Source of the DNA: an uncultured Alphaproteobacteria bacterium | GTDB taxonomy: Bacteria > Pseudomonadota > Alphaproteobacteria > Rs-D84 | Direction of reading: 5' to 3' | Assembly (NCBI GenBank): GCA_904502095.1 | Contig: CAJGDG010000002.1 | Span: 128 to 64,127 of the forward strand | Length of the DNA stretch: 64,000 nt | In this document: piece after piece, positions 1 through 64,000 of the stretch | Position numbering within the stretch: the stretch's first letter is position 1 | How the letters are laid out: each line of letters starts with the position of its first letter | The notes under the pieces: model-generated | What the model was told of the DNA's origin: nothing | Seen by the model: only the letters and a program-made list of their open reading frames with translations | The model's database searches: none | Translations under genes and position numbers: made by a program

Positions 1-164
1 TTTGTGTTCGCGTTGCGAACATGGACCTAGGTTCCACGGTCAAGCCGTGGAATGACAGAGTTTTTTTGTTTATTTACCCAGGTTCCACAGGGCACCCGTG
101 GAATGACAGAGTTTTTTGTTTGTTCGCCTAGGTTCCACAGGGCACCCGTGGAATGACAGAGTTT
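1..164. repeat. Left copy of a ~165-bp direct repeat (partner 3235-3397); contains three tandem palindromic units at 26-60, 77-111 and 127-161
   Basis: TTTGTGTTCGCGTTGCGAACAT followed by three units CCYAGGTTCCAC-loop-GTGGAATGACAGAG. The same order recurs at 3235-3397 with about 9 differences. The copy is cut by the window edge. Confidence 0.9.
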
Positions 165-192
165 AATGAATTATTCATTCACTAACCACTTG
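165..192. repeat. Left arm of an inverted repeat flanking the two-gene cassette (partner 3072-3102); a third, direct copy lies at 3550-3575
   Basis: The reverse complement of AATGAATTATTCATTCACTAACCACTTG matches CAAGTGGTTAGTG(ATTAGTG)AATGAATTATT at 3072-3102. Confidence 0.75.
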
Positions 193-282
193 CCCCGGCG
201 CAGCACAGCAAAAATCCTGCCACTACTAACCACTTGTACTGACCGCTAATATAATTTTTTCCTTTTATATTTTTTTTATTTA

Positions 283-291
283 TGATAAAAT
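283..291 (+). promoter_or_regulatory. Extended -10 promoter element TGATAAAAT
   Basis: TTTATGATAAAAT lies 18 nt upstream of the ATG at 310. It belongs to the recurring TGATAnAAT motif family in this window. Confidence 0.45.
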
Positions 292-309
292 TTATCCATA
301 CAGAGAGAT

Positions 310-2283
310 ATGAAATTATTTAAGCGATTTTTATTGTTGGTTTTCTGCGCACTGCCGACCTTGGCGGTGGGGCAGGTTGCAACCACCGCGGGCAGTAATT
401 TAACCGCATGGAACGGTAATGCGGGGTCTACAAATAACAATAATTGGAACCAATTAATGAACAATCGTACCGGCGCGGCCACTGCGGCCAAGGCTGATTT
501 CGGCAACTGTAATTCATTGATTTTACGCTGTGCGCAACCAAAATGTGCTGCGTGTACAACAATGGAATTGGCGAAACCTGTTGTGTCGGGTTGTGTAAAT
601 TCGAACAAAGATTGTAAAAAACACGGTGATGATTTGATTGAATTTATCGCTGCGCAAATTGTTGCAAGTGCCGCACAAAAACAACAGGCGGCTGAATTGG
701 CGGCGTCCCAGGCCGCGGCCCAGGCGGCGGCTGCGCAAAATTCCCAACAAATGCAACAAATGCAAATGCAGATGCAGCAAATGCAACAGCAAATGCAACA
801 ACAAAACGCCAATCAGATGGCGCAAATGCAGGCTGCATTGGATGAACAAAAACAATTGGTTGCCCAGGCCCAGGCCGAAGCGGCCGCCGCCCAACAGGCC
901 AAGGCGGATGCAGAAAACGCCAAATCCGCGGCACCGGTTGGGGTGACCGCTGCGCAACAGAATGCGATTAACGCCGGGATCAGTGAAGATGTTTTATTCC
1001 GTCAACAGGCCAGTGGCGAAATCTTGACTGCGATTGAAAATGCAGAGGTGCAGTTAAAGGCGATGGAAACATCGTTAAAATCGTTGTTCGATTATGCGGG
1101 CTGTGATTCGCGTGGTGGAAACTGTGTTGGGCCAAAGCGGGTCAAGGTTTTTAAAGACAAAGCGCGCCCGATTTTTGACAATTTTGATAATGTCGCAGAC
1201 GAATTGTATGAAGCGTTGGAAACGGCGCTGATGCTGGGCGTTGATGTCAGCGATGTTTTAATGATGTTAAATGGTTCGTGTAATCGTTGGGGTCGTTATA
1301 TGTGTCAATCAGATGGTATTTGCACCGACGAAAACAAAGGTTGTACGAAGGGACAACCGTATCATGAGGTTGCAAAATATGATAGCAGCTCTTGTGTTGG
1401 TGGTAAGTCTGTGGCCATCGGCAATGTTAGAGGAAACATGGAATGTCGTGAAAAAACTGCTGTCCCTCCCCAGGACGATATTCGTTGCACAATGATTGGA
1501 TACTTTTCGGCTGATGATACCGATGAGGTTCGTCGTGAATGGATTGATGAAAATTACGAAGGTGACCGTATGGTGCGAATTGGGTGTGCGTCTTCGGCGT
1601 TGGATTCTATTGGCATCTTTTCGCGCCGCCGTGGCAAAAAGGCCAGTACGCTTGATTTGGATACGTTGGAACGCATTTTGGAACAAGACGCAACGGATAT
1701 GGGGGGCAGCAGATATAACGATAAAACCGTGCGCGACAATGAAAAATTACAATACTGTGCATTAAGTGTTGATGGATACAGAATTTTAAACAAAGCTATT
1801 AATACAAAAAAATTTAGTCAAAGCGATGTTTGTGTTGAAACGGCTGATTTGCGTAGCGATGTGCGAAATGGAAATTGGGTTCGCGCACTGGACAGTGATT
1901 CTGGGCGCTATTTAAACCATATCCCCGAAGCGTATGACAAAGGCTCATGCGAAAAGTTGGGAGAAAATCAAGCCTGTTGGGAAGAGGGGACCAAAAAGTG
2001 TTGGGTGCGTAAATGTAATAGCGGTAATTGTAGCGTTGCCACTGCGTGTACGGGGGAATGTGGAACCAATGAATGTGGTATGTGGAACTATTGGAATGGC
2101 GGAACGGTTGTGACGGTTGGTGCCAACGATAACGAGAACAAATGTAAAATGCATGGACATATATGGTATAGTAAGGATCAGCTAGCAGCAAATAAATTTA
2201 CAAACCAAGAAGCGTGCTGTAAGCAAAATGGAAACGGTCATTTTGATACTAATTTGGGGAAGTGCGTGCCTGCAAGCGGATGA
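310..2283 (+). CDS. Secreted Cys-rich protein with a Gln/Ala-rich coiled-coil region (hypothetical, 657 aa)
   Basis: Signal peptide MKLFKRFLLLVFCALPTLAVG; 31 Cys; low-complexity QQMQQMQMQMQQMQQQMQQQ; GAGAG SD upstream; no enzyme motif recognised. Confidence 0.75.
   Translation: MKLFKRFLLLVFCALPTLAVGQVATTAGSNLTAWNGNAGSTNNNNWNQLMNNRTGAATAAKADFGNCNSLILRCAQPKCAACTTMELAKPVVSGCVNSNKDCKKHGDDLIEFIAAQIVASAAQKQQAAELAASQAAAQAAAAQNSQQMQQMQMQMQQMQQQMQQQNANQMAQMQAALDEQKQLVAQAQAEAAAAQQAKADAENAKSAAPVGVTAAQQNAINAGISEDVLFRQQASGEILTAIENAEVQLKAMETSLKSLFDYAGCDSRGGNCVGPKRVKVFKDKARPIFDNFDNVADELYEALETALMLGVDVSDVLMMLNGSCNRWGRYMCQSDGICTDENKGCTKGQPYHEVAKYDSSSCVGGKSVAIGNVRGNMECREKTAVPPQDDIRCTMIGYFSADDTDEVRREWIDENYEGDRMVRIGCASSALDSIGIFSRRRGKKASTLDLDTLERILEQDATDMGGSRYNDKTVRDNEKLQYCALSVDGYRILNKAINTKKFSQSDVCVETADLRSDVRNGNWVRALDSDSGRYLNHIPEAYDKGSCEKLGENQACWEEGTKKCWVRKCNSGNCSVATACTGECGTNECGMWNYWNGGTVVTVGANDNENKCKMHGHIWYSKDQLAANKFTNQEACCKQNGNGHFDTNLGKCVPASG
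745..806 (+). repeat. Imperfect CAAATG/CAGATG microsatellite-like tract inside the CDS (encodes the QM repeats)
   Basis: caacaaatgcaacaaatgcaaatgcagatgcagcaaatgcaacagcaaatgcaacaacaa. Confidence 0.8.
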
Positions 2284-2287
2284 AACA

Positions 2288-3031
2288 ATGGTTAATAAAA
2301 AAAGTATCTTTTATGGTTTGATTGTGGCGGTGTTTACGGCTGTGTTTGTTATGCCGTCTTTTGCCGCAGATGACTCCTGTATGAGCGAAGATAAGGATAT
2401 GATTGCCGCGCCGTTCGCAATGTGTTCAACACATGCCTATAATATCGGTAAGACGGAAAATCCCGATTCCGCTGACCGCGCACTGATGAAGGAAGTTATT
2501 GGTTTGAAAACAACCTTTTTTACCCAGCAATTGTACAAGCAATATGATCAACTGGAATCGATGGTGCGTCGATTGAAAACGCAATTAAAAAAGGCGGTGT
2601 TAACGAATAATCTGAAAGCAGCCGGCGCAAAATCTGAAAAAGATGATGACAGTGGTTCTTCTTATTCTGCGTCCAAGGACGATTATGTTCAGATTTCTGG
2701 TGCAAAAGATTGTACAACTTCGTGGTCGAAAAAAGAGATTTTCGATTGTTTGGCGGGAAATTATATTCTTATCAAAAATGGCGACAAGTCAACTGCATAC
2801 AAAAAGCAACTGAAAACGGATTATAATTTGGCGTGTAAAAATGTTGCTGCAGACGATAAATGTTCGGATACATATAAATGTAAGAAATCTATCAGCGGCA
2901 ATAACTTTTCTGAATGTTTGAATGATTTATATAGTCTTATTGTTGCCGGTAAAGAAGCCGCCGCAGATACGGAAGCAAAGCGAAATAACCCGTTTCAACA
3001 TCTGATGAATAATAATAATAGTGGAAGCTAA
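2288..3031 (+). CDS. Secreted 8-Cys hypothetical protein (247 aa)
   Basis: In-frame ATG 5 nt after the upstream stop; signal peptide MVNKKSIFYGLIVAVFTAVFVMPSFAA; followed by a terminator. Confidence 0.7.
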   Translation: MVNKKSIFYGLIVAVFTAVFVMPSFAADDSCMSEDKDMIAAPFAMCSTHAYNIGKTENPDSADRALMKEVIGLKTTFFTQQLYKQYDQLESMVRRLKTQLKKAVLTNNLKAAGAKSEKDDDSGSSYSASKDDYVQISGAKDCTTSWSKKEIFDCLAGNYILIKNGDKSTAYKKQLKTDYNLACKNVAADDKCSDTYKCKKSISGNNFSECLNDLYSLIVAGKEAAADTEAKRNNPFQHLMNNNNSGS

Positions 3032-3033
3032 AC

Positions 3034-3059
3034 AAAAAACCGGCCCCGCCGGTTTTTTT
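3034..3059 (+). terminator. Rho-independent terminator
   Basis: AAAAAACCGGC-CCC-GCCGGTTTTTTT immediately after the stop at 3031. Confidence 0.8.
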
Positions 3060-3071
3060 ATTCCCAAGGGA

Positions 3072-3102
3072 CAAGTGGTTAGTGATTAGTGAATGAATTA
3101 TT
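3072..3102. repeat. Right arm of the cassette-flanking inverted repeat
   Basis: CAAGTGGTTAGTGATTAGTGAATGAATTATT is the reverse complement of 165-192 with a 7-nt internal duplication. Confidence 0.75.
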
Positions 3103-3234
3103 TTAAATATTAACATAATAAAAAAAATATTGCCGCTCTTTGTCATCCTGTGGCTTGACCACAGGACCCAGGTTATATTTCAATCCCTTTGTCATCCTGT
3201 GGCTTGACCACAGGACCCAGGTTATTTATGCAAA

Positions 3235-3397
3235 TTTGTGTTCGCGTTGCGAACATAGACCTGGGTTCCACGGTCAAGCCGTGGAATGACAGAGTTTTTT
3301 GTTTATTCACCTAGGTTCCGCAGGGCACCCGTGGAATGACAGAGTTTTTTGTTTATTCACCTAGGTTCCACAGGGCACCCGTGGAATGACAGAGTTT
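3235..3397. repeat. Right copy of the ~165-bp direct repeat
   Basis: Collinear with 1-164, with about 9 differences including one T indel. Confidence 0.9.
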
Positions 3398-3447
3398 TTA
3401 AGTTTTTTTACAAAAAAATTTTAAAACTATATATGTAAAGTTCTCTC

Positions 3448-3483
3448 TTTTGTCATCCTGTGGTCAAGCCACAGGATGACAAA
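3448..3483. repeat. Perfect palindrome unit
   Basis: TTTTGTCATCCTGTGG-TCAAGC-CACAGGATGACAAA; 13-bp or longer stem. Confidence 0.9.
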
Positions 3484-3576
3484 TTGATTGATATATGACC
3501 TGGGTATGAAAGTCAAGCCACAGGATGACAAAGAGCGGCAATATTTTTTATAATTATTTCACCACTAACCACTGGT

Positions 3577-4845
3577 TTATTCCTGATTTAACTCGTGCCG
3601 CAGTTTGTCCCAGTATTCCAGACGCTTTTTTATTTCACGTTCGAATCCGCGCTCGACCGGGATGTAATAACGTTCGCGACCCATCGATTCGGGAAAACAA
3701 TTTTGACCAGAAAAACTGTTCGGTGTGTCGGGGTCGTATATGTACCCGTCGTTATAGCCCATCTGTTTCATCATCTTGGTCGGGGCATTTAATATGTTTT
3801 TAGGGGGCATCAATGAACCTGTGGCACGCGCCGCCGCGTATGCGGCCTTTTGCGCTTTGTAATTGCCAATGCTTTTTGGCGCAGTGCCCAGATATATTAC
3901 CAATTCAGTCAAGGCCAAATCGCCTTCGGGACTGCCGATTCGTTCGTATAGTTGCCACGCAGACAGCGCAACCTGCATCGCGTTCGGATCAGCCAGACCA
4001 ATGTCTTCCATCGCAAATCGCGCCAGACGACGAAACAGGTACATTGGGTCTTGGCCCGATGTCATCATGCGCGCCGTCCAATATAATGCCGCATCTGTGT
4101 CGCTGGCACGCAGTGATTTATGAACCGCAGAAATTAAATTATAATGTTCGTCACCGTGACGGTCTGATAATGGCGCGCGCTTTTGTATCACTGAATCTAA
4201 ATCTTCAGATGTCAAAGGTTGTTTGAATTTCGCGTTTGTTAAATACTCGACCGTGTTTAATAAAAAACGCGCGTCGCCGTCCGCCATCTGGGCCAAGTGT
4301 GTGCGGGCAGATGTTTCCAACGGTAATTTTTTGCCGGTGAATTCTTCGGCGCGCGCAATCAATGTCAGTAAATCTTCGGTAGATAATGATGTCAGTACGC
4401 CAATGTGACAGCGCGATAATAACGCGTTGTTTAAATTAAAACTGGGGTTTTCAGTGGTCGCACCAATAAATACAACTGTGCCATCTTCTAAATAGGGCAG
4501 CAGTGTGTCCTGTTGTGTCTTGTTAAAGCGATGAATTTCATCAATGAATAATAATGTATTGCGACCAATGTCGCGATTCATGCGCGCTGCGTCCATCGCC
4601 TTTTTTATGTCGGATGTGCCAGAAAAAACCGCAGACATCGGAACAAAGTCCATGTCAACAGAATTTGCCAATGCACGCGCAATCGTCGTCTTGCCACAGC
4701 CGGGCGGACCCCATAATATCAAATTAGATAATTTTTGCCCGTCAATCATACGGCGAACCAGGCCGTTTTCGCCCAGCAATGTCGTTTGACCAACAATGTC
4801 GTCTATGGTCCCAGGACGCATTAAATCTGCAAGTGGTCGTGTCAT
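3577..4845 (-). CDS. rarA: Replication-associated recombination protein A (AAA+ ATPase RarA/MgsA)
   Basis: Walker A GPPGCGKTT; LFIDEIHRFNK; C-terminal MgsA signature HYNLISAVHKSLRASDTDAALYW. Confidence 0.92.
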   Translation of the reverse strand: MTRPLADLMRPGTIDDIVGQTTLLGENGLVRRMIDGQKLSNLILWGPPGCGKTTIARALANSVDMDFVPMSAVFSGTSDIKKAMDAARMNRDIGRNTLLFIDEIHRFNKTQQDTLLPYLEDGTVVFIGATTENPSFNLNNALLSRCHIGVLTSLSTEDLLTLIARAEEFTGKKLPLETSARTHLAQMADGDARFLLNTVEYLTNAKFKQPLTSEDLDSVIQKRAPLSDRHGDEHYNLISAVHKSLRASDTDAALYWTARMMTSGQDPMYLFRRLARFAMEDIGLADPNAMQVALSAWQLYERIGSPEGDLALTELVIYLGTAPKSIGNYKAQKAAYAAARATGSLMPPKNILNAPTKMMKQMGYNDGYIYDPDTPNSFSGQNCFPESMGRERYYIPVERGFEREIKKRLEYWDKLRHELNQE

Positions 4846-4875
4846 TTTACTTAACTTTTATTTGTGCTTTATTTG

Positions 4876-4884
4876 TGATATAAT
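4876..4884 (+). promoter_or_regulatory. Extended -10 promoter element TGATATAAT
   Basis: TTTGTGATATAAT lies 30 nt upstream of the mucR TTG start. Confidence 0.5.
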
Positions 4885-4914
4885 TATCTTAGAAAAATGT
4901 AAAGGAAATGGCAA

Positions 4915-5271
4915 TTGGTAAATAAAAATTCTGATTTTACATTGGCGGTCGCAAATCTGGCGGCGGCGGCAATCGCTGCTAATCCGGCTTTGTCAATGCA
5001 GGCGGCGGTTAAAAACGCGCGTGAAATTTTGCGCGGTACATCTGTGACTGATGAACAAATCCAAGATTCTGTTCAGCCCGATAAAATACAATGTCTGGAA
5101 GATGGAACGTGGCATATAATGCTGCGCCGATATATAAAACGAAAATTTAATCTGACACCACAACAATATCGTGAAAAGTGGGGACTGCCAGATGATTATC
5201 CGTTTGTCGCACCTGCATATGCGCGTAAACGCTCTAAAATCGCAAAGAAAACCGGATTGGGAAGGAGATAA
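4915..5271 (+). CDS. mucR: Ros/MucR family transcriptional regulator with a degenerate zinc site
   Basis: C-terminal LTPQQYREKWGLPDDYPFVAPAYARKRSKIAKKTGLG is typical of the family. The finger region reads CLEDGTWHIMLRRYIKRKF instead of CLECG..LKRHL..HH. TTG start with AAGGA SD. Confidence 0.85.
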   Translation: MVNKNSDFTLAVANLAAAAIAANPALSMQAAVKNAREILRGTSVTDEQIQDSVQPDKIQCLEDGTWHIMLRRYIKRKFNLTPQQYREKWGLPDDYPFVAPAYARKRSKIAKKTGLGRR

Positions 5272-5273
5272 GC

Positions 5274-7283
5274 ATGGCAGATAAAACGTTTGTTCAAAAT
5301 CGTGGCGATAGTGTTCGGTTGTTTGCAGACAGAATAAAAAAAATGCGTAAAGCTACTGTTGGTCAACAGGTGCCTGATACCGTTCGGTGGAACGAAATTG
5401 CCAATGTGTCGCAAGATGAAAAAGGTGATAGAAAATTAGAAATCGATTTGGATAAGTTGGGCGTCTGGTTAAAAGAAAATGCGCAACAGGGAAAAAAGTG
5501 GACGCAGGTTTCGGCTTTGTGGGTGTCTGAATATTTGACGCGCGCAATAAATAAATTGATGGTGGATAATGGGCTGTTGCGCGGGGGTGAATTTGCTTTT
5601 GAAAAAGGCGCCAAGTTGTCCGAAAATATTAAAAACAAGGAAGGCAAAAAAATCGGAGAAACATTCGTTTCGCGCATTGTTAAAAATCGCCCTTGGGTGT
5701 TCAGCTATTTGATGTATTATTTGATTGCAACAACCTTTGTCGCGGGCGCTGTAAAAGAACCCGTGCCAGAACAAGACAAAGAAGAAGTAAAAAAAGAAAA
5801 TGTCGAAAAAGAAACCGACTCTGTGCCAGAAAAAGAACAAGATAAGTTCGAAAACTTTGTCCTGAATCCAAACGCGTCAGAAGAAGAGTGGCAAAAACAA
5901 ATTGATGCTGTGCAACCCTATGTTTTGTCTCATATATTTTCCACCGAAGGCTATATTAAAAAGGCTTATTTTGATGTGGGAGCTTCTTCGGGTACATTGA
6001 CTTTTGGTGCCGGGTTTACAATTGCAGACAGACAACATCGCAGTTTTGCATCCAAGATATTAGGGCGCAAATTGGGGAATGGTTCGGAAATCTCGATACA
6101 AGAAACAAAGATTTTGGTAGACGCGTGGATGCGTGAAAAGGTTTACCCGCCAATGAAAAAAGCGTTTAAAAAACCTTTGCCTGCCAGATTGTTTGTGGGA
6201 TTGGCTGTGGCTGCATATAATGCAGGCGAAAGCACATATACTCTGGCGGGAAATTCGGGCGTGCCAGTAGTAGAGGCTGTAAACGCAGGCAAAAGCATTC
6301 AGGAAATTGTCGATGTGTATGTGCGCGCCTATGGGAAACAACGTGGAACCCAATGGGGCGGTATGCCAAATAAATACGGTGTGTGTGCGCTGTATATGTT
6401 GGGGCATATTTCTGAAAAGGCTATTTTAGAATCTGTTGGTGAAGCGCCCTATACAATAGAGCCGTTTGTTGCAGCTGTACAGAAACAGGATAGTTCTTTT
6501 AACGAACGGAATATGGTCCAGGGGCGTTTGTTGGTGTATGATGGAAATGCAAAAGAATCAAAGCCAATCGGGGTTAAATATTATGATAATCTTGATGGTA
6601 TGTTGACTAAAACAAAGTTCCGCAAAACCAAAGGTACAGTGCAACTGCCTGTGCAGGAATATTTTAGCACCCAAGAAGTTAAAACTATGTTGGCTGGAAA
6701 TTTGTTCCAGGGCAAGACTGCGGATTTTATGCGAGAATTTAATAAAAATGTTGTCATAGAACAAAGCGAGTCTGAAAAGCTTAACGAAGAGGGTGAATTC
6801 TTGTTCGTAGAAGGCAAATATGCCGATGCAGAAAAGAAGTTTAAAGCCGCAATAAAAGCCGATAAAAATAACTATATTGTTTATAGCAACTTGTCTATTT
6901 TGTATTATCATATGGGACGTTTTGACGATGGGTTAAAGATTGTTCAGAGCTTGATAAATTCTGATAAAATGAAATCTGTGCCAGATGAAATAAAGTCTTA
7001 TACATATTATAATGCTGCGTTGTGCCGTGAAGGTTTGGGCGACAAGGCCAAGACAAAGAAGCAAAAGCAAGAACACTATAAATTATCAGAACAAAATTTA
7101 AAGCTGTCTGAAAAGTATAGCGGTACAGAACACGGCATGCTTAAACAAAGACTGAAAGAAAAAATGAATAATCTGTCTGCAAAAAAACAGGTTGTCGCTT
7201 TTAATGACGGAATTAAAAAAATGGAATCTAAAAAAATACTTCAAATTAACAACAGGGATTTTTCAAATGAAGGTATATGTTGA
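5274..7283 (+). CDS. Membrane-anchored lysozyme-like protein with C-terminal TPR repeats (669 aa)
   Basis: One TM helix (WVFSYLMYYLIATTFVAGAV). T4-lysozyme-like motif STEGYIKKAYFDVGASSGTLTFGAG with E-9-D spacing. TPR-like YSNLSILYYHMGRFDDGLKIV. ATG lies 2 nt after the mucR stop. Confidence 0.5.
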   Translation: MADKTFVQNRGDSVRLFADRIKKMRKATVGQQVPDTVRWNEIANVSQDEKGDRKLEIDLDKLGVWLKENAQQGKKWTQVSALWVSEYLTRAINKLMVDNGLLRGGEFAFEKGAKLSENIKNKEGKKIGETFVSRIVKNRPWVFSYLMYYLIATTFVAGAVKEPVPEQDKEEVKKENVEKETDSVPEKEQDKFENFVLNPNASEEEWQKQIDAVQPYVLSHIFSTEGYIKKAYFDVGASSGTLTFGAGFTIADRQHRSFASKILGRKLGNGSEISIQETKILVDAWMREKVYPPMKKAFKKPLPARLFVGLAVAAYNAGESTYTLAGNSGVPVVEAVNAGKSIQEIVDVYVRAYGKQRGTQWGGMPNKYGVCALYMLGHISEKAILESVGEAPYTIEPFVAAVQKQDSSFNERNMVQGRLLVYDGNAKESKPIGVKYYDNLDGMLTKTKFRKTKGTVQLPVQEYFSTQEVKTMLAGNLFQGKTADFMREFNKNVVIEQSESEKLNEEGEFLFVEGKYADAEKKFKAAIKADKNNYIVYSNLSILYYHMGRFDDGLKIVQSLINSDKMKSVPDEIKSYTYYNAALCREGLGDKAKTKKQKQEHYKLSEQNLKLSEKYSGTEHGMLKQRLKEKMNNLSAKKQVVAFNDGIKKMESKKILQINNRDFSNEGIC

Positions 7284-9261
7284 TATCCATGATAAACGGT
7301 GGAAGAAATATAAAATAGATTTTGAAAAAATCGCCAATACGGCGGTTTCTGGCGTATACAAGAATTCTGAAGTGTCGATTGTTTTGGTCGATGATGATGA
7401 GATTAAGTCGATAAATCGTCAATATCGTGATATCGATAAACCGACAAATGTTCTGTCTTTTGAATTGGGCGATGATGTTCTGTTGGGGGATATTTATATA
7501 TCTTTGGATACTGTCGTGCGTGAAGCCCGCAATATGAATATTTCTGTGCACGACCATGTGGCGCATATGGTGGTGCATGGGGTGCTGCATCTGTTGGGAT
7601 ATGACCATATTACTGATGAAGAGGCCGCTGTTATGGAATTAAAAGAAACCAAGATTTTGAAAAAGATGAAAATAAAAAATCCATACGAAGAAGATGTAAT
7701 TGCCTGTGTTGATGGAGATTGTTGCCCAGGCGCTAAAACAATTGCGTGGTTAAAAAATATAAAAGTTCGTGAAAACGGATTTTTGCAATATTTGCTGTAC
7801 GGCGTATTTGGTGCTGTTGCGTCATTGGGGTTTGCGCCTTTTTATCAATGGTGGTGGACGCTGATTGGGGTTGCTGGTGCGTATTGGTTGACGGTGCGAA
7901 ACAAAAAGATTGGCGGTTTGTTGCACAGCTTTTTACGCGTGTTTCCGTTTGGGGCAATGTATGGGTTGGCTATGTTTTGGTGGGTCTTGCATTCTATTTA
8001 TGTTGCGCCAGAACTGGCGGCACAATATGCAATATGGACAGTACCCGGTGTGTTAGGATTGATGTTGGCAAGCGGGGTTATTTTTTCGTGGCCATTTGTC
8101 GCAATCGCAAATAAAAAAGCATCGCCTGCGTCACGAATATGGTTGTTCGCATGTGTCTGGGTGTTGGTTTTATGGATGCGCGAATGGGTGTTTACAGGGT
8201 TTCCGTGGAATCCAATTGCAAATATAATGATGCCATTTCCGGCGATTGCTAATTCTATGTCTGTTTGGGGGGCGTTGGGATTAAGTTTTGTGCTTGTTGG
8301 ATTAATTGCTGCTGTTGTTGAATTGTTGCGTAATATAAAAAGTAAATCTGTGTGGTGTGTTTTGTTGTTGTTCGTTGGGTTTGCTGTATACGGCGGATTT
8401 GCTGGTGTACATAATATGGCGTTGTCGGATAATGGGGCAGGTACAGATGCGACAATGTTGCGTATTGTTCAGCCTGCATCATCGCAATCACAAAAAGCAA
8501 CCCATAACAGAGCCGAAGCTTTACAACGTGCACAGTTTAACTTGAAATCATTAATGGATTTGGCAAGTGTTCCGGGTGAATATGATATTGTCATTATGCC
8601 TGAAACAACATATCCGTTTGTTGTTATGGATACAGATATTATTGATATGGCGATTGATTTGAAAAAGCCAGTTGTTTTTGGGGCAAATACAGTTGGCGCA
8701 GGTGGTGTTTATAATTCTATGGTGATTTCCTCGGAAAACGGCCGTATAGAAAGAATTTATAGCAAGTCGCATTTGGTCCCATTTGGCGAATATCGTCCAT
8801 TTGGTATATTGCCTGCGCCCGTTAATTTAGCGCGTGGAAATGGACCTGATTTGATTGGTGTCGAAGGTTTTGTTTTTGCGCCAGCTGTTTGTTATGAAAT
8901 TATATTTTCTGATTCATTGTTGCCGGAAAATTCAGGCGAAGTTCACGCGGTTGTAAATATTACAAATGACAACTGGTTTGGCAATACCCCTGGGGTTTAT
9001 CAGCATTTAGATATGGTGCGCAGATATGCGATTGAATCTGGTTTGCCTGTTGTGCGCGCTAATTATTCTGGTATCAGTGCATTTGTTGCGTCCGATGGTG
9101 AAATAATATCGTCTTTGCCCGTTGGTCAAGCTGGTGTGTTGGACGGTTTTGTTTGGGGGGCACATAAAACAATTTATCGCGCAATTGGTTTAAATATGTG
9201 GATGATAATTATATTAATTGTGTCGATTTTTGGTGTGCGTGCCTTTTCAAAAAAAGAATAA
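7267..9261 (+). CDS. ybeY/lnt: Fusion of endoribonuclease YbeY (N-terminal ~140 aa) and apolipoprotein N-acyltransferase Lnt
   Basis: YbeY zinc motif HMVVHGVLHLLGYDH, then polytopic Lnt with catalytic E (MPETT), K (KSHLVPFGEY) and C (VCYEIIF) in one uninterrupted frame. Start at MKVYVD with AGGGA SD. Confidence 0.85.
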   Translation: MKVYVDIHDKRWKKYKIDFEKIANTAVSGVYKNSEVSIVLVDDDEIKSINRQYRDIDKPTNVLSFELGDDVLLGDIYISLDTVVREARNMNISVHDHVAHMVVHGVLHLLGYDHITDEEAAVMELKETKILKKMKIKNPYEEDVIACVDGDCCPGAKTIAWLKNIKVRENGFLQYLLYGVFGAVASLGFAPFYQWWWTLIGVAGAYWLTVRNKKIGGLLHSFLRVFPFGAMYGLAMFWWVLHSIYVAPELAAQYAIWTVPGVLGLMLASGVIFSWPFVAIANKKASPASRIWLFACVWVLVLWMREWVFTGFPWNPIANIMMPFPAIANSMSVWGALGLSFVLVGLIAAVVELLRNIKSKSVWCVLLLFVGFAVYGGFAGVHNMALSDNGAGTDATMLRIVQPASSQSQKATHNRAEALQRAQFNLKSLMDLASVPGEYDIVIMPETTYPFVVMDTDIIDMAIDLKKPVVFGANTVGAGGVYNSMVISSENGRIERIYSKSHLVPFGEYRPFGILPAPVNLARGNGPDLIGVEGFVFAPAVCYEIIFSDSLLPENSGEVHAVVNITNDNWFGNTPGVYQHLDMVRRYAIESGLPVVRANYSGISAFVASDGEIISSLPVGQAGVLDGFVWGAHKTIYRAIGLNMWMIIILIVSIFGVRAFSKKE

Positions 9262-9264
9262 ATT

Positions 9265-9471
9265 TTATTTTTTTAGGGCTTGTTGTAAAATCCAAACGCG
9301 TATTGTGGATGATAAATTGCGATTGCCAGGACACGTGGAATCTATTTCATTTATAATCGATGCAATCGAACGATTCTGCTGTATAGCAAGTTTTTTCAGT
9401 TCGTTTATAAATTCGGTTTCCAATGTAATACTGGTTTGGTGTCCCGATAAAGATACAGATATTTTTTTCAT
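9265..9471 (-). CDS. Ribbon-helix-helix protein (PF13467/RHH_4-like)
   Basis: ISVSLSGHQTSITLETEFINELKKLA...NLSSTIRVWIL matches the S.rL.GH.TS..LE..FW..L...A......NLSSA.R pattern. Confidence 0.7.
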   Translation of the reverse strand: MKKISVSLSGHQTSITLETEFINELKKLAIQQNRSIASIINEIDSTCPGNRNLSSTIRVWILQQALKK

Positions 9472-9472
9472 T

Positions 9473-9907
9473 TTAAATTCTTCCTGATACAAGACAATCT
9501 GATAACGCTTTGTATGGGTCGTCATATCGACGCATTGGTGTCAGATTTAAATTGTCCAACATATAAAATGTGCCGAATGCATCAAATGCAAACCAGAACA
9601 AATCGTTTCTGCCAAAGATTGTTTTTCCAAGCGTTTTTCCAAATGGTGCAATGTCGTCGTTTATTTTTAATATGCTGGGAATTGGATATGTGCTGTCCCG
9701 CATAATTTCATTTGGACCAAATATATACGATGTATCCAAATTAATCGCGCCAACATTTTTATAAAGTTCAAGTATTACATGGGGCAACATAGCATATCTG
9801 CGTTGTTGCAATGCGCCGTTCAGCAGGCTTATCTGATTTGATGCCGCCGGGGGGAATAATTGCGCCCCGCGTGATTTTGCAAAAGATAAAAATTCTTCAA
9901 GAGTCAT
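9473..9907 (-). CDS. SMI1/KNR4 (SUKH)-like protein
   Basis: MLPHVILELYKNVGAINLD resembles the LP.d...ly...nG core of SUKH domains; 144 aa; AGAGG SD. Assignment is by eye only. Confidence 0.4.
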   Translation of the reverse strand: MTLEEFLSFAKSRGAQLFPPAASNQISLLNGALQQRRYAMLPHVILELYKNVGAINLDTSYIFGPNEIMRDSTYPIPSILKINDDIAPFGKTLGKTIFGRNDLFWFAFDAFGTFYMLDNLNLTPMRRYDDPYKALSDCLVSGRI

Positions 9908-9931
9908 AATTTTTGCCTCTGCTTTGTGTTT

Positions 9932-10438
9932 TTAAAAATCACGGTCTGCAACTATTTGTGATGCAGCAGTTTCTGTTAGTCTGTCTTCGGTTCCATTGCC
10001 ACCCGGACCGCCACCAAGTGTACTGATTGGCAGATATACTTTCTTGGCAGGGTTCGGCAGCCATATTATGCTGTTGCCACTTTGTGCTATTATAAACCTG
10101 TCAAGATTGTAAGAGTGTGGAAATGTTTTGCACATGAACATATTATCAATAGATAATTCGCCGCCCCATACAAGCGGTATCCGCAGGCGTATAGAAAAGT
10201 TTTCTGGTATTTTTTTTCCCATAATCATATTCATAAAATCATCTTGGGGCATACCTTGGATTGCAAAGGTGTCGACAGAATCTGTTAATGACATCATAAA
10301 TTCTTTGCATAACTTTTTGTATTGAACAAACCAATCGGCTGATACTGTTGTTGGTTTGGGTTCGTATTCGATAATGGGCATATCTTTGATGCCCAGTTCA
10401 ATAAGTTTTTTTTCTGCGATGCTGGAATTCATGTTCAT
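9932..10438 (-). CDS. Hypothetical protein with a degenerate HNH/His-Me-finger-like motif
   Basis: IRLRIPLVWGGELSIDNMFMCKTFPHSYN parallels the HNH pattern H.IP...GG.....N....C..CH but lacks the first His. The ATG overlaps the upstream stop (TGATG). Confidence 0.35.
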   Translation of the reverse strand: MNMNSSIAEKKLIELGIKDMPIIEYEPKPTTVSADWFVQYKKLCKEFMMSLTDSVDTFAIQGMPQDDFMNMIMGKKIPENFSIRLRIPLVWGGELSIDNMFMCKTFPHSYNLDRFIIAQSGNSIIWLPNPAKKVYLPISTLGGGPGGNGTEDRLTETAASQIVADRDF

Positions 10439-11334
10439 CAAAATGTTCCCAAATGCTTTATTACAGTTGATATGTAATTAGAATATGCTTCAAACCCTTC
10501 GCCGTCTGGATCGTCTTCGTCTGGTGTGTTGCGGTGGTCTTGCATATAATCGCGCAAATCGTCTATTGTTTTAAACAGCATTATGTCTGATGATTTTGGC
10601 GCATCTGCATCAGTTGCGTTTACCACAAAACCGTGTGTGTTGATTTCGATGTCTTCCAGCGTGTCGCGAAAAATGGCCGAAAACGCATCTATTATTCCTT
10701 GGACCGCATTGGTTCCAACTTCAACCGCGCCAACCCATAAAGTTGTGTTGTTGCCAATTGCAATCAAAGCGGGGCAAAAAGCGCCAATGTTTGTCGGTTC
10801 TTTGATTGTGTACCCAGCATCTTGGAATATCTGGGTTATTTCTGGATAGTCTTGGACGATGGTTGAATCTGTGATTTCTATTCTTTCGGATTGTGGTTTG
10901 TTGTGTGTGTAGGTGGTGCCGACAACGGGCGCAGGCGGAATGTCTGCGCTGTAATCAATAGAACCACGATTGTTCGTTATAATTGGTGGACGTGCAGACT
11001 CGCTGATGCTTGGTGTTGTGACAACCGGTGTTTCAGGTTGTGATGTTTCGGGTTGCTTTTTTTGTTTGTGTTTTTTTATCAATTTTATTCTGCGCAGATT
11101 TGGACGAATTAAAACATACAGACCCAAAATTATAAACGAAAATCCAATAATCAATGATACATAGAATATTGTTTTTACCGGTTGTTGGGACGCCTGCATA
11201 TATGCCAGATGACGCCAATGTGCAGCCGACAACAAATTAAACCCAAAATTTATGTTAAGCCAAAAGCACAACGCAAGGGTTGAAACTGTTGTCCATAAGA
11301 TTCCCAGTAAAAATTTGTTAAATTTTTCATTCAT
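10438..11334 (-). CDS. Membrane protein: two N-terminal TM helices, Pro/Thr-rich linker, ~150-aa C-terminal alpha/beta domain
   Basis: TM segments LLGILWTTVSTLALCFWL and IFYVSLIIGFSFIILGLYVLI; linker QPETSQPETPVVTTPS; first gene of a four-gene minus-strand operon. Confidence 0.6.
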   Translation of the reverse strand: MNEKFNKFLLGILWTTVSTLALCFWLNINFGFNLLSAAHWRHLAYMQASQQPVKTIFYVSLIIGFSFIILGLYVLIRPNLRRIKLIKKHKQKKQPETSQPETPVVTTPSISESARPPIITNNRGSIDYSADIPPAPVVGTTYTHNKPQSERIEITDSTIVQDYPEITQIFQDAGYTIKEPTNIGAFCPALIAIGNNTTLWVGAVEVGTNAVQGIIDAFSAIFRDTLEDIEINTHGFVVNATDADAPKSSDIMLFKTIDDLRDYMQDHRNTPDEDDPDGEGFEAYSNYISTVIKHLGTF

Positions 11335-11344
11335 TATGATTTTT

Positions 11345-11353
11345 ATTGTATCA
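11345..11353 (-). promoter_or_regulatory. Extended -10 element TGATACAAT (minus strand)
   Basis: The reverse complement of ATTGTATCA lies only 10 nt upstream of the ATG at 11334. Confidence 0.4.
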
Positions 11354-11359
11354 TATTTA

Positions 11360-11368
11360 TGATAAAGT
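11360..11368 (+). promoter_or_regulatory. Extended -10 element TGATAAAGT
   Basis: TTTATGATAAAGT lies 10 nt upstream of the ATG at 11379. Confidence 0.4.
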
Positions 11369-11378
11369 AAAAAGTACT

Positions 11379-12053
11379 ATGATTAATAAAAACGACTTTT
11401 TGAATAATTTGCACGGGAATGTGGCTTTGTGGTGTGGTGCTGATGCCGATTCGGGCGATTTGGCACGCGTTGCGGAGACTGTTATACAAAAGAAAATAAA
11501 GTTGTTGTCCGTTGCGCCGAATGCTATACATGTTGTCTGGCCGTGGGTCGAAAATATAAATACAAAAATAATTACCAGATTTTATTTCGCAGATAAAAAA
11601 ATAACAGAAGCGGAAATTTCGCAGATTACAGAGAATATAAATACCGCGTTTAAGCAGGGGGCGTATGGGGCTCAGGTTTTTTTGCAATATGTGGCTTTGC
11701 ACGATTTGGTTGCTCAAACACATGTTATCAGGGGCGACTTGTTTTTTAACAAGGATTTAACAATTGGTCTGGATATAAACGAAATCGATTCGTGTGATTG
11801 GGAAAGTTTGTTTGAAAATTTGCGAAAAATAAATGCGTCTGCTTTGCTGTTGGTTTTATCAAAAGATGCGGGGGACAGGTCTGATTTTGTCGGACGGATT
11901 TACGGTATGTTGGATAATTGGAATCCGGAAAATAAGTTTGATTTGCATTTCGCTTTTGGCCCTAATTTCCAGCGTATAGAGCAGACAAAACGATTGATTA
12001 ATGCGCTGCGTCCAGAATTAATAAAAGGTATGAAATTTTTTATTAATTTCTAG
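11379..12053 (+). CDS. Hypothetical protein (224 aa)
   Basis: Long ORF with no motif recognised. The start was chosen as the first ATG after the promoter-like element; an upstream TTG at 11346 is possible. Confidence 0.5.
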   Translation: MINKNDFLNNLHGNVALWCGADADSGDLARVAETVIQKKIKLLSVAPNAIHVVWPWVENINTKIITRFYFADKKITEAEISQITENINTAFKQGAYGAQVFLQYVALHDLVAQTHVIRGDLFFNKDLTIGLDINEIDSCDWESLFENLRKINASALLLVLSKDAGDRSDFVGRIYGMLDNWNPENKFDLHFAFGPNFQRIEQTKRLINALRPELIKGMKFFINF

Positions 12054-12670
12054 TTATGTAAAACCAGATATTTTGGTGCGGTTGTACCCGCTTTGTTTTT
12101 ATGCTGATAACGTGTTTGTATGATTTCCATTTCTGGAATTATAGCAGACAGGTTGGTTTGTTTTAGTTGTTCCAGAATCCAATCAAAATATTCCCAGTGG
12201 TCTGTGCCGATAATAATTTCGCCGTTATCGGTTAAATATTGCGATAAAGTATTTAAAAAATCTGCAGATAACAAGCGGCGTTTTTCATGTCTGGCTTTTG
12301 GCCATGGGTCGGGATGTAAGACCCAGATTTGTTCAAATTTCGAATCGGTTTTACGCAAGAAGTCACGAACATCATCTGCCCAAATTCGGATGTTTTTATA
12401 TTCGTCCAAAACAAGGTTGTTTTTTTCGTCTGTTATTGCAGACAGCAAACTTGCCACGCCGTTCATAAAGGGTTCGGCGCCAATGATGATTTTTTCTGGG
12501 TGTGTCGCGGCCAATTCGCGCACATGTTCGCCGGCACCAAAGCCGATTTCCAGTATGTCGCCACCTGTTGGCTTTAATGTGGGCAATACTTCGTCAATCA
12601 ATGTTTGTTGACGGGTGGATAATTTTTTGCCGTGACGGCGACCAAATGTTCTTATTTCTTGTTTTTCCAT
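12050..12670 (-). CDS. trmB: tRNA (guanine46-N7)-methyltransferase
   Basis: SAM motif ILEIGFGAGEH and HPDPWPKARHEKRRL. Start set at MEKQEIRTFGRR. Confidence 0.88.
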   Translation of the reverse strand: MEKQEIRTFGRRHGKKLSTRQQTLIDEVLPTLKPTGGDILEIGFGAGEHVRELAATHPEKIIIGAEPFMNGVASLLSAITDEKNNLVLDEYKNIRIWADDVRDFLRKTDSKFEQIWVLHPDPWPKARHEKRRLLSADFLNTLSQYLTDNGEIIIGTDHWEYFDWILEQLKQTNLSAIIPEMEIIQTRYQHKNKAGTTAPKYLVLHN

Positions 12671-12718
12671 ATATTTAGTATAGAATTGACTTTGATAAAA
12701 CACAAGGAATATATAGAT

Positions 12719-13276
12719 ATGACCGAATTTCCAAAACGAATCGATTGTGGTGACTTTGAACTGGTTAAGCCAGAGGCAACTTTTGACAAGGCACAAGAAT
12801 TCTTTGATGTTGTGACAAAAAATAGGGATTTTTTATCACAATGGTTAGAGTGGGCGGATTATTATTCCAAACCAGAAGATGCATATAATTATCTGAAAAC
12901 CATAGAGCCATTGAACGAGCCCTCATATTTGATTCAAGTTGGGGGAAAAGTTGTTGGTGGTCATGGTTTTGTTGGTTTTGATGAAAGATTTAAAACAGCA
13001 GAGATTGGATATTGGTTGGCGCCAAACTTTGGTGGTCACGGATATGTCACACGCGGTATAAAATTTATAGAAGATTTTGCGTTTGGTAAATGTGGGATGA
13101 ACCGTGTTCAAATCAGGGTAGATGTAAATAATTTGAAATCACAGGCGGTTGCTGTTCGGGCAGGGTATAAGAAAGAAGGCGTTTTGCGTCAATCGTATAT
13201 TGTGCGCGGTGCGCCATGTGATGTTATCATGTATTCAAAGTTAAAAGCAGAGTGGGAAAAGGAAAAAGTAAAATGA
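12719..13276 (+). CDS. GNAT family N-acetyltransferase (RimJ/RimL-like)
   Basis: GYWLAPNFGGHGYVTRGIKFIEDFAF...NRVQIRVDVNNLKSQAVAVRAGYKKEG is a typical GNAT core. Confidence 0.75.
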   Translation: MTEFPKRIDCGDFELVKPEATFDKAQEFFDVVTKNRDFLSQWLEWADYYSKPEDAYNYLKTIEPLNEPSYLIQVGGKVVGGHGFVGFDERFKTAEIGYWLAPNFGGHGYVTRGIKFIEDFAFGKCGMNRVQIRVDVNNLKSQAVAVRAGYKKEGVLRQSYIVRGAPCDVIMYSKLKAEWEKEKVK

Positions 13277-14862
13277 GAAATGGTTTGTCAAAAGATTTAA
13301 TCGTACGCGTTTTGGGCGGCGCACCAAAATATACATTGGATGAATTAGAAGCAAAATTCCCAGCACGCAATTTGCCAGAAGGTGCAATGGTGACGCGTGT
13401 TGCACCAAGCCCGACTGGTTTTATGCATTTGGGTACATTGTATCAAATGATGATTGCAAAAAAATTAGCACAACAATCAGATGGTGTTTTTATGTTGCGT
13501 ATTGAAGATACTGATACAAAACGTGAAGTGCAGGGCGCAGTTGATGTTATTTTAAAATGTGCAGATGCGTTCGGGTTGCAACCAGACGAAGGCCCGACAT
13601 ATGGTGGCGAATATGGTTCTTATTATCAATCGCAACGCAAAGATATTTATCATTCTGTGGTGGCAGACTTGTTGGCGCGTGGATTGGCGTATCCTTGTTT
13701 CTTGTCAGCAGAAGATATGGAAAAAATTCGCGAAAATCAAAAGGCAGCAGGTTTTGCAACAGGTATCTATGGCGAATTTGCACGTGATAGGGATTTGACC
13801 GAAGAAGATATTATCGCACATTTAGATAATGGTGAAGTGCCATCGATTCGTTTGTATTCAATGGGCAATAAAGAAAATAAAATATTTTATAATGATAAGG
13901 TTCGTGGACGTTTGGCGTTCCCAGAAAACGAAGAAGATATTGTTTTGATTAAATCAAATGATGGGTTGCCAACATATCATTTTGCACATTTGTGTGATGA
14001 CCATTTTATGCATACGACATTGGTACAACGTGGTGAAGAGTGGTTGTCTTCATTAAATTTACATTTGCAATTATTCCGTATGATGGGATGGCAAAATCCA
14101 GAATATATCCATGTTGCAACAATTAACAAACTGGATGAACAAACTGGTAATTCGCGCAAACTGTCCAAACGTACAGACCCAGAAGCAAATACAATGCATT
14201 ATTTGACAGCTGGTTGGCCAATAGAAGCCGTATTGAATTACCTGTACAATATTGTTGCGTCTGGTTTTGAAGAAGAAAAAAATAAAAAGCCAGATACAAC
14301 TATTTGGAATTATCCATTAAGAGTAAAAAAAATTCCAACAAGCAGTGCGTTGTTTAATACTGATAAACTGGAATGGTGGGCGAAAGAATTTATTGGTTCG
14401 TTGCCGGTGCCAGAATTGGTTGCACGTGTGGTCGCATGGGCAAATGAATATGGAACGGATGTCAACAAAATGCAGGTGGCGGATGTTCAATATCTGACAG
14501 GCGTGTTGGGTATCGAACGCGATAATCCAAAGCGTGTGCGTAAAGACTTTATTACTTGGTCCCAGACATTGGAAAATGTTGCGTTCTTCTGGGATGAATT
14601 GTTTGTTCCAAATACAGAATATGAATTTAATAGGGACGTGTTGCATGAATTTTTGGTAACATATAACGAATCGGATGATAAAGACACTTGGTGGGCTAAA
14701 ATTGTAGCGGTTGCAGAAAAATGTGGTGTTAAAAATGGCGATGTTGCAATGAATCTGCGTGTTGCGTTATCTGGCCGTACAAATACCCCAGACTTGTATT
14801 CAATAATGACTGTTATGGGTGGTGAACGCGTAATTAAACGAATCGAGGGAGCGATAAAATGA
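13273..14862 (+). CDS. gltX: Glutamyl-tRNA synthetase
   Basis: Class I motifs PSPTGFMHLGT (HIGH-like) and KLSKR (KMSKS). ATGA overlap with the GNAT stop. Confidence 0.88.
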   Translation: MRNGLSKDLIVRVLGGAPKYTLDELEAKFPARNLPEGAMVTRVAPSPTGFMHLGTLYQMMIAKKLAQQSDGVFMLRIEDTDTKREVQGAVDVILKCADAFGLQPDEGPTYGGEYGSYYQSQRKDIYHSVVADLLARGLAYPCFLSAEDMEKIRENQKAAGFATGIYGEFARDRDLTEEDIIAHLDNGEVPSIRLYSMGNKENKIFYNDKVRGRLAFPENEEDIVLIKSNDGLPTYHFAHLCDDHFMHTTLVQRGEEWLSSLNLHLQLFRMMGWQNPEYIHVATINKLDEQTGNSRKLSKRTDPEANTMHYLTAGWPIEAVLNYLYNIVASGFEEEKNKKPDTTIWNYPLRVKKIPTSSALFNTDKLEWWAKEFIGSLPVPELVARVVAWANEYGTDVNKMQVADVQYLTGVLGIERDNPKRVRKDFITWSQTLENVAFFWDELFVPNTEYEFNRDVLHEFLVTYNESDDKDTWWAKIVAVAEKCGVKNGDVAMNLRVALSGRTNTPDLYSIMTVMGGERVIKRIEGAIK

Positions 14863-15596
14863 CCAAGGAAAAAAGAGCCAGAATCAAGGCCGTAAAAAAA
14901 GACGAGCATGGTTCAAAGTTGTTAAAGGTTTTGCGTGCAACAGGGTTGTTCCGTTGGGAAAAGCCAAGTACCAAAGCAGAAGAATCGGTTAATATTTTAA
15001 CACAGGGTATTGGTATCGGGTTGGCGGTCGCAGCGTTAACATTATTGGTTGTGTTTGCGGGGCTGAAAGGTGACCCATGGGCAATCGTTTCGTGTGCGAT
15101 TTTTGGCGTGACGATGATAACTTTGTATTTTGGTTCAACAATGTGTCATGCAACAATCGGTAAAAAGCACGAGTGTTTCTTTGAAGTTTGGGACAGCGTC
15201 GCAATTTATGCCCTGATTGCAGGAACCTATACGCCGTTTTTGTTAGTAAATCTGCGTGGTTTTATTGGCTGGACTGTGTTTGCGATTTTGTGGGGAATTG
15301 TATTGTTTGGTTCTTATATGAAAATTCGCAATCCAAAACAACAGCCAAAATGGATGGTGGCATTATATGTTGCGATGGGGTGGACGCTGTTATTTATTTT
15401 GCCGGCAATGATTCGTAATATTCCAGTTCGTGGTCTGTGGTTTATCTTAGCCGGTGGGCTGGCGTATACAATCGGTGTAATATTTTATCTGTGGCGCAGG
15501 ATGAAGTTTTCACACGCGGTATGGCATTTATTCGTAATTGGCGGCAGTGTGTGTTTCTTTTTTGCTGTTTTGTTTGGTTGTATTTTTGATAAATGA
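14859..15596 (+). CDS. Hemolysin III / PAQR family membrane protein
   Basis: Seven predicted TM helices; C-terminal HAVWHLFVIGGSVCFF signature; ATGA overlap with the gltX stop. Confidence 0.8.
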   Translation: MTKEKRARIKAVKKDEHGSKLLKVLRATGLFRWEKPSTKAEESVNILTQGIGIGLAVAALTLLVVFAGLKGDPWAIVSCAIFGVTMITLYFGSTMCHATIGKKHECFFEVWDSVAIYALIAGTYTPFLLVNLRGFIGWTVFAILWGIVLFGSYMKIRNPKQQPKWMVALYVAMGWTLLFILPAMIRNIPVRGLWFILAGGLAYTIGVIFYLWRRMKFSHAVWHLFVIGGSVCFFFAVLFGCIFDK

Positions 15597-15600
15597 CAAG

Positions 15601-15625
15601 AAATCCGCCGTATGGCGGGTTTTTG
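15601..15625 (+). terminator. Rho-independent terminator
   Basis: AAATCCGCC-GTAT-GGCGGGTTTTTG directly after the stop at 15596. Confidence 0.75.
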
Positions 15626-15654
15626 TTGACTTTTATCTCATGTGGTAATACTAT
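15626..15654 (+). promoter_or_regulatory. Sigma70-type promoter TTGACT-17-TACTAT
   Basis: TTGACT (15626-15631), a 17-nt spacer, TACTAT (15649-15654). The leader ATG lies 7 nt downstream. Confidence 0.6.
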
Positions 15655-15661
15655 ATAAATC

Positions 15662-15718
15662 ATGAATTTGTTTAAAATTATCTTTACTACAACTACTACA
15701 ACCCCTTTGGGGGTGTAA
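15662..15718 (+). CDS. Candidate thrS leader peptide MNLFKIIFTTTTTTPLGV (18 codons, six consecutive Thr)
   Basis: ATG AAT TTG TTT AAA ATT ATC TTT ACT ACA ACT ACT ACA ACC CCT TTG GGG GTG TAA. The ORF lies 77 nt upstream of thrS. The last Thr codons form the left arm of the hairpin ACAACCCC-TTT-GGGGGTGT. Confidence 0.55.
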   Translation: MNLFKIIFTTTTTTPLGV

Positions 15719-15795
15719 TTTCTATTGCGGTGGTCCGCACAAATTTCTATAATAAATCAGTTAAAAAAATAAATAAAAAGTAAAGGTATTTTATT

Positions 15796-17529
15796 ATGTC
15801 TTATGATATTGAAATAATTCGTCATTCGTTGGCACACGTTATGGCGGCGGCTGTTAAAAAATTGCACCCTGATGTTAAATTCGCAGGGGGGCCAGCAATC
15901 GAAAATGGTTTCTATTATGACTTTGATACAGAATATCGCTTTTCCGAAGAAGATTTTGCAAAAATCGAAAAGGAAATGCGCGATTTAATTAAATCAAACG
16001 GTCGCTTTGAACAACGCAATGTTTCTGTTGATGAAGCCAAAGAAATATTCGCAAATCAGCCATACAAAATGGAATGGTTAAATGAATATGATGCCGCAGG
16101 CGAAGCGTTGTCTGTTTATGCTTTCCGTGATTTTGTTGATTTGTGTCGTGGTCCGCATGTGGAAAGTTCCAAAGACTTGCCAAGGGATGCGTTCAAAATC
16201 CGCAGTGTGGCCGGTGCATACTGGAAAGGAAATGCAAAAAATAAAATGCTGCAACGCATATATGTTGATGCGTTTGCCAGCAAAGAAGAATTGGACGCGT
16301 TCCTGAAAATGCAAGAAGAGGCTGCTGCGCGCGATAATAGAAAACTGGGGCGCGATATGGATTTGTTCCACTTTGAACCTGATTATGCGCCGGGGTCTGT
16401 TTTCTGGCATGACAAGGGATATAAAATTTATCGCAAATTGATAGAATACTTGCGTGCACGCCAGGAAAATGCTGGCTATATGGAAATTTGTACGCCTGCG
16501 GTTATGGACAGATGTTTATGGGAGCGCAGTGGTCATTGGGCAAAATATGGTGAGCATAATTATTCTGGGAAAACCCAAGATGGTAAAACATTTTGTATAA
16601 AGCCTATGTCTTGTCCGGGCGGTATGTTGGTGTTTGGTCATGGTATCAAGTCTTATAAAGATTTGCCTATGTATGTTGCGGAATTCGGTAAGGTTTATCG
16701 TTATGAAGCAGCGGGTGGTTTGTCCGGGCTGATGCGTGTGCGCGAGTTTACGCAGGATGATGCGCATATATTCTGTACAGAAGAACAGTTGGAATCAGAA
16801 GTTGTAAAGATTTTAAAGTTTATCAAAGATATTTATTCAAAGTTCGGCTTTGATAATATTTCAATGAAGTTGGCAACGCGCAAGGATTCTGAATTTCGTA
16901 TAGGTTCTGACGAAATTTGGGACAAGGCAGAAGGGGCATTGAAACATGCGCTGGATGCAAATGGAATTGAGTACGAGATTGCCGAAGGCGATGCAGCATT
17001 TTATGGCCCAAAGATTGATAATTATTTGAAAGATTCAATGGGGCGCGTATGGCAGTGTGGGACCGTGCAATTGGACATGAATTTGCCAGAACGATTCGAT
17101 TTGTCTTATGTTGGTGAAGATGGTGAAAAACATCGCCCAATTATGTTGCATCGTGCTTTGTTAGGGTCTATCGAACGCTTTATGGGCGTGCTGTTGGAAT
17201 CAACGGGGGGGCATTTGCCACTGTGGTTGTCGCCAGAACCGGTTGTTGTCACACCTATTTCTGAAAAGCATGCGGATTATGCAAACGAAGTTGTGGCCGC
17301 ACTACGTGGTGCCGGTGTAAATACACGTGCAGATTTGCGTGATGAAAAAGTGAACTATAAAATCCGTGAATTGTCGCTGGCAAAAACACCAATCGTTGCA
17401 GTTGTTGGCGAAAAAGAAATGGCTGATAAAACTGTGACATTGCGCAGACTGGGTGAACAAAAACAGGAAACAATTCCATTGGCAGAATTTGTTCAAATGA
17501 TGCAAGATGCAATTAAAATGCCATTGTAA
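15796..17529 (+). CDS. thrS: Threonyl-tRNA synthetase (577 aa, no N-terminal TGS domain)
   Basis: Starts in the editing domain (IIRHSLAHVMAAAV). Class II motifs FTQDDAHIF and HRPIMLHRALLGSIERF. Confidence 0.92.
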   Translation: MSYDIEIIRHSLAHVMAAAVKKLHPDVKFAGGPAIENGFYYDFDTEYRFSEEDFAKIEKEMRDLIKSNGRFEQRNVSVDEAKEIFANQPYKMEWLNEYDAAGEALSVYAFRDFVDLCRGPHVESSKDLPRDAFKIRSVAGAYWKGNAKNKMLQRIYVDAFASKEELDAFLKMQEEAAARDNRKLGRDMDLFHFEPDYAPGSVFWHDKGYKIYRKLIEYLRARQENAGYMEICTPAVMDRCLWERSGHWAKYGEHNYSGKTQDGKTFCIKPMSCPGGMLVFGHGIKSYKDLPMYVAEFGKVYRYEAAGGLSGLMRVREFTQDDAHIFCTEEQLESEVVKILKFIKDIYSKFGFDNISMKLATRKDSEFRIGSDEIWDKAEGALKHALDANGIEYEIAEGDAAFYGPKIDNYLKDSMGRVWQCGTVQLDMNLPERFDLSYVGEDGEKHRPIMLHRALLGSIERFMGVLLESTGGHLPLWLSPEPVVVTPISEKHADYANEVVAALRGAGVNTRADLRDEKVNYKIRELSLAKTPIVAVVGEKEMADKTVTLRRLGEQKQETIPLAEFVQMMQDAIKMPL

Positions 17530-17581
17530 TAAATCTGGGGCAGGGAACTGCCCCAAAAAATTAAATGAAAGGAAGGATAAT

Positions 17582-17725
17582 ATGAAGAAAGTTTTGATCT
17601 TGATTGCGCTGGTCTTGACACCGATGGTTGTTGCAGGTTGTGCAAAAAAATGCGAAGTAGAACCAATTGTAGAAGAAAATCATAAGTTGATTGTGCCTCC
17701 TAACTTTGGGCAGATGCCAAAATAA
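17582..17725 (+). CDS. Small lipoprotein (47 aa)
   Basis: MKKVLILIALVLTPMVVAGC lipobox; GGAAGGA SD. Confidence 0.55.
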   Translation: MKKVLILIALVLTPMVVAGCAKKCEVEPIVEENHKLIVPPNFGQMPK

Positions 17726-17763
17726 TTTTTTGATTATATCTGTTTGGCGGTTGGGCTTTTTTA

Positions 17764-17772
17764 TGATATAAT
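17764..17772 (+). promoter_or_regulatory. Extended -10 element TGATATAAT
   Basis: TTTTATGATATAAT lies 31 nt upstream of the ATG at 17804. Confidence 0.5.
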
Positions 17773-17803
17773 ACATGTATAATTTTACAGGGGGGATTAC
17801 GTT

Positions 17804-18586
17804 ATGAACGAAGATAACAGCTTGGATTTACTTGACTTAGATGATGCAGAATCTATGGATTCTTTGCCAGAGGCACCGGCGTTGGCTGCGCCAAGACCTA
17901 AAAAACCATGGCTGTTGTTGACGGTCGGTTTGGCGGTTATTGTGTTGGCGTCGTATGTGATTATTCGCGCAATTGGAACAGAATCTTCTTCGTCTGTGGA
18001 AATTGATTTAGATGCGCCTGTTATGATGGTAGATGAACAGGGAAAGCCGATCGATATGAATGTTATGCCGCCTGTAAAACCGGCTGCGCCTGTACAGCAA
18101 CCTGTTGTTCAGCCTGTTCAACAGACTGCGCCGGCTGCACAACCAAAACTGGCTGTGCAATCCGAGCCTGTGGTACAATCGGCGCCTGTACGCGTAATAG
18201 AAGACAGAAAAGAAGTTAAGTTTGAACCAGCCAATGTTGCAGAACCCACTCCTGTTGCAAAACCTGCGGCAAAGCCTGTGTCTAAACCTGTGGTAAAGAC
18301 GCAACCAAAACCAGTCGCTAAAAAGAAAGCTGTTACATCTGTATTCAGTTGGTATGTTCAATTTGGTTCATATAGCACGCGTGCATTGGCAGAAAGTGCG
18401 CAACGCAAGTTGGCGTCTTCTCACGCCGGTTTGTTTAGTGGTAAACAATTTGTTATTTTGGCGGCGCAGTTGAAAAATGGTACAACTACATACAGATTGC
18501 GTGTTGGATTTAATTCGTCAGGTGATGCAAACGGATTTTGCCGTAATGCCAAAGCTGATGGATTGGATTGTTATGTGACAAAATAA
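17804..18586 (+). CDS. SPOR domain protein with a TM anchor and Pro/Val/Gln-rich linker
   Basis: TM WLLLTVGLAVIVLASYVIIRAI; PVxQ and KPV repeats; C-terminal SPOR-like WYVQFGSYSTRALAESAQRKL...YRLRVGF. Confidence 0.8.
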   Translation: MNEDNSLDLLDLDDAESMDSLPEAPALAAPRPKKPWLLLTVGLAVIVLASYVIIRAIGTESSSSVEIDLDAPVMMVDEQGKPIDMNVMPPVKPAAPVQQPVVQPVQQTAPAAQPKLAVQSEPVVQSAPVRVIEDRKEVKFEPANVAEPTPVAKPAAKPVSKPVVKTQPKPVAKKKAVTSVFSWYVQFGSYSTRALAESAQRKLASSHAGLFSGKQFVILAAQLKNGTTTYRLRVGFNSSGDANGFCRNAKADGLDCYVTK

Positions 18587-18600
18587 TGTAAAAAGAGGAA

Positions 18601-18822
18601 ATGAAAATGTTTGGACGTTTTGGATGGGCTGAAATCTTAGTTGTTGTCGTCTTGGTTGTTATTTTGTTTGGTTCAAATAAAATCCCAGGCATGATGAAGA
18701 ATTTGGCTGATGGTTTGAATGTCTTTAAAAAAGAAATTAAAGATACGAAAAAGCCAGAAAAAAAAGAACAGGGAAAAAAGCCTGTTGCAAAAAAGACAAA
18801 AAAAGTCGTTAAAAAGAAATAA
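18601..18822 (+). CDS. tatA: Twin-arginine translocase subunit TatA/E with a Lys-rich tail
   Basis: FGWAEILVVVVLVVILFGSNKIPGMMKNLADGLNVFKKE. Confidence 0.88.
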   Translation: MKMFGRFGWAEILVVVVLVVILFGSNKIPGMMKNLADGLNVFKKEIKDTKKPEKKEQGKKPVAKKTKKVVKKK

Positions 18823-18851
18823 GAAAAAAACCGGCATTTGCCGGTTTTTTC
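18823..18851. terminator. Bidirectional rho-independent terminator
   Basis: AAAAAAACCGGCA-TT-TGCCGGTTTTTT between convergent tatA and dksA. Confidence 0.85.
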
Positions 18852-18867
18852 AGAACACAATCACCGA

Positions 18868-19299
18868 TTATATTTCGTGTTTTTCGCGTTCTTCTTGCTC
18901 TTCAATAGTCAGTGTAGCTAATGGACGGGCCATCATGCGTTTGATGCCAATTTCATCGCCAGATAATATGCTGTACCCAAAAGTGCCATTTTCAATTCTG
19001 TCCAGCGCGGCGTTTATTTTTTGCAATAATTTATTGTTTCGGTCAGATATACGCAAATCCATAGTGATGTCTTGGTTATATGTTGCATTATCTGATTCGT
19101 CACCAACGCCGGCGTTTTCGGTTTTTTCAGCCATTCGGACCGCGTTTAAAACAGAATCGCGTTCGCTTATTAATTCTTCTTTTTGTGCTGTTAAAATGTT
19201 GTAAAAATACGCCAACTGTTCAGGGCACATATAAGGTTCTGAAAGTTTTGGTTTGTATTTTTCCGGCAATTCAATGTTTTTATAATTCTTCTTGGCCAT
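18868..19299 (-). CDS. dksA: DksA/TraR family regulator lacking all four zinc-finger cysteines
   Basis: Coiled-coil with a DxxDxA-like tip (GDESDNATYNQD). The C-terminus GTFGYSILSGDEIG...ATLTIEEQE replaces the CxxC...CxxC motifs. Confidence 0.8.
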   Translation of the reverse strand: MAKKNYKNIELPEKYKPKLSEPYMCPEQLAYFYNILTAQKEELISERDSVLNAVRMAEKTENAGVGDESDNATYNQDITMDLRISDRNNKLLQKINAALDRIENGTFGYSILSGDEIGIKRMMARPLATLTIEEQEEREKHEI

Positions 19300-19301
19300 T
19301 A

Positions 19302-19622
19302 TTATGCCCCTTTTAATTCTTTTATCCAATCCAGTACTGTGTCTTCGTCCATCAGACCTGTGCGCGCTTCGACTAATTCACCATTTTTAAATGCCAGTAC
19401 GCTGGGAATGCTGCGGATGCCGTACTTTGCAGGTGTGCGGCGGTTGGATTCATCTATTTCAAATTTTACAAATGTTGTGTCTGACGCTTTTTCAGATGCA
19501 GATTCAAAAATAGGGCCAAACATTCTGCATGGACCACACCAAGATGCCCAGAAATCAACCAATGTGATACCGTTGCCAATAAAGCTGTCGAATGTTGCAT
19601 CGTTTGCGTGTTTTATTGCCAT
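19302..19622 (-). CDS. trxA: Thioredoxin
   Basis: WASWCGPCRMF active site; 106 aa from MAIKHAND. Confidence 0.92.
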   Translation of the reverse strand: MAIKHANDATFDSFIGNGITLVDFWASWCGPCRMFGPIFESASEKASDTTFVKFEIDESNRRTPAKYGIRSIPSVLAFKNGELVEARTGLMDEDTVLDWIKELKGA

Positions 19623-19696
19623 CTTTTTCTCCTTCTTTCTATTGATATTCGGGCAAAGTGTATTATAATCAGCACAAAATGCAAGAGAAAACATAA

Positions 19697-20785
19697 ATGA
19701 ATAAAATCATATACTTAGATGCGGCTGCAAGTTATCCTAAACCAGGGACTGTGATAGAGGCAGAAGTTGACTTTTTGCAGAACAAATATGCAAATGCTGG
19801 GCGTGGGGTTTGTGCGCGTGCAGGGGCTGTTGATGTGATGGTTGATGGGGTGCGTGAATGTGTGGCTGATTTTATAGGCGCGAAAAAAAATAATATCGTT
19901 TTTACATCTGGTACAACAGCAGCTATGAATATGATTGCCAGAATGTTAAATTTGGATGCAGGCAAAACAGTTGCGGTGTCTGATTTAGATCATCACAGTG
20001 CACGCTTGCCTTTTGTTCAGACTGGTGCACGTATAGTTTTATGCCCATTGGATGATAATTATAATATCGATTCGAAAAATATTCCGTATGCTGATGTTGT
20101 CGTTATAACAGCAATGTCGAATGTTATTGGTATGCCCCAAGATGTTGCAGCGATTGTTGGTTGCGCGAAACTGAAAAATCCAAATGTTATAACAGTGGTG
20201 GATGCAGCGCAATTTGTCGTACACAGCGAAATTGATGTTGAAAAATGGGGGTGTGATTTTCTGTGTTTTTCTGGACATAAAATTGGTGCCGATACCGGTG
20301 TTGGTGTTATGTATATAAAAAATCCGGATAATTATAAGCCCGTTTTTTTTGGCGGTGGTATGGTTAATAAAATTGTAGGTGGTGATATTATTTACAATTC
20401 TGCGCCAGATGTTTTTGAGGCCGGTACTTTGCCATTAACACAGATTGCTGGGTTGAAAAATGCAATTGCGGATATCAAGAAAAATAGACCTGATTTAAAC
20501 TTGATAAAATTTATGTATGACGAATTATCCAAAATTGAAAAAATTAAGATTTTGTCTGGCCGTGATTCTGCGTTGTTAACATTTGTTGTTGATGGTATGC
20601 ATGCGTTGGATTTTGGCGCGCTGATTGGTACGCGCGGTGTATGTGTGCGTGTCGGAAAGATGTGTGCCAGCTGGATTCATCAGATTATGGGTGTGCCAGG
20701 CAGCATAAGGATTTCTGTTGGGGCGTATAACTCAAAGGATGAAGTTAAAACGGTTATTGGGTATATAAAAGAAATTATAAAATGA
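19697..20785 (+). CDS. sufS: Cysteine desulfurase (short SufS/CsdA-like class V aminotransferase)
   Basis: PLP lysine in FSGHKIG; catalytic Cys in RVGKMCASW; 362 aa. Confidence 0.8.
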   Translation: MNKIIYLDAAASYPKPGTVIEAEVDFLQNKYANAGRGVCARAGAVDVMVDGVRECVADFIGAKKNNIVFTSGTTAAMNMIARMLNLDAGKTVAVSDLDHHSARLPFVQTGARIVLCPLDDNYNIDSKNIPYADVVVITAMSNVIGMPQDVAAIVGCAKLKNPNVITVVDAAQFVVHSEIDVEKWGCDFLCFSGHKIGADTGVGVMYIKNPDNYKPVFFGGGMVNKIVGGDIIYNSAPDVFEAGTLPLTQIAGLKNAIADIKKNRPDLNLIKFMYDELSKIEKIKILSGRDSALLTFVVDGMHALDFGALIGTRGVCVRVGKMCASWIHQIMGVPGSIRISVGAYNSKDEVKTVIGYIKEIIK

Positions 20786-21096
20786 GTTTTACAAAGCAAG
20801 ATATTATTGACGCGTTAAAGAAAATCTATGACCCAGAAATTCCTGTGAATATTTGGGATATGGGTTTGATTTATGATATTGATATCAGAAACGAAGAGGT
20901 CGTAATAAAAATGACTTTTACCAGTCCAACATGTCCGATGATGGAAGAGTTGTTGGGACAGGTTCGCGAATCGGTTAAGGGTGTTGTTGGCGATATGCCT
21001 GTGCAGGTCGATTTAGTTTGGGACCCACCATGGGATTTGTCGCGTATGTCAGATGCGGCGCGTTTGGAACTGGATTTGACAAATCAAGGGTGGTAA
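20782..21096 (+). CDS. sufT: DUF59/SufT-type Fe-S assembly protein
   Basis: IIDALKKIYDPEIPVNIWDMGLIYDIDI and TSPTCPM are typical of DUF59. ATGA overlap with sufS. Confidence 0.8.
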   Translation: MSFTKQDIIDALKKIYDPEIPVNIWDMGLIYDIDIRNEEVVIKMTFTSPTCPMMEELLGQVRESVKGVVGDMPVQVDLVWDPPWDLSRMSDAARLELDLTNQGW

Positions 21097-21098
21097 AC

Positions 21099-21461
21099 AT
21101 GAACTATGGTGATATAAAAAATATTCTGACCGCAATTGATGATGATGCGTTAAAGTTAGAAGTCGTTATGGATTTAGGAAAGGGGTTAGCCGCTGTCCCA
21201 GATAATGCGATATGTTCTGAGATTGTGGGTTGTTCGTCTTTTGTTGAAATTTGTCGCGCAGGGAATCGGTTTTATGGACGTGCGGATTCTGCGATTGTGC
21301 GCGGAATTGTTGCGATATTTATTGCTATGTTGGATTCCAAGACGTCGGATGAAATAAAAAAAATAGATATTGAATCTGAATTTAATTCGCTGAATTTGAA
21401 TCTGGGGGCAGGGCGATTAAATGGCGTGAATTCTATGATTCGTTTTTTTCGTAATTTATGA
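21099..21461 (+). CDS. sufE: Sulfur acceptor SufE
   Basis: VGCSSFVEI active-site Cys context; 120 aa. Confidence 0.7.
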   Translation: MNYGDIKNILTAIDDDALKLEVVMDLGKGLAAVPDNAICSEIVGCSSFVEICRAGNRFYGRADSAIVRGIVAIFIAMLDSKTSDEIKKIDIESEFNSLNLNLGAGRLNGVNSMIRFFRNL

Positions 21462-21467
21462 TAAAAT
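21459..21467 (+). promoter_or_regulatory. Extended -10 element TGATAAAAT overlapping the sufE stop
   Basis: TTTATGATAAAAT lies 33 nt upstream of the ftsL-like ATG. Confidence 0.4.
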
Positions 21468-21500
21468 AGATACATAATTTGTGGTTGTGGGGGGATTTTT

Positions 21501-21794
21501 ATGAACGATGATGAAAAAATGTTTCAAATAGGTGCGTGGGCCCTGGGGATTGTGTTGCTGTTGACTGTTGTGTTGCAGGTGTCTTTTCGTACTCAAAACA
21601 GACAAATAAATCGTGTTCGTCGTGATATTGTACAGACCCAACAAAAAGTCGCTGTTGCCCAGGCTAGTTTTGCATCGTTTGTTCGACCTGAAATTTTGCG
21701 CAGTATGGTGACGACAATTGCGCCAAAAACAGAAGTGATAAGTTTTAATAAATCAATCGCAATTAATGATTTAAAAGAAAAAGAAATAAAGTAA
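21501..21794 (+). CDS. ftsL: FtsL-like cell division protein
   Basis: A single TM (IGAWALGIVLLLTVVLQV) followed by a coiled-coil. It lies immediately upstream of ftsI and overlaps it (TAATG). Confidence 0.6.
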   Translation: MNDDEKMFQIGAWALGIVLLLTVVLQVSFRTQNRQINRVRRDIVQTQQKVAVAQASFASFVRPEILRSMVTTIAPKTEVISFNKSIAINDLKEKEIK

Positions 21795-23431
21795 TGTTCG
21801 AAGTCGGCAAAGATATTTTTAAACATGGGTTTACAGGCGCGCGCGCAGATACAATGACGCGCGGTCGGCTAAAGACGCTGTATACGGTGTTTTTGATTGC
21901 TTTTGTGTTGTTTGCAGGTCGTACATTGCAACTGGGAATTATGGGGCCAAACAGGGCGCGATTAGCGGGGGCGGATAACGAATGGTTGGTGCATCGTGCC
22001 GATATCGTCGACAGAAATGGTGATATTTTGGCGAAAAATGTTGCGTCCGGTCATATTATTTTGCGTAATAAGGCTGTGCGCGAAAAAGACCGAGAGGCTG
22101 TTGCGCAAACTATTCATCAGGCGTTGCCTTATGAATATTCTTTGGCTGATGCAATTGAATTGGTTAATTCGTCAAAAAGATTCATTCGATTGAAAAAATA
22201 TGCCAGTGATGCACAACGCGAAATAATTCAAAATGCAAAGCTGGAGGGTTTGGAAATTGAAAAAGTTCAGACCAGAAAATATCCAAAGCGCAGATTGTTC
22301 TCTCATGCTGTCGGCTTTGTTGGCGAAGATGGACGCGGGTTAGAGGGCGCAGAACGCGTATATAATGATTATTTGACAGAAAACAAAGATGCATTACAGC
22401 TGTCTTTGGATTCTCGTATCCAGTCTGTTTTTTATGAACAGTTGTCTTTTGCAATGCAAAAATATCAGACCAAGGCGGCAATGGGTATGCTGATGAATTC
22501 ACGAACAGGTGAAATTATCGCTATGGTATCTTTGCCGGATTTTGACCCAGAAAACCTGCGTGCAGACCCTGTGTCACATCGTTTGTTTAAGCCTATGCGC
22601 AGTGTTTATGAACTGGGGTCGATTTTTAAAATATTTAATACTGCGTTGGCGTTGGAAAATGGCATCAGTGAAGATAAAGAATATTATGTCGCAAAACCGT
22701 TTCCTATATATGACAAACACGGCAGAGTTGCAAAAAAAATTACAGACATTCGCAGTTTTAAGCCACCACGCCCCAGTTTGAATTTAGAAGAAATTATGAT
22801 GCATTCTTGTAATGTTGGCAGCGCCCAAATTGCACTTGAATTGCCAGATGGCGCGCAAAAAGAATTCTTTGAAAGATTGCATATGGACAAGGCGCTGAAC
22901 CTTGAATTTGGCCGTACAGAGAATTCTTTGCCACAACGAAAATGGGGGCCGGTGGAACGCGCGACTGTCGCGTTTGGTCAAGGGTATGCTGTGACCCCAA
23001 TGCATTTGTTGTTGGGTGTAAACGCTGTTGCTAATGGCGGAATTTATATTTATCCGACATTGCAAAAACGAAGTGTTGGCGTCGTTCACGGTGAACGCGT
23101 TTTGGCGGATGAAATATCCGCAAAGTTGCGCCCAATTATGTTGCGCGTTGCAGAAGAAACAAGTGGTAAAAGAGCGCGTGTCGCAGGTATTCAAATTGGT
23201 GGGAAAACATCGACTGCTGAAAAATATACGAATGGTAAAATTGATAATAAACGTAATGTGACTGCGTTTGTTGGTGTGTTCCCGGCAAATGCGCCACAGT
23301 ATACAATTTTGGTTGTTTTAGATGAGCCCCAGGGAACAAAAGAGTCATGGGGATGGCGTACAGCTGCGTGGAACGCTGTGCCGACAACTGGTAAAATATT
23401 GGATAGTATCCTGCCATTGCTATTTGAATAA
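21794..23431 (+). CDS. ftsI: Penicillin-binding protein 3-type transpeptidase
   Basis: SxxK (GSIFK), SxN (HSCN) and KTG-like (GKTST) motifs plus an N-terminal TM. Confidence 0.88.
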   Translation: MFEVGKDIFKHGFTGARADTMTRGRLKTLYTVFLIAFVLFAGRTLQLGIMGPNRARLAGADNEWLVHRADIVDRNGDILAKNVASGHIILRNKAVREKDREAVAQTIHQALPYEYSLADAIELVNSSKRFIRLKKYASDAQREIIQNAKLEGLEIEKVQTRKYPKRRLFSHAVGFVGEDGRGLEGAERVYNDYLTENKDALQLSLDSRIQSVFYEQLSFAMQKYQTKAAMGMLMNSRTGEIIAMVSLPDFDPENLRADPVSHRLFKPMRSVYELGSIFKIFNTALALENGISEDKEYYVAKPFPIYDKHGRVAKKITDIRSFKPPRPSLNLEEIMMHSCNVGSAQIALELPDGAQKEFFERLHMDKALNLEFGRTENSLPQRKWGPVERATVAFGQGYAVTPMHLLLGVNAVANGGIYIYPTLQKRSVGVVHGERVLADEISAKLRPIMLRVAEETSGKRARVAGIQIGGKTSTAEKYTNGKIDNKRNVTAFVGVFPANAPQYTILVVLDEPQGTKESWGWRTAAWNAVPTTGKILDSILPLLFE

Positions 23432-23475
23432 TTTTCGGTTATAATACGCTTGATAATAAGAAAAAAGAGTAGAGC

Positions 23476-25224
23476 GTGAAAAGAATAGTGGAAAAATCCA
23501 TGCTTGGAAAAGCGTGGGTGGCGGCGTACGATGGGTTTAGTGATACAGACGATTTGTTAAAAAATATATTGTTGGGGCGCGGAATAAAAACAGAAGAAGA
23601 AATGAAACTGTTTTTAAATCCAAGCATCAAAGAATATATGCCTGACCCATATGTTTTAAAAGATATGGAAAAGGCTGCGCAAATAATCGCAGACGCTGTT
23701 GAAAATAATCAAAAAATTGCAATATATGGTGACTATGATGTCGATGGAATTACATCGACTGCGGTGTTTGTAAAATATTTACGCGGTTTGGGCGTGGATG
23801 TTGTATGGCATTTGCCAACGCGTGAAGGCGAAGGGTATGGTCTGAATAATGATGCAATAAAAGATATTGCGGAAAGTGGCGCAAAGTTATTGGTGACTGT
23901 TGATTGTGGAATAAGCGGAAACAAGGAAGTTGATTATGCGAAACAACTGGGGTTGGGGGTTGTTGTGACGGATCATCATTCGCCTGACGCTGTTTTGCCG
24001 TACGCAGATGCGGTAGTTGATCCAAAGCGCGAAGATGATGAATCTGGTTTGTCTTACTTGGCGGGTGTTGGTGTTGCTTTTTTGACATTGGTTGCGGTTA
24101 ATCGCGAATTGAAGTCACGTAATTTGATGCCCGAATTATCAGCAAAATTAAATTCACAAAATTTGATGAATTATACTGATTTTGTCGCGCTGGGAACTAT
24201 TTGCGATACAATGCCTTTGATTGGATTAAATCGTGCATTTGTTGCAACCGGGTTAAAGGTTTTGGGGTTGCAACAAAATTTAGGATTGCGCGTATTGATG
24301 GATTTGGCAGGCATAAAAAAACCGTCTGTTTATGCCGCTGGATTTGCGCTGGGGCCACGATTAAATGCCGCCGGCAGATTGGATTCTGCTGCGCCGTCGT
24401 TGGAATTGTTGCTGACAGATAATCCTTTGATTGCGAATGATTTAGCAAATAAATTGCATCAAATGAATCAGGAACGAATTGATATTCAAAATGCAATTAT
24501 GTTGCGTGCAACTGAAATGGCTGAAAATTGTTGCAAGTCAGGCAAGTGCAGTTTGTTTGTTTGTGGCGATAATTGGCACGGCGGTGTTATGGGAATTATT
24601 GCAGGCCGATTGAAAGATAAATTTAATTTGCCGTCTTGTGTTGCTACAAAAGCAGATGGTCAGATTAATGGTTCTGGGCGATCGATAAATGGTGTTGATT
24701 TAGGTAAAATTATTCACGATGCATTGGCAGCAGGAATCGTCAGCGAAGGTGGCGGTCATGCAGCAGCAGCAGGTTTTTCATTAAGCGAAGAAAAAGAGGC
24801 TGCGTTTTGTGAGTTTTTAGAGAAGGCCGTCATTAATCAGCTGAATGGTCAAATCCCTGCACCAGAAGTTTTTGTCGATGCACAAATGGATGCAGGTGGC
24901 GCAAATATGCGCTTGGTGAAAAAGATGTCGGCAATGGAACCTTTTGGACAGGGAAATCAAGAGCCTGTTTTGGTTTTGACTGGGACTGTGTTAAGGTATG
25001 CGTCGGTTATGGGAAATGGCGCACATTTGCGCGGCAGCGTTTCAACCAGCAATGGAACACAGTTGTCGTTTGTTGGATTTAATCTGGTTGGTACGCCGGT
25101 TGGTGATTTTTTACTAGACGAAGCGAATACAAATACTAAAATGATGATGTTAGGTAAATTGAAAGAGAACGAATATAACGGGCGCACATCTGTTCAGTTT
25201 GTTTTGGAAGATATTGCGTTGTAA
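23476..25224 (+). CDS. recJ: Single-stranded-DNA-specific exonuclease RecJ
   Basis: DHH motifs IYGDYDVDGITS, TVDCG, VVTDHHSP; DHHA1 GGGHAAAAG. GTG start. Confidence 0.9.
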   Translation: MKRIVEKSMLGKAWVAAYDGFSDTDDLLKNILLGRGIKTEEEMKLFLNPSIKEYMPDPYVLKDMEKAAQIIADAVENNQKIAIYGDYDVDGITSTAVFVKYLRGLGVDVVWHLPTREGEGYGLNNDAIKDIAESGAKLLVTVDCGISGNKEVDYAKQLGLGVVVTDHHSPDAVLPYADAVVDPKREDDESGLSYLAGVGVAFLTLVAVNRELKSRNLMPELSAKLNSQNLMNYTDFVALGTICDTMPLIGLNRAFVATGLKVLGLQQNLGLRVLMDLAGIKKPSVYAAGFALGPRLNAAGRLDSAAPSLELLLTDNPLIANDLANKLHQMNQERIDIQNAIMLRATEMAENCCKSGKCSLFVCGDNWHGGVMGIIAGRLKDKFNLPSCVATKADGQINGSGRSINGVDLGKIIHDALAAGIVSEGGGHAAAAGFSLSEEKEAAFCEFLEKAVINQLNGQIPAPEVFVDAQMDAGGANMRLVKKMSAMEPFGQGNQEPVLVLTGTVLRYASVMGNGAHLRGSVSTSNGTQLSFVGFNLVGTPVGDFLLDEANTNTKMMMLGKLKENEYNGRTSVQFVLEDIAL

Positions 25225-25236
25225 TAAAAAAGAAAC

Positions 25237-26193
25237 ATGAAAGAAAAAATAAAAGAATTTTTAGAACGCGTAAAGAACGCAAAGTCAATCGCTGTTATGG
25301 GGCATAAAAACCCCGATGGCGATTCGTTGTGTAGTGTTTTGGCATTGGCGCGATTGATTGAAAAAAATTTTGGGACAAGTCCAGTATGTGTCTATGATGG
25401 AAATATTTCAGACAGTCTTGATAATGTTCCGTTGCGCACCAGAATTAAATACTTTGAACGCGTTGATATGACCCAGCCGTTCGACTTGGCGATTGTTGTG
25501 GATTATGGCAATCCTGTACATATTGGCGGGGCGCGTCCTATTTTGGATTCAGCAAAATTTATTGTTGAAATAGATCATCATATAAACGATAACCTGATTG
25601 GGAATCTTTGTTTGAACGATGAAAAGGCGGCTGCGACTGCTGTTATTATATATCAGATTATGCGTGAAGGGAATTTGCATATGGATTCCTGTACGGCGGA
25701 TTTGTTGGCGTTGGCTATTTTGACAGACACGGGTAATTTCAAATTTGTGCGCGATGGTAATGCGCTTCGTATAATGGCTGATTTGGTAGATGGCGGTGTT
25801 AATATTCGCAGCTTAATAGAATTAATGAATAACAAACAGCGCAAAGCTGTGCAGTTGGAGGCACGAACCGCAGCAAATGCTGAATTCTTTTACCATGGGC
25901 GTTTGGCGTTGGCAACTGTTTCTAAAAAGGACTATAAATATTTGGATGGGCGTGGTGAAACAGTTCTAAATTTGTTGGGACAAATTCAGGGTGTGGATTA
26001 TATAGTTTTGCTAAAAGAACAAAAGCCACAACAGATTGGCATATCTATACGCAGTCGCAGTAAGCCTATTGATAAAATTGCTGTGGAATTGGGTGGTGGC
26101 GGTCATGAAAGGGCGGCCGGTGCGATTGTGCGTGATAATATGGAAAATGTGCGTGCGCGTATATTGGAATTGTTTAAGGGAGAGATGAATTGA
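25237..26193 (+). CDS. nrnA: DHH/DHHA1 phosphoesterase (NrnA-like nanoRNase/pAp phosphatase)
   Basis: GHKNPDGDSLCS, EIDHHIND, GGGGHERAAG. Confidence 0.8.
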   Translation: MKEKIKEFLERVKNAKSIAVMGHKNPDGDSLCSVLALARLIEKNFGTSPVCVYDGNISDSLDNVPLRTRIKYFERVDMTQPFDLAIVVDYGNPVHIGGARPILDSAKFIVEIDHHINDNLIGNLCLNDEKAAATAVIIYQIMREGNLHMDSCTADLLALAILTDTGNFKFVRDGNALRIMADLVDGGVNIRSLIELMNNKQRKAVQLEARTAANAEFFYHGRLALATVSKKDYKYLDGRGETVLNLLGQIQGVDYIVLLKEQKPQQIGISIRSRSKPIDKIAVELGGGGHERAAGAIVRDNMENVRARILELFKGEMN

Positions 26194-26807
26194 TGAAAAA
26201 ATTATTTGCCTTTTGGGCTTCTGTATTTTTTTCTGTGTCTGCATTTGCGGGGGTTGATTCTGGGTTGGTAAAAAGCGCAGAAAAATATCTGAATTCAATT
26301 ACCGGACTGTCGGGTGATTTTGTGCAGACTGCAAATGGCAAACAAGAAAAAGGTACTTTTTCTATGTTGCGTCCAGGACGCGTCAGATTGGATTATGATA
26401 ATATGCCAATTCAATTGATTTCTGATGGTCAGGATTTGTATTTTTTTGATAAATCGCTGGATCAAATTACGACTGTGCCGTTGTCCAGTACACCTGCAGG
26501 TATATTGATAAGAAAAAATATAGACCTGCAAAACGCGGATATAAATGTGGTGGAAACGACAGATTATAAAAATTCATTTGCGTTGAAATTGAATTTGCGC
26601 GGTCAAGAAGGTTTAGGAAGTATGAGTGTCGTTTTTGATAAAAAGCCAATTAAATTAAATTCTTGGACTGTGGTTGATGCAACCGGCGCAACAACAGATG
26701 TTTCTTTTAAAGGACTGAAAGAAAAAACAAAGTTCGGTAAGGATTTCTTTCAGATTAGCCGACATAAAACAGTCAGCACCAGTGGTGGCGATGATTTTTA
26801 CGATTAA
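26193..26807 (+). CDS. lolA: Outer-membrane lipoprotein carrier protein LolA
   Basis: Signal peptide plus GDFVQTANGKQEKGTFSMLRPGRVRLDY. TGATG overlap with the upstream stop. Confidence 0.8.
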   Translation: MKKLFAFWASVFFSVSAFAGVDSGLVKSAEKYLNSITGLSGDFVQTANGKQEKGTFSMLRPGRVRLDYDNMPIQLISDGQDLYFFDKSLDQITTVPLSSTPAGILIRKNIDLQNADINVVETTDYKNSFALKLNLRGQEGLGSMSVVFDKKPIKLNSWTVVDATGATTDVSFKGLKEKTKFGKDFFQISRHKTVSTSGGDDFYD

Positions 26808-26809
26808 AA

Positions 26810-27109
26810 ATGTTTGGAATTAGTTGGGCAGAACTTTTTGTTATAATTTTGGTGGCGGTGTTGGTTATTCCATCACGGATGTGGCCCGATGTTGCCAGAT
26901 TTTTAGCCAAGGTCGTCAAAGCAATCAGAAGTATTGTTTGGAAAATTACTGATGCGTCTGAAAATATAAAGCAACAAATTGATTTAGAAAAACCAATTGA
27001 TGATTTAATTAAAACAACAACAGATGATGTGTTGGATGAATTTTCAACTGTATTGAAAAAGCCACAGAAAAAAACGATGAAAGCAAAAAAGAAAAGGACT
27101 GTGAAATGA
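26810..27109 (+). CDS. tatB: Twin-arginine translocase subunit TatB
   Basis: MFGISWAELFVIILVAVLVIPSRMWPDVARFLAKVVKAIR. Confidence 0.85.
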   Translation: MFGISWAELFVIILVAVLVIPSRMWPDVARFLAKVVKAIRSIVWKITDASENIKQQIDLEKPIDDLIKTTTDDVLDEFSTVLKKPQKKTMKAKKKRTVK

Positions 27110-27813
27110 AAAAAATGACACTGATGCAGCACTTTTCGGAATTGCGTCGTCGTATATTATGGTGTGCATTAATTTTTTTGTGTGCTTTTATATCAGGGTG
27201 GTATGTTTCTCCGTTTGTTCAGACTTTTTTGACAGCGCCATTGATTAACATATGGCCTGATGGTGCATTGCTGTATACGGGTTTAACAGATGGGTTAATG
27301 ATTCGTTTGTCGTTGGCTGCGATGGTTGGTTTGTTGGTTGTTTTGCCCGCAGTGCTTTGGCATATATGGGCATTTGTTGCGCCAGGATTAAAGAAGCAAG
27401 AACGTGGTTTTATATGGCCGATACTTGTGTTGTCACCGATATTGTTTTTGCTGGGGGCGGCGTTTGCGTTTTATTTTTTGTTCCCGATTGCGTTCAAATT
27501 TTTCATAGATTTAAATATGTCAGCAAATGTGCCAAATGTTTTGTTGCCTGCTGCACGCGATTATTTGCGATTCGCAATTGGATTGCTGAAAATGTTTGGT
27601 GTGGCATTTCAATTGCCATTGGTAATGGTTTTGTTAAACAAAATAGGTGTTTTACAAAGAAGCGTGGTTGTAAAGTCCAGACGATATGCAATTGTTTTTA
27701 TAGTGATTGCGGCAGCTGTATTAACACCACCAGATGTCGTTTCACAAATTTTATTGGCGCTGCCAATGTGGTTATTATTCGAATCCAGCATTTTGTTTAT
27801 GCGTCGTGACTAA
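27106..27813 (+). CDS. tatC: Twin-arginine translocase subunit TatC
   Basis: HFSELRRRILWCALIF and six TM helices. ATGA overlap with tatB. Confidence 0.92.
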   Translation: MKKMTLMQHFSELRRRILWCALIFLCAFISGWYVSPFVQTFLTAPLINIWPDGALLYTGLTDGLMIRLSLAAMVGLLVVLPAVLWHIWAFVAPGLKKQERGFIWPILVLSPILFLLGAAFAFYFLFPIAFKFFIDLNMSANVPNVLLPAARDYLRFAIGLLKMFGVAFQLPLVMVLLNKIGVLQRSVVVKSRRYAIVFIVIAAAVLTPPDVVSQILLALPMWLLFESSILFMRRD

Positions 27814-27818
27814 TTTTA

Positions 27819-27827
27819 TGATATAAT
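27819..27827 (+). promoter_or_regulatory. Extended -10 element TGATATAAT
   Basis: TTTTATGATATAAT ends 6 nt before the GTG start at 27834. Confidence 0.4.
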
Positions 27828-27833
27828 TGGTCT

Positions 27834-29183
27834 GTGAAAAAAATCATTTGCATTTTTTGTGGGGTTTTATTGACGCAATCTGCGTGTGATTTGCAACCAA
27901 AAGTTGTGTCGTTCCCTGATACAGTTGGTGACTTTATTTCTGCCAGATATCCAGCGTTGTTGGCAGATCCAAACACAAATCCTGAAATTTATAATTCTGC
28001 TGCCAGTGACTATGGGGTTTATGCGTCGCCTGAACTTTATGGTACTGTGTCTGATGATGATTATGTTGTTTATGCCAGCGTTGATGATTATACAATGCCG
28101 TCGCAAAACGAATCGGTTGCATTATATGGTCAGGATATTGCTGTAGAAAATACAACTGCTGATGATTATTTGCAGGTGCCAATGTACGGTGGAACAGACA
28201 CTGTTTCGTCAAGCCCAGATGAAATAATCGTTGCGCGTGGGGACACATTATATGGTTTGGCAAAAAAACATAATATGTCTGTTGATGCGTTGGCACAGGC
28301 TAATGGGTTAAGCGTGCCGTATCAGCTGTCTGTTGGTCAAAAGTTGAAATTGGTTGCGCAAAAACAAACAGAAAAAGAATCGGTTTCAGATGATGTCTTG
28401 GTTGTTAATAAACCGACCGCTGTGGCAACAAAATCGCCTGTGCGTGTGGATGTAAAAGAGATAACAGTTGTGTCTGGCGACACTTTGTATTCTTTGTCTA
28501 GAAAATATGCAGTCCCTGTTAATGATTTGGCTGTTATGAATAATTTAAAGGTGCCTTTTGTTTTAAGCCCTGGGCAAAAGTTGCGTGTGCCTGATTTAAC
28601 AGATGTGCCGGTGGCGGCTGCGAAAAAAGATACAGGTGTTGCATCGGCGGGGGTAAAAAAGTCTGGCGCCACAGCAAAAACAGATAAAACGGTTGAAGAT
28701 AAAGCACAAAAAAATAAAACAGAAGAAAAAAAGACTGTGGCTGTGCCTGCTAAAAAGATTTCGTCTGATCCGTCAAAGAAGTTGCCGACAATCAGTGCGC
28801 GTTCTTCGTCTATGTTCAGTTGGCCAGTTCGGGGAAAAATACTGTCTGCGTATGGTTCGAAGTCAAATGGTTTGTTTAATGATGGTATTAATATTGGTGC
28901 GGCGCGTGGTACGGCTGTCAAAGCCGCAGAAAATGGTGTTGTGGCGTATGCCGGCAATGAAGTAAAGGGAATGGGGAATTTAGTGATTGTTCAACACGCA
29001 GGTGGTTGGATGACTGTGTATGCCCATATGGATTCTATGGTCGTTAAACGTGGCTCGCGTGTGACGGTTGGTCAAAAGATTGGCGTTGTTGGCGAAACGG
29101 GCAAGGTTGATAAGCCTCAACTGCATTTTGAAATAAGAAAAGGTACCAAGGCTTATAATCCGTCAACATATTTGAAAAAATAA
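27834..29183 (+). CDS. LysM-LysM-M23 murein endopeptidase
   Basis: Two LysM repeats (GDTLYGLAKKHNMSVDALAQANGL and GDTLYSLSRKYAVPVNDLAVMNNL). M23 core GINIGAARGTAV...VIVQHAGGWMTVYAHM...LHFEIR. Confidence 0.9.
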   Translation: MKKIICIFCGVLLTQSACDLQPKVVSFPDTVGDFISARYPALLADPNTNPEIYNSAASDYGVYASPELYGTVSDDDYVVYASVDDYTMPSQNESVALYGQDIAVENTTADDYLQVPMYGGTDTVSSSPDEIIVARGDTLYGLAKKHNMSVDALAQANGLSVPYQLSVGQKLKLVAQKQTEKESVSDDVLVVNKPTAVATKSPVRVDVKEITVVSGDTLYSLSRKYAVPVNDLAVMNNLKVPFVLSPGQKLRVPDLTDVPVAAAKKDTGVASAGVKKSGATAKTDKTVEDKAQKNKTEEKKTVAVPAKKISSDPSKKLPTISARSSSMFSWPVRGKILSAYGSKSNGLFNDGINIGAARGTAVKAAENGVVAYAGNEVKGMGNLVIVQHAGGWMTVYAHMDSMVVKRGSRVTVGQKIGVVGETGKVDKPQLHFEIRKGTKAYNPSTYLKK

Positions 29184-29185
29184 TA

Positions 29186-29207
29186 GACCGCGAACGCGGT
29201 CTTTTTT
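29186..29207 (+). terminator. Rho-independent terminator
   Basis: GACCGCG-AA-CGCGGTCTTTTTT. Confidence 0.85.
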
Positions 29208-29272
29208 GTGAAAACTGTCGTATCAAATCTTTTTTGTGGTTGTGTTAAATTCTGATTAAAAGGAGCTTTACT

Positions 29273-30469
29273 ATGAAAAAGATTATTTTTGTAATGTGTG
29301 TTTTTTTGGTTGTGCTTTTGGTGATTTGGTTAGTTATGCACTTTAATCGCTATATCGCACCAAACTATAAATATAAAGCGCCAATGTCAGATACAGAAAT
29401 AACTATTTATGATATCGATGATTTAGAAAAACAGGCAGAATTAGTGATCCCAAGTGGTGGTTTTGACTATATATACGGTGGCGCAGAAACAGAAAAAACA
29501 ATGGCGCGAAATATTGATGCGTTTGATTGCGTTGATATTTATCCGCGTGTTTTGACCGGGGTTGTTGATCCTGATATCAGTACCAGTATATTAGGCATAA
29601 ATATTTCTTTGCCTGTTATTGCGGCACCTGCGGCTGCGCATGGATTGGCGCATGTTTCTGCCGAGGCCGGCAGTGCACGTGGTGCTGCGGTCAGCGGAAC
29701 AATAATGAGCGTCAGTAATTATGCCAGTTCTACATTGGCGGAAATCGCCGCTGCAGGTAAAGGGGCGCCACAGTGGTTTCAATTGTACTTGAGCAAGGAT
29801 GATGACTTTAATAGACAGATAATTAAACAAGCAGAAGATTTAGGTTATAAGGCAATAATATTAACTGTGGATGCGCCTGTTGGGGGAAATCGAATTCGGG
29901 ATGCAAAAAATGGTTTTAAATTTCCATTGGAATTACCAAATGTTGCAAAAAAAACTATAAAAACAAAAGGGCAGGGTATCAGCAGTATCTTTGCGGCATC
30001 TCAAAACAAATTAACGCCGTTTGATGTTTTGCGTGTAAAACAAATGACAAAATTGCCTGTGATCGTTAAAGGTATTCAGCACCCAGATGATGCGGAAATT
30101 GCAATCGCCGCTGGGGCAGATGCAATCTGGGTTTCTAATCATGGTGGACGTCAGTTGGATGGTGCGCCCGCATCAATAGAGGTTTTGTCCGATGTTGCAA
30201 AGCGCGTAGATAAACGTGTGCCAATTATATTTGACAGCGGTATTCGTCGTGGTACGCACATATTCAAAGCGATTGCCAGTGGTGCCGATGTTGTTGCAAT
30301 TGGGCGGCCTGTGATATATGGGCTTGCGCTGGGCGGATGGCGTGGGGTGGTTTCTGTGTTCGATTATCTGAAAAAAGACTTGCGTCGCGTTATGACTTTG
30401 GCAGGCACCAAGGATATTGCAGCAATAAAAAAGACAAAATTACATTTCAGAGATTGTGTGTGCAAATAA
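29273..30469 (+). CDS. FMN-dependent alpha-hydroxy acid oxidase/dehydrogenase (lactate-oxidase-like) with an N-terminal TM anchor
   Basis: SNHGGRQLD, IFDSGIRRGTHIFKA and PRVL motifs, preceded by MKKIIFVMCVFLVVLLVIWLVM. Confidence 0.85.
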   Translation: MKKIIFVMCVFLVVLLVIWLVMHFNRYIAPNYKYKAPMSDTEITIYDIDDLEKQAELVIPSGGFDYIYGGAETEKTMARNIDAFDCVDIYPRVLTGVVDPDISTSILGINISLPVIAAPAAAHGLAHVSAEAGSARGAAVSGTIMSVSNYASSTLAEIAAAGKGAPQWFQLYLSKDDDFNRQIIKQAEDLGYKAIILTVDAPVGGNRIRDAKNGFKFPLELPNVAKKTIKTKGQGISSIFAASQNKLTPFDVLRVKQMTKLPVIVKGIQHPDDAEIAIAAGADAIWVSNHGGRQLDGAPASIEVLSDVAKRVDKRVPIIFDSGIRRGTHIFKAIASGADVVAIGRPVIYGLALGGWRGVVSVFDYLKKDLRRVMTLAGTKDIAAIKKTKLHFRDCVCK

Positions 30470-30500
30470 AAAAAAACGGTCATAAAAAGACCGTTTAATT
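30470..30500 (+). terminator. Probable terminator hairpin
   Basis: AAAAAAACGGTC-ATAAAAA-GACCGTTT; the T tract is short. Confidence 0.5.
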
Positions 30501-30501
30501 T

Positions 30502-30577
30502 TGGTGGACGCGCAGGGACTCGAACCCTGGACCCACTGATTAAGAGTCAGTTGCTCTACCAACTGAGCTACGCATCC
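30502..30577 (-). tRNA. tRNA-Lys (anticodon CUU), CCA encoded
   Basis: The reverse complement GGATGCGTAGCTCAGTTGGTAGAGCAACTGACTCTTAATCAGTGGGTCCAGGGTTCGAGTCCCTGCGCGTCCACCA folds as a cloverleaf. Anticodon loop CTCTTAA. Confidence 0.9.
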
Positions 30578-30745
30578 GAAACAGACAGTGGGTATTATAA
30601 TATTTAATTTTATAAATGCAAGTTTTTATCAGGTGTTGCCGTTTTTAAAGGGAATCATACCTATGTAAAAAATAAAATAAGCTTGATAGAATCAAATTGT
30701 TGACATGAGACTTTGAAACTAAAAAAAAACTAAAAAGGAGAGAAA

Positions 30746-31360
30746 ATGAAAAAAATAGCAATTTCAACATTGGCTGTGTTGATGGCGTGTCCTGCGTTTG
30801 CTGGTATCAATCATCCAGACCAGGGCAGTTCTTGGCAAATGTGGGGTATGGACCCTTATGTTGGTCTGCGTGGCGGTTTAAGCTATACAAACTTGAACTA
30901 TAAATATGATGGGAACAAAGAATCTATTACAGATTATATTTTCCAGGGTCGTGCAGCTTTGGGTTTAGAAGTTTGTGATACAGTGCGTTCTGAATTGGAA
31001 TGGACTTATTATGGCAAAACATCTGACCAAGAAAACTTTGGTGCAGCAGGTGGTATTGATGTAGAAGCAAAGATGCAAACTGTGTTGTGGAACAGTTATA
31101 TGGAATTTGGTCCATATAAAATGGTTCGTCCATTCGCAGGTATGGGTGTTGGTATGGCGTTTGCCGATATTAAACGTGAAGGCGATTTGGTTCCACGTCA
31201 CAGCGAAAGCAAGACCAGATTTGCAGGTATGGGAACTTTGGGTGTCACATTTGATATGGAACGTTTCGCTGTTGATTTGGCGGCTCGTTATACATATATT
31301 GATGTACAGTCAGGATTCCATAACTTTGGTGGCGATGTCGGTATCAGATTTATGTTCTAA
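30746..31360 (+). CDS. Small outer-membrane beta-barrel protein (Omp25/OmpW-like porin family)
   Basis: Signal peptide ending AFAG; alternating hydrophobic strands; C-terminal GIRFMF. Confidence 0.7.
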   Translation: MKKIAISTLAVLMACPAFAGINHPDQGSSWQMWGMDPYVGLRGGLSYTNLNYKYDGNKESITDYIFQGRAALGLEVCDTVRSELEWTYYGKTSDQENFGAAGGIDVEAKMQTVLWNSYMEFGPYKMVRPFAGMGVGMAFADIKREGDLVPRHSESKTRFAGMGTLGVTFDMERFAVDLAARYTYIDVQSGFHNFGGDVGIRFMF

Positions 31361-31362
31361 TC

Positions 31363-31390
31363 AAAAAAACGCCCAATTGGGCGTTTTTTT
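31363..31390. terminator. Bidirectional rho-independent terminator
   Basis: AAAAAAACGCCC-AATT-GGGCGTTTTTTT between convergent genes. Confidence 0.85.
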
Positions 31391-31745
31391 AAACCAATTT
31401 TGCCAGTGCAAGTTTATTTAAAAATCCTTCCTCTATGTCACCAAGTAATGATGTTAACCCTTCGTTCAGGTCGTCGTCATTAATCAATTTTTCTAGATAT
31501 GAAATTATTTTTTCACACGCTTTTACAGGGTCGCGATTAACAAATTTTGGATTTAGTAAATCGCTTTTGAAAAAATCTTTTTTGCCTTCTGCCATAAAAT
31601 AAGTTTCGGCAATTTCATCAACCCATGTGTCGATGTCTTCGGTCAGACGGTCGTACAGCAAGTGTTTTGAATATTCATCTGTTGACCAATGATTTATTTT
31701 ACATGCGTATTTAAACGCGATTAAATGTTGCAACAGTTCATACAT
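31389..31745 (-). CDS. Short Dps/ferritin-like four-helix-bundle protein (118 aa)
   Basis: KINHWSTDEYSKHLLYDRLTEDIDTWVDEIAETY parallels the Dps pattern HW...G..F..H..f.e.......D.iAER. AAGGAG SD. Confidence 0.4.
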   Translation of the reverse strand: MYELLQHLIAFKYACKINHWSTDEYSKHLLYDRLTEDIDTWVDEIAETYFMAEGKKDFFKSDLLNPKFVNRDPVKACEKIISYLEKLINDDDLNEGLTSLLGDIEEGFLNKLALAKLV

Positions 31746-31933
31746 AATCTCTCTCCTTTTGTTATGGTTGCAAAATAAAAATATCATAATTGTTTTTTTG
31801 TGTGCATAGGACAGGTTTCAAATTGTTGTGTGCGGCGGATTTCTTGGTGTTCCTAGGAAATCAAACCTGCGGAAAATTTATAAAAACACTGTAAAGTGTA
31901 TTGTGTACCAACAACAAAAAAAGGAGAAAACTA

Positions 31934-32491
31934 ATGACAAATTTAACAAAAAAATTACTGACGATTGCTTCTGTATTGGGTGCGGTTGTTTTATTGGCGG
32001 GCTGTTCAGGCTGTCCAGCAAAAAAACATCATCAAAAGCCAATGCACAAAGTGCAATATGCACAACCTGTTGAAATGATTGAATCTGATACAATCGTTGT
32101 ATACCAAACTTATGAAGATGCAGATGTAAATCATTTGTATGCTAAAATGTACACTCACAGCAGCCGTGGCGGTGAATCAAAGATGGGACATATAAAATTC
32201 CGTGAAACAGATAATGGTCTGAAAATGATGGTTGATTTGAAAGATATGCGTCCAGGGGTCCAATATACTGTTCGTTTGTATCAATGCAGTTCGTGCTATA
32301 ACGATGCAAGATGCTGCAATAATTCTCACGCTTTGAATGTGAAGCTGCCAATCTTAGAAGCAGGCGAAAGCGGCCGTTTGGAACATACTTATATGATTCA
32401 AGGGCTTAGCGCGGCACAATTGAATGGCGCAAATATCTATCTGGAACGTGATGGTGGATATAAAGCGGGCTGGGGCAAATTAGAAAAATAA
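31934..32491 (+). CDS. Lipoprotein with a Cu/Zn-superoxide-dismutase-like fold lacking the metal-binding histidines
   Basis: Lipobox LLAGC. MGHIKFRETDNGLKMMVDLKDMRPGVQYTVRLYQCSSC aligns to SodC IGSVTITETDKGLEFSPDLKALPPGEHGFHIHAKGSC, with H replaced by Q, V and L. Confidence 0.5.
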   Translation: MTNLTKKLLTIASVLGAVVLLAGCSGCPAKKHHQKPMHKVQYAQPVEMIESDTIVVYQTYEDADVNHLYAKMYTHSSRGGESKMGHIKFRETDNGLKMMVDLKDMRPGVQYTVRLYQCSSCYNDARCCNNSHALNVKLPILEAGESGRLEHTYMIQGLSAAQLNGANIYLERDGGYKAGWGKLEK

Positions 32492-32505
32492 TAAACAGGC
32501 AGCAT

Positions 32506-32539
32506 AAAAAAAAGTCCCGAAGTTTTTCGGGGCTTTTTT
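32506..32539 (+). terminator. Rho-independent terminator
   Basis: AAAAAAAGTCCCGAA-GTTT-TTCGGGGCTTTTTT. Confidence 0.8.
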
Positions 32540-32568
32540 ATATTGTTGATTTAGGAAATATATCTTGT

Positions 32569-34152
32569 ATGCTGTTGTTTATGTTAGGGAAGTTAAGGTC
32601 ATTTTTATTGTTTCTGTTTTGTCCCATTTTTATGGCGGCCGCAGAAGTGGTGAATTATACACCTTTTAATCCAGACTATATCAATTCTGATGTGTTCGGG
32701 GTGGGTGAATGTTTCTTCGAAAATGATGTTGTTATCGCAGACGACAGTACGGTTGCGCCCGATGTTATTAAAATAACAGGGTCTGTTATTATTGAAAACA
32801 ACGGTACGATACAATCAGACATAGAAATTTGTAATGGGTGTGTGGTTGTAATCAGAAACAGTGGTCAAATAAATGCAAATTTTATTGTCGGTAAAAATGC
32901 GTTTGTTTATCATGTGATTTCTGAAGCAGATGAAATTGTGCCAATTAATTTTAATGCGCCTTATACGATGTTTGTGGAAAGCAATACCGCGCTTTCTTTG
33001 GCGGATGTTGTAGATGCCGCAAATGGCGCTGATAAAATAATTTTCAAAAATACAAAATTAAATATCGACAGATTACCTGCAAATAAAATGGCGGATATAG
33101 AAATTGGTGAAAATGTCGTGTTCGTTATGAACGGAGATATGGAATTAGAATCAGAAATCGTTTTGGGTAATGTTATAAGCGATTCGTCTGTGCGCTTTGA
33201 ATCAAGTGGTTGTGATAAAATGTATTCGTGCGTCGGCTATATCAAAGATGGAAAATTATATGTCGAACAAACACGAAACACAGAATATAAAGATATAATA
33301 GAAGACAAAGATAAAAGCAATCTTGTAGATAATTTGCCAGAAAATGACGCTTTGGTTGAAGAATTGGATTCTGCAGTTGATACAAATCAGATAAATAAAA
33401 TTATGTCAAAGTCAGCGCGTTTTAATCCAGATGTTTTACGCGTGCCCCTTAAAATCATAAATGAAATGGATATGATAGATTTGACGGTTCCAGAAAATAA
33501 AATTGTTGCAAAGCCGTTTGCAATTTTAAGCGATGATTTTTATTTATATGGGGCGGGGCTGACTATGGCCGGAAATGTGACGGAAGATTTAAATTTGTCT
33601 GTTGGTATCAGTGTTGCAAAAATGGAATATGCGTCAGATTATGATGAATTTTCAGGTATATTATACGGGATAAATTTTGGTGGAAATTATTCTGTTGTGG
33701 ACGATTGGTTTGTGCGGTTTAAAATAGGCGCCTCAATTGCGGATTTTGATATAGATTCTGTTTTATATGATGGAAAGTTAATCAGTGGCCCCAGTGCCAG
33801 ATTTGGTTATGGGTTGGTGGATTTAGGATACGATTTTAATGATTCTGATTCGTGGAAAATATCGCCATTTGTTGGCGTGTCTGCACAGTTTTATGATGTC
33901 GAAAATAATTTAAGTTATGAATATATGGGGCGCGTTGGTACTGCGTTTGAATATAAGTATAATGCATCTGGGTTGGAATATCATTATGGATTGGATTTGT
34001 TTGTAAATACCGACAGTACAATGGCGGCGACGGCGAATCTTGGTTTTACAAGTTTGATGGATTCGGTCGGCGGAAATGTGTCGGCAACGATTTTGCGCGC
34101 CGAGAATATTTGGAACTATAAATTATCAATCAGCGCAAAGTTATTATTCTGA
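32569..34152 (+). CDS. Autotransporter-like outer-membrane protein
   Basis: Signal peptide, ~270-aa passenger, C-terminal ~250-aa strand-rich domain ending SISAKLLF. Confidence 0.6.
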   Translation: MLLFMLGKLRSFLLFLFCPIFMAAAEVVNYTPFNPDYINSDVFGVGECFFENDVVIADDSTVAPDVIKITGSVIIENNGTIQSDIEICNGCVVVIRNSGQINANFIVGKNAFVYHVISEADEIVPINFNAPYTMFVESNTALSLADVVDAANGADKIIFKNTKLNIDRLPANKMADIEIGENVVFVMNGDMELESEIVLGNVISDSSVRFESSGCDKMYSCVGYIKDGKLYVEQTRNTEYKDIIEDKDKSNLVDNLPENDALVEELDSAVDTNQINKIMSKSARFNPDVLRVPLKIINEMDMIDLTVPENKIVAKPFAILSDDFYLYGAGLTMAGNVTEDLNLSVGISVAKMEYASDYDEFSGILYGINFGGNYSVVDDWFVRFKIGASIADFDIDSVLYDGKLISGPSARFGYGLVDLGYDFNDSDSWKISPFVGVSAQFYDVENNLSYEYMGRVGTAFEYKYNASGLEYHYGLDLFVNTDSTMAATANLGFTSLMDSVGGNVSATILRAENIWNYKLSISAKLLF

Positions 34153-35460
34153 TGTCTTTGCGAACTTTCCACGCAGTGACGCTTTGTTTGCAGCAGTAAT
34201 GCAAATGTTTGCCAGGACGGGTGCGGGTGTGTTTGTGTCCGGCTTTTCAACCACGCATTGTTGCATATATGGTGTGCGATAAATCAAATGGCGGCCTGTT
34301 TTGTCGTCGCCTTCTAGTAAACATTCCATTGTTTTATCAATACAATTGATGTTGAATTCGCGTTGAATTTCGTTCAGGCAATTATCCAGCGCTGCCAGAC
34401 GCGCAGCTTTTATGTTTTCTGGAATCTGGTCTGTCATTAATGCGGCGCCTGTGTGTGGTCGCGGAGAATATTTAAAAGAATATGAATTTATATATCTGAT
34501 TTGTTGGGCGATGTTCATTGTTTGTTCAAAATCTTCGTCTGTTTCACCGGGGAAACCAACAATGAAATCTGATGAAATTTGTATGTCGGGGCGCGCAACA
34601 CGTAATTTGCGAATTATTTCTGTGTATAATTCTAATGAATAAGGTCTGTTCATGCGCGTCAAAACATCTTGCGAGCCGCTTTGAATTGGCATATTTAAAA
34701 ATGGTAATAATTTAGGCTCGACCGCGAACATATCAATTAAATCATCTGTCATTTCAGTTGGATAACTGGATGTGAATCTGATGCGTTTTACCGATTCGAT
34801 TTTTGCGGCTTCGCGGATTAAATCAGACAGTCTGTATGTCTTTCCTTTTTCGTCGGTATATTTATAACCGTTAACATTTTGCCCCAGAAAACATATTTCA
34901 ATTGCGCCTGTGTTTGCTGCGTGTATTGTATCGCTAACACAGTCTTGAAACTTTCGTGATATTTCGCGGCCGCGTGTATATGGCACAATACAATATGTAC
35001 AACAATGGTTGCAGCCTTCTTGAATTGGGATATATGCAACGGTGGGAGATTTTTCCATCTGTGGTAATTCGTCGAATTTTTCCAGGCCGCCCAAATCAAT
35101 ATTCAATAGTTTGGCGTCAGGGTTATCCAGAATTTCTGGTAATTTATGGTAAGACTGTGGCCCCAGTACAAAGTTTAAATCGGGGATTCTGCGAAACGCA
35201 TCTGCGCCCGATTCGCGCGCGACGCAACCAACAATGCCGAACAGGGCAGAGGGCTTTTTTGCACGTCTAATTCGACCAAGGGCAGAAAATACTTTATCCG
35301 TTGCTTTGGCGCGTACAGCACATGTGTTTAATATGATGATGTCGGCATCGCTGACTGTTTCTGTACGGTGCATTCCGCGGTGCTCCAACATCGCGGCGAT
35401 ACGCCAACCATCATATACATTCATTTGACAGCCAAAGGTTTGGATAAAGAATTTTTTCAT
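34144..35460 (-). CDS. miaB: tRNA-i6A37 methylthiotransferase MiaB
   Basis: N-terminal TFGCQMNVYD; radical-SAM CNHCCTYC; TRAM C-terminus. Confidence 0.88.
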   Translation of the reverse strand: MKKFFIQTFGCQMNVYDGWRIAAMLEHRGMHRTETVSDADIIILNTCAVRAKATDKVFSALGRIRRAKKPSALFGIVGCVARESGADAFRRIPDLNFVLGPQSYHKLPEILDNPDAKLLNIDLGGLEKFDELPQMEKSPTVAYIPIQEGCNHCCTYCIVPYTRGREISRKFQDCVSDTIHAANTGAIEICFLGQNVNGYKYTDEKGKTYRLSDLIREAAKIESVKRIRFTSSYPTEMTDDLIDMFAVEPKLLPFLNMPIQSGSQDVLTRMNRPYSLELYTEIIRKLRVARPDIQISSDFIVGFPGETDEDFEQTMNIAQQIRYINSYSFKYSPRPHTGAALMTDQIPENIKAARLAALDNCLNEIQREFNINCIDKTMECLLEGDDKTGRHLIYRTPYMQQCVVEKPDTNTPAPVLANICITAANKASLRGKFAKTSE

Positions 35461-35464
35461 AGTT

Positions 35465-35632
35465 TTATTTATGTTTTGTATTGTTGTATTGCTTTTGTAT
35501 GTGTTTTATTTGTGCTTGTTTATATTGTTGCGCAATATAACGTTTTTTATATCGTTCTTCTTGACGATGTATTTTTGCGTTTGCCTCTACAGCACTCATT
35601 TCGCGCAGAGTTCTAATTAAATCATTAATCAT
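35465..35632 (-). CDS. Small basic ORF orf55b (55 aa) MINDLIRTLREMSAVEANAKIHRQEERYKKRYIAQQYKQAQIKHIQKQYNNTKHK
   Basis: Hand-translated. The ATG overlaps the orf55a stop (ATGA). The stop lies 4 nt before the miaB ATG. Below the ORF-track length cutoff. Confidence 0.45.
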   Translation of the reverse strand: MINDLIRTLREMSAVEANAKIHRQEERYKKRYIAQQYKQAQIKHIQKQYNNTKHK

Positions 35633-35796
35633 TTTTGTCTTGTATTGTTGTAGTAGTGTTTTGCTTTTGCAAGTTTTACTTGTTTTACAGTGTTGTTATA
35701 ATTTCTTTTTGTTTCAACTTCGTCATGCAATTCAACCAGGCCATATACAACACCGGTAATATGATTGTTTTCAATAATAGTCAAATGTTTTGTCAT
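35629..35796 (-). CDS. Small ORF orf55a (55 aa) MTKHLTIIENNHITGVVYGLVELHDEVETKRNYNNTVKQVKLAKAKHYYNNTRQK
   Basis: Hand-translated. AAGGA SD 6 nt upstream. Starts 13 nt after the gatB stop. Confidence 0.5.
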   Translation of the reverse strand: MTKHLTIIENNHITGVVYGLVELHDEVETKRNYNNTVKQVKLAKAKHYYNNTRQK

Positions 35797-35809
35797 TTTT
35801 TATCCTTTT

Positions 35810-37330
35810 TTATGCCAATTTATTGCGTAAAATCTCGTTTACAACTGCAGGATTTGCAGTGCCGCCTGTTGCCTTCATAACATTGCCGACAAAGAAGCCC
35901 AGTAACCCAAGTTTACCAGATTTGTATTGTTCAACCTGAGATGGATTGGCGGATATTACATCGTCTATTATTTTTTCGATTGCGCCCGTGTCAGTCATTT
36001 GTTTCATGCCGAATTTATCTGCGATTTCACGTGGCGTTCCCGATTCTCCATCCAGCATTTTTATAAAGATTTCTTTGGCCTGTTTTCCGTTAACTGCGTT
36101 TTCGGAAATCATATCTACCAATTCTGCCAAATCGGATGGCGTGATGATTCGCATGCCGTCAACAATGCCGCTTTTTTCATTTAAGATGTCATAGTTTTCT
36201 GGATGCGCAAACAGTTCGCTTATCATCCAGTTAGCAACAGATTTTGCGCGTTTTGTGTTGCCCATAACCGCTGCGTCAAACCAGCGAGATATATCTGTTG
36301 TTTCTGTTAATCTGGCAGCATCATATTCAGACAGCCCGAATTCCGCCGTATAGCGCGCGCGTGTTTGTGATGGTAGCTCTGGCATGGTGCTGCGAATGCG
36401 TTCGATTTGTTCGTCGCTGATTATGACCGGTAATAAATCTGGGTCTGGGAAATAGCGATAATCCAGTGCGTCTTCTTTGCTGCGCGCGACAGATGTTGTG
36501 CCTTCGCCTTGGTTAAAGTGCATTGTGTCTTGTGAAACAGTGCCACCGTTTTCATAAATTTCAATTTGACGACGCGCTTCATATTCAATAGCAGTTTTGA
36601 TAAATTTAAACGAAACCATATTTTTTGTTTCTGTGCGGGTTCTGAATTCAGAACTGCCAACTGGACGAACTGATACATTTACGTCTGCGCGCATAGAGCC
36701 TTCTTCCATATTTGCGCGCGATACGCCCAACGCGCGTGCAATTTCACGAATTTCGCGCAGATATCTTTCGGCTTCGTCAGGGGAAGTAATATATGAGTTG
36801 TTTTCAGGATTTTTTGTGTCCAGATATGTGACAATTTCCAGCAGACCAACGCCTGTACGATTATAATCTGCAAAGGATTTTGTTGGATGTACATCGTGTT
36901 TTAATTTGCCGGCATCTTGTTCCAAGTGTGCACGTTCGATGAATATTTTTTTGGGTTTCCCATCATCGCCCATAATTTCAATCCAACCGTGACCAACGAT
37001 TGGCGCTTCGTCCGCTGGTTGTGAAATTTGATAGCCTTGGGGCAGGTCAGGATAGAAATATTGTTTGCGGGCAAAACGACTGGTGCGGGAAATTTCGGCA
37101 TTTAATCCCAATCCCATTTTTATTACCTGTTCAACACAGAATTTGTTCAGTACAGGCAACATACCTGGCATTCCTGCGTCAATCATTGAAACATGGGTGT
37201 TTGGGCTGATGCTGGGGTTATAGTCCGCAGATGCGCCGCTGAAAACCTTTGAGTTTGACAATATTTGGATGTGTGTTTCCAAACCGATTACCAATTCCCA
37301 ATCACATGTTTTGCCTTTTATTGTAAACAT
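35810..37330 (-). CDS. gatB: Asp/Glu-tRNA amidotransferase subunit B
   Basis: WELVIGLETHIQL..SK.FS and the PDLP/YFPDPDLLP motifs; 506 aa. Confidence 0.92.
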   Translation of the reverse strand: MFTIKGKTCDWELVIGLETHIQILSNSKVFSGASADYNPSISPNTHVSMIDAGMPGMLPVLNKFCVEQVIKMGLGLNAEISRTSRFARKQYFYPDLPQGYQISQPADEAPIVGHGWIEIMGDDGKPKKIFIERAHLEQDAGKLKHDVHPTKSFADYNRTGVGLLEIVTYLDTKNPENNSYITSPDEAERYLREIREIARALGVSRANMEEGSMRADVNVSVRPVGSSEFRTRTETKNMVSFKFIKTAIEYEARRQIEIYENGGTVSQDTMHFNQGEGTTSVARSKEDALDYRYFPDPDLLPVIISDEQIERIRSTMPELPSQTRARYTAEFGLSEYDAARLTETTDISRWFDAAVMGNTKRAKSVANWMISELFAHPENYDILNEKSGIVDGMRIITPSDLAELVDMISENAVNGKQAKEIFIKMLDGESGTPREIADKFGMKQMTDTGAIEKIIDDVISANPSQVEQYKSGKLGLLGFFVGNVMKATGGTANPAVVNEILRNKLA

Positions 37331-37385
37331 TTTTTCTTTTTCCCTTGCTTTTTTGTTTTTTGTATCCTAATATTCACTCCGCGTT

Positions 37386-37461
37386 GGCTAGGTAGCTCAG
37401 TTGGTAGAGCAAGGGACTGAAAATCCCTGTGTCGGCGGTTCGATTCCGTCCCTAGCCACCA
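37386..37461 (+). tRNA. tRNA-Phe (anticodon GAA), CCA encoded, antisense to the gatA-gatB spacer
   Basis: GGCTAGGTAGCTCAGTTGGTAGAGCAAGGGACTGAAAATCCCTGTGTCGGCGGTTCGATTCCGTCCCTAGCCACCA. Anticodon loop CTGAAAA. Confidence 0.92.
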
Positions 37462-37473
37462 TCTCCTTTCTTT

Positions 37474-37495
37474 CGGCCGTTGCGGTCGTTTTTTT
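37474..37495 (+). terminator. Terminator of tRNA-Phe; its T tract overlaps the gatA stop codon
   Basis: CGGCCG-TTG-CGGTCG followed by TTTTTTT. Confidence 0.65.
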
Positions 37496-38960
37496 ATTTC
37501 CCCATAATTGTTGTTGGGCGGTTGTCGATGTTTGCCGCAGATTCGATATGTTTTGCCAATTGCAATACACGCATATCGTCAAAGCGAGCACCTATAACTT
37601 GCATCCCCAGTGGCAGACCGTTTTGTGCCAAGCCACATGGTACGCTGCACGCAGGAATGCCGACCAAATTCATAGCGACGGTAAATAAATCCAGCGCGTA
37701 ATATTCCAGCGGTTTTAAATCGGACGCCAAAGACATTGCAGTTCCAGCGCTGGATGGACATACGATTAAATCACATTTCTTGAACGCTGCGTTAAAAGCG
37801 TCGGAAATCAGACGGCGAACGCGTGCTGCCTGCATAAAATATACATCGTATGATTCACTGCTTAATACGGCGGTGCCGATAATCATACGGCGCTTTACTT
37901 CGTCACCGAAACCGGCAGCACGGCTTTTGTCAAATGTGTCATATATATCATTACCTTCGACGCGCAAACCATAACGCATACCGTCATAGCGTGCCAGGTT
38001 TGAAGATGCTTCGGCTGGGGCGATTATATAATATGCCGCCAATGCGTCCAGAATGTTTGGGATAGAAACTTCTACTATTTCTGCGCCCAAGGATTTTAAA
38101 TCTGCGATTCGTTTTTCAAACAATGTTTTCATATCGTCTGAAATTTCAACATTTGCAAATTCTTTGATAACACCAACGCGCAGTTTTTTGCCGTTGCCCA
38201 AAATTGCTTCCAATGGGCCGTTGCATTTAAAGCCGTTTTTCGCACTTGTCGAATCTTTTTCGTCGTGTCCTGCCATTGCTGCCAGCATTAATGCTGCATC
38301 ATCAACAGTGCGCGCGATTGGGCCTGGGGTGTCCAAACTGGATGCGTATGCAATACAACCCCATCTGGAACATAAGCCATATGTTGGTTTCATGCCAACC
38401 ATACCTGTAATCGCAGCGGGAAAGCGAATAGAACCGCCTGTGTCTGTGCCTGTTGCGGCGATTGCCAAACCACCCGCAACAGCCGATGTTGAACCACCAG
38501 ATGAACCGCCGGCGGTTAACCGTTTTTCCATTTGCCATGGGTTAATTGGTGCGCCAAAGAAACTGGTCTTGCTGAAAGTGCCCATTGCAAATTCGTCAAG
38601 ATTTACCTTGCCCAGTAAAACTGTACCCGCATTAATCAGATTTTGTGAAACGGTCGACTCGTATTCTGGTACAAAATTTTCCAGCATTTTTGATGCTGCT
38701 GTTGTGCGAATGCCACGTGTTGCAAACAAGTCTTTCATTGCAATTGGCAAACCGTCCAACGGCAGGGCGGCGCCAGCCGCACGACGCGCATCAGATGCGG
38801 CTGCATCAGCCATGGCGCGTTCCGGTGTGACAGTGATATAGCAATTTAAATCAGCACCATATTTTTCAATGCGGTCTAAATAGTCGCGTGTTAATTCAAC
38901 TGCGCTGATTTCGCCGTTGTTTAATTTTTTTAATGCTTCGGTTAATGTTAAGTTTATCAT
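37494..38960 (-). CDS. gatA: Glu-tRNA(Gln) amidotransferase subunit A
   Basis: Amidase signature GGSSGGSTSAVA and GTDTGGSIRFPA. Confidence 0.93.
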   Translation of the reverse strand: MINLTLTEALKKLNNGEISAVELTRDYLDRIEKYGADLNCYITVTPERAMADAAASDARRAAGAALPLDGLPIAMKDLFATRGIRTTAASKMLENFVPEYESTVSQNLINAGTVLLGKVNLDEFAMGTFSKTSFFGAPINPWQMEKRLTAGGSSGGSTSAVAGGLAIAATGTDTGGSIRFPAAITGMVGMKPTYGLCSRWGCIAYASSLDTPGPIARTVDDAALMLAAMAGHDEKDSTSAKNGFKCNGPLEAILGNGKKLRVGVIKEFANVEISDDMKTLFEKRIADLKSLGAEIVEVSIPNILDALAAYYIIAPAEASSNLARYDGMRYGLRVEGNDIYDTFDKSRAAGFGDEVKRRMIIGTAVLSSESYDVYFMQAARVRRLISDAFNAAFKKCDLIVCPSSAGTAMSLASDLKPLEYYALDLFTVAMNLVGIPACSVPCGLAQNGLPLGMQVIGARFDDMRVLQLAKHIESAANIDNRPTTIMGK

Positions 38961-39349
38961 TTTGTTTTACTTTCGTTTTGTTTTGCTTTTAATACAGCGT
39001 TTGTTGTTCTGATTTGTGTTTCGCACTTTGCTTTTTCGGCGTTTAATTTTTTTATTGCATCTTCTAGTGCCCGAATTTCTGCATCAATATTTTTTGATTT
39101 GTTTTCTAGGGTTTGTTTTTGCTGTTCAAGGCCAGAAATGTCATTTGTGTTAAAACTGTTTTGTTGCAGTTTTGTAATTGCGCTTGTTATTTCTTCATAG
39201 CCCTTGGCGCCAAGTTGGCGAATGTGTTTAATAAAGTTGGAATCGCTGTAATACAGGTCTAACAAGCTTGCAACAGAATCAATACCAAATGATTTTAATC
39301 TGTTTGATGTGCGAGTAGATAAATTCAAAGAGTCTAAATCGCGTTGCAT
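38957..39349 (-). CDS. Small protein with an RNA polymerase alpha-CTD-like helix-hairpin-helix domain plus a C-terminal coiled-coil (130 aa)
   Basis: LNLSTRTSNRLKSFGIDSVASLL...IRQLGAKGYEEITSAI matches L.LS.R..N.L...gI.tv..L......l....G.ks..EI. The stop overlaps the gatA ATG (ATGA). Confidence 0.5.
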   Translation of the reverse strand: MQRDLDSLNLSTRTSNRLKSFGIDSVASLLDLYYSDSNFIKHIRQLGAKGYEEITSAITKLQQNSFNTNDISGLEQQKQTLENKSKNIDAEIRALEDAIKKLNAEKAKCETQIRTTNAVLKAKQNESKTK

Positions 39350-39358
39350 TTTTAGTCC

Positions 39359-39760
39359 TTACTTTTGTTTTGAATAATATTCAGGAAACAGGTATATACC
39401 AATAGTGCTTTGTACAAATTTGTTTGTGCATTTACCTGATTTGATATTCCCCAGACATTGTGATTTATGACATTTGCATTTGCGACCAAAAGAGCAATTT
39501 AATGTGACATGATTGTGAATGTCTGTTTGGTAAAAATATTTTTCGTTTTCATTTGTTAAACAATGTGCGATATAGCCGTTCGATAATGAACCGGATATTT
39601 GTTTGATACAGTCTGTTTTTGTAGGGTTTGACTGCGCCAATGTCTGAAACAAATTTGTGATTGTTTCTTCGCTGTGACGACCTGTGTCAATAATGTGTTT
39701 TTTAAACAGGCCTTTCGCAACCAAATATACGCGAAAAAGTTGTGGTGATTGTTTGCTCAT
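39359..39760 (-). CDS. Cys-rich hypothetical protein (133 aa)
   Basis: C-terminal cluster CSFGRKCKCHKSQCLGNIKSGKC. The ATG lies 3 nt after the gatC stop. Confidence 0.5.
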   Translation of the reverse strand: MSKQSPQLFRVYLVAKGLFKKHIIDTGRHSEETITNLFQTLAQSNPTKTDCIKQISGSLSNGYIAHCLTNENEKYFYQTDIHNHVTLNCSFGRKCKCHKSQCLGNIKSGKCTNKFVQSTIGIYLFPEYYSKQK

Positions 39761-39763
39761 TTT

Positions 39764-40060
39764 TTATTCCCCGTCTTTTACTTTGGGGACCGCGAAATAC
39801 CCGCGTGATGTTCCCGCGTTGTCAGGAGTGTTCGCCAAAACCAGGTCACGAATGTCGCCGTCTGTGACAATGTCTTCACGGACGGGCGCACCGTGTTCTG
39901 CGGGCGTTAACATTGGCTCAACACCGGCAGTGTCAATTTGTTGTAATTTGTCCAGCCATTCAACAACGGAATCGATGTTCATTTCTTCCAATTTTTCGGG
40001 TGCGATTTCGATGTGAATCAAGTGTGCAAATTTTTGTAATTGTTGCTTGCTAAATGCCAT
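39764..40060 (-). CDS. gatC: Asp/Glu-tRNA amidotransferase subunit C
   Basis: IDTAGVEPMLTP...VREDIV...YFAVPKV. ATG with AGGA SD; the ORF track extends to a TTG at 40066. Confidence 0.88.
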   Translation of the reverse strand: MAFSKQQLQKFAHLIHIEIAPEKLEEMNIDSVVEWLDKLQQIDTAGVEPMLTPAEHGAPVREDIVTDGDIRDLVLANTPDNAGTSRGYFAVPKVKDGE

Positions 40061-40097
40061 TTTCAATCCTATATTTATAAAGTAAAGGAATTATACA

Positions 40098-40547
40098 ATG
40101 ATTTTGCCAGATTTCAAGGCTTTTCCGCGCAGCGGACGCATTTTGGGAATAGATTGGGGTGTGCGCCGCATTGGTGTGGCGGTGACTGACCCCGATATGA
40201 ACTTTGTTTTTGTGCGTGATACAATTTTGTTGCCGCGTGGTGCGAAAAATCATGCTGTGTTGGTTGCAGATATTGCTGAAGTGGAAAAGGTGCACGGAAT
40301 TGTTGTGGGCTTGCCCGTGCGCGGGGACGGTTCGGAATCTGAAACAACTGTGATGGTTCGTGAATTTGTTTTGCAACTGGAAAAGGAAACAGATTTGCCG
40401 ATTTGTATGCTGGAAGAAAATTTAACATCTGTGCAGGCGCAATCTGAAATGGGGCGGACCAGGGTATCCGATTTAAAGGAACGGTTGGATTCTGAATCTG
40501 CGCGTGTAATATTGGAAAATGCGATTGCAATGATAAAACGGGCATAA
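40098..40547 (+). CDS. ruvX: YqgF/RuvX putative pre-16S rRNA nuclease
   Basis: ILGIDWGVRRIGVAVTD...IVVGLPV. Confidence 0.88.
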   Translation: MILPDFKAFPRSGRILGIDWGVRRIGVAVTDPDMNFVFVRDTILLPRGAKNHAVLVADIAEVEKVHGIVVGLPVRGDGSESETTVMVREFVLQLEKETDLPICMLEENLTSVQAQSEMGRTRVSDLKERLDSESARVILENAIAMIKRA

Positions 40548-40559
40548 AGCCCGTTTTTT
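40536..40559. terminator. Bidirectional terminator overlapping the ruvX stop
   Basis: AAAACGGGC-ATAAA-GCCCGTTTTTT. Confidence 0.75.
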
Positions 40560-41604
40560 AATCTTCTTCTTTTTTGTCGGGGATGCTTCCGTCTGCTGAT
40601 AATAAAACAGCAATCCATCTGGTGGAATCAAACTGGGCACAAATGATATATGTTGCAACCAACAGAGGAACGCTGAAAAACATACCCGCTACACCCCAAA
40701 TCATACCCCAGAAAACCAAGTTAATCAAAATAGCAAGTGTTGACAGGTTTAATGTTTTGCCGGTTAACTTTGGTTCTAGTATATTGCCAAATAATATTTG
40801 CAGTGCGATTAGTCCCACCGCTGTTAATATAGGCTGTTGTAATGTGGGGGCTGTTATTAGCGAGTATAATATTGGCAATCCGCATGCAACGATTGCACCA
40901 ATTGTTGGTATATAACTGGTGACAAAAACGATAAATGCCCAAACCCCGGCAAATTCAATCCCAATCATTTGCAGCCAGAAAAAGGATATTATCGCGGTAA
41001 TGGCGGATATGGTTGTTTTTACAAATAAATACTTTTTCATATTGTAATCGATGCTGTCCAGTATATAGCGCGATTTTTTTGATTGGCGTTTGTTTGGAAA
41101 TAATGATGCAAATTTTTGATGAAATGTGCTTTGTTCTATAAACATAAATATCATATATACAATAACCATACCCATAGATGCGGCAATTGATGCCACAGAC
41201 GAACCAATGTTTGCCGCAATTTGTGTTATGTTCGGAATCATATTGGTATCAAATTTAAATCCAATGGAATTGGAAAGGTATGTGCTGAACCCTGTCAACT
41301 TTTCTTGTAATACAGGCAATACAGAAACCAATTCGGAAAACATTGGTTTAATTTGTGTGACAAACAGGAAACCAATAAAAAACAGTGTTGCGAATGCTGC
41401 TGTATAGGACAGCAAATTAAATGCACGAAACAAAATGTTTTCTTTTTTGTTTGTCGCTGTTTTATATGGTAATACTTTGCGATAATAATCTGCAATTGCG
41501 TTCATTAAGTACCATAAAAATGCGGCGACCAGTAAGGGGATCAATATAGAACGCCCAATCCATAGCAGCAATATTAGACCAATAAAAGTAATGATTCCTG
41601 TCAT
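40558..41604 (-). CDS. AI-2E family transporter (PerM/YhhT-like)
   Basis: Eight TM helices; IGAIVACGLPILYSL and NILEPKLTGKTLNLS motifs. Confidence 0.8.
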   Translation of the reverse strand: MTGIITFIGLILLLWIGRSILIPLLVAAFLWYLMNAIADYYRKVLPYKTATNKKENILFRAFNLLSYTAAFATLFFIGFLFVTQIKPMFSELVSVLPVLQEKLTGFSTYLSNSIGFKFDTNMIPNITQIAANIGSSVASIAASMGMVIVYMIFMFIEQSTFHQKFASLFPNKRQSKKSRYILDSIDYNMKKYLFVKTTISAITAIISFFWLQMIGIEFAGVWAFIVFVTSYIPTIGAIVACGLPILYSLITAPTLQQPILTAVGLIALQILFGNILEPKLTGKTLNLSTLAILINLVFWGMIWGVAGMFFSVPLLVATYIICAQFDSTRWIAVLLSADGSIPDKKEED

Positions 41605-42536
41605 TAAATATTTCCTGTGGTTTCGGTTGTTGTTATGTCTGATATGTTTATTTGGATGTTTGCAGGGCGTTGTGGCGCAAGTGCAAAAATAGTTGAAAGT
41701 ATGATAATCAGTGCAATGTTTATAATTACAGCGGCACTAGAATACTTGCCTGGGATTTGTTTTATAAAATTCTTTTTGCCGATTTGCATTATCCAAATGC
41801 CAAATAACATAGCAAAAGAAAGCGTCAGCAATACAGAATTCAGTCCAATCCCAATGCACGATAATAATGTGATAAACGCAAATGTGACAATTGTGTTTTG
41901 CGGTGCTGTGACTGTCCATTTTATGAATCTGGAATAAATCTTAGATTTTATTGGTTGGTTGAATTGTTTGGTGGACTGTTTTGATAAAAAGTAGCCCGGT
42001 ACCCATAATGCAGAAAACCCAAACGGTATGCTGAAAACGATTTTCCAGGTGGGTATGTTAAATTCCTGTATGCGGCGGATTTTAACATACAGATTGATAA
42101 TAGAAAGTCCAACCAGATAGAAAAGAAATATTGTTGTAAAGATTAGAGCTATTAATAATACGCCCGAGTGTTTTGCTTCCAGCATCATTAATTTGAATAA
42201 AATTGTTTGGTGATTTGCCAATATCAGAAATATGGATAATCCAACAAGCGCCGAAGATAAAATTGTCTGAGATGTGTGTATTGCAACGAATGACCCCTGG
42301 TCCATTTTTGGTGATGGTAATTTTCGTACAACTAAAAATACGCTTAATAAAAAGCCTAAACCCAATAGGAAAAATAAGGGCGTTTGCGGCATTTGTGCAG
42401 GTGTTTTATATATAAGGCTTGAAATAAAAGAATAGCCAAATATTATGGCAAAAGTAAATGCCGACATAATTAAAGATGTTTTAAGTGGCGCGGTAATCGT
42501 CCACAAAGATAATGATGGTTTGGTTTGGGTTTTCAT
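41604..42536 (-). CDS. Polytopic membrane protein, unknown function (310 aa)
   Basis: Start reset to MKTQTKPS (AAGGAA SD) because the 5' 99 codons of the tracked ORF overlap sufC. About eight TM helices. TAATG overlap with the next gene. Confidence 0.6.
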   Translation of the reverse strand: MKTQTKPSLSLWTITAPLKTSLIMSAFTFAIIFGYSFISSLIYKTPAQMPQTPLFFLLGLGFLLSVFLVVRKLPSPKMDQGSFVAIHTSQTILSSALVGLSIFLILANHQTILFKLMMLEAKHSGVLLIALIFTTIFLFYLVGLSIINLYVKIRRIQEFNIPTWKIVFSIPFGFSALWVPGYFLSKQSTKQFNQPIKSKIYSRFIKWTVTAPQNTIVTFAFITLLSCIGIGLNSVLLTLSFAMLFGIWIMQIGKKNFIKQIPGKYSSAAVIINIALIIILSTIFALAPQRPANIQINISDITTTETTGNI

Positions 42537-42562
42537 AGCTATTCCTTTCCTTTGTGTTGTTT

Positions 42563-43240
42563 TTATTTTATCATATTTTTGCCGTTGGATAAAGAAATTG
42601 TGTCGGTCGGCGAAACCAATTCGGTAAAGGCGGGTTGATGACTGATAAACATAAATGTTGTATCGGGCATAGATTTTATTGTGTCTGCGATAAGCTGTTG
42701 TGTTTGTGTGTCTGCGCCAGAATCTGGTTCGTCTAATATGGCAAATTTTGGCTTGGTCAATATCAATTGCAACAGCATTATTTTTTTTCGTTCGCCACCG
42801 GAAAATCCGACATTTATACTGCGGTTTAACCATTCGCGCGGTATGTTTAATTGTGCACAGGCGTTGTTAATTGTTTCTAAAAATTCAGGCATGGACAAGT
42901 CGCGACCTGTTTGAAAATGTGCGTGCGCAGCACAAGAGTGTTTCAGAAAACTTAATACAGTTAGTCCGGCAATTTCTGGAACGTGTTGTGAACCTAAAAA
43001 TATACCCATCAGTGCGCGCGTTGTTGCGTTTTCTGTTGTGATGTCTGTGTTATCAAAAATAATGTTGCCTGATTTTATTGTATACAGCGGATTCCCTGCG
43101 ATTGTGTTTGCCAGTGTTGATTTGCCGCTGCCGTTATGGCCGGACAATAAAACGCGTGCGCCGTGTGGTATGGATATGTTTATGTCGGACAGTAATTCGC
43201 GTTCGCCCAAAGATACAAAAAGATTTTTGATTTTCAGCAT
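42563..43240 (-). CDS. sufC: Fe-S cluster assembly ATPase SufC
   Basis: Walker A GHNGSGKSTL; signature FSGGERKK; Walker B AILDEPDSG. Confidence 0.9.
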   Translation of the reverse strand: MLKIKNLFVSLGERELLSDINISIPHGARVLLSGHNGSGKSTLANTIAGNPLYTIKSGNIIFDNTDITTENATTRALMGIFLGSQHVPEIAGLTVLSFLKHSCAAHAHFQTGRDLSMPEFLETINNACAQLNIPREWLNRSINVGFSGGERKKIMLLQLILTKPKFAILDEPDSGADTQTQQLIADTIKSMPDTTFMFISHQPAFTELVSPTDTISLSNGKNMIK

Positions 43241-43243
43241 TGT

Positions 43244-44572
43244 TTAATCCTTTGATAATGCCATTTGTATTAATTGTTTTGATTCAACCAAGAATTCCAT
43301 CGGCAGTCGTGATAATACAGGTGCAGCGGCCGCACCAATTATTAGTGCGGTTGCTGTGTCTGTGTCTATGCCTGCCATATTCATATAAGTTAATGTTGCT
43401 GTGTCAATCGTGCCGGTCGAAGCTTCGTGTGATTGTTGGTTGTTTTCGCCATTATGAATAATGCGGGGCAGGGTGTTTGCAGAGGTCTTGTTGCCAATAA
43501 GGCGACTGTCGCATTTTGATGCGTTTTTACAGTCGTTGCCACTGAAAGAAACCAGGCTGCGGAATGTTTGGTGTGATGCGTCTGTCACGGCGCCATATGA
43601 TACGATGTTTGATACTGTGCGGTTGCCAATGTGTATCATTTTTGTGCCGGTGTCTGCAATTTGTGCGCCGCGTGTTATTGATAGCGAATAAAAGTCGCTG
43701 TACGAATCGTCGCCGCGTAAAACAGTAGATGGGTATTTCCATGTCAGTGCAGAGCCAATTTCCATTTGTGTCCACAGCAGTTTTGCGTTTTTGTGGCATA
43801 CGCCGCGTTTGGTGACAAAATTTAAAATGCCGCCGTTGTTTTTTGTGCCGTCAAAGTCGCCTGCATACCAGTTTTGTACAGTTGCGTATTTTACTGTTGC
43901 ATCGTCGCATACAACGATTTCTACGACACCACTGTGCAGTTGGTGGTTTGGTTTTCGCGGTGCGCTGCAACCTTCCATGTATGTTAATTGGGCGCCCGTG
44001 TCTGCAATAATTAATGTGCGTTCAAATTGCCCGATTTTTGCGGTTTCGATTCTGAAAAAACTGGCTAAATCAATTGGGCATTTTGTGTGTGGTGGAATAT
44101 ATACAAATGTCCCATCAGAAAACACAGATGCGTTCAATGCGGCAAAGAAATTGTCGTCCGATGGAACAACTGAGCCCAGATATTTTTTTACCAAATCTGG
44201 GTGCTGTTTTACAGCCTCTGAAAAAGGCAGGAAAATTATGCCCAAGCGCGCTAATTCCGCCGTATAGGATGTGTGAACAGACCTGCTGTCTATGACAGTA
44301 TCTGTTGCCATTCCCATCAGTGCTTTTTTTTCGCTTTCTGGTAATCCCATTTTGTCATAAATGTGTGCCAGGTCAGAAGAGTCGACGGGTGGGGCTTCGT
44401 TATAATAATCCAGGCTGTCGTAATCAATTGGTGTGTATGTTGTTGCGCCCCAGTGTGGTTCTGTCATCGTTTTCCATTTGCGAAATGCGTTCAGGCGCCA
44501 CTCGCACAGCCAATCAGGTTCGTCGCGTTTGGCTGATATTTCGCGGATAAGATTCTCTGACAGTTTTGCCAT
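43244..44572 (-). CDS. sufB: Fe-S cluster assembly scaffold SufB
   Basis: FERTLIIADTGAQLTYMEGCSAP and the beta-helix region GDDSYSDFYSLSI...TKMIHIG. Confidence 0.88.
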   Translation of the reverse strand: MAKLSENLIREISAKRDEPDWLCEWRLNAFRKWKTMTEPHWGATTYTPIDYDSLDYYNEAPPVDSSDLAHIYDKMGLPESEKKALMGMATDTVIDSRSVHTSYTAELARLGIIFLPFSEAVKQHPDLVKKYLGSVVPSDDNFFAALNASVFSDGTFVYIPPHTKCPIDLASFFRIETAKIGQFERTLIIADTGAQLTYMEGCSAPRKPNHQLHSGVVEIVVCDDATVKYATVQNWYAGDFDGTKNNGGILNFVTKRGVCHKNAKLLWTQMEIGSALTWKYPSTVLRGDDSYSDFYSLSITRGAQIADTGTKMIHIGNRTVSNIVSYGAVTDASHQTFRSLVSFSGNDCKNASKCDSRLIGNKTSANTLPRIIHNGENNQQSHEASTGTIDTATLTYMNMAGIDTDTATALIIGAAAAPVLSRLPMEFLVESKQLIQMALSKD

Positions 44573-44578
44573 TGTGTT

Positions 44579-45121
44579 TTAATTGTTTTGTGTCGCCAAT
44601 TGTTTTGCCTGGGCAAAAAATGTTAATGATTGGCCCAATAAACCGTCTGTAAATGTTGATGCCAACAATCCGTCGGGTTCAGTCGAATTCAAATGATGTA
44701 AAAATGTGTCGCCGCGTCGCATATAATTGTCAATATTTCGTGCGACTTCGGTGTCCAGTTTTATGCTGCGACGAAGTTTTTCCAACACGAATGGGTTTTT
44801 TGCGTATTCGTCCATAATGCCGCCCAATGCACGCCACAGTGGATGCTCGGGGGTGTTGCGGGGCATAATGTCGATGGCGGCCATAACAGGAATCAGGCTT
44901 TGCAGCAGATCTTGGTAAATCATTTCTGCGTTTTCTGCGATGGCGTTGGTTGCGTATTTGTTTTTCAGTACAGACTGAATTTTTGCAATTAAATTATATT
45001 GGTGTTCCAGTGTTTTTGTTATGCTGGCAATGCGCGCGTTAATTTTGAAAATATATACGCCAACGGCGATAGTTGATAGTAAAAATATCCCAAAAATCAA
45101 ATATATAATAAAGTTTTGCAT
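44579..45121 (-). CDS. Single-pass membrane protein, unknown function (180 aa)
   Basis: N-terminal TM FIIYLIFGIFLLSTIAVGVYIF; helical remainder; GGGGGC SD. Confidence 0.55.
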   Translation of the reverse strand: MQNFIIYLIFGIFLLSTIAVGVYIFKINARIASITKTLEHQYNLIAKIQSVLKNKYATNAIAENAEMIYQDLLQSLIPVMAAIDIMPRNTPEHPLWRALGGIMDEYAKNPFVLEKLRRSIKLDTEVARNIDNYMRRGDTFLHHLNSTEPDGLLASTFTDGLLGQSLTFFAQAKQLATQNN

Positions 45122-45258
45122 AATCTTTTGCCCCCAGGTTTATATTGTGTTCGAGAGTTAGTATAGCATCTTTTTGCGATTCGTGCGATTTTATCTTGTG
45201 AAAATAATTTTTTCGTTGAAATAAGTGTTTTTTATGTCTTGCACAGATTCGGTCAAAT

Positions 45259-45267
45259 TGTTATAAT
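45259..45267 (+). promoter_or_regulatory. Extended -10 element TGTTATAAT
   Basis: AAATTGTTATAAT lies 44 nt upstream of the ATG at 45312. Confidence 0.45.
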
Positions 45268-45311
45268 AAGAACTAAATAAGATAAATAATATAGGGAAAG
45301 GAAGTCTTGAT

Positions 45312-46307
45312 ATGTTCCGTAAAGTATTGATTGGTGCAATGTTTGCAACTGCTGCTGGGTATTGTTTTGCTGCTGAAACGATGCCACAGGTCGTCACATC
45401 AGAAGTTTTTTATGAACAAGAGAAAACTGTTGATGAAAATCAGTGGGAATTGGTGGATACAACAACGGTCGATGTTGTTGAGACAGTGGAAGAATATACA
45501 GAAATACCTGCGTGGCCAATCGCAGGGAGTGAGGCAGACGTCGAAGTTTCTTGCGAGTCTGGTGTTTGTTCCAAGAAAAAACAGAACGATAATATTCGTA
45601 TCGTGTCCAAGATAGGTTCGGATTTGGTCGTTGAGAACAATATTAACTTGGGTGCGCGCGGTGATTATGGCGACTGGTCTGGTGGTGCAAATATGTTGCA
45701 CGGTACCCAGATTCCGGTTGGCTTTGACGATGAATGTAATTCGGGTGCCGAAATGGGGGTGTTGCATCGTGAAGCGCTGGAAGATGATGGCGGTAATGTT
45801 TTAACTGTTTCGCGCAGCGGCAGAAAAAATTGTGGCAAGTATGCAGACAACTATGATGCGTTTGCTGTCAAAATGAATATGAAGGCGGAACCAAAAGGTG
45901 CGGATAAGGCAAATGGTTTGTCTGGTGTTAAAACAGAAATAACAGAAATGTCGACAGAAACGGAAACTATCACGGAAACAATCACAAAAACAGAAACGGA
46001 AATTGTGGTCGATGCGTCTGCGGATGCCGAAGCGCCAGCTGTTTTGACAGACCAAGTTCGTTCATGGGTTGTTGCAAATGGTCAGACATTGCGTGAAGTG
46101 TTGCAAAATTGGTGCAATAAAGAAGGCTGGGATTTGGTTTGGACAACGCCACGCGAATATCCGATTGAGGCCAGCGCGGTATTCAAGGGTCGCTTTGTTG
46201 ATGTGGCGTCTGCGCTGGTTCGTAATTTTGGGCGCGCAACACCTGTGCCATATGCAAAGTTTTATAAAGGGAATCGGGTGTTGGTGATTTCAACAAACGA
46301 AGAATAA
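45312..46307 (+). CDS. Secreted protein with a C-terminal TcpQ/PilL-type domain
   Basis: Signal peptide and Thr/Glu-rich linker (TETETITETITKTETE). The C-terminus WVVANGQTLREVLQNWCNKEGWDLVWTTPREYPIEASAVFKGRFVDVASALV matches the TcpQ (PF10671) pattern W.v..G.tLr..L..W....GW.l.W. Confidence 0.6.
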   Translation: MFRKVLIGAMFATAAGYCFAAETMPQVVTSEVFYEQEKTVDENQWELVDTTTVDVVETVEEYTEIPAWPIAGSEADVEVSCESGVCSKKKQNDNIRIVSKIGSDLVVENNINLGARGDYGDWSGGANMLHGTQIPVGFDDECNSGAEMGVLHREALEDDGGNVLTVSRSGRKNCGKYADNYDAFAVKMNMKAEPKGADKANGLSGVKTEITEMSTETETITETITKTETEIVVDASADAEAPAVLTDQVRSWVVANGQTLREVLQNWCNKEGWDLVWTTPREYPIEASAVFKGRFVDVASALVRNFGRATPVPYAKFYKGNRVLVISTNEE

Positions 46308-46340
46308 TTTAAATATCAAGATGTCGTAGGAGAATTAGAT

Positions 46341-47969
46341 ATGATAAAGCCAGTAAAAATCTTTGTTGTGTGCGGTTTGGTTTTGGGGGCACTGGCAGGG
46401 TGTACAACCAAAGAATCCGCAAAAGTTGCGGCGTCTGTTGATCAGGATTTTGTTAATGCGTATGATGCCTTTGAAATGGCAAAAAATCCACGTGCCAAAG
46501 TTGCCAGTGGTGATACCGTATCTATGTCCGAAGGTGTTTGGTTGGGAAACAAGTCTGTTGTGTTGGAACACAAAAATAATTTGCCGTCACATTTTGAAAC
46601 AGATACTGGTGTGACAATATTATTAAATGAACCTGTGTCGTTACAGGTTTTGGCAAATGATATTTATTCTATTACAGGCATCCCTGTTAAAATTGATGGA
46701 CAGGTTTCTGGTGATAAATTAAAGAAGTTGGTTAATGTTGCCTATACAGGTAAATTATCTGGTTTATTGTCTCAGGTTGCGACAGATTTAGATTTGTTGT
46801 GGTATTATGATAAAAATTCAATTGTTTTTTATGAAACAGAAACCAAGACATTTACATTGTATGCCCTGGGGACCGAGGTTGCATATCAAACATCTGTTTC
46901 AACAGACGATGCAAATGAAGTGTCTTTGGAATCGACTTTGAAAGAATGGGATGAAGTTGAAAACGCTATATCTTCTATTATAGGTAAAAGTGAAAATGCA
47001 GATTTTACGGTATCGCGCAGTTTGGGAACCATTACTGTGACTGCATCGCCATCTGTACTAAGTCGCGTTGGTGAATATATCGACCGTCAGAACAAGCGTT
47101 TGTCACAACTGATAACAATTGATGTAAAAGTGTTGCAGGTGACTATTTCAAATGATTCTGCATTTGGGTTGAATTTGGCGGCGGCTATTAATTCTACATC
47201 TGGATTAAATATTGTTGCGAATCCAAAAAATAATTTGGCATCGACTGAAGCCAGCGCCATGAACATTGCTGTGTTGTCGAATGCTGTCTCGGCATTAACG
47301 GGTGCGACACATTTGGAAAATGGTCAGTTGGTCGAAGGCGCATATACCCAGGATAAAATTATGAACGGTTCTTTGTCAGGTGCTGCGGGCAGTAATGCCT
47401 TAATCGAAGCCTTGGCAAAGCAGGGCAAGGTATCGTTGGTGACAAATGTTGGTGTGACAACACGTTCAAACCGCGTTGCGCCGGTCAGCAATACTCGCAC
47501 CACAGGATATATCAAGCGTTTTGAATCCAGAAACTTTACAACTGTTGAATCCAGTACTGTTGACCAAGATGATTTGGAAACAGGGTTTACAATGCAGTTG
47601 TTGCCAAATGTTTTAGAAAACGGCAAGATTTTGTTGTTGTTCCGTATGTCGGTTCGTGAATTGTTGCGTATGTCGACTCAAACAATTGGCGAAGTGACAT
47701 TACAGTTGCCAGAGGTTGAAGAACGCAGCTTTATGCAAGAAGTTATCATGGAATCAGGTCAAATGTTGGTTGTATCAGGTTTTGAAAAACAAACAAACGA
47801 AGATACACGCTATGGTTTGGGTGATCCTGACTTTATGGCATTGTCTGGCTCGCGCGAGACATCGGCGACTCGTGAAGTTTTGGTTGTTATCTTGACACCG
47901 CAAGTATTGGTCAGCCCAATGGATGCAGAAAGAACGATACAGCAGCATTGGGGTGCACCACTAAACTAA
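46341..47969 (+). CDS. pilN: Lipoprotein secretin, type IVb pilus PilN (R64) family-like
   Basis: Lipobox LGALAGC. C-terminal secretin domain MQLLPNVLENGKILLLFRMSV...GQMLVVSGFEKQ...REVLVVILTPQVL. Confidence 0.7.
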   Translation: MIKPVKIFVVCGLVLGALAGCTTKESAKVAASVDQDFVNAYDAFEMAKNPRAKVASGDTVSMSEGVWLGNKSVVLEHKNNLPSHFETDTGVTILLNEPVSLQVLANDIYSITGIPVKIDGQVSGDKLKKLVNVAYTGKLSGLLSQVATDLDLLWYYDKNSIVFYETETKTFTLYALGTEVAYQTSVSTDDANEVSLESTLKEWDEVENAISSIIGKSENADFTVSRSLGTITVTASPSVLSRVGEYIDRQNKRLSQLITIDVKVLQVTISNDSAFGLNLAAAINSTSGLNIVANPKNNLASTEASAMNIAVLSNAVSALTGATHLENGQLVEGAYTQDKIMNGSLSGAAGSNALIEALAKQGKVSLVTNVGVTTRSNRVAPVSNTRTTGYIKRFESRNFTTVESSTVDQDDLETGFTMQLLPNVLENGKILLLFRMSVRELLRMSTQTIGEVTLQLPEVEERSFMQEVIMESGQMLVVSGFEKQTNEDTRYGLGDPDFMALSGSRETSATREVLVVILTPQVLVSPMDAERTIQQHWGAPLN

Positions 47970-47986
47970 AAATAAATTATAATAAC

Positions 47987-48057
47987 TTATCTAAAAGTAA
48001 ATCGGGAATCTCATGTAGCGTTATGTACACTACGATTCCCGATTTCCTTTTATCTAA
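47987..48057. mobile_element. 55-bp MITE-like element (47995-48049) with 16-bp terminal inverted repeats, flanked by a perfect 8-bp direct repeat TTATCTAA
   Basis: TTATCTAA|AAGTAAATCGGGAATC...23 nt...GATTCCCGATTTCCTT|TTATCTAA; 15/16 TIR match. It could also serve as the secretin terminator. Confidence 0.5.
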
Positions 48058-48177
48058 ATTATTCTAATTTATTTTCCGCTAATCACGGGGTATGGCGGTG
48101 CGTGTTTTTTGCCAAAATATTTTAGTTTATTTTAATGTTAATTAAACGCGCTTTGTTTAACATGTTGATTATACTTC

Positions 48178-48193
48178 TTTTTTTTTTTTTTTT
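48178..48193. repeat. Homopolymeric T16 tract
   Basis: Sixteen consecutive T residues, 34 nt upstream of the extended -10 at 48227; the longest homopolymer seen in the window. Confidence 0.95.
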
Positions 48194-48226
48194 GCGCAGA
48201 AAAAACTTCGTTTTATGCGGGTTTTA

Positions 48227-48235
48227 TGATATAAT
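48227..48235 (+). promoter_or_regulatory. Extended -10 element TGATATAAT
   Basis: TTTTATGATATAAT lies 30 nt upstream of the ATG at 48266. Confidence 0.5.
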
Positions 48236-48265
48236 TCACAGTAAATAGAAAAGGGAAGGGATATT

Positions 48266-48679
48266 ATGCAATTAAAGTTTTTATTTGTTGCTGTGTTAAT
48301 GGCAGTGGCGTCATTTGATGTTTCGGCGGCGACTATTGGTTCGGCTGGTGCGGGGAACGCTGGAAGCAATACGGTTTATGCAAATGGTTTGGTCGGTTCG
48401 GGTGGTATAAATGCGGACGACAGTGCAAAATTGCAGATGATTTCGACCTTGGAAAACGATATTACAATATTGGATGCTGAAATAAGAAAGTGTGAAAAGT
48501 CCAAAAAGGGTTGGATTGCGGCGACTGTTATTGGGTCGGCGGGTGTTGTGGCGACGGGCGTTGCCGCCGGTGTCCAGGGCGCAAAATTGTCCAAGAAAAA
48601 GGGCGAGCTGGAAGACATAAATGCTGACATTGCAAATAAACAAAAAGAATTGAATTCTATTAATGGCGGGGGAAATTAA
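48266..48679 (+). CDS. Secreted/membrane coiled-coil protein with a Cys-Lys-Ser-Lys motif followed by a glycine-zipper segment (137 aa)
   Basis: Signal peptide; GNAGS motif; ILDAEIRKCEKSKKGWIAATVIGSAGVVATGVAAGVQGAKL; AAGGGAAGGG SD. Confidence 0.7.
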   Translation: MQLKFLFVAVLMAVASFDVSAATIGSAGAGNAGSNTVYANGLVGSGGINADDSAKLQMISTLENDITILDAEIRKCEKSKKGWIAATVIGSAGVVATGVAAGVQGAKLSKKKGELEDINADIANKQKELNSINGGGN

Positions 48680-48680
48680 G

Positions 48681-50438
48681 ATGAAACGCGGTATTTTATT
48701 TTGTATGTGCACACTGTTTCCAATGGTTGCGGGTGCGGATTATTTGGACGATAAAATTGCGACATTGACCCAGCAAAAGTTGGATAAGATTGCAGAATTG
48801 GAAAAATGCCAAAAGTCGACCAAGGGATTAAAGATTGCGGGTATTACAACCCTGGGTGTCAGTACGATTGGTATTGCCGCCAATATTGGTGAAGCGGTTG
48901 CACTGAATAAAACCGAGGACAAGATAGAAACTGCACAAAAGACAAGTTCTGATTTGGATAGCCAAATCGCAGCAGCAAGAGAAGAAGCGAGAAAGAAAGC
49001 AGAGGAAGAGGCGAAAAAGAAAGCAGAGGAAGAGAAGGAAGAGAAGAAAGCGGAGGAAGAGGTTAAGAGTCCTGAAATAGAATCGGACACAAATATTCCA
49101 GATTGCCCAGCAACGGGTAGTTGTTCTATAAACGATTGTAAGTCAGATGCCGTTCTTAGGGGGTTGGGGGCTGCAAGTGCAGATTGTTATGACGGTGCGT
49201 GTATAGCGACCGAGTGTTCTGACCCCAGTGGAAATCATACGAAAAAACAATGTAAAAAACCAGACGGGACTATTTTCTCTTATTATTCAACGTGTATGGG
49301 CAAGGGTCAGAGTAAAAATACCGATAAGTGTGAGCTGACAGGGCATATTAATTCAAATCCTGGTGTTTGTGCTTGTGCTGAATATGCTTTTCTGATTCCG
49401 GGCTCTAACGAGTGTAAATGTCAAGGTGGAACAGACTGGAAAGATGACAAGAAAGAATGTGAATGGTTGAATATAACTGTGGAGGCTGAAGGTGTGTCGA
49501 GGCCTGATGGCCCAACCGCAGCAGAAGTTGCCGCTGGCTTGCCAAGGGGGCAAATGACGGTAGATACAACAGAATTGGGTATAAATCTTCCAGAAACAGA
49601 ATTGCAAAAATCTTTGAATGAAGTAAACGCGCAAAGCGACGCCCAAAAAGCCGATTTGCAAAGAAGATTGCAGGCGGGGCAATTGACCCAAGATCAATAT
49701 AATTCAGCAGTTGATTTGTTGGACGCGAATACCGCATCGCAACGAGCTGAAATGACCAAGAAAGCACAGAAAAAATTGCAGGAAGAACGACAGAAATCTT
49801 GGGAAAAGATAGCAAAAGAAGTGAATGAAATTGATGATTCAATAAAGAAAGCAGAAGCCAAGGCGGCAGAAGAAGCAAAGAAAAAACTGTGTGAGGATAC
49901 AAATGGAAGATGGCGTCCGGGCAGAAAAGATTGCGAATGCGACGATATCTATTCTTTTGTTGATGGCCAGGGTTGTGTTCTGGACCAGGCAAAGAAACAG
50001 GCACAGCTTGAAGAGCTGACGAAAAAACAGGAAAAGTTGACCGAGTCAAAGGTCGATAAAAAGACAGAAAGACAAACAGATAAATTGCTGAAAGATTTGC
50101 AGAAGCAAAAAGAAGAGGATGCTGAAAAAGCAAAGCAGGCTTTGTGTGAAAAGGCGGGACGCTGGAATCCTACTCTTAAACGCTGCAATTGTAATGATGA
50201 TTTGCACAAATGGGATGATGCGATGGGTTGTGTCGTAGACGAAGCAAAAATGCGTAAAGAAGCCGAAAGGCAAGCTGAAAAACAAAAAAAGGCAGATGAA
50301 AAAGCAAAAAAACAAGCTGAAGAAGATGCTTATGATAAAAGAGTGTCTGATGCGATGGCTGAATATGGTTTTAGTAAATCCAAAGCAAAGCAGTATATTG
50401 AAAACCAAGATAAAATAAATGCTTTGAATAGTCTTTAA
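48681..50438 (+). CDS. Large secreted coiled-coil / Cys-module protein, paralogous at its N-terminus to 48266 (585 aa)
   Basis: KIAELEKCQKSTKGLKIAGITTLGVSTIGIAANIGEAVAL; Glu/Lys-rich helices; a central Cys-rich region; two 4-Cys modules. The ATG lies 1 nt after the upstream stop. Confidence 0.7.
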   Translation: MKRGILFCMCTLFPMVAGADYLDDKIATLTQQKLDKIAELEKCQKSTKGLKIAGITTLGVSTIGIAANIGEAVALNKTEDKIETAQKTSSDLDSQIAAAREEARKKAEEEAKKKAEEEKEEKKAEEEVKSPEIESDTNIPDCPATGSCSINDCKSDAVLRGLGAASADCYDGACIATECSDPSGNHTKKQCKKPDGTIFSYYSTCMGKGQSKNTDKCELTGHINSNPGVCACAEYAFLIPGSNECKCQGGTDWKDDKKECEWLNITVEAEGVSRPDGPTAAEVAAGLPRGQMTVDTTELGINLPETELQKSLNEVNAQSDAQKADLQRRLQAGQLTQDQYNSAVDLLDANTASQRAEMTKKAQKKLQEERQKSWEKIAKEVNEIDDSIKKAEAKAAEEAKKKLCEDTNGRWRPGRKDCECDDIYSFVDGQGCVLDQAKKQAQLEELTKKQEKLTESKVDKKTERQTDKLLKDLQKQKEEDAEKAKQALCEKAGRWNPTLKRCNCNDDLHKWDDAMGCVVDEAKMRKEAERQAEKQKKADEKAKKQAEEDAYDKRVSDAMAEYGFSKSKAKQYIENQDKINALNSL

Positions 50439-50466
50439 AAAAACCGCCATTTGGCGGTTTTTTTAT
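50437..50466. terminator. Bidirectional rho-independent terminator
   Basis: AAAAAAACCGCCA-TT-TGGCGGTTTTTTT. Confidence 0.88.
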
Positions 50467-50876
50467 TTTGTTTTTTGTGCTGCTGCATTAATGATTTGCA
50501 TTCGTTTTTCAAGCTCGCGCTGAAAGTTTCGTTTTGATGCGTGGTTCAAGCGGTTAAGGAAATTTTCGTCGTCATTAAATACATAATAAGAACTTGGGTA
50601 TAACTGCACAACTGGTTCGTTTGTTTCTTTGTCCAGGTATTCAATAATTGTTGATGCAATTTTTTCGCCCATTTGGCTTGCTTTGTATGTGACAGCCATG
50701 TCGTATGCACATGGATTTGGAAATGGTTTAGATTTTATCCAGCCGGTGGCAGATGTTTGCTTTACACCGTTTTCGCATAATAATGGCAGCGGCGTTTCTT
50801 TGCATTCCGAGAATACATTGAAATTGCACATAACATTAAAGTTAATTAAATATGTGTTCTTCTTTTTTTTGCTCAT
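50463..50876 (-). CDS. Hypothetical protein (137 aa)
   Basis: ORF from MSKKKKNTYLINF with no motif recognised. Confidence 0.5.
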   Translation of the reverse strand: MSKKKKNTYLINFNVMCNFNVFSECKETPLPLLCENGVKQTSATGWIKSKPFPNPCAYDMAVTYKASQMGEKIASTIIEYLDKETNEPVVQLYPSSYYVFNDDENFLNRLNHASKRNFQRELEKRMQIINAAAQKTK

Positions 50877-50979
50877 TTTTATTATCTCTTTGTTCCTTTT
50901 ACAAACAATATTATAATACAAAAATAGCATTTGTCAAGCATTGGGTCGGTGTAAATGTGTTTTTTGTGTTTTGTGGCTT

Positions 50980-52944
50980 TTATACAAACAAGTCTTTTAC
51001 AAATTGGGCGTGTTCGGTTATGAATTTAAATCTGAATTCTGGCTTTTTCCCCATCAGTTCAGAAACAATTGTGCGCGTTTTTTCTGTGTCTTCGATTCCT
51101 TCTTCGGTGCGAGGAGGCAGGTCAACGCGAATTAAACGACGGGTTTTTGGCGACATAGTCGTTTCTTTTAATTGATTTGGCATCATTTCGCCCAACCCTT
51201 TGAATCGAGATATTTCAACCCGTTTGTTTTTATATTTGGTTGATTTTAATTCTTCCAGTTCTTCATCCGTGTCAACATAAATGGATTCTGTGCCGCATGT
51301 TAACTTATATAATGGTGGACATGACAAATACAGGTGGCCGCCATAAATCAACTGGGGCATATATTGATAGAAAAATGCCATCAGCAATGATGCGATATGA
51401 CTGCCGTCAACGTCGGCATCGGTCATAATGATGATTTTTTCATAACGCAGTTTGTCTTCGTTCCAATCTTTGGCAGTGCCTGCGCCAATAATGTCAATTA
51501 ACTCATTTAATTCTTTGTTTGCGCCAAAGCGTTCGTCTGAATTAGATATAACGTTTAACACCTTGCCGCGCAGTGGCATAATAGCCTGGGTCGCGCGGTC
51601 GCGCGCCTGTTTCGCAGTGCCGCCCGCAGATTCCCCTTCGACGATAAATAATTCTGTGCCGGCAATGCCGTGCTTTGAACAGTCTGCTAGTTTTGCAGGC
51701 ATACGAATTCGTTTCGTTGGAGTTTTGCGCGCAACATCTTTGACTTGTTTTGTCTTTATGCGCGCGTTTGCCAAATTGATTACAAAATCCAGTAATGCGT
51801 TTGCTGTTTTTGGGTCTGATGCCAAAAACATTTCCCATGGGTCACGCAATGCGTTTTCTGTATATCGTGCAATTTCAGGGTTGGATAATTTTTCCTTGGT
51901 CTGACCCAAAAATTGAGGCGTTTTGTAAAATACAGATACAATCGCAGCAACAGAATCAAAAACATCTTCGCCAATAATTGTGGCGGCGGCTTTGTTGTTT
52001 ACTTTTTCGCCGTATGCCTTTATGCCTTTGGTAATTGCAGATTTAAAGCCTGTTTCGTGGGTTCCACCATCAATTGTGGCAATTGTATTGCAATATGATG
52101 AAAAGAAACCATCGTCAGATGCAGCACCGTTTTCGTCTGTTAAAAATGTCAATGCCCATTCAACACGACCTGAATCGTCGGGAAAATCAACGCTGCCGCT
52201 GAATATGCGTGGCAAAATGCGCGGTTTAGAATCGGTCTTTTCTGCCAAAAAGTCTGCAACACCATTTGGATAATAAAATGTTTTTGTCGCAGGGATGTTC
52301 ATGTCTTCGGTCAATAATTCAGGATTGCATTGCCAATCGATTTTTATCCCGCGGGACAAGAAAGATTTTGCGCGCGCCATACGATAAATTTTTACAGGCT
52401 TGAATACCGCGTTCGCCCCAAAGATTTCGTCGTCAATTGTAAAACGAATTTTTGTGCCGTGTGATTTTGTCGGTTCGCCACGTTGCATCGGGCTGGTCGG
52501 CAGACCGCGTGAAAAAGTCTGGTGCCAATTGTATCCGTCGCGTGCAATATCAACAATCATTTCTGCAGACAGCGCATTTACAACCGCTGACCCAACGCCA
52601 TGCAAACCACCACTGGTTTTATATACATTATTGTTAAATTTTCCGCCGGAATGCAGTGTGGTCAGAATAACTTCCAGTGCGGATTTGCCAGGGTACTTTG
52701 GGTGTTCGTCCACAGGAATACCGCGACCGTCGTCCGCAATTTCAATTGTCTTGGAATCAATTAACTTTACAGTGATTTTTTTCGCAAAGCCGGCAACAGC
52801 TTCGTCAATCGAATTGTCCATAATTTCAATTGGCAAATGATGCCACGCCTTTTCATCTGTGCCGCCAATGTACATTCCAGGACGCAGACGAACAGGTTCC
52901 AGGCCTTCTAATACTTGTATGTCTGATGCATCGTATGTGTTCAT
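50980..52944 (-). CDS. parE: DNA topoisomerase IV subunit B
   Basis: GHKL ATPase LEGLEPVRLRPGMYIG; TOPRIM ELFIVEGESAGG and IMTDADVDGSHI. A length of ~654 aa fits ParE rather than GyrB. An upstream ATG at 52956 is possible. Confidence 0.85.
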   Translation of the reverse strand: MNTYDASDIQVLEGLEPVRLRPGMYIGGTDEKAWHHLPIEIMDNSIDEAVAGFAKKITVKLIDSKTIEIADDGRGIPVDEHPKYPGKSALEVILTTLHSGGKFNNNVYKTSGGLHGVGSAVVNALSAEMIVDIARDGYNWHQTFSRGLPTSPMQRGEPTKSHGTKIRFTIDDEIFGANAVFKPVKIYRMARAKSFLSRGIKIDWQCNPELLTEDMNIPATKTFYYPNGVADFLAEKTDSKPRILPRIFSGSVDFPDDSGRVEWALTFLTDENGAASDDGFFSSYCNTIATIDGGTHETGFKSAITKGIKAYGEKVNNKAAATIIGEDVFDSVAAIVSVFYKTPQFLGQTKEKLSNPEIARYTENALRDPWEMFLASDPKTANALLDFVINLANARIKTKQVKDVARKTPTKRIRMPAKLADCSKHGIAGTELFIVEGESAGGTAKQARDRATQAIMPLRGKVLNVISNSDERFGANKELNELIDIIGAGTAKDWNEDKLRYEKIIIMTDADVDGSHIASLLMAFFYQYMPQLIYGGHLYLSCPPLYKLTCGTESIYVDTDEELEELKSTKYKNKRVEISRFKGLGEMMPNQLKETTMSPKTRRLIRVDLPPRTEEGIEDTEKTRTIVSELMGKKPEFRFKFITEHAQFVKDLFV

Positions 52945-53032
52945 ATTCTTTCCCATAATTATCGTCTTATTATTAGAACATTTTTAAACTTTACGCAAGC
53001 CCAAAGAATTTAAGCATATTTATATTTCTGGG

Positions 53033-53060
53033 CTTGATTTTTTATAATATGGTCTTATAT
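53033..53060 (+). promoter_or_regulatory. Alpha-proteobacterial sigma32 (RpoH)-type heat-shock promoter
   Basis: CTTG (53033-53036), a 17-nt spacer, CTTATAT (53054-53060). This matches CTTG-N17-CYTATNT and lies 33 nt upstream of dnaJ. Confidence 0.55.
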
Positions 53061-53093
53061 ATTTGATAACAATAAAGTATATGGAATATCGAT

Positions 53094-54221
53094 ATGAATA
53101 AAAACCCGTATGAAGTTTTAGGTGTCGCACGCGATGCCTCTGATGCTGATATAAAAAAGGCTTATCACAAGTTGGTGATGAAATATCACCCAGACAGAAA
53201 TCCTGATAACAAAGACGCAGAAGAAAAGTTCAAGGAAGTAAATAATGCGTTTGATATCTTGAAAGACCCACAAAAACGGGCTGCGTATGACAGATTTGGG
53301 GATGCTGCGTTCGCAGGTGGTAATGCCAGTGGCGCAGGTTTCGGTGGTAATCCGTTCGGAAACGGCGGTTTCCATTTTGATATGGGTGGTGGTGCCGGTA
53401 TGGAAGATATATTGCGTGAAGCAATGCGTGGGTTTGGTTTTGGTGGCGGCTTTGGTGGGGCTCAGCGTGGTGCGCCACAACGCGGTGGACGCGATTTGCT
53501 GGACGAAGTGGTTATCGATTTAAAAGACGCTTATTTTGGGAAAACACATACGGTTAAATTTTCCAGCAATGTGACATGTGAAAAATGTCATGGAAATGGT
53601 ACTGATGATGGCAAGCCCGCACCAATATGTTCACGATGCGGGGGCAGTGGTTTTGTGCAAACGCGTCAGGGTTTCTTTGTGACAGAAAGCCCGTGTCCTG
53701 AATGTAATGGGCTGGGACGCAAAATATCAAAAAAGTGCAGTGAATGTGATGGCACAGGAACTGAACACAAACAAAGAACACTGGAAGTTAAAATCCCGGC
53801 AGGCATCGAAGATGGTGCGCGGTTGCGTCTGGCAGGACAGGGCGAAGCAGGCGCAAATGGTGGGCCTGCGGGTGATTTTTATCTGGATGTGCGTGTGCGG
53901 CCGGATAAACGATTTGTTCGCAATGGCGCAGATTTAATTATGCGTATTGATGTGCCTTTTACGACATTGGCGTTGGGTGGCGAAATAGATATAGAAACAA
54001 TTGACGATAAAAAATTGGCGGTCAAGGTGCCGGCTGGGACACAGGTCGGGGAAAAACTGCGTGTGCGTGGACACGGTATGCCGAATCCGCGTCGTAGTGG
54101 CGGTTTTGGCGATTTGTATATCGAAGTTGCTATTAAAATTCCAACAAAGTTGACGGATAAGCAAAAGAAATTATTAAATGAATTTGCCGGGGCAAAGTCT
54201 GATAAAAAGGGTTGGTTTTGA
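53094..54221 (+). CDS. dnaJ: Chaperone DnaJ
   Basis: J domain with HPD (KYHPDRNP), a Gly/Phe-rich region and four CxxCxGxG repeats. Confidence 0.95.
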
Positions 54222-54240
54222 GTGTCGATTTTTAAAATAC

Positions 54241-54264
54241 AAAACCGCCGTATACGGCGGTTTT
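54241..54264. terminator. Bidirectional rho-independent terminator
   Basis: AAAACCGCCG-TATA-CGGCGGTTTT. Confidence 0.85.
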
Positions 54265-54283
54265 GTTTCGTATAGCGCAATTT

Positions 54284-54883
54284 TTATTTTAATTTTTTCA
54301 GGTGACCAATAAATGTCATTGTGTATTGTGTTGCAGACCAAATTGATGCAACTAATGACAACCATAATCCCCAGACGCCAATGCGTGGCAATATATGTAT
54401 CAAGAACATTACAGCACGGCTTTCCAAGTCTGGTGTGATCAATGTGCCAATTGCAAAAATCAATAAAAACGCCGCAATGGATACCATTTGTAATGTGGTT
54501 TTGATTTTGCCCATTGAAAAGCGTGCTTTTGGTACAGGCATTTCAATTTTTTGAGTGCCCAGAAATTCGCGTAAACCAGAAATGTATAGCTCTCGGCAAA
54601 TCATTATGATGATTGGAATAACAATAAACCAAACTGGCATCATAATCGCCATCATTATAAATGTATTTACAACCAAAAATTTGTCGCCTATGTGGTCCAA
54701 TACACCGCCGATTTTAGAACATACATTATATTTGCGTGCCAAATATCCATCAAACCAATCTGATGCAGCGCCCAATGTGTACAATATAAATGTTGTCCAA
54801 TACATGTTTAGCATTAATGTTGGTATAATCGCAAATGATGCAGCAATGCGAAATGCCGATAAAAAGTTAACGAAAAATTTCAT
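54284..54883 (-). CDS. pgsA: CDP-diacylglycerol--glycerol-3-phosphate 3-phosphatidyltransferase
   Basis: CDP-alcohol phosphatidyltransferase motif DWFDGYLARKYNVCSKIGGVLDHIGDK. Confidence 0.85.
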   Translation of the reverse strand: MKFFVNFLSAFRIAASFAIIPTLMLNMYWTTFILYTLGAASDWFDGYLARKYNVCSKIGGVLDHIGDKFLVVNTFIMMAIMMPVWFIVIPIIIMICRELYISGLREFLGTQKIEMPVPKARFSMGKIKTTLQMVSIAAFLLIFAIGTLITPDLESRAVMFLIHILPRIGVWGLWLSLVASIWSATQYTMTFIGHLKKLK

Positions 54884-54911
54884 AGTTTCTCCTTTTTTGT
54901 TAATGTTCTTA

Positions 54912-56339
54912 TTATATCATTTCTGTATGAAAATGGGCATATATTTTTTTTGCAGCTGCGTTTCCTAAACCTGGGACACGACTTAATGCACGAATGTCCG
55001 CGTCCATAATTGCGCGTACGCTGCCAAAATGTTGTAATAATGCGCGTTTGCGGGTTGGTCCAATCCCGTCAATTTCATCCAGAACGGATGCCGTCATTTG
55101 TTTTGCACGCGTGTTGCGATGATATGTTATTACGAATCTGTGCGCTTCGTCACGAACTGTACGTAGCATTAAAAACAAAGGGCTGTCTTTTGGTAATGTG
55201 CGACATATGTTGCCGTCTGGCATAATAAAATGTTCGTCGCCGTCGCGTACTTCGCCTTTGGTGACGCCAATAACGGGAATTCCTTTTGCGTGACGCATGG
55301 CGATCCGCCATTGCGCAATGCCGCCGTCGACAATTATTGCGTCTAATTTTGGGCCGCGTGATACAGCGCGTTCAATAAACTCGCCCATCATTGCGATGTC
55401 GTTCCCGGCGCGCGATTTGTTATTTAGTTTAAAGTGTCTGTATCCAGATTTTTCAAATCCGTTATGCCCAAATGTTATCATTGCGCCAACGGGTTGTTTT
55501 CCAAATAGGTGCGAGTTGTCAAAAACGCCAACAAGGTTTATTTTGATGTTGGCCCATTTTTCAAAATCTGATACATTTCTGTTCCAGTCTAATTTTGGTG
55601 TATGCGGCGTATTCTGGCGTATGCCGCGATTTGATGTGTGTGTTAATGCGGCGATTTTGTCGCGTATAATCGCAGCGTTTTCATAATCCATTTGTTGTGA
55701 CAGTTTCGCCATTTGATTTGTTAAATCAGCGATTATGGGTTGACTGTCACCGGTTAGAATTTTCCGCGCAATACGCACATTGTCATTATATTTTTGTTTG
55801 TTTGGAAAGCAACATGGGGCGCTGCAACGACCGATTTGATGCAGTATACATGGTCGGCTTCTGTTGCGCATTTGTGTGTCCGTGCAGGTTCTTAATTGAC
55901 AGACTTTTTGTATTGTTTTTATTGTTTCGTTCAGGGCAGAAACAGAAGGGTATGGGCCGTATACATCGCGGCGTTGTGAAATTTTGCCGCGAAATTTTAA
56001 AAGGCGGGGAAAGTCGCCAACCGTCAAAGCTAACATCGGATACATTTTCCCGTCTGTCAGCATTATGTTATATTTTGGATGTTGAGTTTTTATAAGTTCT
56101 TGTTCCCGTAAGAGTGCATCTGATTCTGTGGGTACGGTTTCCCAATCAACCCGGGCGACCAGTGTGCGCATAATTTGTTTGTGTGTTTCCAATTTTGAAA
56201 TGTCTGTATATTGGCGCAGGCGGTTTAATAAATTCTTGGCTTTGCCCACGTACAGCAAATTGTCGTCTTGGTCGTACATTTTATAGACCCCAGGCGCGGC
56301 AGGTGCGTTCGCAATTAAATCAGAAAATTGAATATTCAT
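54912..56339 (-). CDS. uvrC: Excinuclease ABC subunit C (compact, 475 aa)
   Basis: GIY-YIG (GVYKMYD...LLYVGKAKNL), UVR (MDYENAAIIRDKIAAL), C-terminal HhH (IDGIGPTRKRALLQHFGS). Confidence 0.85.
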   Translation of the reverse strand: MNIQFSDLIANAPAAPGVYKMYDQDDNLLYVGKAKNLLNRLRQYTDISKLETHKQIMRTLVARVDWETVPTESDALLREQELIKTQHPKYNIMLTDGKMYPMLALTVGDFPRLLKFRGKISQRRDVYGPYPSVSALNETIKTIQKVCQLRTCTDTQMRNRSRPCILHQIGRCSAPCCFPNKQKYNDNVRIARKILTGDSQPIIADLTNQMAKLSQQMDYENAAIIRDKIAALTHTSNRGIRQNTPHTPKLDWNRNVSDFEKWANIKINLVGVFDNSHLFGKQPVGAMITFGHNGFEKSGYRHFKLNNKSRAGNDIAMMGEFIERAVSRGPKLDAIIVDGGIAQWRIAMRHAKGIPVIGVTKGEVRDGDEHFIMPDGNICRTLPKDSPLFLMLRTVRDEAHRFVITYHRNTRAKQMTASVLDEIDGIGPTRKRALLQHFGSVRAIMDADIRALSRVPGLGNAAAKKIYAHFHTEMI

Positions 56340-56347
56340 AATAAATA

Positions 56348-56356
56348 TGATAGAAT
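56348..56356 (+). promoter_or_regulatory. Extended -10 element TGATAGAAT
   Basis: ATATGATAGAAT lies 34 nt upstream of the pilin ATG. Confidence 0.45.
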
Positions 56357-56390
56357 ATAAATACATAAATAGCAAATAAGAGGTTTTTCA

Positions 56391-56855
56391 ATGTATCAAG
56401 AGTCAGGTCGTTCTATGATTGAAATGTTGGGTGTGTTAGCGATTATGGGCGTTATAACAGTTGGAGCAATCGGTATGATTTCAACTGCAATGCGTACTCA
56501 AAAATTGACAAGCGTTAATGACGAAGTTGTTCAGATGGTGACAATGGTTCGCAATATTCATGCTGAATACGATGATTTTTCAAATATGAATACAGAAACT
56601 ATCTTTTCTGTTATTGGTATGGCGGATAAAAATCCGTATGGTGGGAATTATATATTGTCTGTGGACTCTGCAAATCCCCGTCAGTTTGTTGTAAAAATAG
56701 ATGGTTTGACACAGTCTGAATGTAATGCGTTAACAACCAAGGCCTGGTCTGATTCTGTTGGGTACAAGATGTCTGATGGAAAATTGGGTGGCGCAACGGG
56801 TTCTTGTGCAGATGAAAACGGCAAGAATTTTGTTCAAATAACTTTTGGTGAATAG
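56391..56855 (+). CDS. Type IV pilin-like protein with an atypical +1 residue
   Basis: Class III signal MYQESG|RSMIEMLGVLAIMGVITV with Glu at +5 and a C-terminal Cys pair (SECNALTT...GSCADENG). Confidence 0.7.
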   Translation: MYQESGRSMIEMLGVLAIMGVITVGAIGMISTAMRTQKLTSVNDEVVQMVTMVRNIHAEYDDFSNMNTETIFSVIGMADKNPYGGNYILSVDSANPRQFVVKIDGLTQSECNALTTKAWSDSVGYKMSDGKLGGATGSCADENGKNFVQITFGE

Positions 56856-56860
56856 TTTTT

Positions 56861-57832
56861 ATGGCTGATTTTATTACTGTTTCCAAGGTTGAAGAGGGAG
56901 TGCGCTTGTTGCGTTGGTTTTTGCGTCAGTTTCCATCTATGCCACAGCGTGAATTTTATAAACTGTGTCGTGGGGGACAGATTCGTGTAAATTCAAAACG
57001 CGTCAGGGGAAACGAAATTTTGGCCGCTGGGGATGCTGTGCGAATCCCGCCAACTGTTTTGTCGTATGTACATACACGGGCGAAAAAAACTGAAAGCGGA
57101 GAACGGTTTACATTATCTGATTTAGAATCTTTGCGAAAGTGTATTATTCACAATGATGATGATATTGTGGTCTTTAATAAGCCGGCAGGGCTGGCAGTGC
57201 AGGGTGGTACTGGTATCAGAAAATCTTTGGATAAGATGGCGGCGGCATTGTTCCCGTATGATAAAATTTCATTGGTTCACCGTTTGGACAAAGAAACAAG
57301 TGGTGTTCTGGTTGTTGCAAAAAATCAGCGCGCAGCCCAAGTGTTGGCGGATGCGTTTCAAAACAAAAAAGCGCACAAAGAATATTTGGCGTTATTAAAT
57401 GGCGATATCAGCCCCAGAAAGGGTTGTATAGATAATTTTATGTTAAAAGGTCAGGTCTTTGATGCGCAGACAAGATTAAATAACGGTACAGGCCCCAGAC
57501 CCCAACGTGCAATTACTGATTACGAGGTTTTGTCCAGTGCCTCGTCGTGTTTGTCGTGGGTTAAGTTTTCCCCGAAAACAGGCCGTACGCATCAATTAAG
57601 ATTGCATAGTGCGTTGACTTTGGGGGCGCCAATTGTCGGCGATGATTTGTATGGACGCAAACAAAAAGTAGATACTGTATTGCAATCAGTGTTAAGTACG
57701 AATAATTTGTTTTTGTTTGCATATAAAATTACTTTTCAACATCCGTCCACAGGGAAAATGATGACGTTGCGTGCAGCTGTGCCAGATTTTATGTTGCCTG
57801 TGATGAAGTTTTTAGAATTTAATTTGCCATGA
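56861..57832 (+). CDS. rluC: RluA-family 23S rRNA pseudouridine synthase (RluC/RluD-like)
   Basis: N-terminal S4 domain; catalytic HRLDKETSGVLVVAK. Confidence 0.85.
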   Translation: MADFITVSKVEEGVRLLRWFLRQFPSMPQREFYKLCRGGQIRVNSKRVRGNEILAAGDAVRIPPTVLSYVHTRAKKTESGERFTLSDLESLRKCIIHNDDDIVVFNKPAGLAVQGGTGIRKSLDKMAAALFPYDKISLVHRLDKETSGVLVVAKNQRAAQVLADAFQNKKAHKEYLALLNGDISPRKGCIDNFMLKGQVFDAQTRLNNGTGPRPQRAITDYEVLSSASSCLSWVKFSPKTGRTHQLRLHSALTLGAPIVGDDLYGRKQKVDTVLQSVLSTNNLFLFAYKITFQHPSTGKMMTLRAAVPDFMLPVMKFLEFNLP

Positions 57833-59913
57833 TTGTAAGAAGAAGTTTGTTTTTTCCATTGGTTAGAATTTTTTGCCTGTTGATCGTCGGGCTGGTTGTT
57901 GCTTTGGTTGTGGCATTAAGTCAGGTTAATTTGGATACATTGCGTGGCAGTATTGTTAATGTGCTGCAAGATGCAACTGGGTTGCCCGTTCAGGTTGATG
58001 GCGATGTGTCTTGGCGATTGTCTTTGCGGCCAAGGATTGAATTAAATCAAGTGCGTGTTGCAAATGCGGATTGGGCAAAAAATAAATATGCGTACAGTGC
58101 GGAAAAAATTGATGTGCGGTTGAATTTGATTTCGTTGTTTCGTAATCGTCCGACTATTCAGAATGTTCGAATTTATGACGCAAAGATAAATATAGAAAAA
58201 AATCAAGATGGTAAAATTTCTGTGCCAAAAATAGCTGCAAAAAAAGAAGGTGCAGATACAAAAAAGACGCCAGATTTGTATCCTTTTAAAGATATGGGGT
58301 TGGGCAGTGTAGAGGTAAAGAATTTAAATGCAAATGTGTTTGGGAAAAAATATTCGTTGGATGGCTTGAATGTTCGTTTGGTTAAGCGCAGGGATAAACG
58401 CGAATATTCGGGTTGGATAAAATTTGATAAACGGGTTTCTTCTTTTATTGTTGCGTTGTCAGAATATAATGCGGACAGAAAAATTTATCCTGTTCAGGTG
58501 GCGATTTCAACCAAGGGCGAGGCGTTAATTGCAAATATTGCGCTGGAAGGAACCAGTAAATTGCCAATCGATTTTATTATCAAGGGTGATATGCCAGATG
58601 TCCCAACTGTTGGAAAATTCTTTGGCGTTGATTTGTCGTTGGTGCCTGATTTAAAAGTGAATATTGCGGGCGGGTTTGACGGAAATAAAATAAAAATCAG
58701 AAAGTCTTCTTTGTTCGGTAATGGAACAGATTTTACTGTGTCTGGCGATTATGATTTGAATGCAGAAAATCCAATTATAAATGCAGATGTTCATTCGTCT
58801 TATTTGAATTTGATGCATTTGTTCCCCAGTGCATTCGGAAGACAAAGCAAAAAACCAAATCGTGAATTAAATGTTTTTAAAGATACCCCATTGTTCGGCG
58901 ATTTTATGTATAACAAGACGATAAGTTTGCGTATTGAATTAGATGACTTTGTTATGTATCGAGATCTGAATATTCAGAATTTAGATTTGAAATTTAACCT
59001 GCGTGATAATCGGATTAGAATCGATTCGGATTTAAGTATCGCAGAAGGCGATGTTGATTTTGCAATTGATGCAGATGTTATGCCAGATGGGAATTTGGAT
59101 GCTGTTGTCGCGTTTGTTGGAAACGGGGTTCGTGTTGGTGAAATTTTGCATGAAATAAATAAAAATGATTTTATTTCGGATTTGCCCGTAAATATTGATT
59201 TTTATGTCAAAGCGCATGGTAAAAATCTGACGGAAATTATGCAGACAATAACGGGGCCGGTTAATGTGTATTCTGTGGATAAAGGTTATGCGCATTCTGA
59301 TTTAGTGGCATATATGTATGGAACAGATTTTTTAACATCGCTGCGACATAGCATCCAGGATTTATTCAGTTCAGAAAAAAAACATAATCAAATAAAGATT
59401 TCTTGTTTGGCTTTAAATGCAAAACTACGTGATGGGGTTTTTGAAACACAAAACGGTTTTGCAATTGAAACAAATGCAATTAATGTTCGTCTGGGGGGCA
59501 GTTTAAATCTGGGTGAAGAAGAAATGAAGTTGTTTTTAACGACCGTTCCTGTGCGAGGGTTAAAATTGTCGTTGACCGGAAATGTTGTTAATTCGGTGTC
59601 TTTAAGTGGTAGTTTGGCAGAACCTGATATAAAAATTAGCGGCGCGGCGGTTGCGGGCAAGGTTGCATCTGCAACGGGTATTGGGTTGTTGTTGGCGCCT
59701 ATTACAGGCGGTATCAGTTTGGTCGCAGGTGCAGGTATCGGTTTGGTCGCGGGTGATTTGTTGGAAAATTGGTTGGCAGACAGTCATCCGTGCGAAACAG
59801 CGATGACGCGTGGTGCGCCACTGTATCGCAATGATCCAGAATGGATGGGGACACCTGTTTCGGAATTGATTAATACAGTGATGCCAACAGAGGAAGACGG
59901 CAAAGGAGAATAA
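57829..59913 (+). CDS. asmA: AsmA family outer-membrane assembly / lipid transport protein
   Basis: N-terminal TM anchor, ~690 aa beta-rich, AsmA-like N- and C-terminal regions. ATGA overlap with the upstream gene. Confidence 0.7.
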   Translation: MIVRRSLFFPLVRIFCLLIVGLVVALVVALSQVNLDTLRGSIVNVLQDATGLPVQVDGDVSWRLSLRPRIELNQVRVANADWAKNKYAYSAEKIDVRLNLISLFRNRPTIQNVRIYDAKINIEKNQDGKISVPKIAAKKEGADTKKTPDLYPFKDMGLGSVEVKNLNANVFGKKYSLDGLNVRLVKRRDKREYSGWIKFDKRVSSFIVALSEYNADRKIYPVQVAISTKGEALIANIALEGTSKLPIDFIIKGDMPDVPTVGKFFGVDLSLVPDLKVNIAGGFDGNKIKIRKSSLFGNGTDFTVSGDYDLNAENPIINADVHSSYLNLMHLFPSAFGRQSKKPNRELNVFKDTPLFGDFMYNKTISLRIELDDFVMYRDLNIQNLDLKFNLRDNRIRIDSDLSIAEGDVDFAIDADVMPDGNLDAVVAFVGNGVRVGEILHEINKNDFISDLPVNIDFYVKAHGKNLTEIMQTITGPVNVYSVDKGYAHSDLVAYMYGTDFLTSLRHSIQDLFSSEKKHNQIKISCLALNAKLRDGVFETQNGFAIETNAINVRLGGSLNLGEEEMKLFLTTVPVRGLKLSLTGNVVNSVSLSGSLAEPDIKISGAAVAGKVASATGIGLLLAPITGGISLVAGAGIGLVAGDLLENWLADSHPCETAMTRGAPLYRNDPEWMGTPVSELINTVMPTEEDGKGE

Positions 59914-59915
59914 AG

Positions 59916-60677
59916 ATGTTTAGTTGGGTTGGGCTGATTCAAATCGTAATAATTGTTGGGATGATTTGGGTATTTTATCGCAGTTTTATCAAAAATACAC
60001 ATTCTGAAAAATTGGTGCGCGGATTGATTGGTTTGGCGGCGCTGTGGGTGTTAAGTTTTATTTGTTCGTGGGCGCACCTGGATTTGTTGGGGGCGTTTTT
60101 GCATGGTATGGCACTGTTTTTATCAATCAGTTTGATTGTCGTTTTTCAGCCAGAATTACGCAAATTTATCGCACTGATGGGAAATGTTGATGAATGGCGC
60201 AGGGTGTTAAAACGTGGTGAAATTAAAACCAAAGACACAAAAACATTGGATGCGATTGTTGGGGCGGTTGAATATATGTCGTCAAAACGTACAGGTGCAC
60301 TGATTGTTTTCCCAGGAACTATGGACGATACTGTTATTGAAAAAAAGGGCGTTTTGATAAATGGACGTGTAAGCAGTGAATTGTTGCTGACAATATTTTT
60401 TAATAAAACACCTTTGCATGATGGTGCGGTTATTATTGAAAAAAATCGGATTGCATATGCAGGGGCAATATTGCCTTTGTCACAAAATAATTTAAATTGG
60501 AAATATGGTACGCGTCATCGTGCCGCATTGGGAATGAGTGAGGTGTCCGGTGCGTCTGTTTTGGTTGTTTCCGAAGAAAGTGGCGATATATCTATTGCAG
60601 AAAAAGGGAAAATAACAAAATACGACGATGTAAAAAAATTGCGTGCTAAGTTGGAAAAAATTCTGCTGAAAAATTAA
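59916..60677 (+). CDS. cdaA: Membrane-bound diadenylate cyclase CdaA (DisA_N domain)
   Basis: Three N-terminal TM helices. DAC motifs TPLHDGAVII and GTRHRAALGMSEVSGASVLVVSEESG. Confidence 0.88.
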   Translation: MFSWVGLIQIVIIVGMIWVFYRSFIKNTHSEKLVRGLIGLAALWVLSFICSWAHLDLLGAFLHGMALFLSISLIVVFQPELRKFIALMGNVDEWRRVLKRGEIKTKDTKTLDAIVGAVEYMSSKRTGALIVFPGTMDDTVIEKKGVLINGRVSSELLLTIFFNKTPLHDGAVIIEKNRIAYAGAILPLSQNNLNWKYGTRHRAALGMSEVSGASVLVVSEESGDISIAEKGKITKYDDVKKLRAKLEKILLKN

Positions 60678-60796
60678 TTTTTATGTTTTTGTTTTTCGGG
60701 TTCTTTTGGTCTTGCACCGAATCGGTGTTTTTTGGTAAAGTTAAACCAACGAGTGTAGGAAACCACACATATAGATAAAGGAAACAGGAGCGTATA

Positions 60797-64000: not shown

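Follow-up and report, generated by a model that had tools for sequence, protein, structure and literature searches.

Several exchanged loci flanked by core genes are known in bacteria, such as the pneumococcal capsule locus between dexB and aliA, the O-antigen locus between galF and gnd, and the defence hot spots. The interval between gatC and gatA in Ca. Enterousia (Alphaproteobacteria, order Rs-D84; genomes <1 Mb), here called the slot, resembles them: its flanks are conserved, its alternative contents are unrelated and patchily distributed, and horizontal exchange between species runs through the flanks, where the breakpoints lie, as is characteristic of a hot spot. It differs from them in that it is situated within a single essential operon and separates the genes for two subunits of the same enzyme; its inserts are promoterless, 0.3–0.7 kb long and translationally coupled to the flanking genes; its arms measure only tens of nucleotides; and its contents match no known defence or surface-structure gene. 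Integron cassettes offer a second comparison, in that the arrays of the slot are likewise small, promoterless, co-oriented, interchangeable and apparently served by one upstream promoter. However, neither attC-like inverted repeats at the cassette boundaries nor flanking repeats were found, the spacers of 0–15 nt leave no room for attC sites, and the movement of the slot genes looks like homologous and illegitimate recombination. The literature on Enterousia/Rs-D84 and gatCAB that was consulted makes no mention of this locus. The two genes orf133 and orf130 described below are, with a probability of about 0.6, "A+B" accessory cassettes that hitch-hike in a hypervariable slot of an essential operon and are mobile between species.

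In the window, the 64,000-nt stretch of DNA analyzed here, the operon is encoded on the minus strand. The identities of gatC (39,764–40,066; TIGR00135, 60.8 bits), gatA (37,494–38,960; TIGR00132, 525.8 bits) and gatB were confirmed by NCBIfam equivalog models. Between the first two are orf133 (133 aa; 39,359–39,760), a family-A cassette, and orf130 (130 aa; 38,957–39,349), a family-B cassette. The TAA stop codon of gatC is followed after 3 nt by the ATG of orf133, and the TAA of orf133 after 9 nt (GGACTAAAA, with an AGGA-type Shine-Dalgarno sequence) by the ATG of orf130, while the TGA of orf130 overlaps the ATG of gatA in an ATGA (38,957–38,960). The Shine-Dalgarno sequence of the first cassette is the GGGGAA/TAA end of gatC itself. 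These junctions couple the two genes with one another as well as with gatA, in line with the preliminary description. No terminator-like site was found on the minus strand between gatC and gatA, and no regulatory RNA in the region; a promoter-like site, TTGAAA-16-TATAAT, which matches 11 of 12 consensus positions and is known by that match only, is situated just 5' of gatC (40,090–40,117) and is likely to be the operon promoter. The same arrangement was found again in five independent contigs (Logan, JGI, ENA), all the sequences being metagenome assemblies, in which variable regions are prone to chimeras. Because homologues exist in independent assemblies and pairwise dN/dS is 0.29–0.39 for both, orf133 and orf130 are, on this comparative evidence, real genes and not chance ORFs.

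The product of orf133 belongs to an unannotated family of 208 clusters (family A). It comprises a variable β-sheet domain (residues 8–91) and, C-terminal to it, a conserved helical Cys module (residues 95–133; 39,362–39,478), which includes C95/97, C102, G109, C111, Y129 and a tail ending in YYSKQK, and its AF2 model has a pLDDT of 89.5. The Cys-cluster and helix-hairpin-helix (HhH) stretches quoted in the preliminary description are both present in orf133/orf130, and the metal site proposed there for orf133 is plausible, because four Cys residues are conserved across the family; the residues concerned differ from those originally listed. Among 107 family-A sequences, C51 (39,608–39,610), C95/97, C102 and C111 are 89–100% conserved, and C67, C89, H66 and H98 are not. 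The four Cys residues would hold the helical module, most likely as a Zn site. For orf133, neither the known Zn and Fe-S profiles nor the entries of Pfam, NCBIfam, PHROGs and PADLOC gave a match, the anti-phage defence models of PADLOC included; no Pfam family recurs among the 107 members at E<=1, and a profile search of the PDB returned nothing. Foldseek searches with the model revealed no structural relative among PDB or viral structures (best E 0.1 in the PDB and 0.02 in BFVD, TM <=0.36). The Foldseek matches of orf133 are vague β-grasp look-alikes. A reading of the family-A genes as pseudogenes was rejected, since three-frame translation and HMM scans found them intact; a single locus (L003) has a frameshift, which may be an assembly error. 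The family-A product would be a small cytoplasmic protein in which a conserved Cys module bears a highly variable β-sheet domain.

The recognition of an α-CTD-like HhH domain in orf130 is supported. Residues 2–58 (39,176–39,346) match the Pfam profile of the RNA polymerase α C-terminal domain (RNA_pol_A_CTD, PF03118) with 32.9 bits against a gathering cut-off of 23.8; the same double-HhH region aligns to solved α-CTD structures (1doq, Thermus; E 4.6e-4); and PF03118 is matched by nine of the 11 family-B members. R13 and G47 are invariant in family B and align with the LSTR and G-x-[KR]-S motifs of 1doq. We take them to be the counterparts of R265 and G296 of the Escherichia coli α subunit. In E. 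coli, these two residues contact UP-element DNA. The coiled coil that had been noticed downstream of this domain is likewise evident, with Ile or Leu at the a and d positions of about six heptads (residues ~70–112; 39,014–39,142). It contains a patch of ~120 nt that is 60–67% identical in relatives otherwise ~99% identical (L004/L005). Unlike the RNA polymerase α subunit, orf130 is free-standing, has a C-terminal leucine zipper but no N-terminal dimerisation and assembly domain, and is encoded in a gat operon, in a family that is found in few species and exchanged horizontally. With its 130 residues it is not RpoA, and rpoA models match it at model positions ~235–312 only, with 17–32 bits against cut-offs of 228–523. 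The family-B product would be an α-CTD-like module dimerised through its zipper, in which the Arg and Gly of DNA contact are retained. Such a protein might work like the H-NS-type nucleoid proteins, which combine coiled-coil oligomerisation with a small domain that reads AT-rich DNA in the minor groove and are often encoded on mobile DNA; the resemblance concerns orf130 only, whose small domain is expected to read the AT-rich minor groove, and there is no homology, the order of the domains being reversed. A Zn-ribbon, the name given by JGI to an orf130 homologue (P0003), was rejected, as orf130 has a single Cys and lacks two CxxC knuckles; a match to a coiled coil is the most likely source of the name. 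In PADLOC, orf130 has only weak, partial matches of the coiled-coil type, to PglW, PbeC and JetC (E >= 1e-5).

A survey of the slot in 80 Ca. Enterousia species revealed gatC–gatA gaps of 6 to 1642 nt. Filled slots contain one to four co-oriented, translationally coupled small genes, which have no room for promoters or terminators of their own and belong to at least four unrelated, unannotated families (A, B, C and D). On a neighbor-joining tree of GatA, the slot is empty or holds a scar in 22 species, contains A in 23, AB in 10 (the window and its close relatives included), AD in six and AA in four, and then AAC, AAAC, CA, CAB or C. The distribution is patchy on this tree, and sister species differ. 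An HMM scan of six frames of 85 loci and of the whole window showed that families A–D are confined to the slot, except in L047, where three A copies lie immediately upstream of gatC, and eight of eight further metagenome loci had the same pattern. A common origin of these families and GatC was rejected, because hhalign detected no homology among A, B, C, D and GatC (probabilities <=1%). Family B occurs in only eight of the 80 species. Because B is found only directly downstream of an A gene (9/9 lineages) and one lineage (L034/P0024) has an A-B fusion, the two products probably act together, as one complex, on AT-rich DNA or RNA polymerase partners and independently of the amidotransferase.

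Comparison of loci indicates that the cassettes are exchanged separately from their flanks. In L065 and L071, A and D are 97–98% identical, in contrast to 77% for gatA; A is 98% identical in L060 and L064 (gatA, 81%) and 95.5% in L050 and L068 (gatA, 78%); and in L037 and L053, the whole C-A-B array is 91–99% identical (gatA, 82%). Between the window and L003, orf130 is 95–100% identical, the gat flanks 75–82% and orf133 45–65%. The identity breakpoints are sharp and lie no more than ~50 nt from the 3' end of gatC and the 5' end of gatA. In the window, the last ~50 nt of gatC and the first ~50–100 nt of gatA would thus represent the left and right recombination arms. In L075, a duplicated 5' fragment of gatA is joined to the 3' end of gatC, a scar typical of homology-facilitated illegitimate recombination, and deletion scars in L063, L010 and L081 retain the cassette 3' end before gatA. 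A phage or plasmid origin of the cassettes was rejected, since no relatives were found in IMG/VR or, by tblastn, among INPHARED phages and PLSDB plasmids.

It had been suggested that the pair could tether GatCAB to nucleic acid, or else be a hitch-hiking small regulator. Proteins of other families that are proposed to work with this enzyme do exist, as exemplified by Hp0100 of Helicobacter pylori, a non-Gat protein regarded as an extra transamidosome factor. The slot genes have no sequence relationship to Hp0100 and are dispensable and replaceable across close species. If orf130 tethered GatCAB to tRNA or DNA with orf133 as its metal-binding partner, the two would form a lineage-specific accessory of the enzyme comparable to such factors, and their almost exclusive residence in gat operons (~100 family-A genes and all family-B genes), their translational coupling to gatA and the nucleic-acid-binding fold of orf130 would be accounted for. 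However, neither gene accompanies the enzyme in all close relatives, given the 22 empty or scarred slots and the rarity of B; genes of the non-homologous families C and D take the place of the A and B genes or stand beside them; and the cassettes travel horizontally without their gat flanks. Moreover, one family-A member resides at a non-gat locus (L086), where it is fused to an ACP-like domain, and no homology of orf133 or orf130 to GatC, GatA or GatB was detected with NCBIfam and Pfam, or between families A and B and GatC with hhalign (probability <=0.3%). Such a role is thus improbable. The hitch-hiking alternative of the preliminary description holds in so far as the cassettes swap independently of the gat genes; the tether is not supported. 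Nor do the homologues occur at random loci unrelated to gat genes, the result that was named as speaking against any link: ~100 loci belong to the gat slot, as against one (L086) elsewhere. The co-location would reflect sites that are open to cassette recombination and not a demonstrated functional tie, although the near-exclusive gat residence could come from a tie to GatCAB beyond the opportunity for recombination.

All cassette families are under purifying selection (dN/dS 0.1–0.4), with values of 0.1–0.3 over 36 family-A pairs and of 0.05–0.12 for gatA; positive selection was not detected by this crude pairwise method, including in the variable half of A. These data bear on the idea that the ORFs act mainly in cis, as spacers by which the ratio of GatC to GatA translation or the stability of the mRNA is adjusted, their proteins being incidental. 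All junctions are indeed built for coupling, and the deletion scars preserve the cassette 3' end before gatA. However, the dN/dS values, the invariant Cys, Gly and Tyr residues, the confident common fold and the α-CTD domain imply that selection acts on the cassette proteins, which largely refutes the cis idea and leaves it with a very slight probability.

A further feature shared by unrelated slot genes is a C-terminal -Q-[K/R] tail, common to A, C, D and, in part, B, and also to a 426-aa gene after gatA. An assignment of this last gene (L038/L065) as an ATP-grasp enzyme was rejected as unsupported by Pfam, PHROGs and the PDB. The tail is encoded by various synonymous codons (CAA/CAG; AAA/AAG/AGA/AGG/CGA/CGT/CGG), an argument that the peptide itself is under selection, and it does not occur in any of 51 long ORFs of the window. 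The cassettes could be secreted or host-targeted effectors, in which the basic -[K/N/S]-Q-[K/R] tail serves for export, as in type IV secretion substrates with their positively charged C-termini, or for targeting, and in which variability arises from the interaction of an obligate symbiont or parasite with its host or partner. The recurrence of the tail in unrelated genes, its synonymous codons, its absence from those 51 ORFs and the predicted dependence of Enterousia on a partner organism (PMC12306168) are in line with such a function. On the other hand, the same study makes no mention of any secretion system, no signal peptides are present, and the four conserved Cys residues fit a cytoplasmic Zn site better. 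In addition, the A-rich tail is encoded within the initiation region of the following gene, and at the ends of cassettes it is found again as a DNA repeat of 15 nt, so that constraints at the RNA or DNA level contribute to it as well. Effectors are therefore an unlikely explanation.

The deep allelic divergence of the slot genes, together with their swapping and their presence or absence, would be the pattern expected of frequency-dependent selection, as in phage, host or inter-microbial conflict. Since no cassette matches any known defence, toxin or anti-defence family, the term "conflict" derives from the population pattern alone. A separate proposal is an addiction module of the toxin-antitoxin type, or a set of immunity genes, that is maintained within an essential operon. 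This would be in line with the small size, the coupling and the horizontal mobility of the genes, with their GC content, which is lower than that of the gat genes (0.33–0.39 and 0.41–0.47, respectively), and with the tandem divergent paralogues (AAAC, AA), as in immunity-gene arrays. Yet A stands alone in 23 species and otherwise has varying partners (B, C, D or none), so that there is no fixed two-gene pair as in type II toxin-antitoxin systems; neither toxin-antitoxin nor PADLOC models matched, nor did any toxin, antitoxin, immunity or defence profile, and no cognate toxin gene was seen within ~4 kb. This explanation appears very unlikely.

The preferred reading, that of mobile accessory cassettes, could be accommodated by a simple scheme. 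Transcription of the cassettes would start at the gatC promoter, their translation would depend on coupling, and the 3' end of each would supply the initiation region for the next gene and finally for the essential gatA. Because the 3' end of a cassette would start the next gene, loss of the cassette would have to be precise, and scars would keep this end. Borrowed homology arms would be provided by gatC and gatA through their conserved ends, and no mobility gene would then be required. Tentatively, the slot might even represent a previously undescribed mobile-gene system: promoterless cassettes that move by borrowed arms with neither recombinase nor repeats, that show positional addiction, their loss being difficult because an essential downstream gene has its translation start region in their own 3' end, and that are marked by a shared -Q-[K/R]-COOH tail for one common partner, which might be a machinery for export, targeting or modification. 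We regard this extension as possible but doubtful.

The slot provides an example of gene mobility without mobility machinery, through residence between the conserved ends of essential genes. It is also a source of at least four protein families that lack annotation, one of which has a confident predicted fold without a known relative, while another is a free-standing copy of the RNA polymerase α-CTD that is predicted to dimerise. For annotation, the locus is a warning that location in an operon does not imply a function with the enzyme of that operon. Ca. Enterousia are gut bacteria with fewer than ~900 genes that are thought to depend on a partner, and a locus that actively gains, loses and swaps genes across species in such genomes likely marks a current conflict or adaptation.

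Between gatC (39764-40066) and gatA (37494-38960) lie two small genes, orf133 (39359-39760) and orf130 (38957-39349); all four, and gatB (35810-37330) beyond them, are on the minus strand, and the three gat genes match NCBIfam equivalog models. The junctions are as in the preliminary description: the gatC TAA is separated by 3 nt from the orf133 ATG, 9 nt that include an AGGA motif separate the end of orf133 (...AAA CAA AAG TAA) from the orf130 ATG, and the orf130 TGA and gatA ATG overlap as ATGA. Of the promoter-like sites in the region, the best (TTGAAA-16-TATAAT) is immediately 5' of gatC, no minus-strand terminator-like site was found between gatC and gatA, and Rfam gave no element in the region besides a tRNA. 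The mechanical ORF of gatC starts at TTG (40066; 40060-40066, minus strand), and the in-frame ATG two codons further in (MAFSKQQL...) is more likely the true start.

The tRNA-Phe(GAA) gene (37386-37461, plus strand) is antisense between gatA and gatB, with a terminator-like hairpin (37474-37488) 3' of it on its own strand. Because all 60 related loci checked have kept it (seen in L006-L082; L-numbers denote gat loci or contigs of related organisms), gatB is set apart from gatC and gatA by a conserved convergent tRNA gene. An unannotated 55-residue ORF (35629-35796, minus strand) begins 13 nt past gatB, ends ...TRQK and has a stop codon overlapping the ATG of the next gene (ATGA). Most related loci have it behind gatB; its N-terminus is conserved (M-x-K-x-I-x-I-I-E-N-N-x-I-T-G-V-x-Y-G-x-V-E), its basic tail varies, and in L054 and L072 it reaches 151 residues.

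Eighty species-representative genomes with GatA 80-90% identical to that of the window, the best 80 of 252 GatA relatives, place the host in Candidatus Enterousia, order Rs-D84. All sequences compared are metagenome assemblies, and related-locus coordinates are those of the species representatives. Enterousia are gut bacteria with genomes below 1 Mb, without a respiratory chain and with few biosynthetic pathways, for which dependence on a partner organism has been proposed (PMC12306168). In the 80 species gatC and gatA are between 6 and 1642 nt apart. HMMs of the gap ORF families, run in six frames on 85 loci of about 9.4 kb and on the whole 64-kb window, delimit four families of small genes (cassettes): A (orf133-like), B (orf130-like), C (about 92 residues) and D (about 220 residues). 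Profile-profile comparison found A, B, C, D and GatC mutually unrelated, and C and D matched nothing in Pfam or PHROGs. Throughout this set the families are confined to the gap (the slot) except for three A copies in L047, and further JGI metagenome loci had the same placement in eight of eight cases. The L047 copies are divergent tandem genes (1867-3126) adjoining gatC upstream, in addition to one in the slot, and are the sole case of family A outside the slot yet inside the operon.

Read from gatC to gatA, the slot is empty or scarred in 22 loci (in 19 of them the gap is at most 39 nt, and three are scars) and holds A in 23, AB in 10 (including the window and close relatives), AD in 6, AA in 4, AAC in 3, an AAAC-type array in 3, and CA, CAB and C in 2 each; the other loci have partial forms. 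Its content often differs between sister species in the GatA tree, and in L010, the nearest sampled species to the window, only a 98-nt remnant occupies it. A gene of 426 residues lies directly 3' of gatA, before tRNA-Phe and gatB, in L038 and L065 (5471-6751 in both); it ends ...KQK, as slot cassettes do, and matched nothing in Pfam, PHROGs or the PDB. The operon thus seems to have a second insertion point, after gatA, where L082 carries a different insert of 231 residues.

Nucleotide identities indicate that cassettes move between species. The A and D cassettes of L065 and L071 are 97-98% identical (gatA, 77%), the A cassettes of L060 and L064 98% (gatA, 81%), the C-A-B arrays of L037 and L053 91-99% (gatA, 82%) and the A cassettes of L050 and L068 95.5% (gatA, 78%). 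In sliding windows, identity rises to 96-100% in the final ~50 nt of gatC or within the first cassette and drops to ~80% inside the first ~50 nt of gatA; the conserved ends of the two genes would be the homology arms. Between the window and the metagenome contig L003, orf130 is 95-100% identical with a dS of 0.11, whereas gatC and gatA are 75-82% identical, orf133 is 45-65% identical and the flanks have a dS of 1.1-1.9. In L003, a JGI contig, a 1-nt indel near ...DTGRH breaks the reading frame of the orf133 homologue (237-697) in two, either a true frameshift or an assembly error; the adjoining orf130 homologue is uninterrupted, with 92% identity. L004 and L005 match the window at ~99% except in a patch of ~120 nt within the coiled-coil part of orf130, where identity is only 60-67%; short-tract conversion appears to have acted there.

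In L075, a scar (4001-4111) records cassette entry. Behind the A gene comes a 104-nt copy of the gatA 5' end (94% identity to the true one), which an ATGG microhomology links to ATGGATGGTGAATAA, the gatC 3' end; a B gene and an intact gatA follow. Such a structure is characteristic of homology-facilitated illegitimate recombination, in which one crossover in gatA would be combined with one microhomology join. Deletion scars in L063, L010 and L081 keep the final tens of nucleotides of a cassette before gatA. Cassette spacers are 0-15 nt, no inverted repeats or attC-like sites were found at the boundaries, and searches of viral contigs, phage genomes and plasmids found no cassette relatives.

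The description of orf130 as a helix-hairpin-helix protein of the alpha-CTD type with a coiled coil was correct. Pfam RNA_pol_A_CTD scores 32.9 bits over residues 2-58 (gathering cut-off 23.8), solved alpha-CTD structures match there too (e.g., Thermus 1doq, E 4.6e-4), and Ile/Leu occupy heptad a/d positions over about six heptads (residues ~70-112). The CTD part of several rpoA models is also matched, far under their full-length cut-offs, but orf130 is not RpoA because the N-terminal domain is absent. The JGI name of the 92%-identical homologue, 'Zn-ribbon protein', is wrong, since orf130 has a single Cys. Nine of 11 family-B members match PF03118, and only R13, G47 and I54 are invariant. In the alignment to solved alpha-CTDs, R13 and G47 correspond to the Arg and Gly that in E. 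coli alpha (R265, G296) contact UP-element DNA; this suggests retained DNA binding in family B.

No match to orf133 was found in Pfam, NCBIfam, PHROGs or PADLOC, and a word-indexed search of 5.8 billion proteins gave only a 97%-identical copy. With a profile including relatives from neighbouring species, exhaustive HMMER of 1.84 billion cluster representatives retrieved 208 clusters (E<=1e-3), almost all of them 125-150 residues long and none named in the searched library. AlphaFold2, with 107 of these sequences as alignment, confidently predicted (pLDDT 89.5, pTM 0.79) a helix between two beta-hairpins (residues 8-91) and then three helices (99-129). Foldseek returned no significant structural neighbour from the PDB (best E 0.1, TM <=0.33) or BFVD (best E 0.02), only faint beta-grasp look-alikes, and a profile search of PDB sequences was empty. 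The conserved positions are C51, C95/97, C102, G109, C111, D113 and Y129; the other Cys and His positions originally proposed, H66, C67, C89 and H98, are subgroup-specific. Four conserved Cys and the lack of a signal peptide in orf133 suggest a structural Zn site. An A domain also occurs at a non-gat locus (L086, 1155-1871), fused behind an ACP-like domain of ~95 residues (weak PP-binding match, 16.9 bits). This gene has its own upstream region after an outer-membrane beta-barrel-type (autotransporter-like) gene and a terminator, and a Cys-rich ORF of no assigned family follows it; protein P0139 is a similar fusion.

Pairwise dN/dS is 0.29-0.39 for the window genes where substitutions suffice and 0.05-0.12 for gatA. 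Over 36 family-A pairs it is 0.1-0.3 in the variable and conserved halves alike, with no detectable gene-wide positive selection. The genes are therefore functional, and a rival reading of the cassettes as cis-acting spacers is improbable. A alleles have low identity (median 56% nt, 15-30% aa); decay is rejected as the source by these dN/dS values, which instead point to old, maintained and shuffled allelic lineages. GC content is lower in the cassettes (0.33-0.39) than in the gat genes (0.41-0.47).

Nearly all A, C and D proteins, and the 426-residue protein of L038 and L065, end in [K/N/S]-Q-[K/R]; B proteins have similar Lys-rich C-termini, and the window tails are ...SKQK and ...SKTK. The tail was found in 0 of 51 long ORFs of the window. 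Because its codons vary synonymously (CAA/CAG; AAA/AAG/AGA/AGG/CGA/CGT/CGG), selection seems to act on the peptide, as might also be expected if the cassettes were secreted effectors with the tail as signal. The tail coding also sits in an A-rich, Shine-Dalgarno-like stretch 5' of the next start codon and reappears at the ends of cassettes as a DNA repeat of 15 nt, so that mRNA- or recombination-level constraints probably shape it as well; the 3' end of each cassette would be the initiation region for the next gene.

The suggestion of a tether between GatCAB and nucleic acid fails the available tests, because both genes can be missing, replaced or exchanged horizontally and neither has homology to Gat proteins; the A member at the non-gat locus also speaks against it. 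The best-supported reading is that the pair is one filling of a recombination slot within the gatCAB operon, from which the cassettes would borrow their expression. B occurs in 8 of 80 species and the window lineage, invariably directly 3' of an A gene and directly 5' of gatA, and L034 (protein P0024) has A and a B-type alpha-CTD domain in one ORF; A-C and A-A fusions were also seen. The modules shuffle independently, since species can differ in whether B or D follows one and the same A type. Immunity or addiction genes are a further rival; the cassettes match none of the known defence, toxin or immunity families. As one filling of the slot, A and B probably form a complex that works on DNA or RNA polymerase partners, and the population pattern of the slot resembles that of loci under frequency-dependent selection.

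Follow-up and report, generated by a model that had tools for sequence, protein, structure and literature searches.

A TcpQ-domain protein and a lipoprotein secretin of Candidatus Enterousia as the probable outer-membrane module of a dispersed type IVb pilus

A TcpQ-domain protein and a lipoprotein secretin encoded side by side in Candidatus Enterousia very probably serve as the outer-membrane part of a type IVb pilus that is encoded on the chromosome and resembles the R64/ICE (PilL-N-O-P-Q-R) and Bfp/Tcp systems; its motor operon would lie outside the DNA analysed. On this view the pair would be the gate of a conventional type IVb pilus with its motor genes elsewhere, not a novel stand-alone export device. 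A lineage with reduced genomes would then have a pilus of the plasmid/ICE style among its core machines, passed on by vertical inheritance.

Candidatus Enterousia (order Rs-D84), the source of the DNA, is an uncultured alphaproteobacterium from the gut whose genome is smaller than 1 Mb (lineage described in PMC12306168). The stretch analysed, termed the window, is 64,000 nucleotides in length and represents almost all of a 64,269-bp contig. All six open reading frames named in a preliminary description are present in the ORF list of the window, at or near their original coordinates (Table 1). That description proposed that the secretin was kept without pilus machinery as a conduit for export or anchoring or, alternatively, that it is part of a dispersed type IVb/competence pilus with the pilin at 56391. 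The first proposal is contradicted by a secretin-less motor operon found in Enterousia-clade genomes. The second is favoured by this operon, which is located elsewhere in congeners, and by the pilin, the best solved relative of which is TcpA.

Table 1. Features of the window discussed in the text
Feature	Position	Strand	Properties
g180, divergent single-pass membrane protein	44579-45121	-	180 aa; one N-terminal hydrophobic helix
Sigma-70-like promoter candidate	45240-45267	+	TGCACA-16-TATAAT with upstream TG; 45 nt 5′ of the TcpQ-protein start codon; consensus scan
PilL/TcpQ/BfpG-type secretin partner (TcpQ protein)	45312-46307	+	331 aa; signal peptide; PF10671
Lipoprotein type IVb pilus secretin (PilN/BfpB/TcpC kind)	46341-47969	+	542 aa; PF00263; TIGR02520
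Strong hairpin with U-rich tail	47999-48052	+	30 nt 3′ of the secretin stop codon
cc137	48266-48679	+	137 aa; signal-peptide-like N-terminus
cc591	48663/48681-50438	+	591/585 aa; signal-peptide-like N-terminus; overlaps or abuts cc137
Bidirectional terminator	50436-50465	both	sequence scan
g155, convergent gene	50463-50876/50930	-	fast-evolving
Type IVb-like prepilin	56391-56855	+	class III signal; hydrophobic N-terminal helix; two C-terminal Cys

Domain structure of the two proteins

The TcpQ protein has an acidic, fast-evolving N-terminal part (residues 1–244) and a conserved N0-like TcpQ C-domain (residues 245–331), with median identities of 63% vs 93%. The Pfam TcpQ model matches residues 250–328 (E 2.5e-18; 66 bits vs a cut-off of 27), in agreement with the preliminary description, and residues 245–329 align with BfpG (PDB 9u5s chain R, E 2.5e-14). 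The gene is found directly 5′ of the secretin gene in 83 of 83 Enterousia loci, as well as in the more distant loci L084, L086, L088 and L178–L180.

The secretin consists, from N- to C-terminus, of a lipobox with Cys21, a long N-terminal helix, a conserved partner-binding stretch, the N0 and N3 domains and the barrel. Its designation as a PilN-kind lipoprotein stands: the lipobox is L-A-G-C21, with C21 invariant across all alignments, the Pfam Secretin model matches with E 2.3e-13, and the best NCBIfam model is that of the PilN family type IVB secretin (TIGR02520, E 1e-70), although its 238.7 bits are below the equivalog cut-off of 287.65. The secretin matches BfpB (9u5s_A) by sequence (E 3e-43), and the profile of its family can be aligned with BfpB from end to end, the BfpG-binding region included (E 3.7e-102). 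The next best profile match is to T2SS GspD, and this covers only the C-terminal part (E 1.6e-12). A Foldseek search with the AF2 model also places 9u5s_A first (E 1.1e-30, TM 0.54/0.61); the second match is weaker by 13 orders of magnitude.

Relationship to known type IVb systems

BfpB and BfpG of EPEC form a 17:17 secretin complex (PDB 9u5s; PMC12531336). As in this complex, the window encodes a lipoprotein secretin that lacks N1/N2 and, in the adjacent gene, a small periplasmic N0-like partner of the TcpQ family; each protein matches its counterpart chain by sequence, and the predicted secretin fold is closest to BfpB. There are differences, however. The secretin is only ~23% identical to BfpB, and Enterousia secretins have an insertion of ~30 residues (about 318–350) ahead of the secretin domain. 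The partner carries its 244-residue variable acidic extension and is 331 aa in length, whereas the solved BfpG chain has 114 aa. In addition, bfp is a single plasmid operon, whereas the window pair is chromosomal, next to oriC and apart from the rest of the machine; its stoichiometry and binding are predicted from BfpB-BfpG. By this analogy, the secretin would be lipidated at Cys21, sorted to the outer membrane and oligomerized into a gated channel, and the TcpQ protein would dock 1:1 round the N3 ring, on the conserved stretch that separates the N-terminal helix from N0.

The R64 thin pilus and ICE systems (pilL-pilN-pilO-pilP-pilQ-pilR) show the same gene order as relatives of Enterousia with an intact operon, i.e. 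TcpQ protein, secretin, PAP_PilO, PilP, GspE-type ATPase and GspF-type platform. They differ in that the window secretin does not reach the equivalog cut-off of TIGR02520 and is without PF07655, the N-terminal domain carried by classic PilN proteins, and in that the TcpQ protein matches none of the NCBIfam PilL models. There is no conjugation context, and neither a pilS/T/U/V cluster nor a shufflon was seen. Inheritance of the Enterousia system is vertical, in an order whose genomes are mostly <1 Mb, and its genes are distributed over at least three separate loci in the Enterousia clade (the pair, the pilin and the motor operon).

Similarities to the toxin-coregulated pilus of Vibrio cholerae (TcpC-TcpQ, TcpA) are the TcpQ domain, the lipoprotein secretin and the pilin. 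On the other hand, the leader of the window pilin is very short (six residues) and is followed by Arg at +1, neither tcp-like regulators nor a TcpF-like secreted factor are present, and the genes are dispersed.

Operon structure and conservation of the pair

The two genes likely constitute a bicistronic operon. The hairpin 3′ of the secretin gene (−26.1 kcal/mol, z = −7.2) was equalled in stability by none of 200 shuffles and is likely, judged by its predicted fold, to be the terminator. The promoter is a candidate only, because such sites are no commoner in the region than expected from shuffled sequences.

Over 83 species, secretin identity ranges from 85 to 96%. The secretin has a median of 89% (C-domain, 96%) and the TcpQ domain one of 93%, compared with 78%, 86% and 82% for SufB, DnaJ and UvrC, respectively. 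It is noteworthy that conservation is higher in the secretin than in SufB. The pair might be looked at as a decaying leftover of operon break-up, in that it is detached from its partner genes and the genome of the lineage is undergoing reduction. However, both reading frames are intact in 83 of 83 species, the secretin and TcpQ domain exceed all three comparison proteins in conservation, and a 0.9-Mb genome with a coding density of ~90% keeps few useless genes (PMC12306168). The probability of decay is thus negligible.

Motor genes in related genomes

Among the remaining large ORFs of the window, Pfam recognizes housekeeping families only, and PilO, PilP, ATPase and platform sequences of Enterousia have no tblastn match at E ≤ 1. 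The absence of these genes had been noted in the preliminary description, but the label ‘orphan’ is true only at the 64-kb scale. The window also contains lnt and lolA genes.

In L084, L086 and L180, with secretins 40%, 65% and 65% identical to that of the window, genes for TcpQ, secretin, PAP_PilO, PilP, T2SSE and T2SSF are adjacent and on one strand. A split form (sufB, g180, TcpQ, secretin), with no adjoining pilus gene, is present in L088, L178 and L179 (secretins 79%, 74% and 71% identical) and in all 83 Enterousia loci. The Enterousia species-representative contig L054, which carries the pair (secretin 87% identical), has a DUF374-lpxK-lpxC-124-aa lipoprotein-pilO cluster that begins 9.2 kb downstream of the secretin gene, a linkage on one contig seen in this one species, whose locus stops inside pilO.

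The remainder of the operon is seen in L096 (GC 0.40), which encodes PilO, PilP, a T2SSE ATPase of 548 aa and a T2SSF platform of 367 aa but no secretin. Its PilO is 81% identical to that of L054, and PilO (PF06864, 31.5 bits) and PilP (TIGR03021, 36.1 bits) both pass their cut-offs. Across the order, ~45 longer loci contain such a secretin-less pilO-pilP-ATPase-platform operon, and in none of them is a secretin encoded within 10 kb. In L176, from a near-identical strain, the motor operon is not after dnaA, unlike in L054. A prepilin peptidase was found in none of the fetched loci by a crude motif scan and, for part of them, Pfam tables.

From these comparisons, a single ancestral operon appears to have been split once, in the Enterousia clade. 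A pilus operon that lacks its own secretin had been named in the preliminary description as the finding that would make the pair a displaced part; congeneric genomes contain such an operon, and by analogy we infer it for the window's own genome.

The pilin gene

The prepilin signal is G6 followed by R-S-M-I-E, with Glu at +5. Pfam N_methyl, TcpA and Bundlin match the protein weakly, and among solved structures it is closest to TcpA 8uhf_A (E 2.9e-5, residues 8–125). The only other class III signal in the window is in a TatA-like ORF. The gene is kept beside uvrC in 14 loci, at 72–81% identity, and probably encodes the fibre subunit of the same machine as the pair.

Genes flanking the pair

The preliminary description is correct on the single-pass topology of g180. 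In 81–82 of the 83 Enterousia loci this gene lies beside the pair, as it does in L088, L178 and L179, whereas it has no homologue in the intact-operon loci L084–L087. It matches no Pfam, NCBIfam or PHROG family, and its AF2 single-sequence model (pLDDT 46) is unusable. By its distribution, g180 appears to be a conserved neighbour of the pair in the split-operon clade only, and not an ancestral pilus gene. The gene g155, for which the lack of a recognized family was confirmed, occurs in 32–36 loci (median identity 45%), where it always adjoins parE, up to 7–10 kb from the secretin; it thus appears to be a companion of parE, not of the secretin.

The downstream genes cc137 and cc591 were described as a pair of signal-peptide proteins, and this part stands: they overlap or abut, and share a module of 33 residues (‘KC.KS.KG + Gly-rich hydrophobic’; 42% identical, pairwise E 0.002). 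Neither belongs to a Pfam or PHROG family. Their supposed link to the secretin does not stand, as there is no homologue in any of the 83 Enterousia loci; the sole match in 177 loci is a stretch of 52 residues in L153. In other species the slot 3′ of the secretin is empty, as in close relatives with a 92% identical secretin, or filled with unrelated genes. With no homologue, a variable slot and the terminator before them, cc137 and cc591 appear to be strain-specific ORFans outside the pilus machine.

These data bear on the suggestion that the secretin lost its pilus machinery and, with the TcpQ protein and the flanking 44579, 48266, 48681 and 50463 products, forms a self-contained export or anchoring module for lineage-specific proteins. 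The window has no motor gene, and the slot repeatedly carries signal-peptide protein genes in various species. But congeners have motor genes elsewhere, in L054 on the same contig as the pair, cc137 and cc591 have no homologue in the 83 related loci, g155 goes with parE, and g180 is missing from relatives with an intact operon. In addition, the slot is empty in close relatives, a strong terminator separates it from the secretin, and secretins, to our knowledge, have no energy source of their own. Such a module is therefore very improbable.

Proposed machine and its function

In the type IVb pilus proposed here, the fibre would be assembled from the TcpA-like pilin by inner-membrane and cytoplasmic builders, i.e. 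PilO, PilP, a GspE-family ATPase and a GspF-family platform. These would be encoded outside the window in a separate operon, lpxK-lpxC-lipoprotein-pilO-pilP-ATPase-platform. The break of the ancestral operon may have come about in the Enterousia-clade ancestor via rearrangements around oriC/dnaA, and the genes 3′ of the secretin would be hypervariable-slot cargo with no relation to the machine. Its function, whether adhesion, DNA uptake or secretion, we wholly infer; attachment to partner cells or self-aggregation would be the most likely use in a metabolically dependent bacterium.

Perhaps the main job of the same machine is DNA uptake, i.e. a competence pilus that supplies nucleotides and DNA to a cell which cannot make nucleotides itself. 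Nucleotide biosynthesis is missing in the Enterousia lineage (PMC12306168), and in most Enterousia species dprA follows the secretin gene on the same strand, at a distance of 2–4 genes (order secretin-slot-(rpsT)-plsY-p275-dprA-dnaA). However, comEA, comEC and pilT were not seen in the fetched loci, and dprA here merely lies in a conserved oriC-proximal block. DprA is widespread among non-competent bacteria, and the competence pili known to us are type IVa or Com pili, none of them of the PilN/BfpB-type type IVb. A role in DNA uptake is therefore unlikely.

Type IVb pili also secrete proteins of their own operons, e.g. TCP exports TcpF and CFA/III exports CofJ. The changing predicted exported proteins of the slot in many species (tail-fibre-like repeats, Gly-rich, Cys-rich and signal-peptide ORFans), here the 48266–50438 products, could be strain-specific secreted or pilus-tip cargo. 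This is quite improbable, as they have no TcpF or CofJ homology, the slot is empty in many species and lies beyond the terminator, and similar ORFans occur at rearrangement junctions without a pilus gene, e.g. after dnaA and at the left end of the window. A recombination hotspot thus fits better than a functional link.

The TcpQ/secretin pair

The TcpQ-domain protein and the lipoprotein secretin encoded next to it are part of a known machine, the type IVb pilus, whose genes are scattered in this lineage. Scattered genes are a common outcome of genome rearrangement. All six open reading frames named in the preliminary description are present in the window. Neither Pfam nor tblastn with the lineage's own proteins detects T2SSE, T2SSF, PilO or PilP there, which confirms that the pair lies without pilus motor genes in the window. 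The remaining genes are of the housekeeping type and include sufBC, gatCAB, parE, dnaJ, uvrC, dnaN, rpsT, plsY and dprA, as well as tRNA synthetases, ftsI, recJ, tatC, lolA and lnt.

Coordinates of features in the window and in comparison loci of relatives (L numbers)
Feature	Locus	Position	Strand	Length
p657-p267 cassette	window	310-3031		
50-nt repeat arrays	window	1-214 and 3235-3447 (also 3119-3552)		
Inverted repeat	window	3119-3215 / 3456-3552		97 nt
ybeY-lnt frame	window	7192-9261		689 aa
g180, gene upstream of the pair	window	44579-45121	-	
TcpQ-domain protein	window	45312-46307	+	331 aa
Secretin	window	46341-47969	+	542 aa
Slot 3′ of the secretin gene	window (same position in L004-L083)	47970-50462		
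cc137	window	48266-48679		
cc591	window	48663/48681-50438		
g155, gene next to parE	window	50463-50876	-	
Pilin	window	56391-56855		
p275, glycine-zipper protein	window	63024-63851		275 aa
Segments joined in L176 (L176:1-12716)	window	61136-64000 and 3177-9478		
lpxC-pilO lipoprotein	L054	18834-19208		
lpxC-pilO lipoprotein	L096	3238-3591		
lpxC-pilO lipoprotein	L089	7689-7997		
VirB4/TrbE-type ATPase	L092	1439-3853		
p275	L067	12853-13734		
Post-dnaA Cys-rich protein	L067	16506-18008		

Three models had been put forward for recognizing the pair. PF10671, for the N0-like TcpQ domain, and PF00263, for the C-terminal secretin domain, pass their cut-offs, the former at residues 250–328 of the TcpQ protein (E 2.5e-18, 66.4 bits, cut-off 27) and the latter at residues 357–523 of the secretin (E 2.3e-13, 50.5 bits, cut-off 27.5). 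The third, TIGR02520 (PilN family type IVB secretin), is by far the best NCBIfam model for the secretin (E 1e-70), yet its score of 238.7 bits fails the equivalog cut-off of 287.65. PF07655, which is present in classic PilN proteins, is missing from the precomputed Pfam annotation of these secretins.

The secretin matches BfpB (9u5s_A) with an E value of 3e-43. With a 39-sequence family profile, positions 33–507 align with BfpB residues 14–529 (E 3.7e-102), and the next match, the T2SS protein GspD (E 1.6e-12), covers the barrel only. An AF2 model built with the 39-sequence alignment (mean pLDDT 67; 76–89 for N0, N3 and barrel) also has 9u5s_A as its first Foldseek match (E 1.1e-30), 13 orders of magnitude before the next. 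The TcpQ domain in turn matches the BfpG chain 9u5s_R (E 2.5e-14). BfpB assembles with BfpG at a ratio of 17:17; its N-terminal ‘LG’ domain, which is lipidated, spans from N0 to the outer membrane, and the C-terminal stretch of this domain binds BfpG around the N3 ring (PMC12531336). These comparisons establish the identity of the two proteins, and the secretin has, as read from sequence and model, the architecture of BfpB: LG helix, partner-binding region, N0, N3 and secretin domain. Residues 49–77 are of low confidence in the AF2 monomer model. In the low-confidence stretch that corresponds to the BfpG-binding part of BfpB (~49–82), W67, G69 and S72 are invariant and L81 and P82 are invariant or nearly so; such a combination would be expected of an interface that folds on binding.

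The N-terminal lipobox of the secretin reads ...GALAGC21TTKE. Cys21 is invariant in alignments with 20, 8 and 39 relatives and is the predicted acylation site. An acylatable lipobox Cys in type IVb lipoprotein secretins makes a separate pilotin unnecessary. The N-terminus of the TcpQ protein is hydrophobic and signal-peptide-like, and the protein is predicted to be exported to the periplasm.

The two genes are on the same strand and separated by 33 nt, and their adjacency is kept in all 83 Enterousia loci and in distant relatives. A promoter-like site is found 5′ of the TcpQ gene, and a stable hairpin with a U-rich tail (-26.1 kcal/mol, z = -7.2) is found 3′ of the secretin gene; thus the pair looks bicistronic. 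It is also under strong constraint across the genus, as the median identities show, and is therefore not a relic.

Median protein identity across 83 Enterousia species
Protein or part	Median identity
Secretin, whole	89%
Secretin, barrel	96%
TcpQ domain	93%
TcpQ protein, N-terminal part	63%
ParE	95%
DnaJ	86%
UvrC	82%
SufB	78%

TcpQ-protein lengths in Enterousia species span 294–579 aa (homologues in L020, L025, L027, L030 and L039 were compared). An acidic, Thr/Glu-rich N-terminal part expands and contracts, and the C-terminal domain keeps 86–97% identity. Enterousia secretins also have an insertion of ~30 residues (…SALTGATHLENGQLVEGAYTQDKIMNGSLSG…; residues ~318–350) that precedes the secretin domain, is absent in relatives of 35–44% identity and is modelled with very low confidence.

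Intact and split forms of the operon

In a library-wide search the Enterousia secretins are set apart by a gap from full-length relatives at greater distance. An intact operon is present in L084, L086 and L180, whose secretins are 40, 65 and 65% identical to that of the window. In these loci the genes next downstream of the TcpQ–secretin pair, all on its strand, encode PAP_PilO, a protein of 227–273 aa, a T2SSE ATPase and a T2SSF platform. The order equals pilL-N-O-P-Q-R of R64 and ICEs, which establishes the origin of the pair in a type IVb operon. The split form is found in L088, L178 and L179 (secretins 79, 74 and 71% identical). Here the context is Enterousia-like, with sufB, g180, TcpQ and secretin, followed by rpsT, plsY, a p275-like gene, dprA and dnaA. 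With the operon intact in distant relatives and split in Enterousia-type contexts, the series of relatives places a single break on the stem branch of the Enterousia clade. It also shows how calling genes ‘orphans’ from a single window can mislead.

In related genomes the motor half of the operon has been kept at another place. A profile of two ATPases retrieved hundreds of ATPases (71–76% identity) from gut ‘Alphaproteobacteria/Rickettsiales’ MAGs, the top 120 matches coming mostly from a low-GC sister genus and not from Enterousia. The contigs of this sister genus (GC 0.34) show the order DUF374-lpxK-lpxC-small lipoprotein-PilO-PilP-ATPase-platform-(189 aa)-gyrB, without a secretin. For Enterousia itself, translated comparison with the 83 loci gave a match in L054, titled ‘Candidatus Enterousia sp.’, whose secretin is 87% identical to that of the window. 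Its secretin is followed by rpsT, plsY, p275, dprA, dnaA, a 189-aa ORF, DUF374, lpxK, lpxC, a 124-aa lipoprotein and the start of pilO, which lies 9.2 kb from the secretin on the same contig. A metagenome scan seeded with this PilO gave 80 further loci. One of these, the L096 contig (GC 0.40), is 85% identical to L054 in lpxK, 84% in lpxC, 93% in the lipoprotein and 81% in PilO; its PilO (PF06864, 31.5 bits) and PilP (TIGR03021, 36.1 bits) pass their cut-offs, and it encodes a T2SSE ATPase of 548 aa, which shares 70% identity with its L086 counterpart, and a 367-aa T2SSF platform.

PilO, PilP, ATPase and platform are therefore seen for the genus (L054 and L096) as well as across the order, and in the ~45 longer loci, taken from across the order, the motor operon never has a secretin closer than 10 kb. 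The preliminary description favoured a secretin retained without its pilus machinery. The secretin-less motor operon in congeners and in the order, a result named there beforehand as one that would refute that idea, shows it to be wrong and the fallback given with it to be right: the pair belongs to a dispersed type IVb pilus. From its conservation across the order, the motor operon is very probably present in the genome of the window as well.

In split-operon lineages a small lipoprotein gene (102–124 aa) is always situated between lpxC and pilO, and it is absent from the intact-operon relatives. The protein is 93% identical between the two Enterousia contigs, and no family model recognizes it; it may be a PilM-like or pilotin-like addition to the pilus. 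In a sister genus, L092 has a VirB4/TrbE-type ATPase gene within a few kb on the upstream side of the pilO operon, and thus some Rs-D84 members may also carry a type IV secretion system.

Pilin and dispersal of the machine

The window has a type IVb-like pilin gene. The protein begins MYQESG/RSMIE, a class III signal with Gly6 and a Glu at +5, followed by a hydrophobic helix, and has two C-terminal Cys residues. Among solved structures it is most closely related to the type IVb pilin TcpA (8uhf_A, E 2.9e-5, residues 8–125), and Pfam matches to N_methyl, TcpA and Bundlin are all under cut-off. The gene adjoins uvrC and is conserved there in other Enterousia species. As pilin, pair and motor operon are at separate places, the machine is spread over at least three loci. 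A prepilin peptidase was seen neither in the Pfam tables of the fetched loci (Peptidase_A24) nor in a crude GxGD[..]K and multi-TM scan of ~180 loci.

Neighbouring genes and the variable slot

The flanking genes were proposed to form, with the pair, an outer-membrane export module. When each gene was compared with the 83 Enterousia loci and their 10-kb flanks, the order sufB, g180 (minus strand), TcpQ protein, secretin was found in essentially all. No homologue of cc137 or cc591, the two genes that follow the secretin in the window, is present in any of the 83, and across the 177 loci fetched in all the sole match is a 52-residue stretch in another genus. Where the secretin is 92% identical, relatives have the convergent gene and then parE immediately 3′ of it. 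In Enterousia loci the secretin and parE are 262 bp to >10 kb apart, and the interval is a frequent break point of MAG contigs. This slot is hypervariable across the 83 species, being empty or occupied by unrelated genes. Some of these encode Ala/Thr-rich repeats that terminate in ‘NPHAVTKTQVGLGNVQNV’, a motif like that of phage tail fibres; others encode Gly-rich proteins, ORFans or a protein of 936 aa that contains 81 Cys. Pfam reveals no hidden pilus genes near the secretin in the 83 loci, the slot proteins being ORFans and one aldolase. Convergent gene g155 adjoins parE even with 7 kb of other genes between it and the secretin. Thus, with cc137 and cc591 absent from the 83 loci, the slot variable and g155 linked to parE, the proposed module is not a conserved unit.

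The only steady neighbour of the pair is g180, and it is limited to the split-operon clade. No homologue is found in the intact-operon loci; it is thus a newcomer beside the pair, not an ancestral pilus gene. An AF2 model of g180 made without an alignment was unusable (pLDDT 46), and a PHROGs scan of the flanking genes without a known family gave no match.

A coiled-coil/glycine-zipper family that would unite cc137, cc591 and p275 stands in part: cc137 and cc591 have one short module in common, and the link between cc137 and p275 was rejected (pairwise BLAST E 0.2). Also rejected was cc137 as an alpha-xenorhabdolysin (XaxA; NF033928, 22.1 bits, cut-off 125), the resemblance consisting of coiled-coil and a hydrophobic stretch only. 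The p275 gene is a conserved, fast-evolving core gene (median identity 51%), always between plsY and dprA. Cys-rich proteins of 370–603 aa with a similar C-terminal Gly-rich hydrophobic segment form a second family, encoded after dnaA in most species; neither family has an assignment.

Host lineage and possible function

Secretin relatives of 85–100% identity number in the hundreds and come from animal and human gut MAGs. With a 4-sequence secretin alignment searched against one genome per GTDB species, the best 80 loci are all of the genus Enterousia; many are titled ‘Candidatus Enterousia sp.’, and one is a circular chromosome of 958,618 bp. Enterousia (order Rs-D84, Alphaproteobacteria) is an uncultured gut lineage with genomes of ~0.75–1.0 Mb; it lacks respiration and the synthesis of amino acids and nucleotides, and a dependence on other cells is predicted (PMC12306168). 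The same genome survey gives type IV pili only for another lineage and none for Rs-D84/Enterousia (PMC12306168), and our literature search found no mention of pili in this group.

By homology with characterized systems, the secretin lipoprotein would undergo Lol-dependent sorting (lnt and lolA are in the window) and oligomerize into an outer-membrane multimer, with the TcpQ protein decorating it 1:1. As a partner of the TcpQ/BfpG/PilL class, the TcpQ protein would also be required for pilus biogenesis. A pilus assembled by PilO, PilP, ATPase and platform would then pass through the secretin. The lifestyle of these bacteria suggests that such a pilus might serve in attachment to partner cells or in aggregation. 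The presence of dprA a few genes downstream in most species would fit a pilus for DNA uptake, a weaker alternative. A further reading pictures the pilus, in this obligately partner-dependent lineage, as the central organelle for partner-cell contact, with the slot encoding strain-specific proteins, analogous to TcpF and CofJ, that are exported or displayed by the pilus machine and swapped by recombination at an oriC-proximal hotspot. This is very improbable; if true, it would amount to a ‘cassette’ system that generates diversity in host or partner specificity.

It should be pointed out that Rs-D84/Candidatus Enterousia are prevalent, uncultured gut bacteria with tiny genomes that are thought to live off other cells, and they carry a complete-looking type IVb pilus of the kind usual on plasmids, ICEs and pathogenicity islands. 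Few proteins of the region are as well conserved as the secretin and the TcpQ domain, and the pilus is therefore a candidate key to the lifestyle as well as a handle for enrichment or imaging.

Possible rearrangement, and repeats near the left end

A near-identical strain, represented by L176 (99.3–99.97% nucleotide identity to the window), was found via a protein look-up with p275. In L176, pilO does not follow dnaA. The locus joins the right end of the window (dnaN-rpsT-plsY-p275-dprA) to its left part, and at the junction dnaA and a 257-aa ORFan are followed by rarA, mucR, a TPR protein and ybeY-lnt. Taken literally, this join closes the window as a ~67 kb circle, which is impossible for this chromosome; thus the strains differ by a rearrangement, or one of the assemblies is mis-joined.

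The ybeY and lnt sequences form one frame (YbeY domain 38–159, Lnt domains 207–650), called as a single gene in L176 too; it may be a fusion, or two overlapping genes taken for one.

Arrays of a 50-nt hairpin-containing repeat (…GGTTCCACGG…CCGTGGAATGACAGAGTTTTTT) flank the p657-p267 cassette, and a 97-nt inverted repeat is found at its right side. In L176 a different ORFan is in place of p657-p267, and the repeats may therefore mark a cassette-exchange site.
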